Shown: positions 1-33,724 of the stretch, one piece after another
How positions within the stretch are numbered: the first letter of the stretch is position 1
Layout of the letters: every line of letters starts with the position of its first letter
DNA from: a virus
Taxonomy: Duplodnaviria; Heunggongvirae; Uroviricota; Caudoviricetes
Reading direction: 5' to 3' (one strand)
Virus record (IMG/VR): IMGVR_UViG_2531839144_000010
DNA: 33,724 bases
Made by a program: the position numbers and the translations under genes
Notes under the pieces: generated by a model
What the model saw: the letters and a program-made list of their open reading frames with translations, nothing else
Told to the model about the DNA's origin: nothing
The model's database searches: none

Positions 1-1011
1 TTATAACGTCACTCCGCCTTTTAGTGGATTCAGAGCGACGGCATTTTGCAGATAGTCAGGCGCAAGGTGCGCATAGGCCATCGTCTGCTGAATGCTCGCA
101 TGTCCCAGAATCTGTTGCAGTGCGATTATATTGCCCCCATTCATCATGAAATGGCTTGCGAATGTATGCCGCAGGATGTGGGTTGCCTGATTGGGTGGTA
201 TATCAGGTTTCACTCTGCGTAAAATCCCGCAAAATTTCTCATAATCAACTTTGAATAATTTGGCGCTGGCCTCCTCTTTAACTTTTTTCTCCAGTTCCTC
301 AGAAATCGGCACGGTTCGCTTTTTACCGTTTTTGGTTTTCAGGAAGGTAACCCTGCAATTTGTAATCTGTGCTGGTTTTAGCGTGGCAACTTCCGTCCAT
401 CTTCCTCCAGTGCTCAGACATAAAAGCGCGACAAGTAAGTCATCACCAGCCAAAACATTTAACAGTTTTTCGATTTCTGCTTTTTCCAGGAACGTCATTT
501 CAGGGTTGGCCTCCGCCAGTGGCGGCAGTCCGTGAATTGGGTGTTGCCCGGAAAATTCATCCAATTGAATTAATTTTGTGAACATGCCGGATAATCGGTA
601 CATGTCACGGTTTATCGTTGCGGCACTGATACCATCACGTAGTCGCATGGAACGATAATCCATCAAAGCCCTTTTGCTCATCCTGCTCACTGGTATATCA
701 CCTATGCCGCTGATGGTTTTGAGTAGATGATTAAACTCTTTTGTTCCATGCTCGTGGTTTTGCCCGTGATATTTCCACCAGATGTCCAGCAACTCACTCA
801 AAGTCCGGCGGTCTGCTCGCTGGCCTCCCCATTCTTTCTGACTGGCATTGGCGATTGTGTATCGCTCAAATGCTAGTGCTTCAGCTTTTCTTTCGAATTT
901 CCTGCGGATGCGTTTTCCGTCGCGACCGCGAGGTCTAATGTCCACTTCATAGCGACCATCATCGAGCTTCTTAATTGCCATAAGAAAGCCCTCCGGCGCT
1001 GTATTCACCAT
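1..1011 (-). CDS. int: Tyrosine integrase (P2 Int-like), 336 aa
   Basis: Minus-strand ORF whose stop codon is nt 1-3; C-terminal region HILRHTFASHFMMNGG...LGHASIQQTMAYAHLAPDY has the R/H...H...Y layout of tyrosine recombinases; sits beside the repressor as in P2. Confidence 0.85.
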   Translation of the reverse strand: MVNTAPEGFLMAIKKLDDGRYEVDIRPRGRDGKRIRRKFERKAEALAFERYTIANASQKEWGGQRADRRTLSELLDIWWKYHGQNHEHGTKEFNHLLKTISGIGDIPVSRMSKRALMDYRSMRLRDGISAATINRDMYRLSGMFTKLIQLDEFSGQHPIHGLPPLAEANPEMTFLEKAEIEKLLNVLAGDDLLVALLCLSTGGRWTEVATLKPAQITNCRVTFLKTKNGKKRTVPISEELEKKVKEEASAKLFKVDYEKFCGILRRVKPDIPPNQATHILRHTFASHFMMNGGNIIALQQILGHASIQQTMAYAHLAPDYLQNAVALNPLKGGVTL

Positions 1012-1050
1012 CTTGGTAGCAAATGGTGAAAATGTAATCTTTATATAGAG

Positions 1051-1344
1051 TTAGCCAATCCTTTTCGCGGAGTGGTTGGACTCTGTTGACTCTGGCCCAA
1101 TGTGCGCGAGAGCCGGTGCGATTTGTCCTGCGTCCGGCGCGGTTTTATCTGTCATAAGCCATAGAGCATATTTTTGGAATGTGGGATGCATAGTGATTTT
1201 TAGCAAAGCTGTGCCACCGGGTTCAAAGTTTCCTCCTTCATATTTTTTAAGTGTGCTTAGCGGTAACTCTATGATTTCACAGAATTTTGATTGGCTTAGC
1301 CCTTCAGCCTCACGCAAGGCCTTAATCTTTTCGCTTAATTTCAT
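1051..1344 (-). CDS. C: Immunity repressor (P2 C-like), 97 aa
   Basis: Small minus-strand ORF with an N-terminal HTH-like segment (LSQSKFCEIIELPLSTLKKYEGG), divergent from cox across an operator-containing intergenic region. Confidence 0.75.
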   Translation of the reverse strand: MKLSEKIKALREAEGLSQSKFCEIIELPLSTLKKYEGGNFEPGGTALLKITMHPTFQKYALWLMTDKTAPDAGQIAPALAHIGPESTESNHSAKRIG

Positions 1345-1465
1345 TTGACACGGTGCCTATATAGGGACTAAATTCCCTCAAAACTGGAACCTATATAGGT
1401 TCCATTGATTTGAGAATAAACCAGCGTCTAAACGGTTTTGAGTGGTTTAGAAAGGGCTGGATCCT
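1345..1465. promoter_or_regulatory. Divergent early promoter/operator region between C and cox
   Basis: TTGACA at 1345-1350 with an 18-nt spacer to TAAATT (1369-1374) reading rightward; two copies of the 10-bp palindrome CCTATATAGG at 1356-1365 and 1390-1399, the second extended to a perfect 18-bp palindrome GGAACCTATATAGGTTCC (1386-1403). Confidence 0.55.
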
Positions 1466-1753
1466 ATGAGGGTACCATATATGGACGCTGAAAATTATGT
1501 GATTCAGTATCCGCTTGATGCGGTTCATGTGGATAAATTTGCTGATTTATTAGGGAAGCCAAAGACAGCCGTCAGTGAAATGGTGAAGGCAAATAAATTA
1601 CCAATTATTGAATTGCGTGATCCTTGCAAACCGAAGGCTCGTGCCGGTGAAAAATGGGTTTTCATTCCTGAGTTTAATCGCGCTGTACGTGAGGCGTTTT
1701 ATAACCGACCGGTTGAACAGCGTGATGCATGGCTTTTGTGGATGGGGTTGTGA
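1466..1753 (+). CDS. cox: Cox-like excisionase / early-promoter repressor, 90-95 aa
   Basis: First rightward gene after the operator region; small basic protein ending ...RDAWLLWMGL, resembling the P2 Cox / 186 Apl family; alternative start at 1481. Confidence 0.65.
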   Translation: MRVPYMDAENYVIQYPLDAVHVDKFADLLGKPKTAVSEMVKANKLPIIELRDPCKPKARAGEKWVFIPEFNRAVREAFYNRPVEQRDAWLLWMGL

Positions 1754-1755
1754 TT

Positions 1756-1926
1756 ATGAATGAGCCTCGTTGTATTGCTCAGTTATTGCGTAACGAAAGC
1801 CCCAGGGCGATTGACTTCACCATCACCCACGGTAAGGGGCGTAAGGGAATCATTATCCGCACCAAAAAACAGAGTCCGTTAAAAAAGGCTCTGACCTTTC
1901 TGAAAAGCCGGAGGGTATGGAAATGA
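1756..1926 (+). CDS. Small early protein of unknown function (position of P2 orf78)
   Basis: ATG at 1756 lies 3 nt after the cox stop; 56 aa; function not recognisable. Confidence 0.35.
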   Translation: MNEPRCIAQLLRNESPRAIDFTITHGKGRKGIIIRTKKQSPLKKALTFLKSRRVWK

Positions 1927-2423
1927 CAGTGATGACGCTCAATCTCGTTGAAAAACAGCCAGCAACTATGCGCCGGATAATTGGTAAGCATCTGGCCGTC
2001 CCTCGCTGGCAGGAGACATGCGATTATTATAATCAGATGATGGAACGCGAACGGCTAACGGTTTGCTTTCATGCGCAGTTAAAACAGCGTCACGCAACGA
2101 TGCGTTTTGAAGAAATGAACGACGTCGAACGTGAACGACTGGTATGTGCAATTGATGAATTGCGCGGGGCATTCTCAAAACGCCGTCAGGTTGGCGCAAG
2201 TGAGTATGCATATATTAGTTTTTTAACAGTCAGTCAGCGTCGCACTTTATTTATGCACGCACGACTGACAGAAAAAGAATTTAACCAGCCATACTGGCGA
2301 ATTAATGAAGAGTCATGTTACTGGCGTGATGCTTTATTCCGTGCATTACGTGAATTATTCAGCCTGTTTGAGTATGCACCGACAATTCTGACGTCGGTAA
2401 AACCAGAGCAATATCTGCATTAA
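1923..2423 (+). CDS. B: Replication protein B-like, 166 aa from the ATG at 1923
   Basis: Position between cox and A; size matches P2 B when started at 1923; overlaps the upstream ORF stop by 4 nt. The track start at 1917 would give 168 aa. Confidence 0.6.
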   Translation: MTVMTLNLVEKQPATMRRIIGKHLAVPRWQETCDYYNQMMERERLTVCFHAQLKQRHATMRFEEMNDVERERLVCAIDELRGAFSKRRQVGASEYAYISFLTVSQRRTLFMHARLTEKEFNQPYWRINEESCYWRDALFRALRELFSLFEYAPTILTSVKPEQYLH

Positions 2424-2486
2424 GTAATTAACCAGAGTTTTTAACGCACTTAATTGTGCGGGGCTTCTTTTTGCCTGGAGAAAGTC

Positions 2487-2711
2487 ATGCATACAGTTTC
2501 TGAAAATCAGTGCGGTAAATACGCATTACTGCTGCAACAGGCCAGAACCGAAGCACAGGCCGACGCAGCGACGCGCTTTTCTTCTCATCTTGACGCTATG
2601 ATTCGCCACATCACAAAGGCGGAGTTATCCCGCGTAGAGATAGTCGAGCTGCTCAGTCAGGAGTCGGAAAAATTTCACAATATCGGATTGTCTCGCGGGG
2701 AGGTGCTTTGA
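2487..2711 (+). CDS. Small early protein (P2 orf80 position)
   Basis: ATG at 2487 preceded by GGAG 6 nt upstream; 74 aa; unknown function. Confidence 0.4.
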
Positions 2712-3013
2712 TGTCCTGTTCTCGTTCAGTTGTATTACTGAATAACGCCTTAAAAATCACCGTTATGAAAAATGGCGATCTATCTCTTATTCAACTTGGT
2801 CTTGATAAAGAAAAACGCGAAATAACTGAGTCTGTTATCGCGATTTATCAGAACGAATTAAATCTCCTGTCTGATGTGGTCAATTTACTTGTTAAACGCG
2901 CTGTATTTCACAAGCAAATCTCCTCCGTGGATGAACTGACGAAATTAACGACAGAAATTGCCAGCTATTGCGCTGATGAATTTAAAAAACTTAACGACAA
3001 AAGGAACTGGTAA
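2711..3013 (+). CDS. Small early protein (P2 orf81 position)
   Basis: ATG at 2711 overlaps the upstream stop by 1 nt (translational coupling); 100 aa; unknown function. Confidence 0.4.
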   Translation: MSCSRSVVLLNNALKITVMKNGDLSLIQLGLDKEKREITESVIAIYQNELNLLSDVVNLLVKRAVFHKQISSVDELTKLTTEIASYCADEFKKLNDKRNW

Positions 3014-3237
3014 TGCCGGACAACGTAGATTTTATTCAGGAACAACAGGCTGAATTACTGGAGCGTCAGATTAACGCGGCAAGGGTAAAACATTGCGGAG
3101 CTTCTGCGCTGGTTTGCGAAGAGTGTGACGCGCCAATACCTGCTGCCCGTCGTGCGGCTTATCCGTCAGCCACGCGTTGTGTTTCCTGCCAGTCAGTCTT
3201 TGAAGCAAAAAACAAACATTACCGGAGAACGGCATGA
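3013..3237 (+). CDS. TraR/DksA-family C4 zinc-finger protein (P2 orf82 position), 74 aa
   Basis: C-x2-C...C-x2-C motif (CEECDAP...RCVSCQ) in a 74-aa protein, typical of phage TraR-like proteins. Confidence 0.6.
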   Translation: MPDNVDFIQEQQAELLERQINAARVKHCGASALVCEECDAPIPAARRAAYPSATRCVSCQSVFEAKNKHYRRTA

Positions 3238-3509
3238 GTATTCGTATTGAAATTGGCGAACGTTATGTCGTTACCAGTGACAGCTTTCAGTTTATTCTCC
3301 ACGAGAAAAAGAGAGCGGAAAGCGGTAAAAACGCCGGTCAGGAATGGCTGGCGGTGGTTGGTTATTATCCGAAATTAAGCCAGCTCGTTTCCGGCCTGAT
3401 GCATCACGATATTCTGACCGGAAGCGCAAAGTCTTTTGCTGATTTAAACGCGCAGGTTGAGCAACTCAGCAGGCGTTGTTCAGAGGCTTTTGGCTCATAT
3501 GGCCGTTAA
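3234..3509 (+). CDS. Small early protein (P2 orf83 position)
   Basis: ORF overlapping the upstream stop by 4 nt; 91 aa; unknown function. Confidence 0.4.
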   Translation: MSIRIEIGERYVVTSDSFQFILHEKKRAESGKNAGQEWLAVVGYYPKLSQLVSGLMHHDILTGSAKSFADLNAQVEQLSRRCSEAFGSYGR

Positions 3510-5784
3510 AGCCTCCGGGCGTTTTGTCCCTCCTTCAGCATTTGTTGCAGGCACCGGTAAGGCGTTTACCGGTGCTTATGCATGGAACGCGCCACGCGAG
3601 GCCGTCGGGCGCGAAAGACCCCTTACACGTGACGAGATGCGTCAGGTGCAAGGTGTTTTATCCACGATTAACCGCCTGCCTTACTTTTTGCGCTCGCTGT
3701 TTACTTCACGCTATGACTACATCCGGCGCAATAAAAGCCCGGTACACGGGTTTTATTTCCTCACATCCACTTTTCAGCGTCGTTTATGGCCGCGCATTGA
3801 GCGTGTGAATCAGCGCCATGAAATGAACACCGACGCGTCGTTACTGTTTCTGGCAGAGCGTGACCACTATGCGCGCCTGCCGGGAATGAATGACAAGGAG
3901 CTGAAAAAGTTTGCTGCCCGTATCTCATCGCAGCTTTTCATGATGTATGGGGAACTCAGCGATGCCTGGGTGGATGCGCATGGCGAAAAAGAATCGCTGT
4001 TTACGGATGAGGCGCAGGCTCACCTCTATGGTCATGTTGCTGGCGCTGCACGTGCTTTCAATATTTCCCCTCTCTACTGGAAAAAATACCGTAAAGGGCA
4101 GATGACCACGAGGCAGGCATATTCTGCCATTGCCCGTCTGTTTAACGATGAGTGGTGGACTCATCAGCTTAAAGGCCAGCGTATGCGCTGGCATGAAGCG
4201 TTACTGATAGCTGTCGGGGAGGTCAATAAAGACCGTTCTCCTTATGCCAGTAAACACGCCATTCGTGATGTGCGTGCGCGCCGCCAGGCAAATCTGGAAT
4301 TTCTTAAATCGTGTGACCTTGAAAACAGGGAAACCGGCGAGCGCATCGACCTTATCAGTAAGGTGATGGGCAGTATTTCTAATCCTGAAATTCGCCGGAT
4401 GGAGCTGATGAACACCATTGCCGGTATTGAGCGTTACGCCGCCGCAGAGGGTGATGTGGGGATGTTTATCACGCTGACCGCGCCGTCAAAGTATCACCCG
4501 ACTCGTCAGGTCAGAAAAGGCGAAAGTAAAACCGTTCAGCTTAATCACGGCTGGAACGATGAGGCATTTAATCCAAAGGATGCGCAGCGTTATCTCTGCC
4601 GTATCTGGAGCCTGATGCGCACGGCATTCAAGGATAATGATTTACAGGTCTACGGTTTGCGAGTCGTCGAGCCACACCACGACGGAACGCCGCACTGGCA
4701 TATGATGCTTTTTTGTAATCCACGCCAGCGTAACCAGATTATCGAAATCATGCGTCGCTATGCGCTCAAAGAGGATGGCGACGAAAGAGGAGCCGCGCGA
4801 AACCGTTTTCAGGCAAAACACCTTAACCGGGGCGGTGCTGCGGGATATATCGCGAAATACATTTCAAAAAATATCGACGGCTATGCACTGGACGGTCAGC
4901 TCGATAACGATACCGGCAGACCGCTGAAAGATACTGCGGCGGCTGTTACCGCATGGGCGTCAACGTGGCGCATCCCGCAATTTAAAACGGTTGGCCTGCC
5001 GACAATGGGAGCTTACCGTGAGCTACGTAAATTGCCTCGCGGCGTCAGCATTGCTGATGAATTTGACGAACGCGTGGAGGCTGCACGCGCCGCCGCAGAC
5101 AGTGGCGATTTTGCGCTGTATATCAGCGCGCAGGGCGGGGCAAATGTCCCGCGCGATTGTCAGACTGTCAGGGTTGCCCGTAGTCCGTCGGATGAAGTTA
5201 ACGAGTACGAGGAAGAAGTCGAGAGAGTGGTCGGCATTTACGCGCCGCATCTCGGCGCGCGTCATATTCATATCACCAGAACGACGGACTGGCGCATTGT
5301 TCCGAAAGTGCCGGTCGTTGAGCCTTTGACTTTAAAAAGCGGCATCGCCGCGCCTCGGAGTCCTGTCAATAACTGTGGAAAACTCACCGGTGGTGATACT
5401 TCGTTACCGGCTCCCACACCTTCTGAGCACGCCGCAGCAGTGCTTAATCTGGTTGATGACGGTGTTATCGAATGGAATGACCCGGAGGTCGTGAGGACGC
5501 TCAGGGGGGCATTAAAACACGGCCTGAAAACACCAAATCGTCAGCAAAGAAACGGAAGCCCGTTAAAACCACATGAAATTGCACCGTCGGCCAGACTGAC
5601 CCGGTCGGAACGATTGCAGATTACCCGTATTCGCGTTGACCTCGCTCAGAACGGTATCAGGCCGCAGCGATGGGAGCTTGAGGCGCTGGCGTGTGGCGCG
5701 ACCGTAAATTATGACGGGAAAAAATTCACGTATCCGGTCGCTGATGAGTGGCCGGGATTCTCAACAGTAATGGAGTGGACATGA
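3499..5784 (+). CDS. A: Rolling-circle replication initiator A (HUH endonuclease), 761 aa
   Basis: HUH-like motif TPHWHMMLF and paired-tyrosine motif GYIAKYISKNIDGY; 761 aa from the ATG at 3499 matches P2 A length. The phage origin is expected inside this gene but I cannot place it. Confidence 0.85.
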   Translation: MAVKASGRFVPPSAFVAGTGKAFTGAYAWNAPREAVGRERPLTRDEMRQVQGVLSTINRLPYFLRSLFTSRYDYIRRNKSPVHGFYFLTSTFQRRLWPRIERVNQRHEMNTDASLLFLAERDHYARLPGMNDKELKKFAARISSQLFMMYGELSDAWVDAHGEKESLFTDEAQAHLYGHVAGAARAFNISPLYWKKYRKGQMTTRQAYSAIARLFNDEWWTHQLKGQRMRWHEALLIAVGEVNKDRSPYASKHAIRDVRARRQANLEFLKSCDLENRETGERIDLISKVMGSISNPEIRRMELMNTIAGIERYAAAEGDVGMFITLTAPSKYHPTRQVRKGESKTVQLNHGWNDEAFNPKDAQRYLCRIWSLMRTAFKDNDLQVYGLRVVEPHHDGTPHWHMMLFCNPRQRNQIIEIMRRYALKEDGDERGAARNRFQAKHLNRGGAAGYIAKYISKNIDGYALDGQLDNDTGRPLKDTAAAVTAWASTWRIPQFKTVGLPTMGAYRELRKLPRGVSIADEFDERVEAARAAADSGDFALYISAQGGANVPRDCQTVRVARSPSDEVNEYEEEVERVVGIYAPHLGARHIHITRTTDWRIVPKVPVVEPLTLKSGIAAPRSPVNNCGKLTGGDTSLPAPTPSEHAAAVLNLVDDGVIEWNDPEVVRTLRGALKHGLKTPNRQQRNGSPLKPHEIAPSARLTRSERLQITRIRVDLAQNGIRPQRWELEALACGATVNYDGKKFTYPVADEWPGFSTVMEWT

Positions 5785-6110
5785 TGGCAAAAATTCACGA
5801 GGTAAAGCTGCACGCAAAATATTTCGACCTTGTACTGGAAGGAAAGAAACGCGCAGAGTTTCGGAAAAAAGATCGTAATTATGAGCGCGGGGACACGTTG
5901 ATTTTGCATGAATGGGTGCAGGGTGTGTTTACGGGGCGAAAGGTTGAAGCCCAGATAACAGATGTTACTGACCTGTCAGACTGGCTGGAAGATTATGTCT
6001 TGCTGCACAGAATACTAGGTGAGATACTGCCGCTGACTGTCAAGCTGGCAGTATCCTCCACATTTTTTATAAATCTAAGGCGAAGAACGGTGGCAATATA
6101 TTTGCTTTAA
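5781..6110 (+). CDS. ASCH/DUF3850-like small protein (P2 orf91 position)
   Basis: ATG at 5781/5784 overlaps the A stop; N-terminus MAKIHEVKLHAKYFDLVLEGKKRAEFRKKDRNYERGDTLILHEW resembles the DUF3850/ASCH family by eye. Confidence 0.5.
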   Translation: MMAKIHEVKLHAKYFDLVLEGKKRAEFRKKDRNYERGDTLILHEWVQGVFTGRKVEAQITDVTDLSDWLEDYVLLHRILGEILPLTVKLAVSSTFFINLRRRTVAIYLL

Positions 6111-6148
6111 ATTGTAAATAAGCAAATTATTCTAAGCCACAAATAATA

Positions 6149-6910
6149 TCAATTGAGTATCGATTTTCGTTCGAATATAACCATAACGCCAAGCGTCAAA
6201 TATAAGTCATCTATATGTGATTCGTATTCATATTGGTCAGCATCAGGAGATAGTAAATGCTCTGCTGCTGTAAAAACATCAATTGTAACAGATATATCAT
6301 CTGGAATTTCTTTATTTAATTCATATATGTATTTTTTATATTTGTTTTTTAATTTCCTTATCATGTCTTCCTTATGGTGGATTGTAGTGCAGTAATTTTT
6401 TTTAGTTGAATCATTGTATGAATGGAATAAACAGTTTAATGCTAGTTCAAGGCTTGAACTCCCCGTAGGACCTGTGTGTTTAAAGTATTCAAGATTTCTT
6501 CTTATGTCAGAAAATAAAAGTTTTTTACTGGGGTTGTTTCCTTTAACTTCTATTGCACATATAGGAGTCTCGAAAAATGATCTACTGTCCAATATGGCAA
6601 TATCGATTCTGCCTGGTCTTTTTGTATTTGCATTTTTTCTGATAATGTGTCTTGAGAATATATTGTTGGGGTCATGCCGTTTCGATAAAGGGACTGTTGC
6701 ATTAATGAATTTATTTGTATGGTATTCAAATATGATCTTGTAATCACCATGATGAAAAGATGTTATTTTAATCAAGGATTGACCTATAGATACGGTAGCT
6801 ACATATTCAGTGTTTATTTTTCCACCGGAACTGAAATCCATTAAATAAGTAGCTTTGGCTGACTTTTGCATTCCAGCTTTTACGGCTTTCAAAATCTCCA
6901 TGTTATTCAT
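6149..6910 (-). CDS. Tin-like cargo protein, 253 aa, with a possible PD-(D/E)xK-like motif
   Basis: AT-rich minus-strand ORF at the position of P2 tin, next to old; segment GRIDIAILD...ICAIEVKG has D...E-x-K spacing reminiscent of restriction-endonuclease-fold proteins. Assignment is positional; the motif is unverified. Confidence 0.5.
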   Translation of the reverse strand: MNNMEILKAVKAGMQKSAKATYLMDFSSGGKINTEYVATVSIGQSLIKITSFHHGDYKIIFEYHTNKFINATVPLSKRHDPNNIFSRHIIRKNANTKRPGRIDIAILDSRSFFETPICAIEVKGNNPSKKLLFSDIRRNLEYFKHTGPTGSSSLELALNCLFHSYNDSTKKNYCTTIHHKEDMIRKLKNKYKKYIYELNKEIPDDISVTIDVFTAAEHLLSPDADQYEYESHIDDLYLTLGVMVIFERKSILN

Positions 6911-7093
6911 ATCAACTCCTTTTGTATCATAATATTTTCATCATTGTAAATCGTAATGATTGATTTGTTTGTGTGCTTAGGTTTTTTGATTAGCGAATTT
7001 ATAACACATTCTGATTTTGAGATCACCATCTTTGGGAACAGCACAGCCTATCACTATTGGTTTAGTACTGCGCTGTAATCGTATCAGATTAAA

Positions 7094-8854
7094 TTAAATC
7101 CATTTAATGAAATCTTCCATTTCATCATATTTTTTTATTACTGCTCTAACATCTTTGCTTTCATCACATAAACAATCTAAAAGACTATCCCATTCAGTTT
7201 GTTTTTTACCAAATCCATAAACAGCTTCTATATCACCGGATTTCCATATATAGATTCCATTATCTTTCAATTTTTGATGGATTTCATGTATATGTTTTTG
7301 TGTTTTTTCATGATTACATATTTTGATGAAGTCTTTGCTTGAAATGCTTTTGAATGACTCAAAAGTAGTGACTTTTGTATTTAAATTAAGCTCGCCTGAG
7401 TTGATTGATTCAGTCAAAGCAGTCAAGAGATTATCACATTCAGTACTAAGTAAGTCTTTATGCTCTGTTAATAGGATGTTTGATAAGAAATCACAATCAG
7501 CTAGAATTCTTGTTCTTATACCAATGGCATTGATGATTTGTGACATCTTAAATAAACTACCCTTACCGTCAACGGCAACAATGCAGATTTTACTTGGGTT
7601 GAGTTCATGTCCGTTAATTTTTTTATAAAGTGCATATAGGACGTTTGTCTCTGTTTTTCCTTCAACAAGCAAAACTTCTTCTGAAAATAAGAAATATGAT
7701 GAATTTGATAGTGTGAATGCTGAGTGCAATTGCGGTGATGAAGACTTATATAATTCTTCGATTTTTTCAGATATGGTCTTCCTTGCTATGGTTCCATTAG
7801 AATCCTTACAAACCTGAATCGCATTTGCTGCGTGCTTTGCAGAAAGCATACTGGCTGAGTGAGTTGATATTATAACCTGATACCCTGATTCACTTAATGT
7901 GACAAGTGATTCTCTGACAGAATTAATAGCTGAAGGGTGTAAATATAACTCAGGTTCATCAATGAAAATTAAAGTATTTGATTTTTTTGATTCGCTGTTT
8001 TCTTTTTTTATTTCGGCCAGGTATTGAATTAATGCCATTTGAATGGAACGTTGTGTTCCGTGACCAAATCGGCTGATATCTCTCATTACTGGTTCATCTT
8101 CCCGAGACTCAAAAACTTTCAGGGTTCCGGATTTAAATATTTCATCTAATGTCGGTGTGGGAAAGTGTAACTTTACACTTACGTCAGGAAAAAATTGGTT
8201 TACTTTTTTATTTACACCCGAGTCTATTTTATTAAGGCTTTCTAATCTGTTCTCACCGTTGTGAGAAAGATATTTACCTATTTCTGATATATTTTTTGAG
8301 AATTTCTCTTCGTGCTCTTGCTTTATTTCAGAAACAATTGCGGAAAGTATCTTTCCTATTGTGGTCGTATTTTTACATTTTGTTGAGTCTTCGACGGCGT
8401 CAGACATTGCAGGGATATGAATTGGTTCCGGAAATATATTGGAAATTGCACCATCTATGCCGCCAGGGTTTTTCTTCCACGTGGTGCCATCATATACATC
8501 CAGACTTTTTTTGACTTTTCCTGTTTCCTTATTAAATTCCTGTCTTCTTGCAAAGGTAAGAGTCCCGTCAATTATAAACGGAGCTATTTTTTGTTGATTC
8601 TCTTCTGTTAACAAAGACAGAGTATCATCTGTTATACCTTGAATAACGCCTTCAACGGATACGGGGTGTGTAGGATCGTACACATCTGATTCTGAAATCA
8701 AAGAGCCATCTAACAGCCACTTAATTGCTAAGATGATATTTGATTTTCCTGCGTTATTATAACCAACTAAAGCAGTAAAGGGGCGCAAAATAGCCGATGT
8801 TGCCTTACAAGAACGAAAGTTGCTAATTGAAACTGAAGCAAGACGTACAGTCAT
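7094..8854 (-). CDS. old: OLD-family nuclease (ABC-type ATPase + TOPRIM), 586 aa
   Basis: Walker A GYNNAGKS near the N-terminus, Walker B-like LIFIDEPELYLH, H-loop-like ISTHS, then a C-terminal TOPRIM-like region (LLVEGKTE ... IVAVDGKG); size and position match P2 old; AT-rich relative to flanks. Confidence 0.85.
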   Translation of the reverse strand: MTVRLASVSISNFRSCKATSAILRPFTALVGYNNAGKSNIILAIKWLLDGSLISESDVYDPTHPVSVEGVIQGITDDTLSLLTEENQQKIAPFIIDGTLTFARRQEFNKETGKVKKSLDVYDGTTWKKNPGGIDGAISNIFPEPIHIPAMSDAVEDSTKCKNTTTIGKILSAIVSEIKQEHEEKFSKNISEIGKYLSHNGENRLESLNKIDSGVNKKVNQFFPDVSVKLHFPTPTLDEIFKSGTLKVFESREDEPVMRDISRFGHGTQRSIQMALIQYLAEIKKENSESKKSNTLIFIDEPELYLHPSAINSVRESLVTLSESGYQVIISTHSASMLSAKHAANAIQVCKDSNGTIARKTISEKIEELYKSSSPQLHSAFTLSNSSYFLFSEEVLLVEGKTETNVLYALYKKINGHELNPSKICIVAVDGKGSLFKMSQIINAIGIRTRILADCDFLSNILLTEHKDLLSTECDNLLTALTESINSGELNLNTKVTTFESFKSISSKDFIKICNHEKTQKHIHEIHQKLKDNGIYIWKSGDIEAVYGFGKKQTEWDSLLDCLCDESKDVRAVIKKYDEMEDFIKWI

Positions 8855-9048
8855 TATTTTTCCTTAAATGTGCTATTTGTATGCAATGAGTTCATACGAA
8901 ACGTTTTTTTACATTTTATACTCGTTGCATTCAAGGGTGCATGAGATTGCATTAAGGGAAACTGTGATATGGCTTGGCTTTTGACTAGAAAAACTGATGG
9001 TTCATTAGTTTTATTAAGGTGCATCAAAACCGCCTCATGAAGCGGGCG

Positions 9049-9067
9049 GGCGAGGCGGGGAAAGCAC
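9049..9067. other. cos site (19-nt cohesive-end sequence GGCGAGGCGGGGAAAGCAC)
   Basis: Exact match to the P2 cohesive-end sequence as I recall it, located between old and Q where P2 cos lies. Confidence 0.8.
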
Positions 9068-9207
9068 TGCGCGCTGGCGGTGGTGCTGATTTTATTTTTT
9101 CAGCGTCTCAGCGCGTCGTGATGGCGCTTAGTCTGCCCGTTGAGGTGTTGGTGTGTCTGCGGGGTGTTTTGTGCGGTGGTGAGCGTGTAAGGGCGTGATG
9201 ACGGGGT

Positions 9208-9232
9208 GTAAAAAAGCCGCCCGCAGGCGGCG
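9208..9232 (-). terminator. Rho-independent terminator of the P-Q operon
   Basis: GCCGCC-CGCA-GGCGGC hairpin (9216-9231) followed on the minus strand by a T6 run, immediately downstream of the Q stop. Confidence 0.65.
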
Positions 9233-9236
9233 ATGT

Positions 9237-10271
9237 TCAGCCGTTGTCAGTCTCCAGTGAGTAGTTTTTAAAGCGGATGATCTCCTGACCGAGCCAGCCG
9301 TTTATTTCCCGAATTCTGTCCTGTAGCGGGATAAGCTCATTGCGGACAAAGACCTTTGCCACTTTTTCAATATCACCCAGCGACCCGACGTTCTCCGGCT
9401 TGCCGCCCATCAACTGAAAGGGGATACGGTGCGCGTCCAGCAGGTCAGCGGCGCTGGCTTTTTTGATATTAAAAAAATCGTCCTTCGTTGCCACTTCACT
9501 GAGCGGGATAATTTTAATGCCGTCAGCTTTCCCCTGCGGGGCATAGAGAAACAGGTTTTTAAAGTTGTTGCGGCCTTTCGACTTCACCATGTTTTCGCGA
9601 AGCATTTCGATATCGTTGCGATCCTGCACGGCATCGGTGACGTACATGATGTATCCGGCATGTGCGCCGTTTTCGTAATACTTGCGGCGGAACAGCGTGG
9701 CCGACTCATTCAGCCAGGCAGAGTTAAGGGCGCTGAGATATTCCGGCAGGCCGTACAACTCCTGATTAATATCCGGCTCCAGCAGGTGAAACACGGAGCC
9801 GGGCGTGAAGGCTGTCGGCTCGTTGAAGGACGGCACCCACCAGTAAACATCCTCCTCCACGCCACGGCGGGTATATTTTGCCGGTGAGGTTTCCAGTCTG
9901 ATGACCTTACCGGTGGTGCTGTAACGCTTTTCCAGAAACGCATTACCGAACACCAGAAAATCCAGCACAAAACGGCTGAAATCCTGCTGGGAAAGCCACG
10001 GGTGCGGGATAAACGTTGAAGCCAGAATATTACGTTTGACGTAAATCGGTGAGCTGTGATGCACGGCAGCACGCAGGCTTTTTGCCAGACCGGTAAAGCT
10101 GACCGGCGGCTCATACCATCTGCCGTTACTGATGCACTCGACGTAATCCAGAATGTCACGGCGGTCGAGTACCGGCACCGGCTCGCCAAAGGTGAATGCT
10201 TCCATTTTCGGGGCGCTGGCGGTGATTGTTTTTGCCGCAGGTCGCGGTGTTTTCCCTTTTTTCTTGCTCAT
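9237..10271 (-). CDS. Q: Portal protein, 344 aa
   Basis: Size and position match P2 Q; 1-nt overlap with the upstream P stop. Confidence 0.85.
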   Translation of the reverse strand: MSKKKGKTPRPAAKTITASAPKMEAFTFGEPVPVLDRRDILDYVECISNGRWYEPPVSFTGLAKSLRAAVHHSSPIYVKRNILASTFIPHPWLSQQDFSRFVLDFLVFGNAFLEKRYSTTGKVIRLETSPAKYTRRGVEEDVYWWVPSFNEPTAFTPGSVFHLLEPDINQELYGLPEYLSALNSAWLNESATLFRRKYYENGAHAGYIMYVTDAVQDRNDIEMLRENMVKSKGRNNFKNLFLYAPQGKADGIKIIPLSEVATKDDFFNIKKASAADLLDAHRIPFQLMGGKPENVGSLGDIEKVAKVFVRNELIPLQDRIREINGWLGQEIIRFKNYSLETDNG

Positions 10272-12043
10272 CAGTAAAACTCCAGAATGGTGGATGTCAG
10301 CGGAGTGCTGATACCGGCGGTGAGTGGCTCATTTAACAGGGCGTGCATGGTTGCCCAGGCGAGGTCGGCGTGGCTGGCTTCCTCGCTGCGGCTGGCCTCA
10401 TAGGTGGCGCTGCGTCCGCTGCTGGTCATGGTCTTGCGGATAGCCATGAACGAGCTGGTGATGTCGGTGGCGCTGACGTCATATTCCAGACAGCCACGGC
10501 GGATAACGTCTTTTGCCTTGAGCACCATTGCGGTTTTCATTTCCGGCGTGTAGCGGATATCGCGCGCGGCGGGATAGAACGAGCGCACGAGCTGGAACAC
10601 GCCGACACCGAGGCCGGTGGCATCAATACCGATGTATTCGACGTTGTATTTTTCGGTGAGTTTGCGGATGGATTCAGCCTGGGTGGCAAAGTCCATGCCT
10701 TTCCACTGGTGACGCTCAAGTATTCTGAATTTGCCACCGGCCACCACCGGCGGTGCCAGCACCACGCATCCGGCGCTGTCGCCACGGTGTGACGGGTCGT
10801 AACCAATCCATACCGGGCGGGAGCCGAACGGATTGGCGGCAAACGGCGCATAGTCTTCCCATTCTTCCAGCGTGTCGACCATGCAGCGTTGCAACTCCTC
10901 GAACGGGAACACCGACGCCTTGTCGTCAACAAATTCACACATGAACAGGTTTTTAAAATCGTCGGCGCTGTTTTCGCGTTTGAGCTGCTCAATGTCGAAC
11001 AGCGTGCAGCCACCTTTCAGGGCGTCCTCAATGGTGACAATCTGCCGCCACTGACCGTCCGCACAGAGAAGCCCACCGGCAAGGGCGTTATGACTGACGT
11101 CGATTTCCACGCGTTCGGCGGCGCTGGCGCGTCCCCGGTTAAACAGTTCACCCGACCAGAACGGGTAGGCGTCGTGCGCCAGCGTGGACGGGGTGGAGAA
11201 ATAGGTCGAGCGCAGGTGACTCTGTGAGGCCATACCTGATGCCACCTTACGCAGTACCTGAAAATTCGGGATCCAGAAAATCTCGTCGACGTACAGGTCG
11301 CCGTTATGGCTCTGCGCGGTGTTGGAGTTGGTGCCGAGAAAAATCAGTTTTGCGCCGTTATTGCCCAGGACAATCGGGTCACCGGTCAGGTCAACGTCAA
11401 CCAGCCGGGCAAAGGCGATGATGTATTCGCGGAACACATACGCCTGCGTTTTACTGGCCGACAGAAAAATCTGGTTATGACCGGTTTTCAGGGCGCGCAG
11501 CAGCGCCTCGCGGGAAAAATAAAACGTCGCGCCAATCTGGCGGGATTTCAGGATATCGCGGATGCGGTGCTCAAGCCCGGCGCGATACCAGTGCAACTGA
11601 TATTCGAAAGACTGCTCAAAGAAAATCTGCTCCAGCTTTTCGATGGCCTCGTCACTGAAAAAATTCTTTTTCGGTTTGCGACGCCCGCCTTTGTTGCGGT
11701 TAGCGACGTTCGGATTAAGGTCTGCCTCGTTGCCGGTCTGACTGTAACGGTTTACCCGTGCCAGTCGTTCAATCTGGCGTCCGAGCAGGTCAATTTCCTT
11801 GAAGTCACCGCCGGTTTTCTGCGGTTTGATGATGAGCTGGGTCAGCCGCGCTTCCAGACTCATTTCGACACGGCTGATGGGGGCAACGCTGTCCCAGCCG
11901 TCGCGCTGTTTCCAGCTCTGCACCGTCGGGCGTTTCATCTGCAACATGGCGGCAATCTGCGGCACGGAAAATCCCTGCCAGTACAGCAGCGCCGCCTGAC
12001 GACGCGGGTCGTGTAAAAGAGTGGTGTCTGTGGTGATGGTCAT
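10271..12043 (-). CDS. P: Terminase large subunit, 590 aa from the ATG at 12043
   Basis: GAGG ribosome-binding site upstream of the ATG at 12043; size matches P2 P. The track start at 12073 would add 10 aa. Confidence 0.85.
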   Translation of the reverse strand: MTITTDTTLLHDPRRQAALLYWQGFSVPQIAAMLQMKRPTVQSWKQRDGWDSVAPISRVEMSLEARLTQLIIKPQKTGGDFKEIDLLGRQIERLARVNRYSQTGNEADLNPNVANRNKGGRRKPKKNFFSDEAIEKLEQIFFEQSFEYQLHWYRAGLEHRIRDILKSRQIGATFYFSREALLRALKTGHNQIFLSASKTQAYVFREYIIAFARLVDVDLTGDPIVLGNNGAKLIFLGTNSNTAQSHNGDLYVDEIFWIPNFQVLRKVASGMASQSHLRSTYFSTPSTLAHDAYPFWSGELFNRGRASAAERVEIDVSHNALAGGLLCADGQWRQIVTIEDALKGGCTLFDIEQLKRENSADDFKNLFMCEFVDDKASVFPFEELQRCMVDTLEEWEDYAPFAANPFGSRPVWIGYDPSHRGDSAGCVVLAPPVVAGGKFRILERHQWKGMDFATQAESIRKLTEKYNVEYIGIDATGLGVGVFQLVRSFYPAARDIRYTPEMKTAMVLKAKDVIRRGCLEYDVSATDITSSFMAIRKTMTSSGRSATYEASRSEEASHADLAWATMHALLNEPLTAGISTPLTSTILEFY

Positions 12044-12216
12044 GAATACCTCGCCGTGATGAATACACGGCAAGGCTACTGAGTCGCGCCCCGCGATTCG
12101 CTAAGGTGCTGTTGTGTCAGTGATAAGCCATCCGGGACTGATGGCGGAGGATGCGTATCGTCGGGAAACTGATGCCGACATGTGACTCCTCTAATCACTA
12201 TTCAGGACTCCTGACA
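12044..12216. promoter_or_regulatory. Divergent late-promoter region for the P-Q (leftward) and O-N-M-L... (rightward) operons
   Basis: 173-bp intergenic region between divergently oriented late genes; by analogy with P2 it should carry Ogr-dependent promoters. I could not pin down a TGT-N12-ACA element. Confidence 0.45.
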
Positions 12217-13071
12217 ATGGCAAAAAAAGTCTCAAAATTCTTTCGTATCGGCGTTGAGGGTGACACCTGTGACGGGCGTGTCATCAGTGCGCAGGATATT
12301 CAGGAAATGGCCGAAACCTTTGACCCGCGTGTCTACGGTTGCCGCATTAACCTGGAACATCTGCGCGGCATCCTGCCTGACGGTATTTTTAAACGTTATG
12401 GCGATGTGGTCGAACTGAAGGCCGAAAAGATTGACGATGATTCGGCGCTGAAAGGCAAATGGGCGCTGTTTGCGAAAATCACCCCGACCGATGACCTTAT
12501 CGCGATGAACAAGGCCGCGCAGAAGGTCTACACCTCAATGGAAATTCAGCCGAACTTTGCCAACACCGGCAAATGTTATCTGGTGGGGCTGGCCGTCACC
12601 GATGACCCGGCAAGCCTCGGCACGGAATACCTGGAATTCTGCCGCACGGCAAAACACAACCCTCTGAACCGCTTCAAATTAAGCCCTGAAAACCTGATTT
12701 CAGTGGCAACGCCCGTTGAGCTGGAATTTGAAGACCTGCCTGAAACCGTGTTCACCGCCCTGACCGAAAAGGTGAAATCCATTTTTGGCCGCAAACAGGC
12801 CAGCGATGACGCCCGTCTGAATGACGTGCATGAAGCGGTGACCGCTGTTGCTGAACATGTGCAGGAAAAACTGAGCGCCACTGAGCAGCGCCTCGCTGAG
12901 ATGGAAACCGCCTTTTCCGCACTTAAGCAGGAGGTGACTGACAGGGCGGATGAAACCAGCCAGGCATTCACCCGCCTGAAAAACAGTCTCGACCACACCG
13001 AAAGTCTGACCCAGCAGCGCCGCAGCAAGGCCACCGGTGGTGGCGGTGACGCCCTGATGACGAACTGCTGA
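12217..13071 (+). CDS. O: Capsid scaffolding protein, 284 aa
   Basis: ATG at 12217 with AGGA upstream; coiled-coil-like C-terminal half; size matches P2 O. Confidence 0.8.
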   Translation: MAKKVSKFFRIGVEGDTCDGRVISAQDIQEMAETFDPRVYGCRINLEHLRGILPDGIFKRYGDVVELKAEKIDDDSALKGKWALFAKITPTDDLIAMNKAAQKVYTSMEIQPNFANTGKCYLVGLAVTDDPASLGTEYLEFCRTAKHNPLNRFKLSPENLISVATPVELEFEDLPETVFTALTEKVKSIFGRKQASDDARLNDVHEAVTAVAEHVQEKLSATEQRLAEMETAFSALKQEVTDRADETSQAFTRLKNSLDHTESLTQQRRSKATGGGGDALMTNC

Positions 13072-13129
13072 CCGGCGTCAGTCAGTCCGGGAAAACCTTC
13101 ACGATTAACCCTTAATTTCAGGAAAAACT

Positions 13130-14203
13130 ATGCGCCAGGAAACCCGCTTTAAATTTAATGCCTACCTGTCCCGTGTTGCCGAACTGAACGGCATCGACGC
13201 CGGTGATGTGTCGAAAAAATTCACCGTTGAACCGTCGGTCACCCAGACCCTGATGAACACCATGCAGGAGTCCTCTGACTTTCTGACCCGCATCAACATT
13301 GTGCCGGTCAGCGAAATGAAAGGGGAAAAAATTGGTATTGGTGTCACCGGCTCCATCGCCAGCACCACCGACACCGCCGGTGGCACCGAGCGTCAGCCGA
13401 AGGACTTCTCGAAGCTGGCGTCAAACAAGTACGAATGCGACCAGATTAACTTCGATTTTTATATCCGCTACAAAACGCTTGACCTGTGGGCGCGTTATCA
13501 GGATTTCCAGCTCCGTATCCGTAACGCCATTATCAAACGCCAGTCCCTTGATTTCATCATGGCCGGTTTTAACGGCGTGAAGCGTGCCGAAACCTCTGAC
13601 CGCAGCAGCAATCCGATGCTGCAGGATGTGGCAGTCGGCTGGCTGCAGAAATACCGCAATGAAGCTCCGGCGCGCGTGATGAGCAAGGTCACTGACGAGG
13701 AAGGGCACACGACCTCTGAGGTCATCCGCGTGGGCAAGGGCGGTGATTATGCCAGCCTTGACGCACTGGTGATGGATGCGACCAATAACCTGATTGAGCC
13801 GTGGTATCAGGAAGACCCTGACCTTGTGGTGATTGTGGGACGTCAGCTACTGGCGGACAAGTATTTCCCCATCGTCAACAGGGAGCAGGACAACAGCGAA
13901 ATGCTGGCCGCAGACGTCATCATCAGCCAGAAACGCATCGGTAACCTGCCGGCGGTACGCGTCCCGTACTTCCCGGCGGATGCGATGCTCATCACGAAGC
14001 TGGAAAACCTGTCCATCTACTACATGGATGACAGCCATCGCCGCGTGATTGAGGAAAACCCGAAACTCGACCGTGTGGAGAACTACGAGTCAATGAACAT
14101 TGATTACGTGGTGGAAGACTACGCCGCCGGTTGTCTGGTGGAAAAAATTAAGGTCGGTGATTTTTCCACACCGGCTAAGGCGACCGCAGAGCCGGGAGCG
14201 TAA
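13130..14203 (+). CDS. N: Major capsid protein, 357 aa
   Basis: Size, position and sequence character match P2 N. Confidence 0.85.
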   Translation: MRQETRFKFNAYLSRVAELNGIDAGDVSKKFTVEPSVTQTLMNTMQESSDFLTRINIVPVSEMKGEKIGIGVTGSIASTTDTAGGTERQPKDFSKLASNKYECDQINFDFYIRYKTLDLWARYQDFQLRIRNAIIKRQSLDFIMAGFNGVKRAETSDRSSNPMLQDVAVGWLQKYRNEAPARVMSKVTDEEGHTTSEVIRVGKGGDYASLDALVMDATNNLIEPWYQEDPDLVVIVGRQLLADKYFPIVNREQDNSEMLAADVIISQKRIGNLPAVRVPYFPADAMLITKLENLSIYYMDDSHRRVIEENPKLDRVENYESMNIDYVVEDYAAGCLVEKIKVGDFSTPAKATAEPGA

Positions 14204-14206
14204 CCG

Positions 14207-14950
14207 ATGACGAGTCCCGCACAGCGCCACATGATGCGGGTCTCGGCAGCGATGACCGCGCAGCGGGAAGCCGCCCCGCTGCGACATGCAACTGTCTATG
14301 AGCAGATGCTGGTTAAGCTCGCCGCAGACCAGCGCACACTGAAAGCGATTTATTCAAAAGAGCTTAAGGCCGCGAAAAAGCGCGAACTGCTGCCGTTCTG
14401 GTTGCCGTGGGTGAACGGCGTGCTGGAGCAGGGCAAAGGTGCACAGGATGACATTCTGATGACGGTCATGCTGTGGCGTCTGGATACCGGCGATATTGCC
14501 GGTGCGCTGGAGATTGCCCGTTATGCCCTGAAGTACGGTCTGACCATGCCGGGTAAACACCGCCGCACCCCGCCGTACATGTTCACCGAGGAGGTGGCGC
14601 TCGCGGCCATGCGCGCTCACGCTGCCGGTGAGTCTGTGGATACCCGCCTGCTGACGGAGACCCTTGAACTGACCGCCACGGCTGACATGCCTGATGAAGT
14701 GCGCGCAAAGCTGCACAAAATCACCGGTCTGTTTCTGCGTGACGGTGGTGATGCCGCCGGTGCGCTGGCTCACCTGCAACGTGCGACACAGCTCGACTGT
14801 CAGGCAGGCGTCAAAAAAGAGATTGAACGACTGGAGCGGGAGCTGAAACCGAAGCCGGAGCCGCAGCCCAAAGCGGCCACCCGTACCCCGCGTAAGACCC
14901 GGAGCGTGACACCGGCAAAACGTGGACGCCCGAAAAAGAAAGCCAGTTAA
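14207..14950 (+). CDS. M: Terminase small subunit, 247 aa
   Basis: Size and position match P2 M; basic C-terminal tail. Confidence 0.8.
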   Translation: MTSPAQRHMMRVSAAMTAQREAAPLRHATVYEQMLVKLAADQRTLKAIYSKELKAAKKRELLPFWLPWVNGVLEQGKGAQDDILMTVMLWRLDTGDIAGALEIARYALKYGLTMPGKHRRTPPYMFTEEVALAAMRAHAAGESVDTRLLTETLELTATADMPDEVRAKLHKITGLFLRDGGDAAGALAHLQRATQLDCQAGVKKEIERLERELKPKPEPQPKAATRTPRKTRSVTPAKRGRPKKKAS

Positions 14951-15049
14951 CAACCGAATGCGCCCCGCGCCAGGGCGGCACGCCGGTCAGTGAGGGTGAA
15001 TCACCGGACACTGCACCGGCGTCCACCGCCCGACTTTTCAGAGGTAGTC

Positions 15050-15559
15050 ATGATGACGCTGATTATTCCGCGAAAGGAGGCTCCCGTGTCCGGTGAGGGT
15101 ACGGTGGTCATCCCGCAACCGGCAGGCGACGAGCCGGTGATTAAAAACACGTTCTTTTTTCCCGATATCGACCCGAAGCGCGTCCGGGAACGTATGCGCC
15201 TTGAGCAGACCGTCGCCCCCGCCCGTCTGCGTGAGGCCATCAAGTCAGGCATGGCGGAGACGAATGCGGAGCTGTACGAGTACCGCGAACAGAAAATTGC
15301 CGCCGGTTTTACGCGTCTGGCGGACGTCCCGGCGGACGACATCGACGGTGAAAGTATCAAAGTTTTTTACTACGAGCGCGCCGTGTGTGCGATGGCGACC
15401 GCGTCGCTTTATGAGCGTTATCGCGGCGTGGATGCCAGTGCGAAAGGCGACAAGAAGGCTGACAGCATTGACAGCACCATTGATGAACTGTGGCGGGATA
15501 TGCGCTGGGCGGTGGCGCGTATCCAGGACAAGCCGCGCTGCATCGTGAGTCAAATCTGA
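15050..15559 (+). CDS. L: Head completion protein, 169 aa
   Basis: ATG at 15050; 169 aa matches P2 L. The track ORF starts at an upstream GTG. Confidence 0.75.
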   Translation: MMTLIIPRKEAPVSGEGTVVIPQPAGDEPVIKNTFFFPDIDPKRVRERMRLEQTVAPARLREAIKSGMAETNAELYEYREQKIAAGFTRLADVPADDIDGESIKVFYYERAVCAMATASLYERYRGVDASAKGDKKADSIDSTIDELWRDMRWAVARIQDKPRCIVSQI

Positions 15560-15762
15560 TGAAGACCTTTGCGCTACAGGGCGACACGCTCGACGCCATT
15601 TGTGTCCGGTATTACGGGCGCACTGAGGGCGTGGTTGAGACCGTGCTCGCCGCAAATCCGGGACTGGCTGAACTGGGTGCGGTGCTGCCACACGGCACCG
15701 CCGTCGAACTGCCCGACGTTCAGACCGCGCCCGTGGCTGAAACTGTCAATCTGTGGGAGTAA
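15559..15762 (+). CDS. X: Tail protein X, 67 aa
   Basis: ATG overlaps the L stop; 67 aa matches P2 X. Confidence 0.7.
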   Translation: MKTFALQGDTLDAICVRYYGRTEGVVETVLAANPGLAELGAVLPHGTAVELPDVQTAPVAETVNLWE

Positions 15763-15765
15763 CGC

Positions 15766-16047
15766 ATGACAGCAGAAGAAAAAAGCGTCCTGTCGCTTTT
15801 CATGATTGGGGTGCTGATTGTTGTCGGCAAGGTGCTTGCCGGTGGTGAACCCATCACCCCGCGTCTGTTTATCGGGCGCATGTTGCTCGGTGGTTTTGTC
15901 TCGATGGTTGCCGGTGTTGTTCTGGTGCAGTTTCCTGACCTGTCACTGCCTGCAGTGTGCGGCATCGGCTCCATGCTGGGTATCGCCGGTTATCAGGTGA
16001 TTGAGATTGCCATTCAGCGCCGCTTTAAGGGCAGGGGGAAACCGTAA
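15766..16047 (+). CDS. Y: Holin, 93 aa
   Basis: Hydrophobic segments with a charged C-terminus; directly precedes the endolysin. Confidence 0.8.
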   Translation: MTAEEKSVLSLFMIGVLIVVGKVLAGGEPITPRLFIGRMLLGGFVSMVAGVVLVQFPDLSLPAVCGIGSMLGIAGYQVIEIAIQRRFKGRGKP

Positions 16048-16544
16048 TGCCGGTAATTAACACGCATCAGAATATCGCGGCCTTTCTCGACATGCTGGCC
16101 GTGTCCGAAGGGACGGCGAATCATCCGCTGACGAAAAACCGGGGCTATGACGTGATAGTCACCGGACTGGACGGGAAGCCGGAAATTTTCACCGACTACA
16201 GTGACCACCCGTTCGCGCATGGCCGACCGGCGAAGGTGTTTAACCGTCGCGGTGAAAAATCCACGGCCTCCGGTCGCTATCAGCAGCTTTACCTGTTCTG
16301 GCCGCATTACCGCAAACAGCTTGCCCTGCCGGATTTCAGTCCGTTGTCACAGGACAGACTCGCCATTCAGTTGATCCGCGAACGCGGTGCGCTGGATGAC
16401 ATCCGGGCGGGGCGCATTGAGCGCGCCATTTCACGCTGTCGCAATATCTGGGCGTCCCTGCCGGGTGCCGGTTACGGTCAGCGTGAGCATTCACTGGAAA
16501 AACTGGTCACCGTCTGGCGTACCGCTGGCGGCGTACCGGCTTAA
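16047..16544 (+). CDS. K: Endolysin, 165 aa
   Basis: Size and position match P2 K; start overlaps the holin stop. Confidence 0.8.
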   Translation: MPVINTHQNIAAFLDMLAVSEGTANHPLTKNRGYDVIVTGLDGKPEIFTDYSDHPFAHGRPAKVFNRRGEKSTASGRYQQLYLFWPHYRKQLALPDFSPLSQDRLAIQLIRERGALDDIRAGRIERAISRCRNIWASLPGAGYGQREHSLEKLVTVWRTAGGVPA

Positions 16545-16558
16545 ACGGAGTAAACACC

Positions 16559-16984
16559 ATGAAGAAATTATCCCTTTCACTGATGCTGCACGTGTCGCTG
16601 GCGCTGATGCTGGCACTGTCCCTGATTTACCCGCAGAGCGTGGCCGTCAGTTTTGTCGCCACCTGGGCGATTCTGGCGACGGTTATCTGTGTGGTTGCCG
16701 GTGGTGTCGGGGTGTATGCCACTGAGTATGTACTGGAACGCTACGGACGGGAGCTGCCGCCGGAATCGCTGGCCGTGAAGATTGTCACGTCGCTGTTTTT
16801 GCAGCCGGTGCCGTGGCGCAGGCGGGCAGTGGCTCTGGTGGCGATGGTGGCGACGTTTATCTCGCTGGTCGCCGCCGGATGGATTTTTACCGCGCTGATT
16901 TATCTTGTGGCGTCGCTGTTTTTCCGGCTGATACGTAAAGCCTGTCGTCAGCGTCTTGAGGGGCGGGAATTATGTCAAAGCTGA
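16559..16984 (+). CDS. lysA: LysA, membrane protein of the lysis cassette, 141 aa
   Basis: Multiple hydrophobic helices; position after K. Confidence 0.7.
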   Translation: MKKLSLSLMLHVSLALMLALSLIYPQSVAVSFVATWAILATVICVVAGGVGVYATEYVLERYGRELPPESLAVKIVTSLFLQPVPWRRRAVALVAMVATFISLVAAGWIFTALIYLVASLFFRLIRKACRQRLEGRELCQS

Positions 16985-17397
16985 TGATTGTGCTGGTCGT
17001 GTTGTTATCGCTGGCGGTGGCGGGGCTGTTTCTGGCGAAGCATGAAAACGCCAGCCTGCGCGCCTCGCTGGACAGGGCGAACAACGTCGCCAGCGGGCAG
17101 CAGACGACCATCACCATGCTGAAAAATCAGCTTCATGTTGCCCTCACCAGAGCAGACAAAAACGAGCTGGCGCAGGTGGTACTGCGTCAGGAACTGGAGA
17201 ACGCCGCGAAGCGTGAAGCACAGCGCGAGAAAACCATCACGAGGTTACTTAATGAAAACGAAGATTTTCGCCGCTGGTACGGCGCTGACCTGCCTGATGC
17301 TGTGCGCCGGTTGCACCAGCGCCCGGCCTGCACCGACGCCAGTGATTGTCGCCAACGCCTGCCCGAAAGTGAGCCTTTGCCCGATGCCGGGCAGTGA
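16972..17397 (+). CDS. lysB: LysB, Rz-like inner-membrane spanin, 141 aa
   Basis: N-terminal transmembrane segment followed by a charged coiled-coil-like region. Confidence 0.7.
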   Translation: MSKLMIVLVVLLSLAVAGLFLAKHENASLRASLDRANNVASGQQTTITMLKNQLHVALTRADKNELAQVVLRQELENAAKREAQREKTITRLLNENEDFRRWYGADLPDAVRRLHQRPACTDASDCRQRLPESEPLPDAGQ

Positions 17398-17542
17398 CCC
17401 GGAGACGAACGGCGATTTAAGTGCCGATATCCGGCAGCTTGAGAACGCGCTGGCACGCTGTGCCAGCCAGGTAAAAATGATTAAACACTGTCAGGACGAA
17501 AACGATGCTCAAACCCGACAGCCTGCGCAGGGCGCTGACTGA
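17252..17542 (+). CDS. lysC: LysC, Rz1-like outer-membrane lipoprotein spanin, 96 aa, in the +1 frame overlapping lysB
   Basis: ATG at 17252 with GAGG upstream; signal peptide and lipobox MKTKIFAAGTALTCLMLCAGC; starts inside lysB and extends into R. Confidence 0.7.
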   Translation: MKTKIFAAGTALTCLMLCAGCTSARPAPTPVIVANACPKVSLCPMPGSDPETNGDLSADIRQLENALARCASQVKMIKHCQDENDAQTRQPAQGAD

Positions 17543-17972
17543 TGCCGTCACGGTGCTGAAAACTAACCCCGATATGCTGCGGATATTCGTGGATAACGGG
17601 AGTATTGCCTCCACACTGGCGGCGTCGTTGTCATTCGAAAAGCGTTACACGCTCAATGTCATTGTGACCGACTTTACCGGTGATTTTGACCTGCTCATTG
17701 TGCCGGTGCTGGCGTGGCTGCGGGAAAATCAGCCCGACATCATGACCACCGACGAAGGCCAGAAAAAGGGCTTCACGTTTTATGCAGACATCAACAATGA
17801 CAGCAGCTTTGATATCAGCATCAGCCTGATGCTGACCGAGCGCACGCTGGTCAGTGAGGTTGACGGCGCGCTGCATGTGAAGAATATCCCGGAACCTCCG
17901 CCGCCGGAGCCGGTTACCCGCCCGATGGAGCTGTATATCAATGGCGAACTGGTGAGTAAGTGGGATGAATGA
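17505..17972 (+). CDS. R: Tail completion protein R, 155 aa
   Basis: Size and position match P2 R. Confidence 0.75.
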   Translation: MLKPDSLRRALTDAVTVLKTNPDMLRIFVDNGSIASTLAASLSFEKRYTLNVIVTDFTGDFDLLIVPVLAWLRENQPDIMTTDEGQKKGFTFYADINNDSSFDISISLMLTERTLVSEVDGALHVKNIPEPPPPEPVTRPMELYINGELVSKWDE

Positions 17973-18417
17973 GTTTAAGCGTTTTGAAGACCGGCTGACC
18001 GGACTGATTGAGTCGCTGTCACCGTCAGGGCGTCGACGACTGAGTGCCGAACTGGCGAAACGTCTGCGTCAGAGTCAGCAGCGTCGGGTGATGGCACAGA
18101 AAGCCCCGGACGGCACACCCTACGCGCCACGCCAGCAGCAGAGCGCCAGAAAAAAGACCGGTCGTGTTAAGCGAAAAATGTTTGCGAAACTTATCACCAG
18201 TCGCTTTTTGCATATCCGCGCCAGCCCGGAACAGGCATCAATGGAATTTTACGGCGGGAAGTCACCGAAAATCGCCAGTGTGCATCAGTTCGGTCTGTCG
18301 GAAGAAAACCGGAAAGACGGTAAGAAAATTGATTATCCGGCGCGTCCTCTGCTCGGCTTTACCGGTGAGGATGTGCAGATGATTGAAGAGATTATTCTGG
18401 CTCACCTCGACCGTTAG
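17965..18417 (+). CDS. S: Tail completion protein S, 150 aa
   Basis: Size and position match P2 S; overlaps the R stop. Confidence 0.75.
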   Translation: MNEFKRFEDRLTGLIESLSPSGRRRLSAELAKRLRQSQQRRVMAQKAPDGTPYAPRQQQSARKKTGRVKRKMFAKLITSRFLHIRASPEQASMEFYGGKSPKIASVHQFGLSEENRKDGKKIDYPARPLLGFTGEDVQMIEEIILAHLDR

Positions 18418-18449
18418 TTGTGCCATTCCTGACACCTCATCGTCACATT

Positions 18450-18471
18450 GCCGCCGGTATGACCCGGCGGC
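18450..18471 (+). terminator. GC-rich stem-loop between S and V (possible operon boundary)
   Basis: GCCGCCGG-TATGAC-CCGGCGGC, an 8-bp perfect stem; no U-tract follows, so terminator function is uncertain. Confidence 0.25.
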
Positions 18472-18483
18472 ATCCTTCCCGTT

Positions 18484-19119
18484 ATGAACACTCTCGCAAA
18501 TATTCAGGAACTCGCGCGCGCACTGCGCAACATGATTCGCACCGGCATTATCGTCGAAACCGACCTTAACGCCGGTCGCTGCCGTGTGCAGACCGGCGGC
18601 ATGTGCACCGACTGGCTTCAGTGGCTGACCCATCGCGCCGGTCGTTCGCGCACATGGTGGGCACCTTCCGTGGGGGAACAGGTGCTGATTCTGGCCGTGG
18701 GCGGTGAACTCGACACTGCGTTCGTTCTGCCGGGGATTTATTCCGGCGATAACCCCGCGCCGTCTGCGTCGGCGGATGCCCTGCATATCCGTTTCCCTGA
18801 CGGGGCGGTGATTGAGTATGAACCTGAAACCAGCGCACTCACGGTAAGCGGAATTAAAACAGCCAGCGTGACGGCTTCTGATTCTGTTACTGCCACGGTG
18901 CCGGTGGTCATGGTGAAAGCATCAACCCGCGTCACCCTGGACACACCGGAGGTGGTCTGCACCAACAGGCTGATTACCGGCACGCTGGAAGTGCAGAAGG
19001 GCGGGACGATGCGCGGCAACATTGAACACACCGGCGGTGAACTCTCATCAAACGGTAAGGTACTGCACACCCATAAACACCCCGGCGACAGCGGCGGCAC
19101 AACCGGGAGTCCTCTATGA
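18484..19119 (+). CDS. V: Baseplate spike protein V, 211 aa
   Basis: Size and position match P2 V. Confidence 0.8.
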   Translation: MNTLANIQELARALRNMIRTGIIVETDLNAGRCRVQTGGMCTDWLQWLTHRAGRSRTWWAPSVGEQVLILAVGGELDTAFVLPGIYSGDNPAPSASADALHIRFPDGAVIEYEPETSALTVSGIKTASVTASDSVTATVPVVMVKASTRVTLDTPEVVCTNRLITGTLEVQKGGTMRGNIEHTGGELSSNGKVLHTHKHPGDSGGTTGSPL

Positions 19120-19463
19120 CAGCGCGTTATCTCGGAATGAATCGCAGTGATGGCCTGACGGTCACTGACCTCGAGCATATCAGCCAGAGTATCGGCGATA
19201 TCCTGCGCACACCAGTCGGCTCACGGGTGATGCGTCGTGATTACGGCTCGTTGCTGGCGTCAATGATTGACCAGCCGCAGACCCCGGCGCTTGAGTTGCA
19301 GATTAAGGTCGCCTGTTACATGGCGGTGCTGAAATGGGAACCCCGCGTCACCCTGTCATCCGTCACCACGGCGCGCAGTTTTGACGGGCGAATGACGGTC
19401 ACGTTAACCGGCCAGCACAACGACACCGGCCAGCCACTTTCGTTAACCATCCCTGTGAGTTGA
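19116..19463 (+). CDS. W: Baseplate wedge protein W (gp25-like), 115 aa
   Basis: Size and position match P2 W. Confidence 0.8.
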   Translation: MTARYLGMNRSDGLTVTDLEHISQSIGDILRTPVGSRVMRRDYGSLLASMIDQPQTPALELQIKVACYMAVLKWEPRVTLSSVTTARSFDGRMTVTLTGQHNDTGQPLSLTIPVS

Positions 19464-19467
19464 AACC

Positions 19468-20376
19468 ATGCCGATTATCGACCTGAACCAGCTACCCGCA
19501 CCGGATGTGGTCGAGGAGCTGGACTTTGAAACCATTCTTGCCGAACGCAAGGCGACACTGATTTCCCTTTACCCGGAAGACCAGCAGGAGGCGGTCGCCC
19601 GTACCCTGACGCTGGAATCCGAGCCTCTCGTCAAACTGCTGGAGGAAAATGCTTATCGTGAGCTTATCTGGCGTCAGCGTGTGAATGAGGCCGCACGGGC
19701 GGTAATGCTGGCCTGTGCCGCCGGTAATGACCTTGATGTGATTGGTGCCAATTACAACACCACGCGCCTGATTATCACCCCGGCAGATGATTCGACCCTC
19801 CCGCCGACACCGGCAGTGATGGAATCTGACACGGATTATCGTCTGCGTATTCAGCAGGCGTTTGAAGGTTTAAGCGTCGCCGGGTCGGTGGGGGCCTATC
19901 AGTATCATGGTCGCAGTGCCGACGGGCGTGTCGCGGATATTTCTGTAACCAGTCCGTCTCCGGCCTGCGTCACCATCTCTGTGCTGTCACGTGAAAATAA
20001 CGGTGTCGCATCCGAAGACCTGCTGGCGGTGGTGCGTAACGCCCTTAATGGCGAGGACGTCAGGCCGGTGGCCGACCGCGTGACCGTGCAGTCTGCCGCC
20101 ATCGTTGAATACCAGATAAACGCCACGCTTTACCTTTACCCTGGTCCCGAAAGCGAACCCATACGCGCTGCTGCCGTGAAAAAACTGGAAGCGTACATCA
20201 CGGCACAGCACCGGCTGGGGCGTGACATCCGTCTGTCTGCCATTTATGCCGCTTTGCATGTGGAAGGCGTGCAGCGTGTCGAACTGACTGCACCGCTGGC
20301 CGACATCGTGCTCAACAGTATGCAGGCGTCTTTCTGTACCGAATACCGCGTCGTGACCGGAGGCTCGGATGAGTGA
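19468..20376 (+). CDS. J: Baseplate protein J, 302 aa
   Basis: Size and position match P2 J. Confidence 0.8.
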   Translation: MPIIDLNQLPAPDVVEELDFETILAERKATLISLYPEDQQEAVARTLTLESEPLVKLLEENAYRELIWRQRVNEAARAVMLACAAGNDLDVIGANYNTTRLIITPADDSTLPPTPAVMESDTDYRLRIQQAFEGLSVAGSVGAYQYHGRSADGRVADISVTSPSPACVTISVLSRENNGVASEDLLAVVRNALNGEDVRPVADRVTVQSAAIVEYQINATLYLYPGPESEPIRAAAVKKLEAYITAQHRLGRDIRLSAIYAALHVEGVQRVELTAPLADIVLNSMQASFCTEYRVVTGGSDE

Positions 20377-20899
20377 TTCGCGACTGCTGCCGACCGGCTC
20401 ATCACCGCTTGAAATTGCTGCCGCAAAAGCCTGTGCGGAAATTGAAAAAACGCCGGTCAGGATTCGTGAACTGTGGAACCCGGATACCTGTCCGGCAAAT
20501 CTGCTGCCGTGGCTGGCGTGGGCGTTTTCGGTCGACAGGTGGGATGAAAAGTGGCCGGAAGCGACAAAACGCGCCGTTATCCGCGATGCCTATTTCATCC
20601 ACTGTCATAAGGGCACTATCGGTGCAATCCGGCGTGTGGTGGAGCCGCTCGGCTATCTCATCAACGTAACGGAGTGGTGGGAAAACAGTGACCCGCCAGG
20701 CACCTTCCGGCTTGATATTGGTGTACTGGAAAGCGGCATCACAGAGGCAATGTATCAGGAAATGGAACGGCTGATTGCTGATGCCAAACCTGCAAGCCGC
20801 CACCTTATCGGCCTGAACATTACCCGGGACATTCCCGGCTACCTGTTCGCCGGTGGTGTGGCTTACGACGGCGATGTAATTACGGTTTACCCCGGATAA
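20369..20899 (+). CDS. I: Baseplate protein I, 176 aa
   Basis: Size and position match P2 I. Confidence 0.8.
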   Translation: MSDSRLLPTGSSPLEIAAAKACAEIEKTPVRIRELWNPDTCPANLLPWLAWAFSVDRWDEKWPEATKRAVIRDAYFIHCHKGTIGAIRRVVEPLGYLINVTEWWENSDPPGTFRLDIGVLESGITEAMYQEMERLIADAKPASRHLIGLNITRDIPGYLFAGGVAYDGDVITVYPG

Positions 20900-20909
20900 G
20901 TGAGGAATA

Positions 20910-23228
20910 ATGAGCACAAAATTCAGAACCGTTATCACCACTGCCGGTGCAGCAAAGCTGGCAGCGGCAACCGCACCGGGAGGGCGGAAGGTCAACATTA
21001 CCACGATGGCCGTCGGGGATGGCGGTGGTAAATTGCCTGTCCCGGATGCCGGACAGACCGGGCTTATCCACGAAGTCTGGCGACATACGCTGAACAAAAT
21101 CAGCCAGGACAAACGAAACAGTAATTATATTATCGCAGAGCTGGTTATTCCGCCGGAGGTGGGCGGTTTCTGGATGCGTGAGCTTGGCCTGTACGATGAT
21201 GCGGGAACGTTAATTGCCGTGGCGAACATGGCCGAAAGTTATAAGCCAGCTCTTGCCGAAGGCTCAGGGCGTTCGCAGACCTGTCGCATGGTCATCATCG
21301 TCAGCAGTGTGGCCTCGGTGGAGCTGACCATTGACACCACAACGGTGATGGCGACACAGGATTACGTTGATGACAAAATTGCAGAGCACGAACAGTCACG
21401 ACGTCACCCGGACGCCTCGCTGACCGCAAAAGGTTTTACTCAGTTAAGCAGTGCGACCAACAGCACGTCTGAAACACTGGCCGCAACGCCGAAAGCGGTA
21501 AAGGCCGCCTATGACCTTGCTAACGGGAAATATACCGCACAGGACGCTACCACAGCGCGAAAAGGTCTTGTCCAGCTCAGTAGTGCCACCAACAGCACGT
21601 CTGAAACGCTTGCGGCAACGCCAAAGGCGGTTAAGACAGCGTATGACCTTGCTAACGGGAAATACACTGCACAGGACGCCACTACAGCGCGAAAAGGTCT
21701 TGTCCAGCTCAGTAGCGCCACCAACAGCGATTCTGAAACGCTTGCGGCAACACCAAAGGCGGTTAAGACAGCGTATGACCTTGCTAACGGGAAATACACT
21801 GCACAGGATGCCACCACGGCGCGAAAAGGTCTTGTCCAGCTCAGTAGCGCCACCAACAGTGATTCTGAAACCCTCGCGGCAACGCCAAAAGCAGTGAAGT
21901 CTGCCTATGACAATGCTGAAAAACGTCTTCAGAAAGATCAGAACGGTGCGGATATTCCGGGAAAGGATACCTTCACGAAAAATATCGGTGCCTGTCGTGC
22001 TTATAGCGGCGCTTTGAGCACTGAAGCCGGAAACTGGACAACCGCTCAGTTTATTGAATGGCTGGATTCCCGTGGTGCATTTAATCATCCGTACTGGATG
22101 TGCAAAGGCTCCTGGTCATATGCAAATAACAAAATCATTACGGATACCGGATGTGGTGATATCCACCTGGCTGGTTGTGTCGTCGAGGTCATGGGAACTA
22201 AATCTGCAATCACTATCCGAGTGACCACGCCGACAACATCAAGTGGTGGCGGTACAACCAGCGCGCAATTCACTTACATTAATCATGGGGACGGCTACTC
22301 CCCCGGCTGGCGTCGTGACTGGAATCGTCAGGGCGACTCAATGACCGGAACGATTAATCAGGATGGCGGAAGCCAGAATGCCTATATGTCTACGGCCTTA
22401 TGTTCAGGCACCAGAGGCGGCAAAAAATATCTCAGAAAGTTTCGTGGTGGAGAAGGAGACACTATCTGGCATGAAACAGTACAGGGCGGGGTAGTTCGCT
22501 GGGCGACTGGTAATACTGATGCTCAGGAAGAATTATCACTCAGCTCCGCTTATGGTCTCCGTTCAAGAGGTGAGATTACATCAAGCAGTGCTAATGGTCT
22601 GCGCATTGCTTATGGCAATTATGGATTCTTTATCAGGAATGATGGCAGCAGCACTTATTTTATGTTGACTAAATCAGGTGACAGATTAGGCACTTATAAT
22701 AATTTAAGACCACTGATTATAAATGATGCCACGGGTGCTGTATCAATGGGGCATGGCCTGAGTGTTACTGGTGAAATTGCCTCAAGTACCAAAGTACGTG
22801 CCGGTAGCGGGAAAAAATTCACGGTCAGCAGCAGTAATACATCCACGAAGGAAGCCGCATTCAATTTGTGGGGAAACTCAAGTCGTCCTGTGGTGGCTGA
22901 ATTAGGTGATGATGCAGGCTGGCATTTTTACAGTCAGAGAAATACAGATAACAGCATCACTTTTGCTGTTAACGGGCAGGTATCACCATCTAACTATAGT
23001 AATTTTGATTCACGCTATGTCCGGGATATCCGGCTTGGTGGTGCTGCCACATACAAACCTGCGAACAATGGCATGACATGGACACATCAGGCACCGTCCG
23101 GGTGTGTATATTCCGGCATTATTGTTCAGGATACCGGCTCAAACTCTGCCGATAACATTGGTGGCGTATATTACAGACCGATTCAGAAATACATTAACGG
23201 GATATGGTATAACGTGGCGCAGGTATAA
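20910..23228 (+). CDS. H: Tail fibre protein H, 772 aa, with internal tandem repeats
   Basis: Conserved N-terminal baseplate-attachment region, then about 3.7 copies of a 44-aa fibre repeat, then a variable C-terminal receptor-binding part. Confidence 0.85.
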   Translation: MSTKFRTVITTAGAAKLAAATAPGGRKVNITTMAVGDGGGKLPVPDAGQTGLIHEVWRHTLNKISQDKRNSNYIIAELVIPPEVGGFWMRELGLYDDAGTLIAVANMAESYKPALAEGSGRSQTCRMVIIVSSVASVELTIDTTTVMATQDYVDDKIAEHEQSRRHPDASLTAKGFTQLSSATNSTSETLAATPKAVKAAYDLANGKYTAQDATTARKGLVQLSSATNSTSETLAATPKAVKTAYDLANGKYTAQDATTARKGLVQLSSATNSDSETLAATPKAVKTAYDLANGKYTAQDATTARKGLVQLSSATNSDSETLAATPKAVKSAYDNAEKRLQKDQNGADIPGKDTFTKNIGACRAYSGALSTEAGNWTTAQFIEWLDSRGAFNHPYWMCKGSWSYANNKIITDTGCGDIHLAGCVVEVMGTKSAITIRVTTPTTSSGGGTTSAQFTYINHGDGYSPGWRRDWNRQGDSMTGTINQDGGSQNAYMSTALCSGTRGGKKYLRKFRGGEGDTIWHETVQGGVVRWATGNTDAQEELSLSSAYGLRSRGEITSSSANGLRIAYGNYGFFIRNDGSSTYFMLTKSGDRLGTYNNLRPLIINDATGAVSMGHGLSVTGEIASSTKVRAGSGKKFTVSSSNTSTKEAAFNLWGNSSRPVVAELGDDAGWHFYSQRNTDNSITFAVNGQVSPSNYSNFDSRYVRDIRLGGAATYKPANNGMTWTHQAPSGCVYSGIIVQDTGSNSADNIGGVYYRPIQKYINGIWYNVAQV
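21429..21915 (+). repeat. In-frame 132-bp tandem repeat array inside H (units start at 21429, 21561, 21693, 21825)
   Basis: Direct repeats read from the sequence; each encodes KGLVQLSSATNS(T/D)SETLAATPKAVK(T/A)AYDLANGKYTAQDATTAR. Confidence 0.9.
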
Positions 23229-23231
23229 TTT

Positions 23232-23759
23232 ATGCAGCATTTGATAAATATAACGGCAGGTAATCCAAAAACGGTTGAACAATATCAATTGACAAAGGAC
23301 TTTGATGTTGTCTGGTTTTTTTCAGAAGATGGTAAGAACTGGTACGAAGAACAAAAGTATTTTGCTGATGACACGATAAAAATAGCGTACGACAAAGATA
23401 ATATCATCCGCTATGTGGAAAAGGATGTGACAGCTATCAGACCGGATGGATTAAGTGTGGTTGAAGTGGCGGATATTACTGCTAACCGACGGGCGGATAT
23501 TTCAGGGGGCTGGATGTTTAAGGACGGCAAAGTGATTAAACGCATTTATACGACAGAGGAATTACAGCAGCAGGCAGAAATTCGGAAAGCCAGACTTCTT
23601 GCAGATGCTGAATCCGTGATTTTGCCGCTGGAGCGCGCGGTCAGACTGAACATGGCAACAGGTGAGGAGCGTAGCCGACTGGAAGCATGGGAACGCTACA
23701 GCGTTCTGGTCAGTCGTGTGGATCCTGCAAATCCTGAATGGCCGGAAATGCCGCAATAA
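23232..23759 (+). CDS. G: Tail fibre assembly chaperone G, 175 aa
   Basis: Size and position match P2 G; directly follows H. Confidence 0.8.
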
Positions 23760-24123
23760 GTTGTATGAGCTCTGGTGTGAGCTTACATATCTATGGCACA
23801 GAGTAAAGCCTAATCTGACAGTTCGCTCTGTGCCAGAAACAGACGTCACTTATATATTTCTTTATTAATCAATGAGGAAAGATTCAATTCTCTATAATGG
23901 AGGTTGCGTCCACTGTTTTCTCTAAGCAGACCAAGTTCCCTTAACGAAAAATTTAGTGTCAGAAAATAATATTGACAAAGAGGCAATGTTATATAGTATT
24001 AGTTTGATAACTAAAAATATAAGCCTGATTATCTCAAGCTTATATAGGTGATAAAGTTTCTAACTTAATTTGATTATAGAAGATACATTTCTTAATTATG
24101 ACGCATTGATAATGGATTCAACT

Positions 24124-25149
24124 TCATTCAATAATGTCTGGTAGAACATTAAATCCAGTTGGTCGAAAAAAGGATAATCTTTGCTGATGAGAAACTAAAT
24201 CTATCTTCACAATGTGATGATGGTTTTTTTTGATTTTTCTAGAGTACAATGAGTAAAAAAGATTTTCTGTGTTAATTTCCACAATGATTCCAGACATATC
24301 TAAGTCATAGCATTTTGCTAACGCTTTCAATTTTGGTGATATTTTGCTCTCTTTAAACTTTTCATTATATTCCGGTTGAAAATATCTTATCAAAGCGGCT
24401 TCGATTATATTAATGGCTTGATTTTTGTTTGGGTGATTTTTTAATGCAAACTTAAATCGCTTGTCATCGCTATCCGTATCATCAATTAATCCAGACCTCC
24501 CATCTAGAGATGAGAATACTTGTTCATGCTCAAAGGCATACATAAAAAGCATGATCTCTTGATCTGGCTTGTTATAAAGCGTTTGCGCCAATATTTTTTG
24601 TAATTTTGAATGACTCCTTAAACGTTCAACTGCATTCCTGCTACCATTTTTACCTACGGCTTGTCCAATATAAAGAACTTCATATGAGGACAGATCTGAA
24701 TAGTAACCTAATTTGCTTGAATATAAGGTGGCAATGAAAGATGCAGAGATGTAAGTTACCTCCTCCCCTTCATTATTTATACTAATAACTTCTCTGAATG
24801 GATAGTTACATATTACATTAGTTGCATCGTCTTCTAATATCCAGTTGTATTCAAAATGGAACTTGCTTTCTTTACCATCTATTTTGTACCCTATCTCTCC
24901 TGAGAGAATGTTTTTCTCATGATTAATTGTATTATCAATAAAATAAAAGCTTGGGCGAGCGCATATAAAGTATATATGGCATTTTGAAAGTTGTTTTTCT
25001 TGTTCTAAATTAATTTTTGCATCAGACGTTAGTTGCTGAGCAGTAAGCATCGCTGTAAAACTATTTAAGTATCCAAAAGCAAATTCGTGTATGAATTTTC
25101 TTTTCACTCGAAATATCCTCACTAGAAATGAATAATATTGGTTTTTCAT
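24124..25149 (-). CDS. AT-rich cargo protein at the Z/fun position, 341 aa, unknown function
   Basis: Sole ORF in the AT-rich 1.7-kb island between G and FI, opposite in orientation to the late operons; contains G-Y-Y (148-150), Y-I-G (160-162), R176 and E207/E209 in GIY-YIG-like spacing. Start codon uncertain (weak ribosome-binding site; next Met at residue 34). Confidence 0.6.
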   Translation of the reverse strand: MKNQYYSFLVRIFRVKRKFIHEFAFGYLNSFTAMLTAQQLTSDAKINLEQEKQLSKCHIYFICARPSFYFIDNTINHEKNILSGEIGYKIDGKESKFHFEYNWILEDDATNVICNYPFREVISINNEGEEVTYISASFIATLYSSKLGYYSDLSSYEVLYIGQAVGKNGSRNAVERLRSHSKLQKILAQTLYNKPDQEIMLFMYAFEHEQVFSSLDGRSGLIDDTDSDDKRFKFALKNHPNKNQAINIIEAALIRYFQPEYNEKFKESKISPKLKALAKCYDLDMSGIIVEINTENLFYSLYSRKIKKNHHHIVKIDLVSHQQRLSFFRPTGFNVLPDIIE

Positions 25150-25478
25150 GATAATACTCTATTGATCCTAGACTTACCATTTAAAAAACGAACTGACATG
25201 CTCCCGTTGATTAATAAGCTGTAAGGTTAGCAATTCTTTTGGCGTTGAGAACAACTGCGAACTTCCGTTCCTTGCTCAAAGCAGACTGTCAGATTTGATA
25301 GCGTTTGGGCTATGTAAGTAGCCAGTTGGAGAATGAGTGAGTGCAAATCAGGACTAACGGGCGAATTGCCCGCATTTTCTTTATCTGTTGTTTCATCCAC
25401 TGACCAGCCAGGTCAAATAGCGTCTCATGCACTGCCCAACAGAAAATAGTTGCACCCATTAACCACGGAGTTAAACGG

Positions 25479-26669
25479 ATGAGTGACTATCATCACGGCG
25501 TGCAGGTGCTGGAGATTAACGACGGCACCCGCGTCATTTCCACCGTATCCACGGCCATTGTCGGCATGGTCTGTACGGCCAGCGATGCGGATGCCGAAAC
25601 CTTCCCCCTCAATAAACCGGTACTGATTACCAATGTGCAGAGCGCAATTGCAAAGGCCGGTAAAAAAGGTACCCTGGCGGCGTCGTTGCAGGCCATCGCC
25701 GACCAGTCAAAACCGGTCACCGTTGTCGTGCGCGTGGAAGACGGCACCGGCGAAGACGAAGAAACGAAACTCGCGCAGACCGTTTCCAATATCATCGGCA
25801 CCACCGACGAAAACGGTCAGTACACCGGACTGAAAGCCCTGCTGGCGGCGGAGTCGGTAACCGGTGTTAAACCACGTATTCTCGGCGTACCGGGACTGGA
25901 CACCAAAGAGGTGGCTGTTGCACTGGCATCAGTCTGTCAGAAGCTGCGCGCTTTCGGGTATATCAGTGCATGGGGCTGTAAAACCATTTCCGAGGTGAAA
26001 GCTTACCGCCAGAATTTCAGCCAGCGTGAGCTGATGGTCATCTGGCCGGATTTCCTCGCATGGGATACGGTCACCAGTACCACCGCCACCGCGTATGCCA
26101 CCGCCCGTGCGCTGGGTCTGCGTGCCAAAATCGACCAGGAGCAGGGCTGGCATAAAACGCTGTCCAACGTCGGGGTGAACGGTGTTACCGGCATCAGCGC
26201 ATCTGTATTCTGGGATTTGCAGGAGTCCGGCACCGATGCTGACCTGCTTAACGAGTCAGGCGTCACTACGCTGATTCGCCGCGACGGTTTCCGATTCTGG
26301 GGTAACCGTACCTGCTCTGATGACCCGCTGTTCCTCTTTGAAAACTACACCCGCACCGCGCAGGTGCTGGCCGACACGATGGCTGAGGCGCACATGTGGG
26401 CGGTGGACAAGCCCATCACCGCAACGCTGATTCGCGACATCGTTGACGGCATCAATGCCAAATTCCGTGAGCTGAAAACAAACGGCTATATCGTGGATGC
26501 GACCTGCTGGTTCAGCGAAGAATCCAACGATGCGGAAACCCTCAAGGCCGGAAAACTGTATATCGACTACGACTATACACCGGTGCCTCCTCTTGAAAAC
26601 CTGACCCTGCGCCAGCGTATTACCGATAAATACCTGGCAAATCTGGTCACCTCGGTTAACAGCAATTAA
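25479..26669 (+). CDS. FI: Contractile tail sheath protein, 396 aa
   Basis: Size and position match P2 FI. Confidence 0.85.
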   Translation: MSDYHHGVQVLEINDGTRVISTVSTAIVGMVCTASDADAETFPLNKPVLITNVQSAIAKAGKKGTLAASLQAIADQSKPVTVVVRVEDGTGEDEETKLAQTVSNIIGTTDENGQYTGLKALLAAESVTGVKPRILGVPGLDTKEVAVALASVCQKLRAFGYISAWGCKTISEVKAYRQNFSQRELMVIWPDFLAWDTVTSTTATAYATARALGLRAKIDQEQGWHKTLSNVGVNGVTGISASVFWDLQESGTDADLLNESGVTTLIRRDGFRFWGNRTCSDDPLFLFENYTRTAQVLADTMAEAHMWAVDKPITATLIRDIVDGINAKFRELKTNGYIVDATCWFSEESNDAETLKAGKLYIDYDYTPVPPLENLTLRQRITDKYLANLVTSVNSN

Positions 26670-26681
26670 GGAGCCTGACCG

Positions 26682-27200
26682 ATGGCAATGCCGCGCAAAC
26701 TCAAGTTAATGAACGTCTTTCTGAACGGCTACAGCTATCAGGGCGTTGCAAAGTCCGTCACGCTGCCAAAACTGACCCGTAAGCTCGAAAACTATCGCGG
26801 TGCGGGGATGAACGGCAGCGCACCGGTAGACCTCGGCCTTGATGACGATGCGCTGTCAATGGAGTGGTCGCTCGGTGGTTTCCCGGATTCGGTTATCTGG
26901 GAGCTTTACGCCGCAACCGGCGTGGATGCCGTCCCGATTCGTTTTGCAGGCTCTTACCAGCGTGACGATACCGGCGAAACGGTGGCCGTCGAGGTGGTCA
27001 TGCGTGGACGTCAGAAAGAAATCGACACTGGCGAGGGTAAACAGGGAGAAGACACCGAGTCGAAAATCTCCGTGGTCTGCACCTATTTCCGGCTGACGAT
27101 GGATGGTAAGGAGCTGGTCGAAATCGACACCATCAACATGATTGAGAAGGTGAACGGCGTCGACCGGCTGGAGCAACACCGCCGCAATATCGGCCTGTGA
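26682..27200 (+). CDS. FII: Tail tube protein, 172 aa
   Basis: Size and position match P2 FII. Confidence 0.85.
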   Translation: MAMPRKLKLMNVFLNGYSYQGVAKSVTLPKLTRKLENYRGAGMNGSAPVDLGLDDDALSMEWSLGGFPDSVIWELYAATGVDAVPIRFAGSYQRDDTGETVAVEVVMRGRQKEIDTGEGKQGEDTESKISVVCTYFRLTMDGKELVEIDTINMIEKVNGVDRLEQHRRNIGL

Positions 27201-27256
27201 TTTTCATCCGGTCAGCCTGGCTGACCGGTTAACCCCGATTCAGAAGTGAGAAAACC

Positions 27257-27532
27257 ATGAACAAAGAAAATGTCATTACCCTGGACAATCCGGTCAAGCG
27301 TGGTGAGCAGGTTATCGAACAGGTCACGCTGATGAAACCTAATGCCGGGACGCTGCGCGGTGTCAGTCTGGCTGCGGTCGCAAACTCCGAAGTCGATGCA
27401 CTGATTAAGGTGCTGCCGCGCATGACGGCACCGATGCTGACCGAGCAGGAGGTCGCCGCGCTGGAACTGCCTGACCTTGTGGCGCTGGCCGGTAAGGTGG
27501 TCGGTTTTTTGTCTCCGAACTCGGTGCAGTGA
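27257..27532 (+). CDS. E: Tail assembly chaperone E, 91 aa
   Basis: Short ORF ending just after a T6G slippery run, upstream of the tape measure gene. Confidence 0.75.
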   Translation: MNKENVITLDNPVKRGEQVIEQVTLMKPNAGTLRGVSLAAVANSEVDALIKVLPRMTAPMLTEQEVAALELPDLVALAGKVVGFLSPNSVQ

Positions 27533-27684
27533 CGTTTCCGAAAAATCTGTCGGTCGATGACCTGATGGCAGATGTGGCAGTGATATTTCACTGGCCGCCA
27601 TCAGAACTATATCCCATGAGCCTGACTGAACTCATCACATGGCGCGAAAAGGCGCTCCGGCGAAGCGGAAACACGAATGAGTAA
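27257..27684 (+). CDS. E+E' frameshift product, 142 aa, made by a -1 slip on TTTTTTG (27505-27511)
   Basis: Hand translation of the -1 frame from 27508 gives FVSELGAVTFPKNLSVDDLMADVAVIFHWPPSELYPMSLTELITWREKALRRSGNTNE and a stop at 27682-27684, overlapping the T start; total 142 aa equals P2 E+E'. Confidence 0.7.
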
Positions 27685-30124
27685 CAATGTAAAATTACAG
27701 GTATTGCTCAGGGCTGTTGACCAGGCATCCCGCCCGTTTAAATCCATCCGCACAGCGAGTAAGTCGCTGTCGGGGGATATCCGGGAAACACAAAAATCAC
27801 TGCGCGAGCTGAACGGTCACGCATCCCGTATTGAGGGATTCCGCAAGACCAGTGCACAGCTCGCTGTGACTGGTCATGCACTTGAAAAGGCACGGCAGGA
27901 GGCCGAAGCCCTTGCCACACAGTTTAAAAACACCGAACGTCCGACCCGTGCTCAGGCGAAAGTGCTGGAATCCGCAAAGCGTGCGGCGGAGGACTTACAG
28001 GCGAAATATAACCGCCTGACGGATTCCGTTAAACGCCAGCAGCGGGAACTGGCCGCTGTGGGAATTAATACCCGCAATCTTGCACATGATGAGCAGGGAC
28101 TGAAAAACCGTATCAGTGAAACCACCGCACAGCTTAACCGACAGCGCGACGCGCTGGCGCGTGTCAGTGCACAACAGGCAAAACTTAACGCAGTAAAACA
28201 GCGTTATCAGGCCGGAAAGGAACTGGCCGGAAATATGGCCTCGGTGGGCGCTGCCGGTGTGGGGATTGCGGCGGCGGGAACGATGGCCGGAGTTAAGCTG
28301 CTGATGCCCGGTTATGAGTTTGCGCAGAAAAACTCAGAATTGCAGGCCGTGCTAGGAGTGGCAAAAGACTCCGCCGAAATGACCGCACTCCGCAAGCAGG
28401 CGCGCCAGCTCGGCGACAATACCGCAGCCTCGGCAGATGATGCAGCCGGTGCACAGATTATCATCGCGAAAGCGGGTGGGGATGTTGATGCCATTCAGGC
28501 GGCAACGCCGGTCACGCTGAATATGGCGCTGGCGAACCGCCGCACGATGGAAGAAAACGCCGCCCTGCTGATGGGGATGAAATCCGCCTTTCAGCTTTCA
28601 AACGATAAGGTCGCTCATATCGGGGATGTTCTCTCCATGACGATGAACAAAACCGCCGCCGATTTTGACGGCATGAGCGATGCGCTGACCTATGCCGCAC
28701 CTGTGGCAAAAAATGCCGGTGTCAGCATTGAAGAAACCGCCGCAATGGTCGGGGCGCTGCATGATGCAAAAATCACAGGCTCAATGGCGGGGACGGGAAG
28801 CCGTGCCGTGTTAAGCCGCCTGCAGGCACCGACGGGAAAAGCATGGGATGCACTCAAAGAGCTTGGAGTGAAAACCTCAGACAGCAAGGGAAACACCCGA
28901 CCAGTATTTACCATTCTGAAAGAAATGCAGGCCAGTTTTGAGAAAAACCGGCTCGGTACTGCCCAGCAGGCTGAATACATGAAAACTATTTTCGGGGAGG
29001 AGGCCAGCTCAGCCGCCGCCGTGCTGATGACTGCCGCCTCAACCGGAAAGCTGGACAAACTGACCGCTGCGTTTAAAGCCTCAGACGGGAAGACCGCAGA
29101 GCTGGTAAATATCATGCAGGACAACCTCGGCGGTGACTTTAAGGAGTTTCAGTCCGCTTATGAGGCGGTGGGGACTGACCTGTTTGACCAGCAGGAAGGC
29201 GCACTGCGTAAGCTCACACAGACGGCCACAAAGTATGTGTTAAAACTCGACGGCTGGATCCAGAAAAACAAATCACTGGCGTCAACCATCGGCCTCATTG
29301 TCGGTGGCGCGCTGGCGCTGACTGGCATCATCGGTGCCATTGGTCTTGTAGCCTGGCCGGTTATCACCGGCATCAATGCCATTATCGCGGCAGCAGGCGC
29401 AATGGGGGCAATCTTCACGACGGTTAGCAGTGCTGTTATGACGGCCATCGGGGCGATTAGCTGGCCGGTTGTGGCCGTGGTGGCCGCCATTGTCGCCGGG
29501 GCGTTGCTTATCCGTAAATACTGGGAGCCTGTCAGCGCATTCTTTGACGGTGTGGTTGAAGGGCTGAAAGCGGCATTTGCGCCGGTGGGGGAACTTTTCA
29601 CGCCACTTAAGCCGGTGTTTGACTGGCTGGGTGAAAAGTTACAGGCCGCGTGGCAGTGGTTTACAAACCTGATTGCCCCGGTTAAAGCCACACAGGACAC
29701 CCTGAACCGTTGCCGTGACACGGGCGTCATGTTCGGGCAGGCGCTGGCTGACGCGCTGATGCTGCCGCTTAATGCGTTCAACAAACTGCGCAGCGGTATT
29801 GACTGGGTACTGGAAAAACTCGGTGTTATCAACAAAGAGTCAGACACACTTGACCAGACCGCCGCAAGGACTCATGCCGCCACGTATGGCACCGGTGGTT
29901 ATATTCCGGCGACCAGCTCTTATGCAGGCTATCAGGCTTATCAGCCGGTCACGGCACCGGCTGGCCGCTCTTATGTGGACCAGAGTAAAAACGAATATCA
30001 CATCAGCCTGACGGGTGGTACTGCGCCGGGGACACAGCTTGACCGCCAGTTACAGGATGCGCTCGAAAAATACGAGCGGGATAAACGTGCGCGCGCCCGT
30101 GCCAGCATGATGCATGACGGTTAA
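27677..30124 (+). CDS. T: Tail tape measure protein, 815 aa
   Basis: Long alpha-helical protein with hydrophobic glycine/alanine-rich segments; size matches P2 T. Confidence 0.85.
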   Translation: MSNNVKLQVLLRAVDQASRPFKSIRTASKSLSGDIRETQKSLRELNGHASRIEGFRKTSAQLAVTGHALEKARQEAEALATQFKNTERPTRAQAKVLESAKRAAEDLQAKYNRLTDSVKRQQRELAAVGINTRNLAHDEQGLKNRISETTAQLNRQRDALARVSAQQAKLNAVKQRYQAGKELAGNMASVGAAGVGIAAAGTMAGVKLLMPGYEFAQKNSELQAVLGVAKDSAEMTALRKQARQLGDNTAASADDAAGAQIIIAKAGGDVDAIQAATPVTLNMALANRRTMEENAALLMGMKSAFQLSNDKVAHIGDVLSMTMNKTAADFDGMSDALTYAAPVAKNAGVSIEETAAMVGALHDAKITGSMAGTGSRAVLSRLQAPTGKAWDALKELGVKTSDSKGNTRPVFTILKEMQASFEKNRLGTAQQAEYMKTIFGEEASSAAAVLMTAASTGKLDKLTAAFKASDGKTAELVNIMQDNLGGDFKEFQSAYEAVGTDLFDQQEGALRKLTQTATKYVLKLDGWIQKNKSLASTIGLIVGGALALTGIIGAIGLVAWPVITGINAIIAAAGAMGAIFTTVSSAVMTAIGAISWPVVAVVAAIVAGALLIRKYWEPVSAFFDGVVEGLKAAFAPVGELFTPLKPVFDWLGEKLQAAWQWFTNLIAPVKATQDTLNRCRDTGVMFGQALADALMLPLNAFNKLRSGIDWVLEKLGVINKESDTLDQTAARTHAATYGTGGYIPATSSYAGYQAYQPVTAPAGRSYVDQSKNEYHISLTGGTAPGTQLDRQLQDALEKYERDKRARARASMMHDG

Positions 30125-30138
30125 GGAGGTGACGAAAA

Positions 30139-30618
30139 ATGATGCTCGCGTTAGGTATGTTTGTTTTTATGCGCCAGACGCTGCCACACCAGACCATGCA
30201 GCGTGAATCAGATTATCGCTGGCCGTCAAATTCCCGTATCGGCAAACGGGATGCCTTTCAGTTTCTCGGTGTGGGTGAGGAAAACATCACGCTTGCCGGT
30301 GTGCTTTATCCTGAACTGACCGGCGGAAAGCTGACGATGACCACGCTCAGACTGATGGCAGAGGAAGGCCGGGCGTGGCCGTTGCTGGATGGCACCGGCA
30401 TGATTTACGGCATGTATGTCATCAGCAGGGTGAGTGAAACAGGGAGTATTTTCTTTGCAGACGGCACACCCCGGAAAATTGATTTTACGCTGTCGCTCAC
30501 CCGCGTTGATGAATCACTGGCCGCGCTTTATGGCGATATCGGTAAACAGGCGGAATCGCTCATCGGTAAGGCTGGCAGTATAGCGACTAAATTCACGGGT
30601 ATGACGGAGGCGGGATAA
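30139..30618 (+). CDS. U: Tail protein U, 159 aa
   Basis: Size and position match P2 U. Confidence 0.8.
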   Translation: MMLALGMFVFMRQTLPHQTMQRESDYRWPSNSRIGKRDAFQFLGVGEENITLAGVLYPELTGGKLTMTTLRLMAEEGRAWPLLDGTGMIYGMYVISRVSETGSIFFADGTPRKIDFTLSLTRVDESLAALYGDIGKQAESLIGKAGSIATKFTGMTEAG

Positions 30619-31781
30619 TGCTGGATGCGCTGACATTTGATGCAGGCAGTACGCTGACGCCGGATTACATGCTGATGCTCGACAGCAGGGATATTACCGG
30701 CAATATCAGCGACCGTCTGATGAGCATGACCCTGACGGATAACCGGGGCTTTGAGGCTGACCAGCTTGATATTGAACTGAACGACGCCGACGGGCAGGTC
30801 GGGCTACCGATTCGTGGCGCTGTCCTGACGGTGTATATCGGCTGGAAAGGTTTTGCCCTGGTATGCAAAGGGAAATTCACCGTTGATGAGGTTGAACACC
30901 GGGGCGCGCCGGATGTGGTCACCATCCGCGCCCGGAGTGCAGATTTCCGCGGGACGCTCAATTCCCGCCGGGAAGGCTCCTGGCATGACACCACGCTCGG
31001 TGCGATTGTTGAGGCGATAGCCTCCCGTAACAGGCTGGAAGCCAGTGTCGCTCCGTCACTGGCCGGAATTAAAATCCCGCACATCGACCAGTCGCAGGAG
31101 TCTGATGCGAAATTCCTGACCCGTCTTGCAGAACGCAACGGCGGTGAGGTGTCGGTAAAAATGGGAAAACTGCTGTTTCTCAAAGCGGGGCAGGGGGTGA
31201 CGGCCAGCGGTAAAAAAATCCCGCAGGTCACCATCACCCGCAGCGACGGCGACCGCCATCATTTTGCGATTGCTGACCGTGGAGCCTATACCGGCGTAAC
31301 GGCAAAGTGGTTACACACCAAAGACCCGAAGCCGCAAAAGCAGAAGGTAAAACTGAAACGCAAAAAGAAAGAGAAACACCTGCGCGCACTGGAGCACCCG
31401 AAAGCGAAACCGGTCAGGCAGAAGAAAGCGCCAAAAGTACCGGAAGCGCGCGAAGGTGAATACATGGCCGGTGAGGCTGACAACGTTTTTGCCCTGACCA
31501 CGGTATATGCCACGAAAGCACAGGCCATGCGTGCCGCTCAGGCGAAGTGGGATAAACTGCAACGGGGTGTGGCGGAGTTCTCCATCAGCCTGGCTACCGG
31601 CCGGGCAGATATTTACACGGAAACGCCGGTCAAAGTGTCAGGTTTTAAGCGCGTCATAGACGAGCAGGACTGGACAATCACTAAGGTGACACACTTTCTG
31701 AATAATAGCGGCTTCACGACGTCCTTAGAGCTTGAGGTCAGGTTTTCTGATGTGGAGTACGAAACAGAAGATGATGAGTGA
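30618..31781 (+). CDS. D: Tail/baseplate protein D, 387 aa
   Basis: Size and position match P2 D. Confidence 0.8.
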   Translation: MLDALTFDAGSTLTPDYMLMLDSRDITGNISDRLMSMTLTDNRGFEADQLDIELNDADGQVGLPIRGAVLTVYIGWKGFALVCKGKFTVDEVEHRGAPDVVTIRARSADFRGTLNSRREGSWHDTTLGAIVEAIASRNRLEASVAPSLAGIKIPHIDQSQESDAKFLTRLAERNGGEVSVKMGKLLFLKAGQGVTASGKKIPQVTITRSDGDRHHFAIADRGAYTGVTAKWLHTKDPKPQKQKVKLKRKKKEKHLRALEHPKAKPVRQKKAPKVPEAREGEYMAGEADNVFALTTVYATKAQAMRAAQAKWDKLQRGVAEFSISLATGRADIYTETPVKVSGFKRVIDEQDWTITKVTHFLNNSGFTTSLELEVRFSDVEYETEDDE

Positions 31782-31862
31782 TGTTTTTATTTTATCTGTT
31801 TGTTTTATAAGGATAAATTAACTAAAATGGCACCATCAACAAAACCGGAAGAGGTGCTCGCG

Positions 31863-32081
31863 ATGTTTCATTGTCCTTTATGCCAGCATGCCGCACATGC
31901 GCGTACAAGCCGCTATATCACTGACACGACAAAAGAGCGTTATCACCAGTGCCAGAACGTGAATTGCAGCGCCACGTTCATCACTTATGAGTCGGTACAG
32001 CGATACATCGTGAAGCCGGGAGAAGTCCACGCCGTGAGGCCGCACCCGTTGCCGTCAGGGCAGCAAATTATGTGGATGTAA
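31863..32081 (+). CDS. ogr: Late-gene transcriptional activator Ogr (C4 zinc finger), 72 aa
   Basis: MFHCPLCQHAAHARTSRYITDTTKERYHQCQNVNCSATF... with a C-x2-C...C-x4-C zinc-binding motif; taking the ATG at 31863 gives 72 aa. Confidence 0.85.
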   Translation: MFHCPLCQHAAHARTSRYITDTTKERYHQCQNVNCSATFITYESVQRYIVKPGEVHAVRPHPLPSGQQIMWM

Positions 32082-32091
32082 TTACAAACAG

Positions 32092-32115
32092 AAAGCCCCG
32101 CAGTCGAGGGGCTTT
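32092..32115. terminator. Bidirectional rho-independent terminator shared by ogr (+) and the convergent 133-aa gene (-)
   Basis: AAAGCCCC-GCAGTCGA-GGGGCTTT hairpin with T-rich sequence on both sides (CAACTTTATTT on the plus strand). Confidence 0.65.
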
Positions 32116-32132
32116 CAACTTTATTTAGGAGC

Positions 32133-32534
32133 TTATTTCCCTGTGTAAAGACGTGTTTGGGATGAAAGTAACACTTGCCCCTGTTTAGGCGTCAACGAAC
32201 CTATTTCATTGCATGTTTTTAATGGTTCGAAAAAAACATAACCGATGGATTTATATTGATTAACTATGCTTATTTCTTTGATTTTTTTGAGATATGAAGC
32301 AGGCGTGTCTTTTGTCCAGACTGGTGTGCATACACCGGTCATAATCAGGTTGCTGTAGGCGTCAGGGGCGATTTCTTTGCCAGGAAGTACCACCGTAAGC
32401 GAGTTGTTTTTATTCGTGATTTCTAGGGGTTGCCATGGTTTAAGCTGCTTTTGAAGGGTTTTAATATCATTCGCGTTTGCGTTGAGCGAAATTATTAAGG
32501 TGGCTATTGCCATCACTGATTTAAGAGTTGCCAT
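32133..32534 (-). CDS. Secreted small protein of unknown function, 133 aa, signal peptide, two Cys
   Basis: N-terminal signal peptide MATLKSVMAIATLIISLNANA with an AxA cleavage motif; AT-rich codon usage unlike both phage backbone and fieF; bracketed by two similar hairpins. Confidence 0.6.
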   Translation of the reverse strand: MATLKSVMAIATLIISLNANANDIKTLQKQLKPWQPLEITNKNNSLTVVLPGKEIAPDAYSNLIMTGVCTPVWTKDTPASYLKKIKEISIVNQYKSIGYVFFEPLKTCNEIGSLTPKQGQVLLSSQTRLYTGK

Positions 32535-32594
32535 GGAAAATCCTTAATAAACATTTGGTTGAGTAAAATTCATACCTCCAAAAAAAGGAAAAAT

Positions 32595-32619
32595 AAAGCC
32601 CCATGTGCTTAGGGGCTTT
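32595..32619 (-). terminator. Hairpin plus T-tract on the minus strand, upstream of the 133-aa gene
   Basis: AAAGCCCC-ATGTGCTTA-GGGGCTTT; on the minus strand it is followed by ATTTTTCCTTTTTTT; the stem is identical to the hairpin at 32092-32115. Confidence 0.45.
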
Positions 32620-32713
32620 CAGTAGTCGATGTGGACGCTATGTGGACAGCGTTTGACATAAATCCATTTATATCATCAGGTTAGGTGCTTTTTTGTGACA
32701 CCATCCCTGTCTT

Positions 32714-32740
32714 CCCCCACATGATGTGGGGGTTTTTTTT
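32714..32740 (+). terminator. Rho-independent terminator of the host gene originally upstream of fieF
   Basis: CCCCCACA-TGA-TGTGGGGG followed by T8; no plus-strand gene precedes it within the window, consistent with a host terminator separated from its gene by the prophage. Confidence 0.55.
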
Positions 32741-32821
32741 ATCCTCAATTTGCCTGCTGCTTAATGCATTGCAGATGATTTGCTTCCGTTATACTACCGT
32801 CAGTTGATAGCGGGAGTATTT

Positions 32822-33724
32822 ATGAATCAATCTTATGGACGGCTGGTCAGTCGGGCGGCGATTGCTGCGACGGCGATGGCTTCGCTGCTATTGCTGATTA
32901 AAATTTTTGCATGGTGGTATACCGGGTCGGTGAGTATTCTCGCCGCGCTGGTGGATTCGCTGGTGGATATCGGCGCGTCGTTGACGAATTTACTGGTGGT
33001 GCGATATTCCCTGCAACCTGCCGACGATAATCACTCGTTTGGTCACGGTAAAGCTGAGTCCCTCGCGGCGCTGGCGCAAAGTATGTTTATCTCCGGTTCG
33101 GCACTATTCCTGTTTTTGACGGGTATTCAACATCTGGTATCTCCAACACCGATGACAGATCCAGGCGTCGGGGTTATCGTGACAATTGTGGCGCTAATTT
33201 GTACGATTATCCTTGTCTCGTTTCAGCGTTGGGTGGTGCGCCGGACGCAAAGCCAGGCGGTGCGGGCTGATATGCTACATTACCAGTCTGATGTTATGAT
33301 GAACGGCGCAATTCTGCTGGCGCTGGGGTTGTCCTGGTACGGCTGGCATCGCGCCGATGCTCTGTTTGCATTGGGGATCGGCATCTATATTTTATATAGC
33401 GCGTTACGCATGGGATATGAGGCGGTACAGTCATTACTGGATCGCGCATTGCCTGATGAGGAACGGCAAGAAATTATTGATATCGTGACTTCCTGGCCGG
33501 GTGTTAGCGGCGCTCACGATCTTCGCACGCGGCAGTCAGGGCCGACCCGCTTTATTCAGATTCATTTGGAAATGGAAGACTCTCTGCCTTTGGTTCAGGC
33601 ACATATGGTGGCGGATCAGGTAGAGCAGGCTATTTTACGGCGTTTTCCGGGATCGGATGTGATTATCCATCAGGACCCCTGTTCCGTCGTACCCAGGGAG
33701 GGTAAACGGTCTATGCTTTCATAA
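32822..33724 (+). CDS. fieF: Cation-efflux pump FieF/YiiP (CDF family), 300 aa
   Basis: Starts [49 protein letters not shown]...; six hydrophobic helices plus a C-terminal cytoplasmic domain; recognised as enterobacterial FieF from memory. Confidence 0.9.

Follow-up and report, generated by a model that had tools for sequence, protein, structure and literature searches.

Which enzyme does the long gene in the low-GC stretch between gene A and cos of this P2-like prophage encode, and would it still serve its carrier in defence? The window analysed (the whole 33,724-nt stretch of DNA, IMG/VR record IMGVR_UViG_2531839144_000010) holds at 7094..8854, on the minus strand, an ATG-started open reading frame of 586 aa, whose 586 stop-free codons would occur by chance with a probability of about 1e-20 at the local base composition. 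Compared over 100% of the bacteriophage P2 old gene it shows 97.0% nucleotide identity, and the two proteins are 99.0% identical, differing at 6 of 586 residues, all conservatively (S18A, A114V, L388F, K447R, I481T and S490N). The nucleotide differences comprise 46 synonymous and 7 non-synonymous changes, and dN/dS is 0.03 at a dS of 0.14, i.e. old is under very strong purifying selection.

Profile searches agree with this identification. The PADLOC Old profile matched at 1e-214, with aa 3-586 aligned to positions 2-578 of 578, and PHROG 4747 matched the full length at 2.5e-218. An ABC-type ATPase followed by a C-terminal TOPRIM domain, the architecture proposed in the original prediction, was recovered in Pfam as AAA_15 (3e-28) and AAA_21 (9e-20) together with the OLD-like TOPRIM family PF20469 (aa 389-455, E=2.3e-17); NCBIfam has no Old-specific model and all of its matches fell far below cut-off. 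By identity and profile coverage alike, the gene reads as P2 old proper, more than an OLD-family relative. The OLD family was founded on P2 old, which was described in 1968-70 and had its target and structure resolved in 2025-26, and what we find in the window is an already known gene, a textbook case. Taken together, ORF 7094..8854 is very probably a functional allele of P2 old, fusing the ABC ATPase to TOPRIM as in class 1 OLD proteins, carried by a complete P2-like prophage and co-transcribed with tin, its function being read across from the 99%-identical protein.

Functional residues were inspected along the whole chain (all coordinates that follow are on the minus strand). The five motif strings on which the original prediction was built are found at aa 31 (GYNNAGKS), 297 (FIDEPELYLH), 330 (STHS), 396 (LVEGKTE) and 427 (AVDGKG), each the same in P2 Old. 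In the ATPase domain, the Walker A/P-loop G31-S38 (8741..8764), with K37, aligns to GPNGAGKT of Thermus scotoductus (Ts) OLD (6p74), and the Walker B and D-loop segment F297-H306 (7937..7966; D299, E300, Y304 and H306) and the H-loop S330-S333 (7856..7867; H332) both match P2; the ATPase residues K37, D299, E300, H306 and H332 are all present. Inside the ATPase, the dimerisation or 'lock' insert (core L170-F231, 8162..8347) keeps the body residues L170, I177, F185, I192, L196, L229 and F231 and the clasp, in which F221 and F222 stand against Y32 and Y304, exactly as in P2. Cryo-EM and mutants showed that these lock residues hold the autoinhibited P2 OLD tetramer (bioRxiv 10.64898/2026.07.10.737580).

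The TOPRIM core spans aa 389-455 (7490..7690), delimited by PF20469 and conserved residues. It opens with the Glu motif L396-E402 (7649..7669; E398, K400 and E402) and ends on the DxD motif D453-C-D455 within 'ILADCDF' (7490..7498), and the second metal site with its lysine follows at D541-K550 (7205..7234; D541, E543 and K550). The ligands of metal A (E398, D453 and D455, which form metal A of P2 OLD) and metal B (E402, D541 and E543) are complete, as is K550. Of the two strings read earlier as TOPRIM motifs, LVEGKTE is thus the genuine Glu motif, but AVDGKG (A427-G432, 7559..7576) is not a catalytic one: P2 retains it and Ts OLD has VVDcgGK at the aligned place, D429 is non-catalytic and lies outside the tested catalytic residues, and the true DxD is D453/D455. 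Mutants of P2 OLD include D299A and H306A, both tested, and K37A, which abolished recBC killing. H332A blocked the ATP-dependent second tRNA cut and E402A abolished tRNA cleavage (PMC12445682). Every residue that experiments have shown to matter in P2 OLD is intact in the window protein, and alignment to the P2 reference, the check suggested at the outset, left no ATPase or TOPRIM catalytic residue missing.

Assignment to class 1, the stand-alone OLD proteins, also withstood scrutiny: the product is a single 586-aa chain, and its neighbours are tin and cos with the portal gene Q. The first class 1 OLD crystal structure, that of Ts OLD (PDB 6P74), is likewise a stand-alone ABC ATPase plus TOPRIM (E=4e-10) and aligns at Walker A, Walker B/D-loop, H-loop and the LLVEG Glu motif, a distant similarity only. 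The Ts enzyme is dimeric and cleaved DNA in vitro; the P2 enzyme forms a tetramer and cuts tRNA. GajA of Gabija, a class 2 OLD (PDB 8SM3, 8J4T), shares the two-domain architecture, the TOPRIM catalytic residues and the tetrameric state, the P2 OLD tetramer resembling apo GajA, and its activation is likewise tied to RecBCD antagonists (PMC12407980). Unlike Old, GajA cooperates with the UvrD-like helicase GajB encoded next to it and nicks DNA at a specific site. Class 2 membership was rejected, there being no helicase ORF in the island or its flanks and GajA profile matches being weak (about 1e-31, against 1e-214 for PADLOC Old). Class 3, the Retron-Eco8 effector, was discarded as well (NF038234 at 59 bits against a cut-off of 250, no reverse transcriptase and no Rfam retron RNA). 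PARIS (AriA ATPase and AriB TOPRIM) resembles Old in that an ABC ATPase controls a TOPRIM tRNase, in its presence in P2/P4 hotspots and in the rescue of infection by phage tRNAs; its ATPase and TOPRIM are separate proteins triggered by the anti-restriction DNA mimic Ocr, unlike the one fused chain of the window, and both gene context and scores speak against PARIS membership.

The surroundings of old reproduce the P2 order A, orf91, tin, old, cos, Q. Gene A, the replication endonuclease (3499..5784, plus strand, 98.0% aa identity to P2 gpA), and gene Q, the portal (9237..10271, minus strand, 98.3% to P2 gpQ), are the conserved left and right hotspot flanks. Between them, the GC content of 6000-9000 is 0.338 against 0.526 for the remainder of the window, bearing out the original proposal that old and tin form a two-gene AT-rich cargo in the A-to-cos interval, encoded on the other strand from A. 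Its right boundary is cos, a 19-nt cohesive-end sequence (9049..9067, GGCGAGGCGGGGAAAGCAC on the plus strand) that is the same as P2 cosR. At its left edge lies orf91, an ASCH/DUF3850 gene (5781..6110, plus strand) that converges on tin and has an internal 233-nt deletion, the same one as in P2; PGAP marks its equivalent as C-terminally incomplete. The second gene of the transcript (6149..6910, minus strand, 253 aa), described beforehand as Tin-like, is Tin itself: it matched the PADLOC Tin profile at 8e-99 and shares 86% of its amino acids with P2 Tin. It is separated from old by a spacer of 183 nt (6911..7093, minus strand), which is 174 nt in P2 and owes its length to a 9-nt insertion common to NCTC11476. 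Relative to the P2 reference (AAD03309.1; AF063097 31620-33380), the locus retains the 586-aa length, the tin-old-cos position, the strand logic and the upstream region with mapped starts, and differs in the 9-nt insertion and in a Tin partner just 86% identical.

In P2, old and tin are co-transcribed according to the P2 annotation, which places the transcript starts at 33424/33426. The equivalent sites in the window are 8900 and 8898, within a promoter region at 8898..8934 (minus strand), from which we read a putative −35 TTGAAT (8934..8929) and a putative −10 TAAAAA (8911..8906) separated by 17 nt. Two of the 37 positions of this segment differ from P2, as do 8 of 213 from cosR to the old start, and the Shine-Dalgarno AAGGA (8861..8865, minus strand), 6 nt upstream of the old ATG, is unchanged. 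A general search of 5700-9300 for sigma-70 promoters and terminators returned fewer promoter-like sites than shuffled sequence, the old-tin promoter not among them, and found no convincing intrinsic terminator after tin, the sole nearby match (6198..6184) lying inside the tin 3′ end. Since Rfam detected no family and ARAGORN no tRNA within the window, it has no retron RNA, regulatory RNA family or rescue tRNA.

The window is a complete P2-like prophage adjoining E. coli fieF. The phage that carries old is heteroimmune with respect to P2 (int, C and cox at 43-52% aa identity), and every other essential P2 gene is present and full-length at 94-100% aa identity. In place of fun(Z) it has an orphan cargo gene, at 24124..25149. 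Among complete E. coli genomes the closest relative is VL7S7 (99.1%), where a 1-nt deletion splits tin beside an intact old. The six Old substitutions recur in two other E. coli prophages, VL7S7 and NCTC11476, and they define a second Old allele lineage of these two and the window. The A-Q flanks were found in 2152 of 5426 complete E. coli genomes and the old-tin cargo in just 17 of them, old and tin together in 16. E. coli fEC.1 carries in the same A-Q slot an old product (WP_072778436.1) likewise of 586 aa and 80% identical, keeping the catalytic and lock residues with L229I as sole change; it differs in having neither tin nor orf91 beside it, and its divergence is concentrated in aa 450-550. 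Such variable cargo between gene A and gene Q, next to cos, fits the gpA-gpQ region, a published defence hotspot of P2-like phages.

How the protein would work can be proposed from these data and the P2 literature: gene identity, functional-residue integrity, purifying selection, genomic context and regulatory-region conservation were observed here, and oligomeric state, triggers, tRNA target and phenotype are carried over from work on the 99%-identical protein. A single transcript covering old and tin would start at the promoter immediately inside cos and run counter to the early and replication genes. Its product, nearly identical to the P2 protein studied, is expected to form an autoinhibited homotetramer in which the ABC-ATPase domains and the helical dimerisation insert keep two TOPRIM domains within a cleft that is too tight to admit the substrate. 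Loss or inhibition of RecBCD (lambda Gam, T7 gp5.9 or recB/recC mutants), with the attendant accumulation of aberrant DNA, would activate it, and ssDNA hairpins at a firing lambda-type origin may be a second trigger. Once open, the TOPRIM cleft would use ATP hydrolysis to cut the anticodon stem of tRNA-Thr(UGU) at two staggered positions, a few other tRNAs being cut less extensively; translation would stop, the infected cell would die or arrest, and lambda-like phages would leave no progeny, an abortive infection. Lambda exclusion and recBC killing by P2 Old are on record in the literature for P2. Cutting of the tRNA-Thr(UGU) anticodon stem by P2 OLD comes from two recent reports (PMC12445682; bioRxiv 10.64898/2026.07.10.737580). 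For tetramer-to-dimer activation and the origin-hairpin trigger the source is a 2026 preprint, and its authors ask for further evidence (bioRxiv 10.64898/2026.07.10.737580).

This scenario departs from the DNA nuclease chemistry implied by the original prediction, which is outdated in the light of the two 2025-26 studies describing P2 OLD as an ATP-powered tRNA endonuclease. The view of P2 OLD as exclusively a tRNase is itself recent, and the older picture, in which the gene is P2 old but kills through a 5′-3′ exonuclease or nickase that degrades the DNA of phage or host as soon as RecBCD is disabled, has some backing: MBP-Old was earlier reported as a 5′-3′ dsDNA exonuclease, DNA cleavage in vitro is known for both Ts OLD and class 2 OLDs, a class 1 OLD of Vibrio cholerae is described as DNA-nicking, and two-metal TOPRIM chemistry fits DNA and RNA alike. 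Nevertheless we hold it to be very unlikely. Purified P2 OLD cleaved neither plasmid nor lambda nor linear dsDNA in two independent recent studies (PMC12445682; bioRxiv 10.64898/2026.07.10.737580), and cleavage-resistant phage tRNA-Thr(UGU) partly rescued toxicity or defence (PMC12445682; bioRxiv 10.64898/2026.07.10.737580). Furthermore, genomic and plasmid DNA stayed intact in cells with activated OLD, and the ssDNA activity of the P2 enzyme was merely weak and ATP-independent (PMC12445682).

Two other readings concern the state of the locus or its wiring. Decay is frequent among prophage cargo genes, orf91 is internally deleted and the adjacent tin is split in VL7S7, all of which would suit an old gene that has fallen silent or is decaying inside a cryptic prophage, its defence lost. 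Such a fate is highly improbable here, given an intact ORF with a dN/dS of 0.03, conservation of catalytic and lock residues, ribosome-binding site and promoter region, full-length retention of the essential P2 genes and an intact tin in this prophage. An obligate partnership of Old and Tin in a two-component system, Old needing Tin, is scarcely credible at all: co-transcription in P2, their cloning together as 'old-tin' in the hotspot study and their joint occurrence in 16 of 17 cargo-bearing genomes point that way, but Old expressed from a plasmid on its own both killed cells in a recBC/Gam-dependent manner and cleaved tRNA, and the purified protein is active by itself. Moreover, Old and Tin are counted as distinct systems, the former directed against lambda and the latter against T-even phages, fEC.1 has its old without tin and VL7S7 pairs an intact old with a frameshifted tin. 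A functional, autonomous P2 old allele remains our preferred reading.

The two genes of the cargo have diverged very differently. In the lineage of the window, VL7S7 and NCTC11476, Old is almost invariant and Tin is mosaic, with protein-level change about 17 times faster than that of Old at the same synonymous distance from P2, and neither Pfam nor NCBIfam offers a family for it. Positive selection on Tin was considered and rejected, its overall omega of 0.39-0.49 not being above 1, and the uneven divergence along tin speaks for recombination within the gene, involving three allele types; because omega is below 1 and divergence uneven, we report the Tin result solely as elevated protein-level change. 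One could speculate that L388F and K447R, which flank the TOPRIM core, and I481T and S490N in the C-terminal region shift the tRNA preference of Old or its sensitivity to inhibitors such as Oad2, alongside an arms race of Tin with T-even gp32. We consider this improbable; if true, the exclusion spectrum of the window prophage would be unlike that of reference P2.

For annotation, RefSeq labels the gene merely 'ATP-dependent nuclease' and the PHROGs family is listed under 'unknown function', and the assignment given here corrects both. With old long established, the record carries little weight as a discovery. It shows old-tin to be a rare cargo (17 of 2152 flank-bearing complete E. coli genomes) and adds modest natural-variation data on P2 OLD, namely a second Old allele lineage that purifying selection constrains very strongly and the occurrence of old with or without tin.

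The old gene spans 7094..8854 on the minus strand and opens with an ATG encoding 586 aa, exactly as the original prediction placed it; at the local composition (A 0.37, T 0.28, G 0.17, C 0.17) the probability of 586 sense codons in a row is about 1e-20. Pfam assigns the product ABC-type ATPase domains (AAA_15, 3e-28; AAA_21, 9e-20) and an OLD-like TOPRIM (PF20469, aa 389-455, 2e-17). The PADLOC Old profile covers the protein end to end (1e-214), GajA, AriA and other ATPase-TOPRIM profiles falling far below it at 1e-33 or weaker, and PHROG 4747 matches at 2.5e-218. Of the solved structures, Thermus scotoductus OLD (6p74, 4e-10) and several GajA chains come closest in sequence. Among 50,697 phage records, bacteriophage P2 was the sole megablast match; the alignment, at 97.0% identity, covers the whole gene and falls on the CDS annotated as old. 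The 53 nucleotide differences, 46 of them synonymous, give dN/dS 0.03 at dS 0.14 (Nei-Gojobori), and only six of 586 residues change (S18A, A114V, L388F, K447R, I481T and S490N). The window gene is P2 old itself in a natural allelic form, that is, an already known, textbook gene; the analysis confirms the observation and supports the interpretation first given to it.

Functional residues were checked against positions with experiments on P2 OLD from three studies. Schiltz et al. 2020 (PMC7049728) tested K37, D299, H306 and H332 in the ATPase, and E398/D453/D455 (metal A), E402/D541/E543 (metal B) and K550 in the TOPRIM domain; by cryo-EM, the catalytic pocket comprises D455, D453, D541, E402, E398 and K400 (preprint 10.64898/2026.07.10.737580). 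All five motif strings quoted in the original prediction are present, at aa 31, 297, 330, 396 and 427: FIDEPELYLH contains the Walker B and D-loop, STHS the H-loop histidine, and LVEGKTE is the catalytic Glu motif (E398, K400, E402). The exception is AVDGKG (D429), proposed as a TOPRIM motif but absent from the catalytic residues of both studies; the DxD is D453-C-D455 in ILADCDF. The preprint also defines a tetramer interface (L170, I177, F185, I192, L196, L229, F231) and a clasp of F221/F222 against Y32/Y304, and Govande et al. 2025 (PMC12445682) studied the mutants H332A and E402A. The window Old keeps every residue of all three lists, including the full ATPase and TOPRIM catalytic sets, and its six substitutions coincide with none.

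The same six substitutions occur in prophages of E. coli VL7S7 and NCTC11476 and therefore mark a second natural allele lineage of old. A divergent Old lies in the A-Q slot of E. coli fEC.1 (NZ_CP085638.1, 2476-4236; 586 aa, 80% aa identity), with all catalytic and lock residues kept except L229I and its differences clustering in aa 450-550, C-terminal to the TOPRIM core. Polarised against it as outgroup, residues 18, 447 and 490 look ancestral in P2 and residue 388 in the window.

Class 1 OLD genes stand alone, class 2 (GajA) adjoins a UvrD-like helicase and class 3 lies within retron cassettes, while in PARIS the ATPase and TOPRIM domains are split. Here old has tin on one side and cos/Q on the other; no helicase or reverse transcriptase was found among the window ORFs or Pfam domains, and no retron RNA in the window. 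The retron-Eco8 effector model was tried, and Old scores 59 bits against its equivalog cut-off of 250. The stand-alone context, these absences and the sub-threshold retron score therefore place the gene in class 1, as predicted, and P2 Old is the archetype of that class.

For the mechanism we rely on studies of P2 OLD, 99% identical to the window protein, which by analogy would act in the same way. P2 OLD was discovered through lethality in recB/recC hosts and lambda exclusion, and lambda escape mutants pointed to Gam (10.64898/2026.07.10.737580). Older work described a 5'-3' DNA exonuclease activity, and this view is the main rival to a tRNA-cleaving enzyme. The newer data now weigh against it. 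With Gam or T7 gp5.9, OLD lowers CFU 10^5-fold (P22 Abc2 is without effect), translation halts on activation while DNA remains intact, and no dsDNA cleavage by OLD was detected (Govande et al. 2025, PMC12445682). In that study the purified enzyme cuts tRNA-Thr(UGU) 3' of C in a paired CNG motif on both anticodon-stem strands, leaving 5'-phosphate and 3'-OH ends; the site 1 cut is ATP-free, the site 2 cut requires ATP hydrolysis (H332), and E402A abolishes cleavage.

On the tRNA nuclease reading, the preprint (10.64898/2026.07.10.737580) adds Gly-UCC, fMet, Val-UAC and Pro-UGG as targets and an autoinhibited tetramer, resolved at 3.1 Å, in which the 13.5 Å TOPRIM cleft leaves no room for a substrate. 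Interface mutants that dissociate to dimers are hyperactive and toxic, although the dissociation model needs more evidence according to its own authors. The same work reports that OLD binds the chromosome terminus when cells are deficient in recB and the lambda ori during infection, and that SbcCD and lambda Exo/Beta modulate activation; it also identifies a phage inhibitor, Oad2.

The AT-rich island expected around old is sharply bounded (GC 0.338 for 6000-9000 against 0.526 elsewhere in the window), and its Tin-like partner proved to be Tin (6149..6910, minus strand; PADLOC Tin 8e-99, PHROG 9821, 86% aa identity to P2 Tin). In the P2 record the two genes share one annotated mRNA. Old and Tin are functionally independent exclusion systems: Old targets lambda and Tin the T-even phages, whose ssDNA-binding protein it poisons, and Old alone suffices in plasmid and in vitro assays (including PMC7049728 and PMC12445682). 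In fEC.1 old occupies the slot without tin or orf91, and in VL7S7 (NZ_CM177009.1), the closest relative at 99.1% nt identity, tin has lost one nucleotide (tin position 508) and is annotated as two hypothetical proteins, beside an intact old. The 86% identity of Tin contrasts with 94-100% for almost all other shared P2 proteins; dS is 0.16 and omega 0.47, against 0.14 and 0.03 for old, a dN about 17 times higher. The window tin is patchy, NCTC11476-like at roughly codons 50-150 and P2-like in its C-terminal third, a pattern that indicates recombination within the gene between three or more types of allele. At the island edge, the ASCH/DUF3850 gene orf91 (5781..6110, plus strand), like that of P2, lacks an internal 233-nt segment of the full-length 147-aa NCTC11476 version; its C-terminal 30-odd residues come from different sequence there, and PGAP flags its equivalents as incomplete pseudogenes.

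This locus has been described as the gpA-gpQ hotspot of P2-like phages, for which Rousset et al. 2022 counted 1,650 gene arrangements over 18,150 occurrences. Complete E. coli genomes numbering 5,426 were searched: 2,152 have its flanks, and only 17 the old-tin cargo. Separately, several RefSeq E. coli chromosomes (for example NZ_CM177009.1, NZ_AP027595.1, NZ_CP085638.1, NZ_CP054371.1) start exactly at the P2 gene A ATG, window 5700 corresponding in them to record position ~2202; this looks like an artefact of start-fixing tools, which would have read the 'replication endonuclease' of a prophage as a gene for replicating the chromosome.

Searching all 42 annotated P2 proteins by tblastn showed a complete P2-like prophage, with head, tail, lysis and replication genes all full-length at 94-100% aa identity except H and G, and with the P2 gene order A (3499..5784, plus), orf91, tin, old, cos, Q (9237..10271, minus), P. 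The 19-nt cos (9049..9067) is identical to P2 cosR, and the 213 nt from there to the old start codon differ at eight positions. The mapped P2 old-tin mRNA starts, 33424/33426, are equivalent to window 8900/8898, upstream of which TTGAAT and TAAAAA, with a 17-nt spacer, are putative promoter hexamers; a ribosome-binding site, AAGGA, lies 6 nt 5' of the ATG. On its right the prophage borders E. coli fieF, which identifies the host as E. coli, and the same junction is present in 44 complete genomes. The integrase (1..1011, minus), HTH repressor (1051..1344, minus) and cox (1466..1753, plus) share 52%, 43% and 43% aa identity with their P2 counterparts Int, C and Cox, which makes the prophage heteroimmune to P2, with a different attachment site, adjoining fieF. 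Tail-fibre H (region 20910..23759) has 772 aa against 669 in P2, matching it only at residues 1-251, its C-terminus replaced, and the assembly protein G in that region is 74% identical, which indicates a probable swap of the receptor-binding module. P2 orf30 is missing between S and V (~18417-18484). Between ogr and fieF, the prophage has a 133-aa ORF (32133..32534, minus; PHROG 3807, 1e-56, unknown function) that P2 lacks; it has no Pfam domain and is a 'hypothetical protein' in E. coli genomes.

The P2 fun(Z) is also replaced, by an uncharacterised gene in a second low-GC island (23850-25450, GC 0.30-0.40) between G and the sheath gene FI. Its sole ORF (24124..25149, minus, 341 aa) has no Pfam or PADLOC match, the 50,697 phage records match only its flanks, and its family is PHROG 15714 (unknown function), whose profile starts at residue 34. 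Six of 5,426 complete E. coli genomes carry it, annotated 'hypothetical protein', and NCTC11476 and 05-3629 have both this gene and the window's old-tin lineage. We regard this ORF as a candidate for an uncharacterised exclusion gene. The mildly interesting points are side findings: a mosaic, fast-changing Tin, an internally deleted orf91 and an orphan gene in the fun(Z) slot.

Follow-up and report, generated by a model that had tools for sequence, protein, structure and literature searches.

In GIY-YIG nucleases, the GIY and YIG halves of the motif are usually separated by a short hairpin of about 10-11 residues, with longer separations in some restriction enzymes, and in Eco29kI about 27 residues lie between them. 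The separation in Hpy188I is 10 residues (Tyr63/Lys73) (PMC3045582). An insertion-and-extension architecture is the restriction-enzyme type of GIY-YIG nuclease, and a two-domain architecture is the homing type (PMC1564403). CMoRE, also known as PD-T4-3, is a single-protein GIY-YIG type IV restriction endonuclease that acts against phage DNA containing 5hmC or ghmC (PMC12923530, PDB 9u75). CMoRE attacks modified DNA directly rather than by abortive infection, and it has an inhibitory acidic loop, the removal of which results in toxicity (PMC12923530). PD-Lambda-1 and Uzume are other single-gene systems with a reported GIY-YIG domain (bioRxiv 10.1101/2024.10.26.620412). In P2, the fun locus has been described as a second defence hotspot (Vassallo et al. 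2022, PMC9519451), and the G/FI locus is documented as a defence hotspot (PMC9519451; PMC13586616).

We analysed the cargo at the G/FI (Z/fun) site of a P2-like prophage in a window of 33,724 nucleotides, the whole stretch of virus record IMGVR_UViG_2531839144_000010. GC content falls to 0.29-0.35 (about 0.30) over positions ~23750-25250, compared with 0.55-0.60 in the late-gene backbone. When the window was compared with Wphi, vB_EcoM-12474II and an E. coli prophage carrying other cargo, backbone homology was found to stop at 23837-23846 and to restart at 25259-25274. Therefore, the cargo proper spans ~23847-25258 and not 23760-25478. The earlier note had described an AT-rich interruption of ~1.7 kb between G and FI; the drop in GC content is real, but the homology borders reduce the cargo to 1.41 kb. 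We searched 5,426 complete E. coli genomes and found the G and FI flanks without the cargo in ~1,650, whereas the cargo was present in 6 of the ~1,658 genomes having the junction, with a DNA identity of 99.2-99.3% for the six loci. The same site holds many unrelated cargos. The ratio of flank-only genomes to genomes with the cargo is the behaviour of a hypervariable hotspot, and together with published work (PMC9519451) it bears out the description of this position as a hypervariable anti-phage locus. Old and Tin, which are classic abortive factors, are encoded by the same prophage as the cargo gene.

Features of the cargo locus, with positions in the window and codon numbers of the 327-aa protein
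Feature	Position	Strand	Basis
Tail fibre assembly gene G, left flank, backbone	23232..23759	+	RefSeq annotation of 99.3%-identical locus
Variable AT-rich cargo segment, ~1.41 kb, G/FI (Z/fun) hotspot	23847..25258		Homology borders and GC 0.29-0.35
Terminator-like hairpin and T-run, ~80 nt 3' of the stop codon	24017..24045	-	Consensus scan; weak, 2 such sites vs 1.3 expected
Gene of the cargo, for a nuclease-like protein of 327 aa with a split GIY-YIG motif	24124..25107	-	Longest ORF, to ATG 25149, is 341 aa
E236…N248 codons (EAALIRYFQPEYN), putative metal-binding Glu helix and conserved Asn	24364..24402	-	E236, P245 and N248 100% conserved; UvrC alignment
Low-confidence acidic loop (…IDDTDSDD…), residues 203-217, inside the nuclease core	24457..24501	-	pLDDT 56 for block 201-210
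R162-L-R-S-H166 codons, putative catalytic Arg and His in the Tyr/His proton-shuttle position	24610..24624	-	R162 and H166 100% conserved; roles taken from GIY-YIG enzymes (PMC3045582)
YIG half-motif, codons Y146-I-G148-Q149, strand beta2	24661..24672	-	Y146 and G148 100%, Q149 96% conserved
Inserted domain between the GIY and YIG strands, residues 54-138, small beta-domain and one helix	24694..24948	-	
GIY half-motif, codons H44-I45-Y46, strand beta1	24970..24978	-	Y46 100%, I45 92%, H44 86% conserved; DCA
Shine-Dalgarno GAGGA, 8 nt upstream of GTG 25107	25116..25120	-	Direct reading of sequence
Region ~210 bp upstream of FI, also backbone	25259-25478		Homology borders
Tail sheath gene FI, right flank, backbone	25479..26669	+	RefSeq annotation of 99.3%-identical locus

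Only one long ORF lies between G and FI, at 24124-25149 on the minus strand. A single ORF running against the late operons had been reported before, and this part stands, although its length does not: the protein probably has 327 and not 341 residues. The most likely start is GTG 25107, because GAGGA lies 8 nt upstream of it, RefSeq calls a protein of 327 aa, and the homologues are 327-329 aa long. A promoter scan of the minus strand upstream of the gene returned no convincing candidate. The reading frame is intact, all family-invariant catalytic residues are kept, and the window protein shares 99% identity with cluster P0001, which has 100 member sequences.

At 50% identity, the family to which the protein belongs forms about 1,300 clusters. 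Its members come from many phyla, with E. coli, Streptomyces, Bacteroidota, Cyanobacteria and CPR bacteria among the carriers, and it includes a probably inactive branch in Priestia. Neither Pfam nor NCBIfam gave a significant match to the cargo protein, the sub-threshold hits being Eco29kI (E 0.21) and UvrC (E 0.15). There was likewise no PADLOC family at E <= 10 and no Foldseek match among BFVD viral structures at E <= 1e-3, and the only PHROGs match was the unannotated family phrog_15714. Profile searches of the PDB with 37- and 110-sequence alignments recovered only the Glu…Asn helix of UvrC and Eco29kI (E 0.08-1.5). Scanning 110 members against Pfam touched GIY_YIG_2 in 2/110 (E ~2e-3), with no further transitive link. 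Members with N-terminal extensions were searched for domain fusions, and no domain was found in any; the extensions seem to come from starts called too far upstream. The literature was searched for the RefSeq accession and for single-gene defence systems of the GIY-YIG type, and no paper about the family turned up.

The fold search places the protein in the GIY-YIG superfamily: it has an alpha/beta fold in which a central three-stranded antiparallel sheet (beta2-beta1-beta3) is flanked by helices. Alignments of 110-238 sequences at 23-54% identity contained invariant columns only at Y46, Y146, G148, R162, H166, E236, P245 and N248. With the exception of P245, these residues make up the GIY-YIG catalytic set, and their roles agree with those described for GIY-YIG catalysis (PMC3045582). 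The spacing from E236 to N248 is fixed at 12 in the family alignment, and the family profile segment vEAaLIrYFqPeYN aligns residue for residue with E76…N88 of UvrC. The fold search, this helix alignment and the invariant residues thus support the proposal of the earlier note that a lone GIY-YIG-type nuclease occupies the P2 Z/fun hotspot, while the profile searches stayed sub-threshold. The motif residues picked in that note, in the numbering of the 341-aa form, fared unevenly. Y160-I-G162 and R176 hold up, with 100% conservation. The G148-Y-Y150 read as the GIY motif falls in columns that are gapped in ~60% of the family, and at the positions of E207 and E209, read as the catalytic Glu, only 35% and 10% of members have Glu, so that both are chance matches; the conserved Glu, Asn and GIY tyrosine are E250, N262 and Y60 in the same numbering. 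The spacing of the motifs was also called typical, which is wrong because the GIY tyrosine is ~100 residues upstream of YIG.

In 244 family members, Y46 and Y146 lie 92-113 residues apart, with a median of 100, and the short hairpin of the superfamily is thus missing from this family. We used DCA couplings to place the strands. The coupling F47-I147 scored 1.92, above all maxima of a column-shuffle null that ignores phylogeny (1.24-1.58), and A50-E143 ranked 7th. On the side of beta3, the block 43-53 x 182-192 held 7 of the top 100 couplings compared with 0.23 expected, and the couplings to this side included A50-Q183, R51-E184 and I48-L187. Coevolution and conservation therefore indicate that the HIY strand (44-46) has the YIG strand on one side and beta3 on the other, from which it follows that 92-113 residues separate the GIY and YIG halves. 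Strand 116-121, with Tyr119, was considered as the GIY strand and rejected; this Tyr is only 28% conserved, core coevolution is absent, and strand 113-122 has zero top couplings.

When the insert was modelled alone it reached a pLDDT of 92; an autonomous small beta-domain makes up most of the segment of ~95 residues. Its similarity to other proteins is weak and DUF971-like. In our comparison with known modified-base readers the insert resembled none, and the mechanism of discriminating self from non-self is therefore speculative. In the acidic loop, D/E account for 27% of residues across the family (13% overall), and three or more acidic residues occur there in 91% of members. Instead of a motif flanked by separate uncharacterised N- and C-terminal regions, as had been described, the protein consists of one compact enlarged nuclease core and one inserted domain, with the core wrapped by an N-terminal arm and C-terminal strands.

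Clustering of 691 neighbouring genes at ~97 loci revealed no recurrent partner gene, be it a methyltransferase, an antitoxin or an ATPase. We conclude that the cargo gene is solitary. Copies at 86-91% identity occupy five different sites: P2 G/FI, the end of a P2 prophage after ogr, the interval between P2 S and V, a lambdoid prophage after O/P, and a locus adjoining AbiH and a DpnII-type restriction enzyme. More distant copies are found beside OLD-like or AAA ATPases or Cap15, in an ICE, in integrase islands and in chromosomal islets. We conclude that the cargo is mobile and moves among hotspots. Enrichment in defence islands is only suggestive, because the genes immediately beside it in 80 genomes are of mixed kinds, with many housekeeping genes, and the counts have no control set.

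Taken together, the explanation that we favour is that the cargo protein is a DNA endonuclease of the GIY-YIG type, catalytically competent and working on its own, which serves temperate phages and other mobile elements as a one-gene anti-phage module, a reading in which our confidence is about evenly balanced. Y46 would act as the general base, and Y146, G148, R162, H166, the metal-binding E236 and N248 would complete the predicted active site. In the lysogen, a promoter within the cargo would drive expression of the protein, which would cut the DNA of superinfecting phages. Because no methyltransferase or antitoxin partner accompanies the gene, self-sparing would depend on a feature absent from host and prophage DNA (either a modified base or a DNA structure specific to phages), and/or on autoinhibition. 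The insert and extensions might read such a feature, and the conserved acidic loop might hold the enzyme inactive until a substrate or trigger appears. The genomic position is what suggests a role in abortive infection or exclusion.

The protein could instead be an abortive-infection toxin, which we consider unlikely. On this account the acidic loop or the insert keeps the nuclease silent in the lysogen until it is switched on by an infection cue or by a phage protein. Host and phage DNA would then be degraded indiscriminately, so that the cell dies before phage release. The absence of an immunity partner for this solitary nuclease is consistent with such a toxin, as are the conserved low-confidence acidic loop in the core, an analogue of the loop that autoinhibits CMoRE, the presence of Old and Tin in the same prophage, and the one close relative that adjoins AbiH. 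Nothing, however, separates this account from direct restriction, which is how CMoRE, the closest analogue, acts on modified DNA; no domain of the sensor type (STAND, TPR, CARF etc.) was found, and the DUF971-like similarity of the insert is weak.

A nuclease serving the life cycle of the element itself, either by degrading host DNA during lytic growth, as T4 EndoII does, or in structure-specific repair or recombination in the manner of UvrC or Slx1, is very unlikely. The gene opposes the late operons within an exchangeable AT-rich hotspot cassette, it also occurs in contexts outside phages (ICE, chromosomal islets, defence islands), and tblastn found no match at E <= 1e-3 in 50,697 deposited phage genomes, P2 included, from which we conclude that it is dispensable for P2-like phages. 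We give still less credence to a selfish, free-standing homing endonuclease that would cut a site in relatives without the cargo and spread through copying during repair, bringing the host no benefit. Copies at 86-91% identity are inserted at five or more unrelated sites in different element types, which fits poorly with site-specific homing, and neither the cargo protein nor the 110 members scanned had the C-terminal NUMOD or HTH DNA-binding region of GIY-YIG homing endonucleases. The architecture is the insertion-and-extension style of restriction enzymes, not the two-domain style of homing enzymes (PMC1564403), and only 6 of ~1,658 junction-bearing E. coli genomes have the cargo at a site that holds many unrelated ones. 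Least probable of all is a catalytically dead or decaying remnant without function in the current prophage. The unconvincing promoter scan and the probably inactive Priestia branch would fit decay, but the intact frame with every invariant catalytic residue, the good Shine-Dalgarno, the 99% identity to the 100-member cluster and the near-identity of the six E. coli loci argue against it.

The preferred reading of a one-gene immune nuclease has a bolder form, which we think doubtful to the point of being rather improbable. Here the protein would be the first example of a group of one-protein immune nucleases, so far overlooked and spread across phyla, with a sensor built into the catalytic hairpin. 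The insert and acidic loop would form an allosteric switch. Binding of a phage-specific ligand, be it a modified base, a DNA structure or a protein of the phage, would align Y46 with Y146, R162 and E236 and so turn the nuclease on. If this were true, the regulatory principle would be new for GIY-YIG enzymes. If the family is protective, a widespread group now "hypothetical" in Pfam, NCBIfam and PADLOC would join the defence catalogue. The split topology, if true, would mean that a GIY-YIG hairpin, normally ~10 residues, tolerates a whole domain between the catalytic strands, with a bearing on nuclease gating and on the engineering of GIY-YIG enzymes. One-protein nucleases that need no partner and have their specificity built in are already useful as reagents, an example being CMoRE for 5hmC. 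For P2 biology, one cassette is now documented at at least three P2 hotspots and in a lambdoid phage.

Among known systems, P2 Fun(Z) shares the locus between G and FI and the form of an AT-rich exchangeable cassette. The earlier note had proposed a comparison with Fun(Z), and the tblastn search of phage records including P2 detected no sequence similarity; the two are therefore different protein families with genomic position alone in common. The N-terminal GIY-YIG domain of UvrC (1ycz/1yd0) has a Glu…Asn helix, E76/N88, that aligns with E236/N248 of the cargo protein, yet UvrC is a repair protein of several domains whose GIY-YIG module is compact, at 90 residues, whereas the cargo is a solitary 327-aa protein of mobile elements with a split motif. 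The enlarged-core GIY-YIG nucleases T4 endonuclease II (2wsh), R.Eco29kI (3mx4) and R.Hpy188I are among the closest known systems, at a sub-threshold sequence similarity of E 0.2-1.5; the cargo family differs from them in that no cognate methyltransferase adjoins it in any of the ~97 loci. Type II GIY-YIG restriction-modification would likewise call for an adjacent methyltransferase, and the flanking genes in the window are G and FI. The PADLOC models of PD-T4-3, PD-Lambda-1 and Uzume were unmatched by the cargo protein at E <= 10. [quoted passage not shown] CMoRE, a one-protein GIY-YIG defence nuclease, is nevertheless the closest defence analogue. Its inhibitory acidic loop lies over the active site, and the conserved acidic loop of the cargo family at 203-217 may be a counterpart.

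Flanking late genes of the prophage have a GC content of 0.55-0.60, which falls to 0.29-0.35 over ~23750-25250 in a GC scan of the window. This stretch holds one long ORF on the minus strand, so the AT-rich interruption with a lone ORF between G and FI, described in the earlier note, is there. The extent given for it, 23760-25478, overstates the cassette. Homology to phages with other cargo (Wphi orf44; a 360-aa hypothetical protein; an HTH protein with an acetyltransferase) stops at ~23837-23846 and restarts at ~25259-25274, and thus the exchangeable cassette is ~23847-25258. An inverted repeat (GGCACAGAG…CTCTGTGCC, 23797-23838) directly 3' of G falls inside the conserved backbone, placing the left cargo junction at the repeat end; the repeat may serve as the terminator of G or mark a boundary of recombination. 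The gene probably starts at GTG 25107, because GAGGA lies 8 nt upstream, the RefSeq protein is 327 aa and homologues are 327-329 aa. We therefore number residues on 327 aa, not on the 341 aa first proposed; positions on the longer ORF are higher by 14.

The window holds a complete prophage of the P2-like type. Ogr, the 133-aa ORF and the host-type gene place its right end within ~32100-32780, and the 133-aa ORF sits where a Morganella prophage holds its GIY-YIG cargo. Canonical Tin and Old occupy the A/Q hotspot, so in this prophage the classic tin and old genes of P2 occur together with a fun-locus cargo that is not from P2. Among complete E. coli genomes (5,426), 1,658 have matches to the flanks G and FI, yet only 6 carry the cargo (99.2-99.3% identity). 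The G/FI locus thus behaves as a hotspot, as its earlier description as hypervariable implied. The cargo DNA had no match in any deposited phage record. Vassallo et al. call the fun locus a second P2 defence hotspot, home to three of the systems they validated (PMC9519451), and a 2026 survey also places defence hotspots within P2 tail genes (PMC13586616). Separately, H encodes a protein with about four repeats of ~46 aa in tandem (…LSSATNS[TD]SETLAATPKAVKxAYDLANGKYTAQDATTARKGLVQ…), and GC drops to 0.38-0.47 from the 3' portion of H into the 5' portion of G (~22400-23450), a pattern that points to a mosaic module for host range, distinct from the cargo.

Features of the window and locations of cargo-gene relatives
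Feature	Coordinates	Strand	Genome	Remark
Integrase	1-1011		window
ORF, 168 aa	1917-2423	+	window	early region; no Pfam or PADLOC match
Tin	6149-6910	-	window	PADLOC E 8e-99; other P2 hotspot (between A and Q)
Old	7094-8854	-	window	PADLOC E 1e-214; other P2 hotspot (between A and Q)
Tail fibre gene H	20910-23228	+	window
Tail fibre assembly gene G	23232-23759	+	window	left flank of cargo
Cargo ORF (close copy)	24124-25149	-	E. coli (window)	P2 G/FI locus
Sheath gene FI	25479-26669	+	window	right flank of cargo
Ogr	31800-32081		window
ORF, 133 aa	32133-32534	-	window	no Pfam or PADLOC match
Cation-efflux gene (FieF-like)	from 32780		window	host-type; runs off window end
Close copy			Morganella	P2-like prophage end, after ogr
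Close copy	5001-5984 (extract L125)		Klebsiella variicola	between P2 S and V
Close copy	5001-5984 (extracts L123/L124)		Enterobacter hormaechei	just after lambdoid replication genes O and P
Close copy			Yersinia intermedia	beside AbiH and DpnII-type enzyme
Distant copy			Serratia	adjoins OLD/AAA_15-type ATPase
Distant copy			Pseudomonas	adjoins AAA_13 and DUF2971
Distant copy			Acinetobacter	near Cap15 with DACNG/DACNH, RelB, integrase
Distant copy			Paludibacterium	integrase island at mnmE (trmE) gene
Distant copy			Pseudomonas	cargo region of ICE
Distant copies				on plasmids
Distant copies				24 IMG/VR viral contigs
Priestia relative	2174-3043 (extract L128)		Priestia megaterium plasmid NZ_CP048892.1	WP_180896789.1

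Searches of Pfam, NCBIfam and PADLOC returned no significant match to the cargo protein, the only hints being matches to Eco29kI and UvrC, both below threshold, at residues ~210-260. An unannotated PHROGs family matches residues 34-341 of the 341-aa ORF, and a word-indexed search found 139 relatives, every one "hypothetical". An exhaustive profile search yielded 1,315 clusters (50% identity) at E <= 1e-3, 562 of them at E <= 1e-30, nearly all 300-345 aa and matched end to end; the family is large and uniform. Members with N-terminal extensions showed no added domain in a domain scan. One strict peptide pattern had 109 matches in 185,579 species genomes, from Proteobacteria, Bacteroidota, Planctomycetota, Cyanobacteria, Actinomycetota, Bacillota, Acidobacteriota, Verrucomicrobiota and CPR bacteria. 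A literature search found no paper on this family.

Among 110 sequences at 23-54% identity, the only invariant columns were Y46, Y146, G148, R162, H166, E236, P245 and N248, and a 238-sequence alignment upheld the same eight. Y146-I-G148 and R162 are the Y160-I-G162 and R176 (341-aa numbering) already singled out from the sequence. The G148-Y-Y150 and E207/E209 proposed with them proved to be chance matches, the former gapped in ~60% of members and the latter two conserved as Glu in 35% and 10%, respectively. Instead, Y46 is the invariant tyrosine of the GIY type, and its strand reads "cHIYxI" (conservation: H 86%, I 92%, Y 100%). In 244 of 244 members examined, the YIG tyrosine follows Y46 at a distance of 92-113 residues (median 100). 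Tyr119, nearer to YIG, is conserved in only 28% and was rejected.

We checked this topology by mean-field direct-coupling analysis (DCA) of 238 sequences (Meff 204), with a null of three column shuffles (maxima 1.24-1.58) that ignores phylogeny. F47-I147 was the second strongest long-range coupling (1.92), followed by A50-E143 at rank 7 and A50-Q183, R51-E184 and I48-L187 at ranks 9, 15 and 16. Block 43-53 x 182-192 held 7 of the top 100 couplings, versus 0.23 expected, and the couplings form two antiparallel ladders. The alternative GIY strand, 113-122, had no coupling to either partner in the top 327. DCA thus puts strand 45-52 in the middle, with the YIG strand (141-149) on one side and strand 183-191 on the other, which is the order beta2-beta1-beta3 of a GIY-YIG sheet, and Y46 would lie close in space to the other catalytic residues. 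Further strong couplings (Y13-I235, A23-L173, F11-M271, A238-V276, S141-S286) indicate that the N-terminal arm and C-terminal strands pack on the core, giving a compact enlarged core. Restriction enzymes of the GIY-YIG superfamily likewise have cores enlarged by inserted segments and by extensions at the termini, and they lack separate domains for DNA binding (PMC1564403), a build that fits EndoII and Eco29kI as the best structural matches.

In GIY-YIG proteins the Glu is followed ~12 residues later by a conserved Asn, and the UvrC E76/N88 alignment also shows a Glu…Asn pair at about that spacing; in the profile search, these residues aligned with family segment "vEAaLIrYFqPeYN" at only E ~0.1. 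P245, the eighth invariant column, lies within the Glu…Asn helix. [quoted passage not shown] The other seven invariant columns fill these roles and that of the conserved Asn. We conclude that the GIY-YIG catalytic set is complete in this protein and that purifying selection on it is strong.

A divergent 289-aa relative occurs on 27 Priestia plasmids, directly 3' of replication and "plasmid stabilization" genes. It retains the split NIY…YIGQA layout and EAALINYFKPEYN. Because its invariant Arg and His are replaced (…EELMSD…), this branch is probably catalytically dead, with a different role, perhaps in DNA binding.

We clustered 691 neighbours (±4 genes, ~97 genomic and viral loci) and found no partner gene, as no neighbour family occurred in more than 6 loci. 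Close copies (86-91% identity) occupy five different places, and one cargo shuttles between unrelated phage types (S/V of P2, lambdoid O/P). The K. variicola and E. hormaechei cassettes encode proteins 86-90% identical to that of the window; the former has the orientation of the late genes, and the latter adjoins BLUF-EAL, glyoxalase and DinI morons. The 148 immediate neighbours scanned included integrases, AlpA, Septu PtuA, SLFN-type helicases, ResIII, AAA_15/21 and a HEPN protein, together with ordinary housekeeping genes, and the association with defence islands is suggestive. We conclude that the cargo gene is solitary and that temperate phages, like other mobile elements, carry it in exchangeable hotspots.

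We propose that a lysogen would express the cargo protein as an active DNA endonuclease that attacks superinfecting phage DNA. As neither a methyltransferase nor an antitoxin accompanies the protein, host and prophage DNA would have to be spared by a substrate requirement, by autoinhibition or by both. The requirement could be for modified bases or for structures specific to phages, which the insert or the extensions would read. A candidate gate is loop 203-217, modelled with low confidence and sequence-variable, yet acidic family-wide (27% D/E versus 13% overall; at least 3 acidic residues in 91% of members). [quoted passage not shown] We consider this restriction-like defence about equally apt to be right or wrong, and a defence nuclease acting by abortive infection unlikely. 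A homing endonuclease has little weight, as it is contradicted by the five insertion sites and the absent DNA-binding tail; we give similarly little to a housekeeping nuclease of the phage or element and to a dead gene.

The cargo protein works like the GIY-YIG superfamily and belongs to it structurally. All catalytic features tested are present, but the protein differs from the superfamily in lacking the short hairpin and in escaping curated sequence models. It is not CMoRE/PD-T4-3, PD-Lambda-1 or Uzume (no PADLOC match, different architecture), not Fun(Z) (no tblastn match in any phage record), and not among homing endonucleases or type II R-M systems. Taken together, the cargo is real and more specific than a first reading could see: it belongs to an unannotated, widespread, single-gene family whose complete GIY-YIG site is split by a domain insertion, and it occupies a documented defence hotspot.

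What the first reader, a model, noticed from the sequence alone, without database searches (positions are those of the whole stretch)
32082..32713. Third cargo locus near the right prophage end: a signal-peptide protein bracketed by twin hairpins
Between ogr and the host fieF upstream terminator lies an AT-rich 133-aa ORF (32133-32534, minus strand) with a clear signal peptide and two cysteines, so it is predicted to be periplasmic or secreted. It is flanked by two hairpins with identical 8-bp stems (AAAGCCCC/GGGGCTTT) at 32092-32115 and 32595-32619. In P2 the ogr-to-att interval is short as far as I recall, so this looks like an insulated moron. A secreted product expressed from a prophage suggests lysogenic conversion or superinfection exclusion at the envelope.
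Basis: partly seen in the sequence, partly recalled or inferred. Interest (0 to 1): 0.5.

Follow-up and report, generated by a model that had tools for sequence, protein, structure and literature searches.

The report
Exported-protein cargo gene in P2-like prophage
A small gene for a protein predicted to be exported to the cell envelope sits between two terminator hairpins at the right end of a P2-like prophage; it belongs to a catalogued phage family of unknown function, so it is a real but fairly ordinary accessory gene.

Summary
The ORF at 32133-32534 (-) is a real gene under purifying selection (dN/dS 0.08-0.19). It has a Sec-type signal peptide, and its two cysteines are conserved in 98-99% of 165 relatives. 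The two AAAGCCCC/GGGGCTTT hairpins occur only at the stated places; no shuffle of the window produced one.

The gene is phage-borne. The att core shared with the empty cpxP-fieF site and with Wphi attP starts at 32697. Sequenced P2-like phages (GMS190, P37, FSL SP-004) carry the same ogr-ORF-attP-int arrangement, and 5382 of 5426 complete E. coli genomes lack the gene. Compared with Wphi, and with a prophage at the same site that lacks the gene, the window has one extra 504-bp unit (hairpin plus gene).

The protein matches PHROG 3807 (unknown function). It has no Pfam, NCBIfam, PADLOC or solved-structure relative, and it is not homologous to the periplasmic exclusion protein Glo of phage K139. 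In 8 of 9 contexts retrieved for distant database homologues, and in the annotated Klebsiella and Burkholderia phages, the gene lies at the gpD/ogr end of a P2-like element, convergent with the tail genes.

I found no promoter. A role in superinfection exclusion or lysogenic conversion is plausible but untested. Verdict: a new member of a known kind, of modest interest.

The parts
31863..32081 (+). ogr, late-gene activator (72 aa); last conserved phage gene before the cassette
   Evidence: Pfam Ogr_Delta E 2e-21. Annotated ogrK at the equivalent position in E. coli A8. 98-99% identical to Wphi, P37 and GMS190.
32091..32116 (.). Left hairpin (9-bp stem GAAAGCCCC/GGGGCTTTC, 8-nt loop). Likely a bidirectional intrinsic terminator for the convergent ogr (+) and ORF (-). 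It corresponds to the single ogr terminator of Wphi.
   Evidence: Terminator-like on both strands. Folding energy -17.9 kcal/mol, z -4.2 and -3.2. In P37 and E. coli A8 its loop (TCAGTCGA) differs by one base from the Wphi ogr hairpin loop (TCAGTTGA); the window's own loop is GCAGTCGA. Termination itself was not measured.
32133..32534 (-). Cargo gene: 133-aa precursor. Predicted signal peptide is residues 1-21 (32472-32534). The mature protein is 112 aa, 12.6 kDa, pI 9.4, with C69 and C108.
   Evidence: PHROG 3807, E 1.1e-56, full length. dN/dS 0.19 and 0.08 against P37 and FSL SP-004. AlphaFold model pLDDT 85, pTM 0.76. Family signature L31 W34 P36 Y60 G67 C69 N92 G98 C108 T127.
32541..32545 (-). 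Ribosome-binding site AAGGA, 6 nt before the ATG
   Evidence: Read directly from the sequence. The block is conserved in P37 and FSL SP-004.
32577..32619 (-). Right hairpin (8-bp stem, 32595-32619) plus the T-run that follows it on the minus strand (TTTATTTTTCCTTTTTTT). Likely a leftward terminator. In the circular phage it would stop the C-int transcript before the cargo gene.
   Evidence: Terminator-like on the minus strand only. Folding energy -16.4 kcal/mol on the minus strand. Conserved with a different loop in P37 and FSL SP-004. The function is inferred.
32629..32647 (+). Two direct repeats ATGTGGAC, 11 bp apart: probable arm-type integrase binding sites of attP
   Evidence: Read from the sequence. 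100% conserved in Wphi, P37 and FSL SP-004, and a similar pair lies on the other arm of Wphi attP. Their identity as Int sites is inferred from my knowledge of P2 attP.
32697..32743 (+). 47-bp att core, which marks the right prophage boundary. It contains the cpxP terminator hairpin (32714-32732).
   Evidence: Identical in the window, Wphi attP, P37, FSL SP-004 and the empty cpxP-fieF site. Matches in prophage-free genomes start at 32697. Wphi1 prophage lies at cpxP-fieF in E. coli W (PMC3032704).
32823..33724 (+). Host gene fieF
   Evidence: Annotated as fieF in all matching E. coli genomes.

Best explanation
This is a phage-borne accessory cassette in the ogr-attP interval of a Wphi-type P2-like prophage integrated at cpxP-fieF.

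Anatomy (shown, about 0.9). One 504-bp unit is present here and absent from Wphi. It holds a single AT-rich gene convergent with ogr. The left hairpin is the old ogr terminator and now also ends the cargo gene. The right hairpin is a leftward terminator between the attP arm and the cargo gene.

Product (inferred from sequence, about 0.85). The precursor is exported by Sec and cleaved after residue 21. This gives a 112-aa basic alpha/beta periplasmic protein held by one disulfide (C69-C108). It belongs to PHROG 3807, a family of extracytoplasmic domains with no characterised member.

Role (inference, about 0.3). The protein is made in the lysogen and acts in the envelope for the benefit of the element. 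The most likely action is blocking a step of infection by other phages in the periplasm (superinfection exclusion).

Why the hairpins are twins (inference, about 0.5). The identical stems and the 504-bp spacing let the cassette be lost or swapped by recombination without losing either terminator. This fits the allele replacement seen between near-identical phage backbones.

The single confidence value of 0.5 is a compromise between the well-supported anatomy and export and the untested role.
For: Phage-borne:
- The att core is at 32697-32743, and the host match starts at 32697.
- The same ogr-ORF-attP-int order is found in phage genomes GMS190 (96% aa), P37 (69%) and FSL SP-004 (62%).
- The gene is absent from Wphi and from the prophage of E. 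coli IAL7254 at the same site.
- It is present in 44 of 5426 complete E. coli genomes, while 607 have the ogr-att-fieF junction.

Real gene:
- dN/dS is 0.19 and 0.08.
- 297 clusters at 50% identity match the family profile.
- There is a strongly conserved signature.

Exported:
- n-h-c signal peptide with A-x-A.
- The signal region has pLDDT below 50 and the rest is confident.
- Every homologue whose N-terminus I examined, including long fusion proteins, puts a signal peptide or a membrane anchor before the domain.
- The cysteine pair is 98-99% conserved.

Insulated: terminator-like hairpins on both sides. Twin hairpins with the same AAAGCCCC stem also flank the 45%-identical Citrobacter homologue at a different att site.

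Fixed position:
- 8 of 9 contexts retrieved for distant database homologues are the gpD/ogr end of P2-like prophages.
- The annotated Klebsiella phage and Burkholderia phage KS14 show the same position.

Allele swapping:
- dS of the ORF between the window and P37 is 0.99, against 0.095 for ogr and 0.084 for gpD.
- Identity drops sharply just after the left hairpin and recovers within the 5' part of the ORF.

Precedent for the proposed role: K139 Glo, a periplasmic exclusion protein of a P2-related phage encoded next to int/att (record annotation).
Against: - No sigma-70-like promoter was found upstream of the gene, so expression in the lysogen is unproven.
- One homologue sits on a small Rep/MobC plasmid-like contig, and distant relatives are domains of large envelope proteins. 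The domain is therefore not specific to phage-phage conflict.
- The high dS of the divergent block shows an old allele brought in by recombination, not fast adaptive change. The arms-race reading is therefore weak.
Confidence: 0.5

Rival explanations
1. The protein is a host-fitness (lysogenic conversion) factor unrelated to phages. For example, it could be a periplasmic immunity protein or inhibitor against cell-wall-targeting toxins (lysozymes, T6SS or colicin-type effectors), or a binder of an envelope glycan.
For: The protein is small, periplasmic and disulfide-bonded. Its conserved aromatic and polar residues (W34, Y60, N92, T127) are compatible with a ligand or glycan site. One distant relative is fused to a weak, below-threshold SH3_3 match (a bacterial SH3 domain). 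The family also occurs on a small plasmid-like contig. The mature-domain allele is swapped between backbones.
Against: No fold or sequence similarity to solved structures. From my own knowledge the PDB includes lysozyme inhibitors and T6SS immunity proteins. No toxin gene lies next to it in any context examined.
Confidence: 0.2
2. The protein serves the phage's own infection cycle rather than the lysogen. In the circular genome the gene lies directly downstream of C-int-attP in the same orientation. It could be expressed by read-through from Pc just after infection, and be separated from that promoter after integration.
For: Same orientation as int across attP. No promoter of its own was detected. 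Its position next to gpD/ogr is conserved across distant P2-like phages.
Against: The right hairpin with a long T-run is a good terminator in exactly that direction. The gene is dispensable: P2, Wphi and about 93% of prophages at this site lack it. In the Klebsiella-type phages it lies between D and ogr, not downstream of int.
Confidence: 0.15
3. The twin hairpins are the ends of a small mobile unit (recombination or transposition sites) and not only terminators. The cassette would move as hairpin-gene-hairpin.
For: The stems are identical. The extra DNA relative to Wphi is exactly one repeat unit of 504 bp. Near-identical 24-nt hairpins flank the Citrobacter homologue. The left mosaic breakpoint lies at the hairpin.
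Against: No transposase or recombinase is associated with the cassette. The Klebsiella and Pantoea copies do not show matching twin hairpins. The left hairpin is simply the terminator already present in phages without the cassette. Homologous exchange through the 97-100% identical ogr and attP flanks explains the mosaic equally well.
Confidence: 0.12
4. It is a host gene, or a decaying non-functional remnant.
For: None beyond its position near host DNA and the missing promoter.
Against: It is absent from empty sites and from 99% of complete E. coli genomes. It lies inside the att boundary. It is carried by sequenced phage genomes. It is intact and under purifying selection across genera.
Confidence: 0.02

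Closest known systems
PHROG 3807 (phage protein family, function unknown); members include Burkholderia phage KS14 gp9, Salmonella phage FSL SP-004 SP004_00135, Yersinia phage P37 QIW90038 and a Serratia phage KSP20 ORF
   Same: Full-length HMM match, E 1.1e-56. tblastn identity is 27-96%. The fold matches the BFVD model of the KSP20 protein (E 7e-11). The position next to gpD/ogr is the same.
   Different: Nothing of substance; this is a new allele. The best E. coli match is 97.7% at the DNA level. No member has a tested function, and the KS14 paper does not discuss gp9 of KS14.
Glo of Vibrio phage K139, a periplasmic phage-exclusion protein of a P2-related phage
   Same: A small (137 aa) signal-peptide protein encoded next to the int/att region of a Peduoviridae genome and annotated as involved in phage exclusion. 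It is the best functional analogy.
   Different: Not homologous: hhalign probability 7%, and only the signal peptides align. Glo sits in the cI-int lysogenic operon, on the other side of attP.
Classical morons and the P2 accessory loci (tin/old between gpA and gpQ; Z/fun in the tail region)
   Same: An extra gene that close relatives lack, with atypical GC, bounded by terminators and sitting between conserved genes. This prophage also carries Tin and Old.
   Different: The locus is different (ogr-attP). No promoter was recognised and no PADLOC match was found. The two papers on P2 defence hotspots that I searched never use the word 'ogr'. [quoted passage not shown]
Phage Wphi (and the Wphi1 prophage of E. 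coli W) at cpxP-fieF
   Same: Same 47-bp att core, same arm repeats and same ogr (98.6%). Same chromosomal site (PMC3032704).
   Different: Wphi has a single bidirectional hairpin and 111 bp between ogr and the core. The window has 615 bp with the cargo gene and a second hairpin.

Membership tests
PHROG 3807 | Significant full-length match to the family HMM | tested here: met
   E 1.1e-56, 191.7 bits, residues 1-133 on profile positions 1-135 of 135.
Moron (autonomous accessory gene in a phage genome) | Present between two conserved genes or sites, and absent at that place in close relatives | tested here: met
   504 bp extra relative to Wphi and the IAL7254 prophage, with flanks 96-100% identical.
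Moron (autonomous accessory gene in a phage genome) | Base composition unlike the surrounding genome | tested here: met
   GC 40% (cassette 38%) against 51% for the prophage.
Moron (autonomous accessory gene in a phage genome) | Own terminator | tested here: met
   Terminator-like hairpin 17 nt after the stop codon on the minus strand, plus a second one upstream. This is prediction only.
Moron (autonomous accessory gene in a phage genome) | Own promoter | tested here: inconclusive
   No site in the consensus scan, and none in a looser scan of the 60 bp between the right hairpin and the ATG. Scans of four homologous loci found a same-strand candidate directly upstream only in the Klebsiella locus (4923-4952), and it is weak.
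Moron (autonomous accessory gene in a phage genome) | Expressed from the repressed prophage | not testable with these tools
   Needs RNA-seq, 5' RACE or proteomics of a lysogen.
Sec-exported (signal peptidase I) periplasmic protein | N-terminal n-h-c signal peptide with an A-x-A cleavage motif and no lipobox | tested here: met
   MATLK / SVMAIATLIISL / NANA|ND; hydropathy peak 2.66; no Cys at +1. Equivalent N-termini in the complete homologue sequences I examined. No SignalP-type predictor was available.
Sec-exported (signal peptidase I) periplasmic protein | Demonstrated export and cleavage | not testable with these tools
   Needs PhoA or Bla fusions or fractionation.
K139 Glo-type periplasmic exclusion protein | Sequence or profile homology to Glo | tested here: not met
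   hhalign probability 7%, 15 aligned columns, all in the signal peptide.
Known anti-phage defence systems (PADLOC-DB) | Match to any defence-protein model | tested here: not met
   0 families at E up to 10.
Structurally characterised periplasmic inhibitors and exclusion proteins | Fold similarity to a solved structure | tested here: not met
DUF4431 (label UniRef gives to homologue P0111) | Match to the Pfam model | tested here: not met
   None of 49 family members, P0111 included, matches DUF4431 at E up to 1.

The most novel reading that the evidence does not exclude
PHROG 3807 may be a new-fold periplasmic factor that P2-like phages from Burkholderia to Escherichia keep at the gpD/ogr-att end. 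It would protect the lysogen against incoming phages (or other envelope attack) by a mechanism unlike any described exclusion protein. The twin-terminator architecture would then be a dedicated device that lets alleles of the mature domain be swapped or dropped between otherwise identical phages.
Probability: 0.2. Interest if true: 0.55.

Novelty: new member of a known kind. Interest (0 to 1): 0.3.

Why it matters
If the protein does act in the envelope, it would add a periplasmic function to the accessory repertoire of P2-like phages. Work on their cargo has focused on the gpA-gpQ and tail-region hotspots.

It would also give a function to a family with about 300 sequence clusters and no structural or functional relative.

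The twin-terminator layout is a small, clear example of how a cargo gene can be added to, or removed from, a tightly packed phage genome without disturbing termination of ogr or int.

As it stands, this is an uncharacterised accessory gene found in under 1% of complete E. coli genomes.

Tried and rejected
Family and structure searches:
- Pfam, NCBIfam and PADLOC scans of the protein and of 49 relatives gave nothing.
- Sequence and profile searches of the PDB gave only noise.
- BFVD returned only the protein's own family.
- The afdb50 library was not available.

Specific hypotheses rejected:
- Homology to K139 Glo.
- The 'DUF4431' label on one homologue was not reproducible.
- Host-gene origin.
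- An RNA gene in the interval: Rfam gave only sub-threshold hits.

Inconclusive or low yield:
- Promoter search by consensus scan and by a looser home-made scan found nothing usable.
- A GTDB genome scan with the family alignment failed for lack of a conserved stretch. With the closer alignment it gave only 2 loci, so contexts came from the look-up of encoding contigs instead.
- A literature search for the accession numbers and for the PHROG id returned no paper.
- attL could not be examined, because the window starts at the int stop codon.

Full report
**1. The observation**

- The ORF at 32133-32534 on the minus strand encodes 133 aa, with an ATG start and an AAGGA ribosome-binding site 6 nt upstream.
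- Its N-terminus is MATLK, then SVMAIATLIISL, then NANA|ND. That is a positive n-region, a hydrophobic core (Kyte-Doolittle peak 2.66) and an A-x-A cleavage motif. No cysteine follows the site, so it is not a lipoprotein.
- The predicted mature protein is 112 aa, 12.6 kDa, pI 9.4, with cysteines at 69 and 108.
- GC is 40% in the ORF against 51% for the prophage.
- The hairpins are at 32092-32115 (the stem is really 9 bp, 32091-32116) and at 32595-32619.
- The pattern AAAGCCCC-N3-12-GGGGCTTT occurs only at those two places in the window, and in none of 100 shuffles.
- Both hairpins fold as predicted, at -17.9 and -14 to -16.4 kcal/mol.

**2. Where the prophage ends**

I aligned four forms of this junction: the window; a prophage at the same site without the ORF (E. 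coli IAL7254); the ogr-int interval of phage Wphi; and an empty cpxP-fieF site.
- All four share a 47-bp core, GACACCATCCCTGTCTTCCCCCACATGATGTGGGGGTTTTTTTTATC, at 32697-32743.
- Matches in prophage-free genomes begin exactly at 32697.
- The core contains the hairpin at 32714-32732, which is the cpxP terminator. It is therefore not a 'fieF upstream terminator'.
- The E. coli W genome paper lists the Wphi1 prophage at cpxP-fieF (PMC3032704).
- The window starts at the int stop codon, so attL is not visible.
- Just right of the right hairpin lie two ATGTGGAC repeats (32629-32647). They are conserved in Wphi, P37 and FSL SP-004, and a similar pair lies on the other arm of Wphi attP. I read them as arm-type Int sites; this is an inference.

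The ORF therefore lies inside the phage, between ogr and the attP arm.

**3. The cassette is an indel**

- In Wphi the ogr stop is 111 bp from the core; here it is 615 bp. The difference, 504 bp, equals the spacing between the hairpins.
- Wphi and the cassette-less prophage have a single hairpin there (AGCCCC-tcagttga-GGGGCT), with an A-run before it and a T-run after it. That makes it a bidirectional terminator for ogr from the left and for int from the right.
- In the window this job is split between two hairpins.
  - The left hairpin keeps the ogr side. In P37 and E. coli A8 its loop is within one base of the Wphi loop. It is terminator-like on both strands, so it can also end the convergent cargo gene.
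  - The right hairpin is terminator-like only on the minus strand, with the tail TTTATTTTTCCTTTTTTT. In the circular phage it would stop the leftward C-int transcript before the cargo gene.
- Termination was predicted, not measured.

**4. The cassette is phage-borne and uncommon**

- Phage genomes GMS190 (96% aa), P37 (69%) and FSL SP-004 (62%) carry D-ogr-ORF-attP-int.
- Most P2-like phage records match only the ogr and att parts of the query.
- Among 5426 complete E. coli genomes, 44 carry the gene: 27 with an allele about 97% identical and 17 with an allele about 77% identical. It is always single-copy and chromosomal, and always annotated 'hypothetical protein'.
- 607 genomes have an ogr-att-fieF junction, so roughly 7% or fewer of the prophages at this site carry the cassette.

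**5. The gene is real, old and positionally conserved**

- dN/dS is 0.19 against P37 and 0.08 against FSL SP-004.
- The protein matches PHROG 3807 (unknown function) over its full length, E 1.1e-56.
- A word-indexed search found 115 relatives in Enterobacterales.
- A profile search of 1.84 billion cluster representatives found 297 clusters at E ≤ 1e-3 and 173 at E ≤ 1e-10. Most are 120-140 aa.
- Over 165 members the signature is L31, W34, P36, Y60, G67, C69, N92, G98, C108 and T127, with both cysteines at 98-99%.
- Nine long relatives were read in full. In eight the domain is C-terminal, after a signal peptide or membrane anchor and a long linker or repeat region; in the ninth (P0174) it follows the signal peptide directly. 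This supports an extracytoplasmic location.

Contexts of homologues:

| Locus | Arrangement |
|---|---|
| Klebsiella, Cronobacter | D, ORF, ogr, then host DNA (with tRNA-Met in the Klebsiella phage record) |
| Citrobacter, Pantoea, Pectobacterium | D, ogr, ORF, host |
| Metagenome contig (L023) | D, ORF, host; no ogr called in between |
| Dickeya | D, ogr, two further small genes, ORF, host |
| Burkholderia phage KS14 | D, then gp9 |
| One 3.5-kb contig (L022) | directly behind a plasmid replicase gene, with MobC/NikA downstream |

- In every phage or prophage context the gene is convergent with the tail genes.
- The gene is thus a recurrent occupant of one end of P2-like genomes, not a one-off insertion, and it is not wholly restricted to phages.

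**6. Structure and comparison with known proteins**

- AlphaFold2 with 49 sequences gave pLDDT 85 and pTM 0.76. Confidence is low only for residues 1-19, the signal peptide.
- The model is an alpha/beta domain: helix, two strands, long helix, short helix, two strands, two helices, one strand.
- Foldseek against the PDB found nothing below E 0.26.
- BFVD returned only the family itself.
- Pfam, NCBIfam and PADLOC gave nothing.
- The closest functional analogy I know is Glo of Vibrio phage K139, which the record annotates as a periplasmic protein involved in phage exclusion, encoded next to int. It is not homologous: hhalign probability 7%.

**7. Mosaic pattern**

- Between the window and P37, gpD, ogr and the attP arm are 97-98% identical. 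The ORF is about 77% identical at the DNA level.
- Synonymous divergence is 0.99 in the ORF, against 0.095 in ogr and 0.084 in gpD.
- Identity falls from 97-100% to 60-70% immediately after the left hairpin. It recovers gradually inside the 5' part of the ORF (about 32430-32520). The divergent block is therefore the part that encodes the mature domain.
- This is replacement by an old allele through recombination, not rapid adaptive change.
- Twin hairpins with the same AAAGCCCC stem, nearly identical to each other, also flank the 45%-identical Citrobacter homologue at another att site. FSL SP-004 and P37 keep both hairpins with different loops. The Klebsiella and Pantoea copies do not show matching twins.
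- My reading (inference): the second hairpin exists because both neighbours need a terminator. The shared stems also make precise loss of one 504-bp unit easy, and that would leave exactly the Wphi arrangement.

**8. What is not resolved**

- No sigma-70-like promoter is found in the 60 bp between the right hairpin and the ATG, either by the tool's scan or by a looser one.
- Among the homologous loci scanned, only the Klebsiella locus has a same-strand candidate directly upstream, and it is weak.
- Whether and when the gene is expressed is therefore open.
- Nothing here tests function.

**9. Best explanation and rivals**

| Claim | My estimate |
|---|---|
| Phage-borne, terminator-bounded accessory cassette | about 0.9 |
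| Product is Sec-exported and periplasmic | about 0.85 |
| It acts in the envelope against incoming phages | about 0.3 |
| Rival: host-fitness or immunity function unrelated to phages | about 0.2 |
| Rival: role in the phage's own cycle, via read-through from int | about 0.15 |
| Rival: the hairpins are mobility sites | about 0.12 |
| Rival: host gene or decaying remnant | about 0.02 |

The figures for the three functional readings (rows 3-5) are estimates, and none is tested; the host-gene rival is already refuted.

**10. Novelty and score**

- The family is catalogued as PHROG 3807, with unknown function.
- The class of locus is known. Morons and P2 hotspots are described (PMC9122126 and PMC13586616). 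[quoted passage not shown]
- I rate this a new member of a known kind, with interest 0.3.
- The interest lies in an uncharacterised, structurally unmatched periplasmic family with a fixed genomic address, and in the tidy twin-terminator layout.

Noticed in passing
window 32697-32743 (att core), with the empty site in L007 1177-1326: The 47-bp att core of this Wphi-type phage is the 3' end of the cpxP transcript, including its terminator. The cpxP 3' UTR yields the sRNA CpxQ (PMC4817254). The phage therefore integrates into the 3' end of an sRNA gene, as the P2-like prophages at cyaR and rybB do in the table of PMC3032704. attR carries a second, promoter-less copy of that 3' end just upstream of fieF. 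The exact overlap with CpxQ rests on my memory of its length of about 58 nt.
   Followed up: partly
window 6149-6910 (-) and 7094-8854 (-): The gpA-gpQ hotspot of this prophage carries the classical P2 pair Tin (E 8e-99) and Old (E 1e-214). The phage combines P2-type defence cargo with a Wphi-type integrase and att site.
   Followed up: partly
window 24124-25149 (-): A 341-aa minus-strand ORF lies at the Z/fun position, between the putative tail-fibre assembly gene and FI. Those gene identities are assumed from P2 gene order; I did not test them. The ORF has no Pfam or PADLOC match.
   Followed up: partly
L022 2266-2643 (3.5-kb contig PJEL010037021.1): A 125-aa member of the same family sits directly behind a plasmid replicase gene (PF03090), with MobC/NikA downstream. 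The family is therefore not confined to P2-like phages.
   Followed up: no
L009 5001-6138 (Dickeya prophage end): Here the homologue is followed by two more small genes, one with a faint DUF4177 match and one YidD-like, before ogr. The same slot can therefore hold a three-gene cargo block.
   Followed up: no
L013 4915-4938 and 5407-5432 (Citrobacter prophage): Nearly identical 24-26-nt hairpins, AAAGCCCCGCAATTGCGGGG(T/C)TTT, flank the 45%-identical homologue at a different att site. They mirror the twin hairpins of the window.
   Followed up: partly
proteins P0148, P0204, P0213, P0225, P0236 (distant relatives): The domain also occurs at the C-terminus of large envelope proteins. P0148 has pentapeptide repeats. 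P0204 has a weak, below-threshold SH3_3 match. P0213 and P0225 are membrane-anchored with long linkers. P0236 has two copies of the domain.
   Followed up: partly
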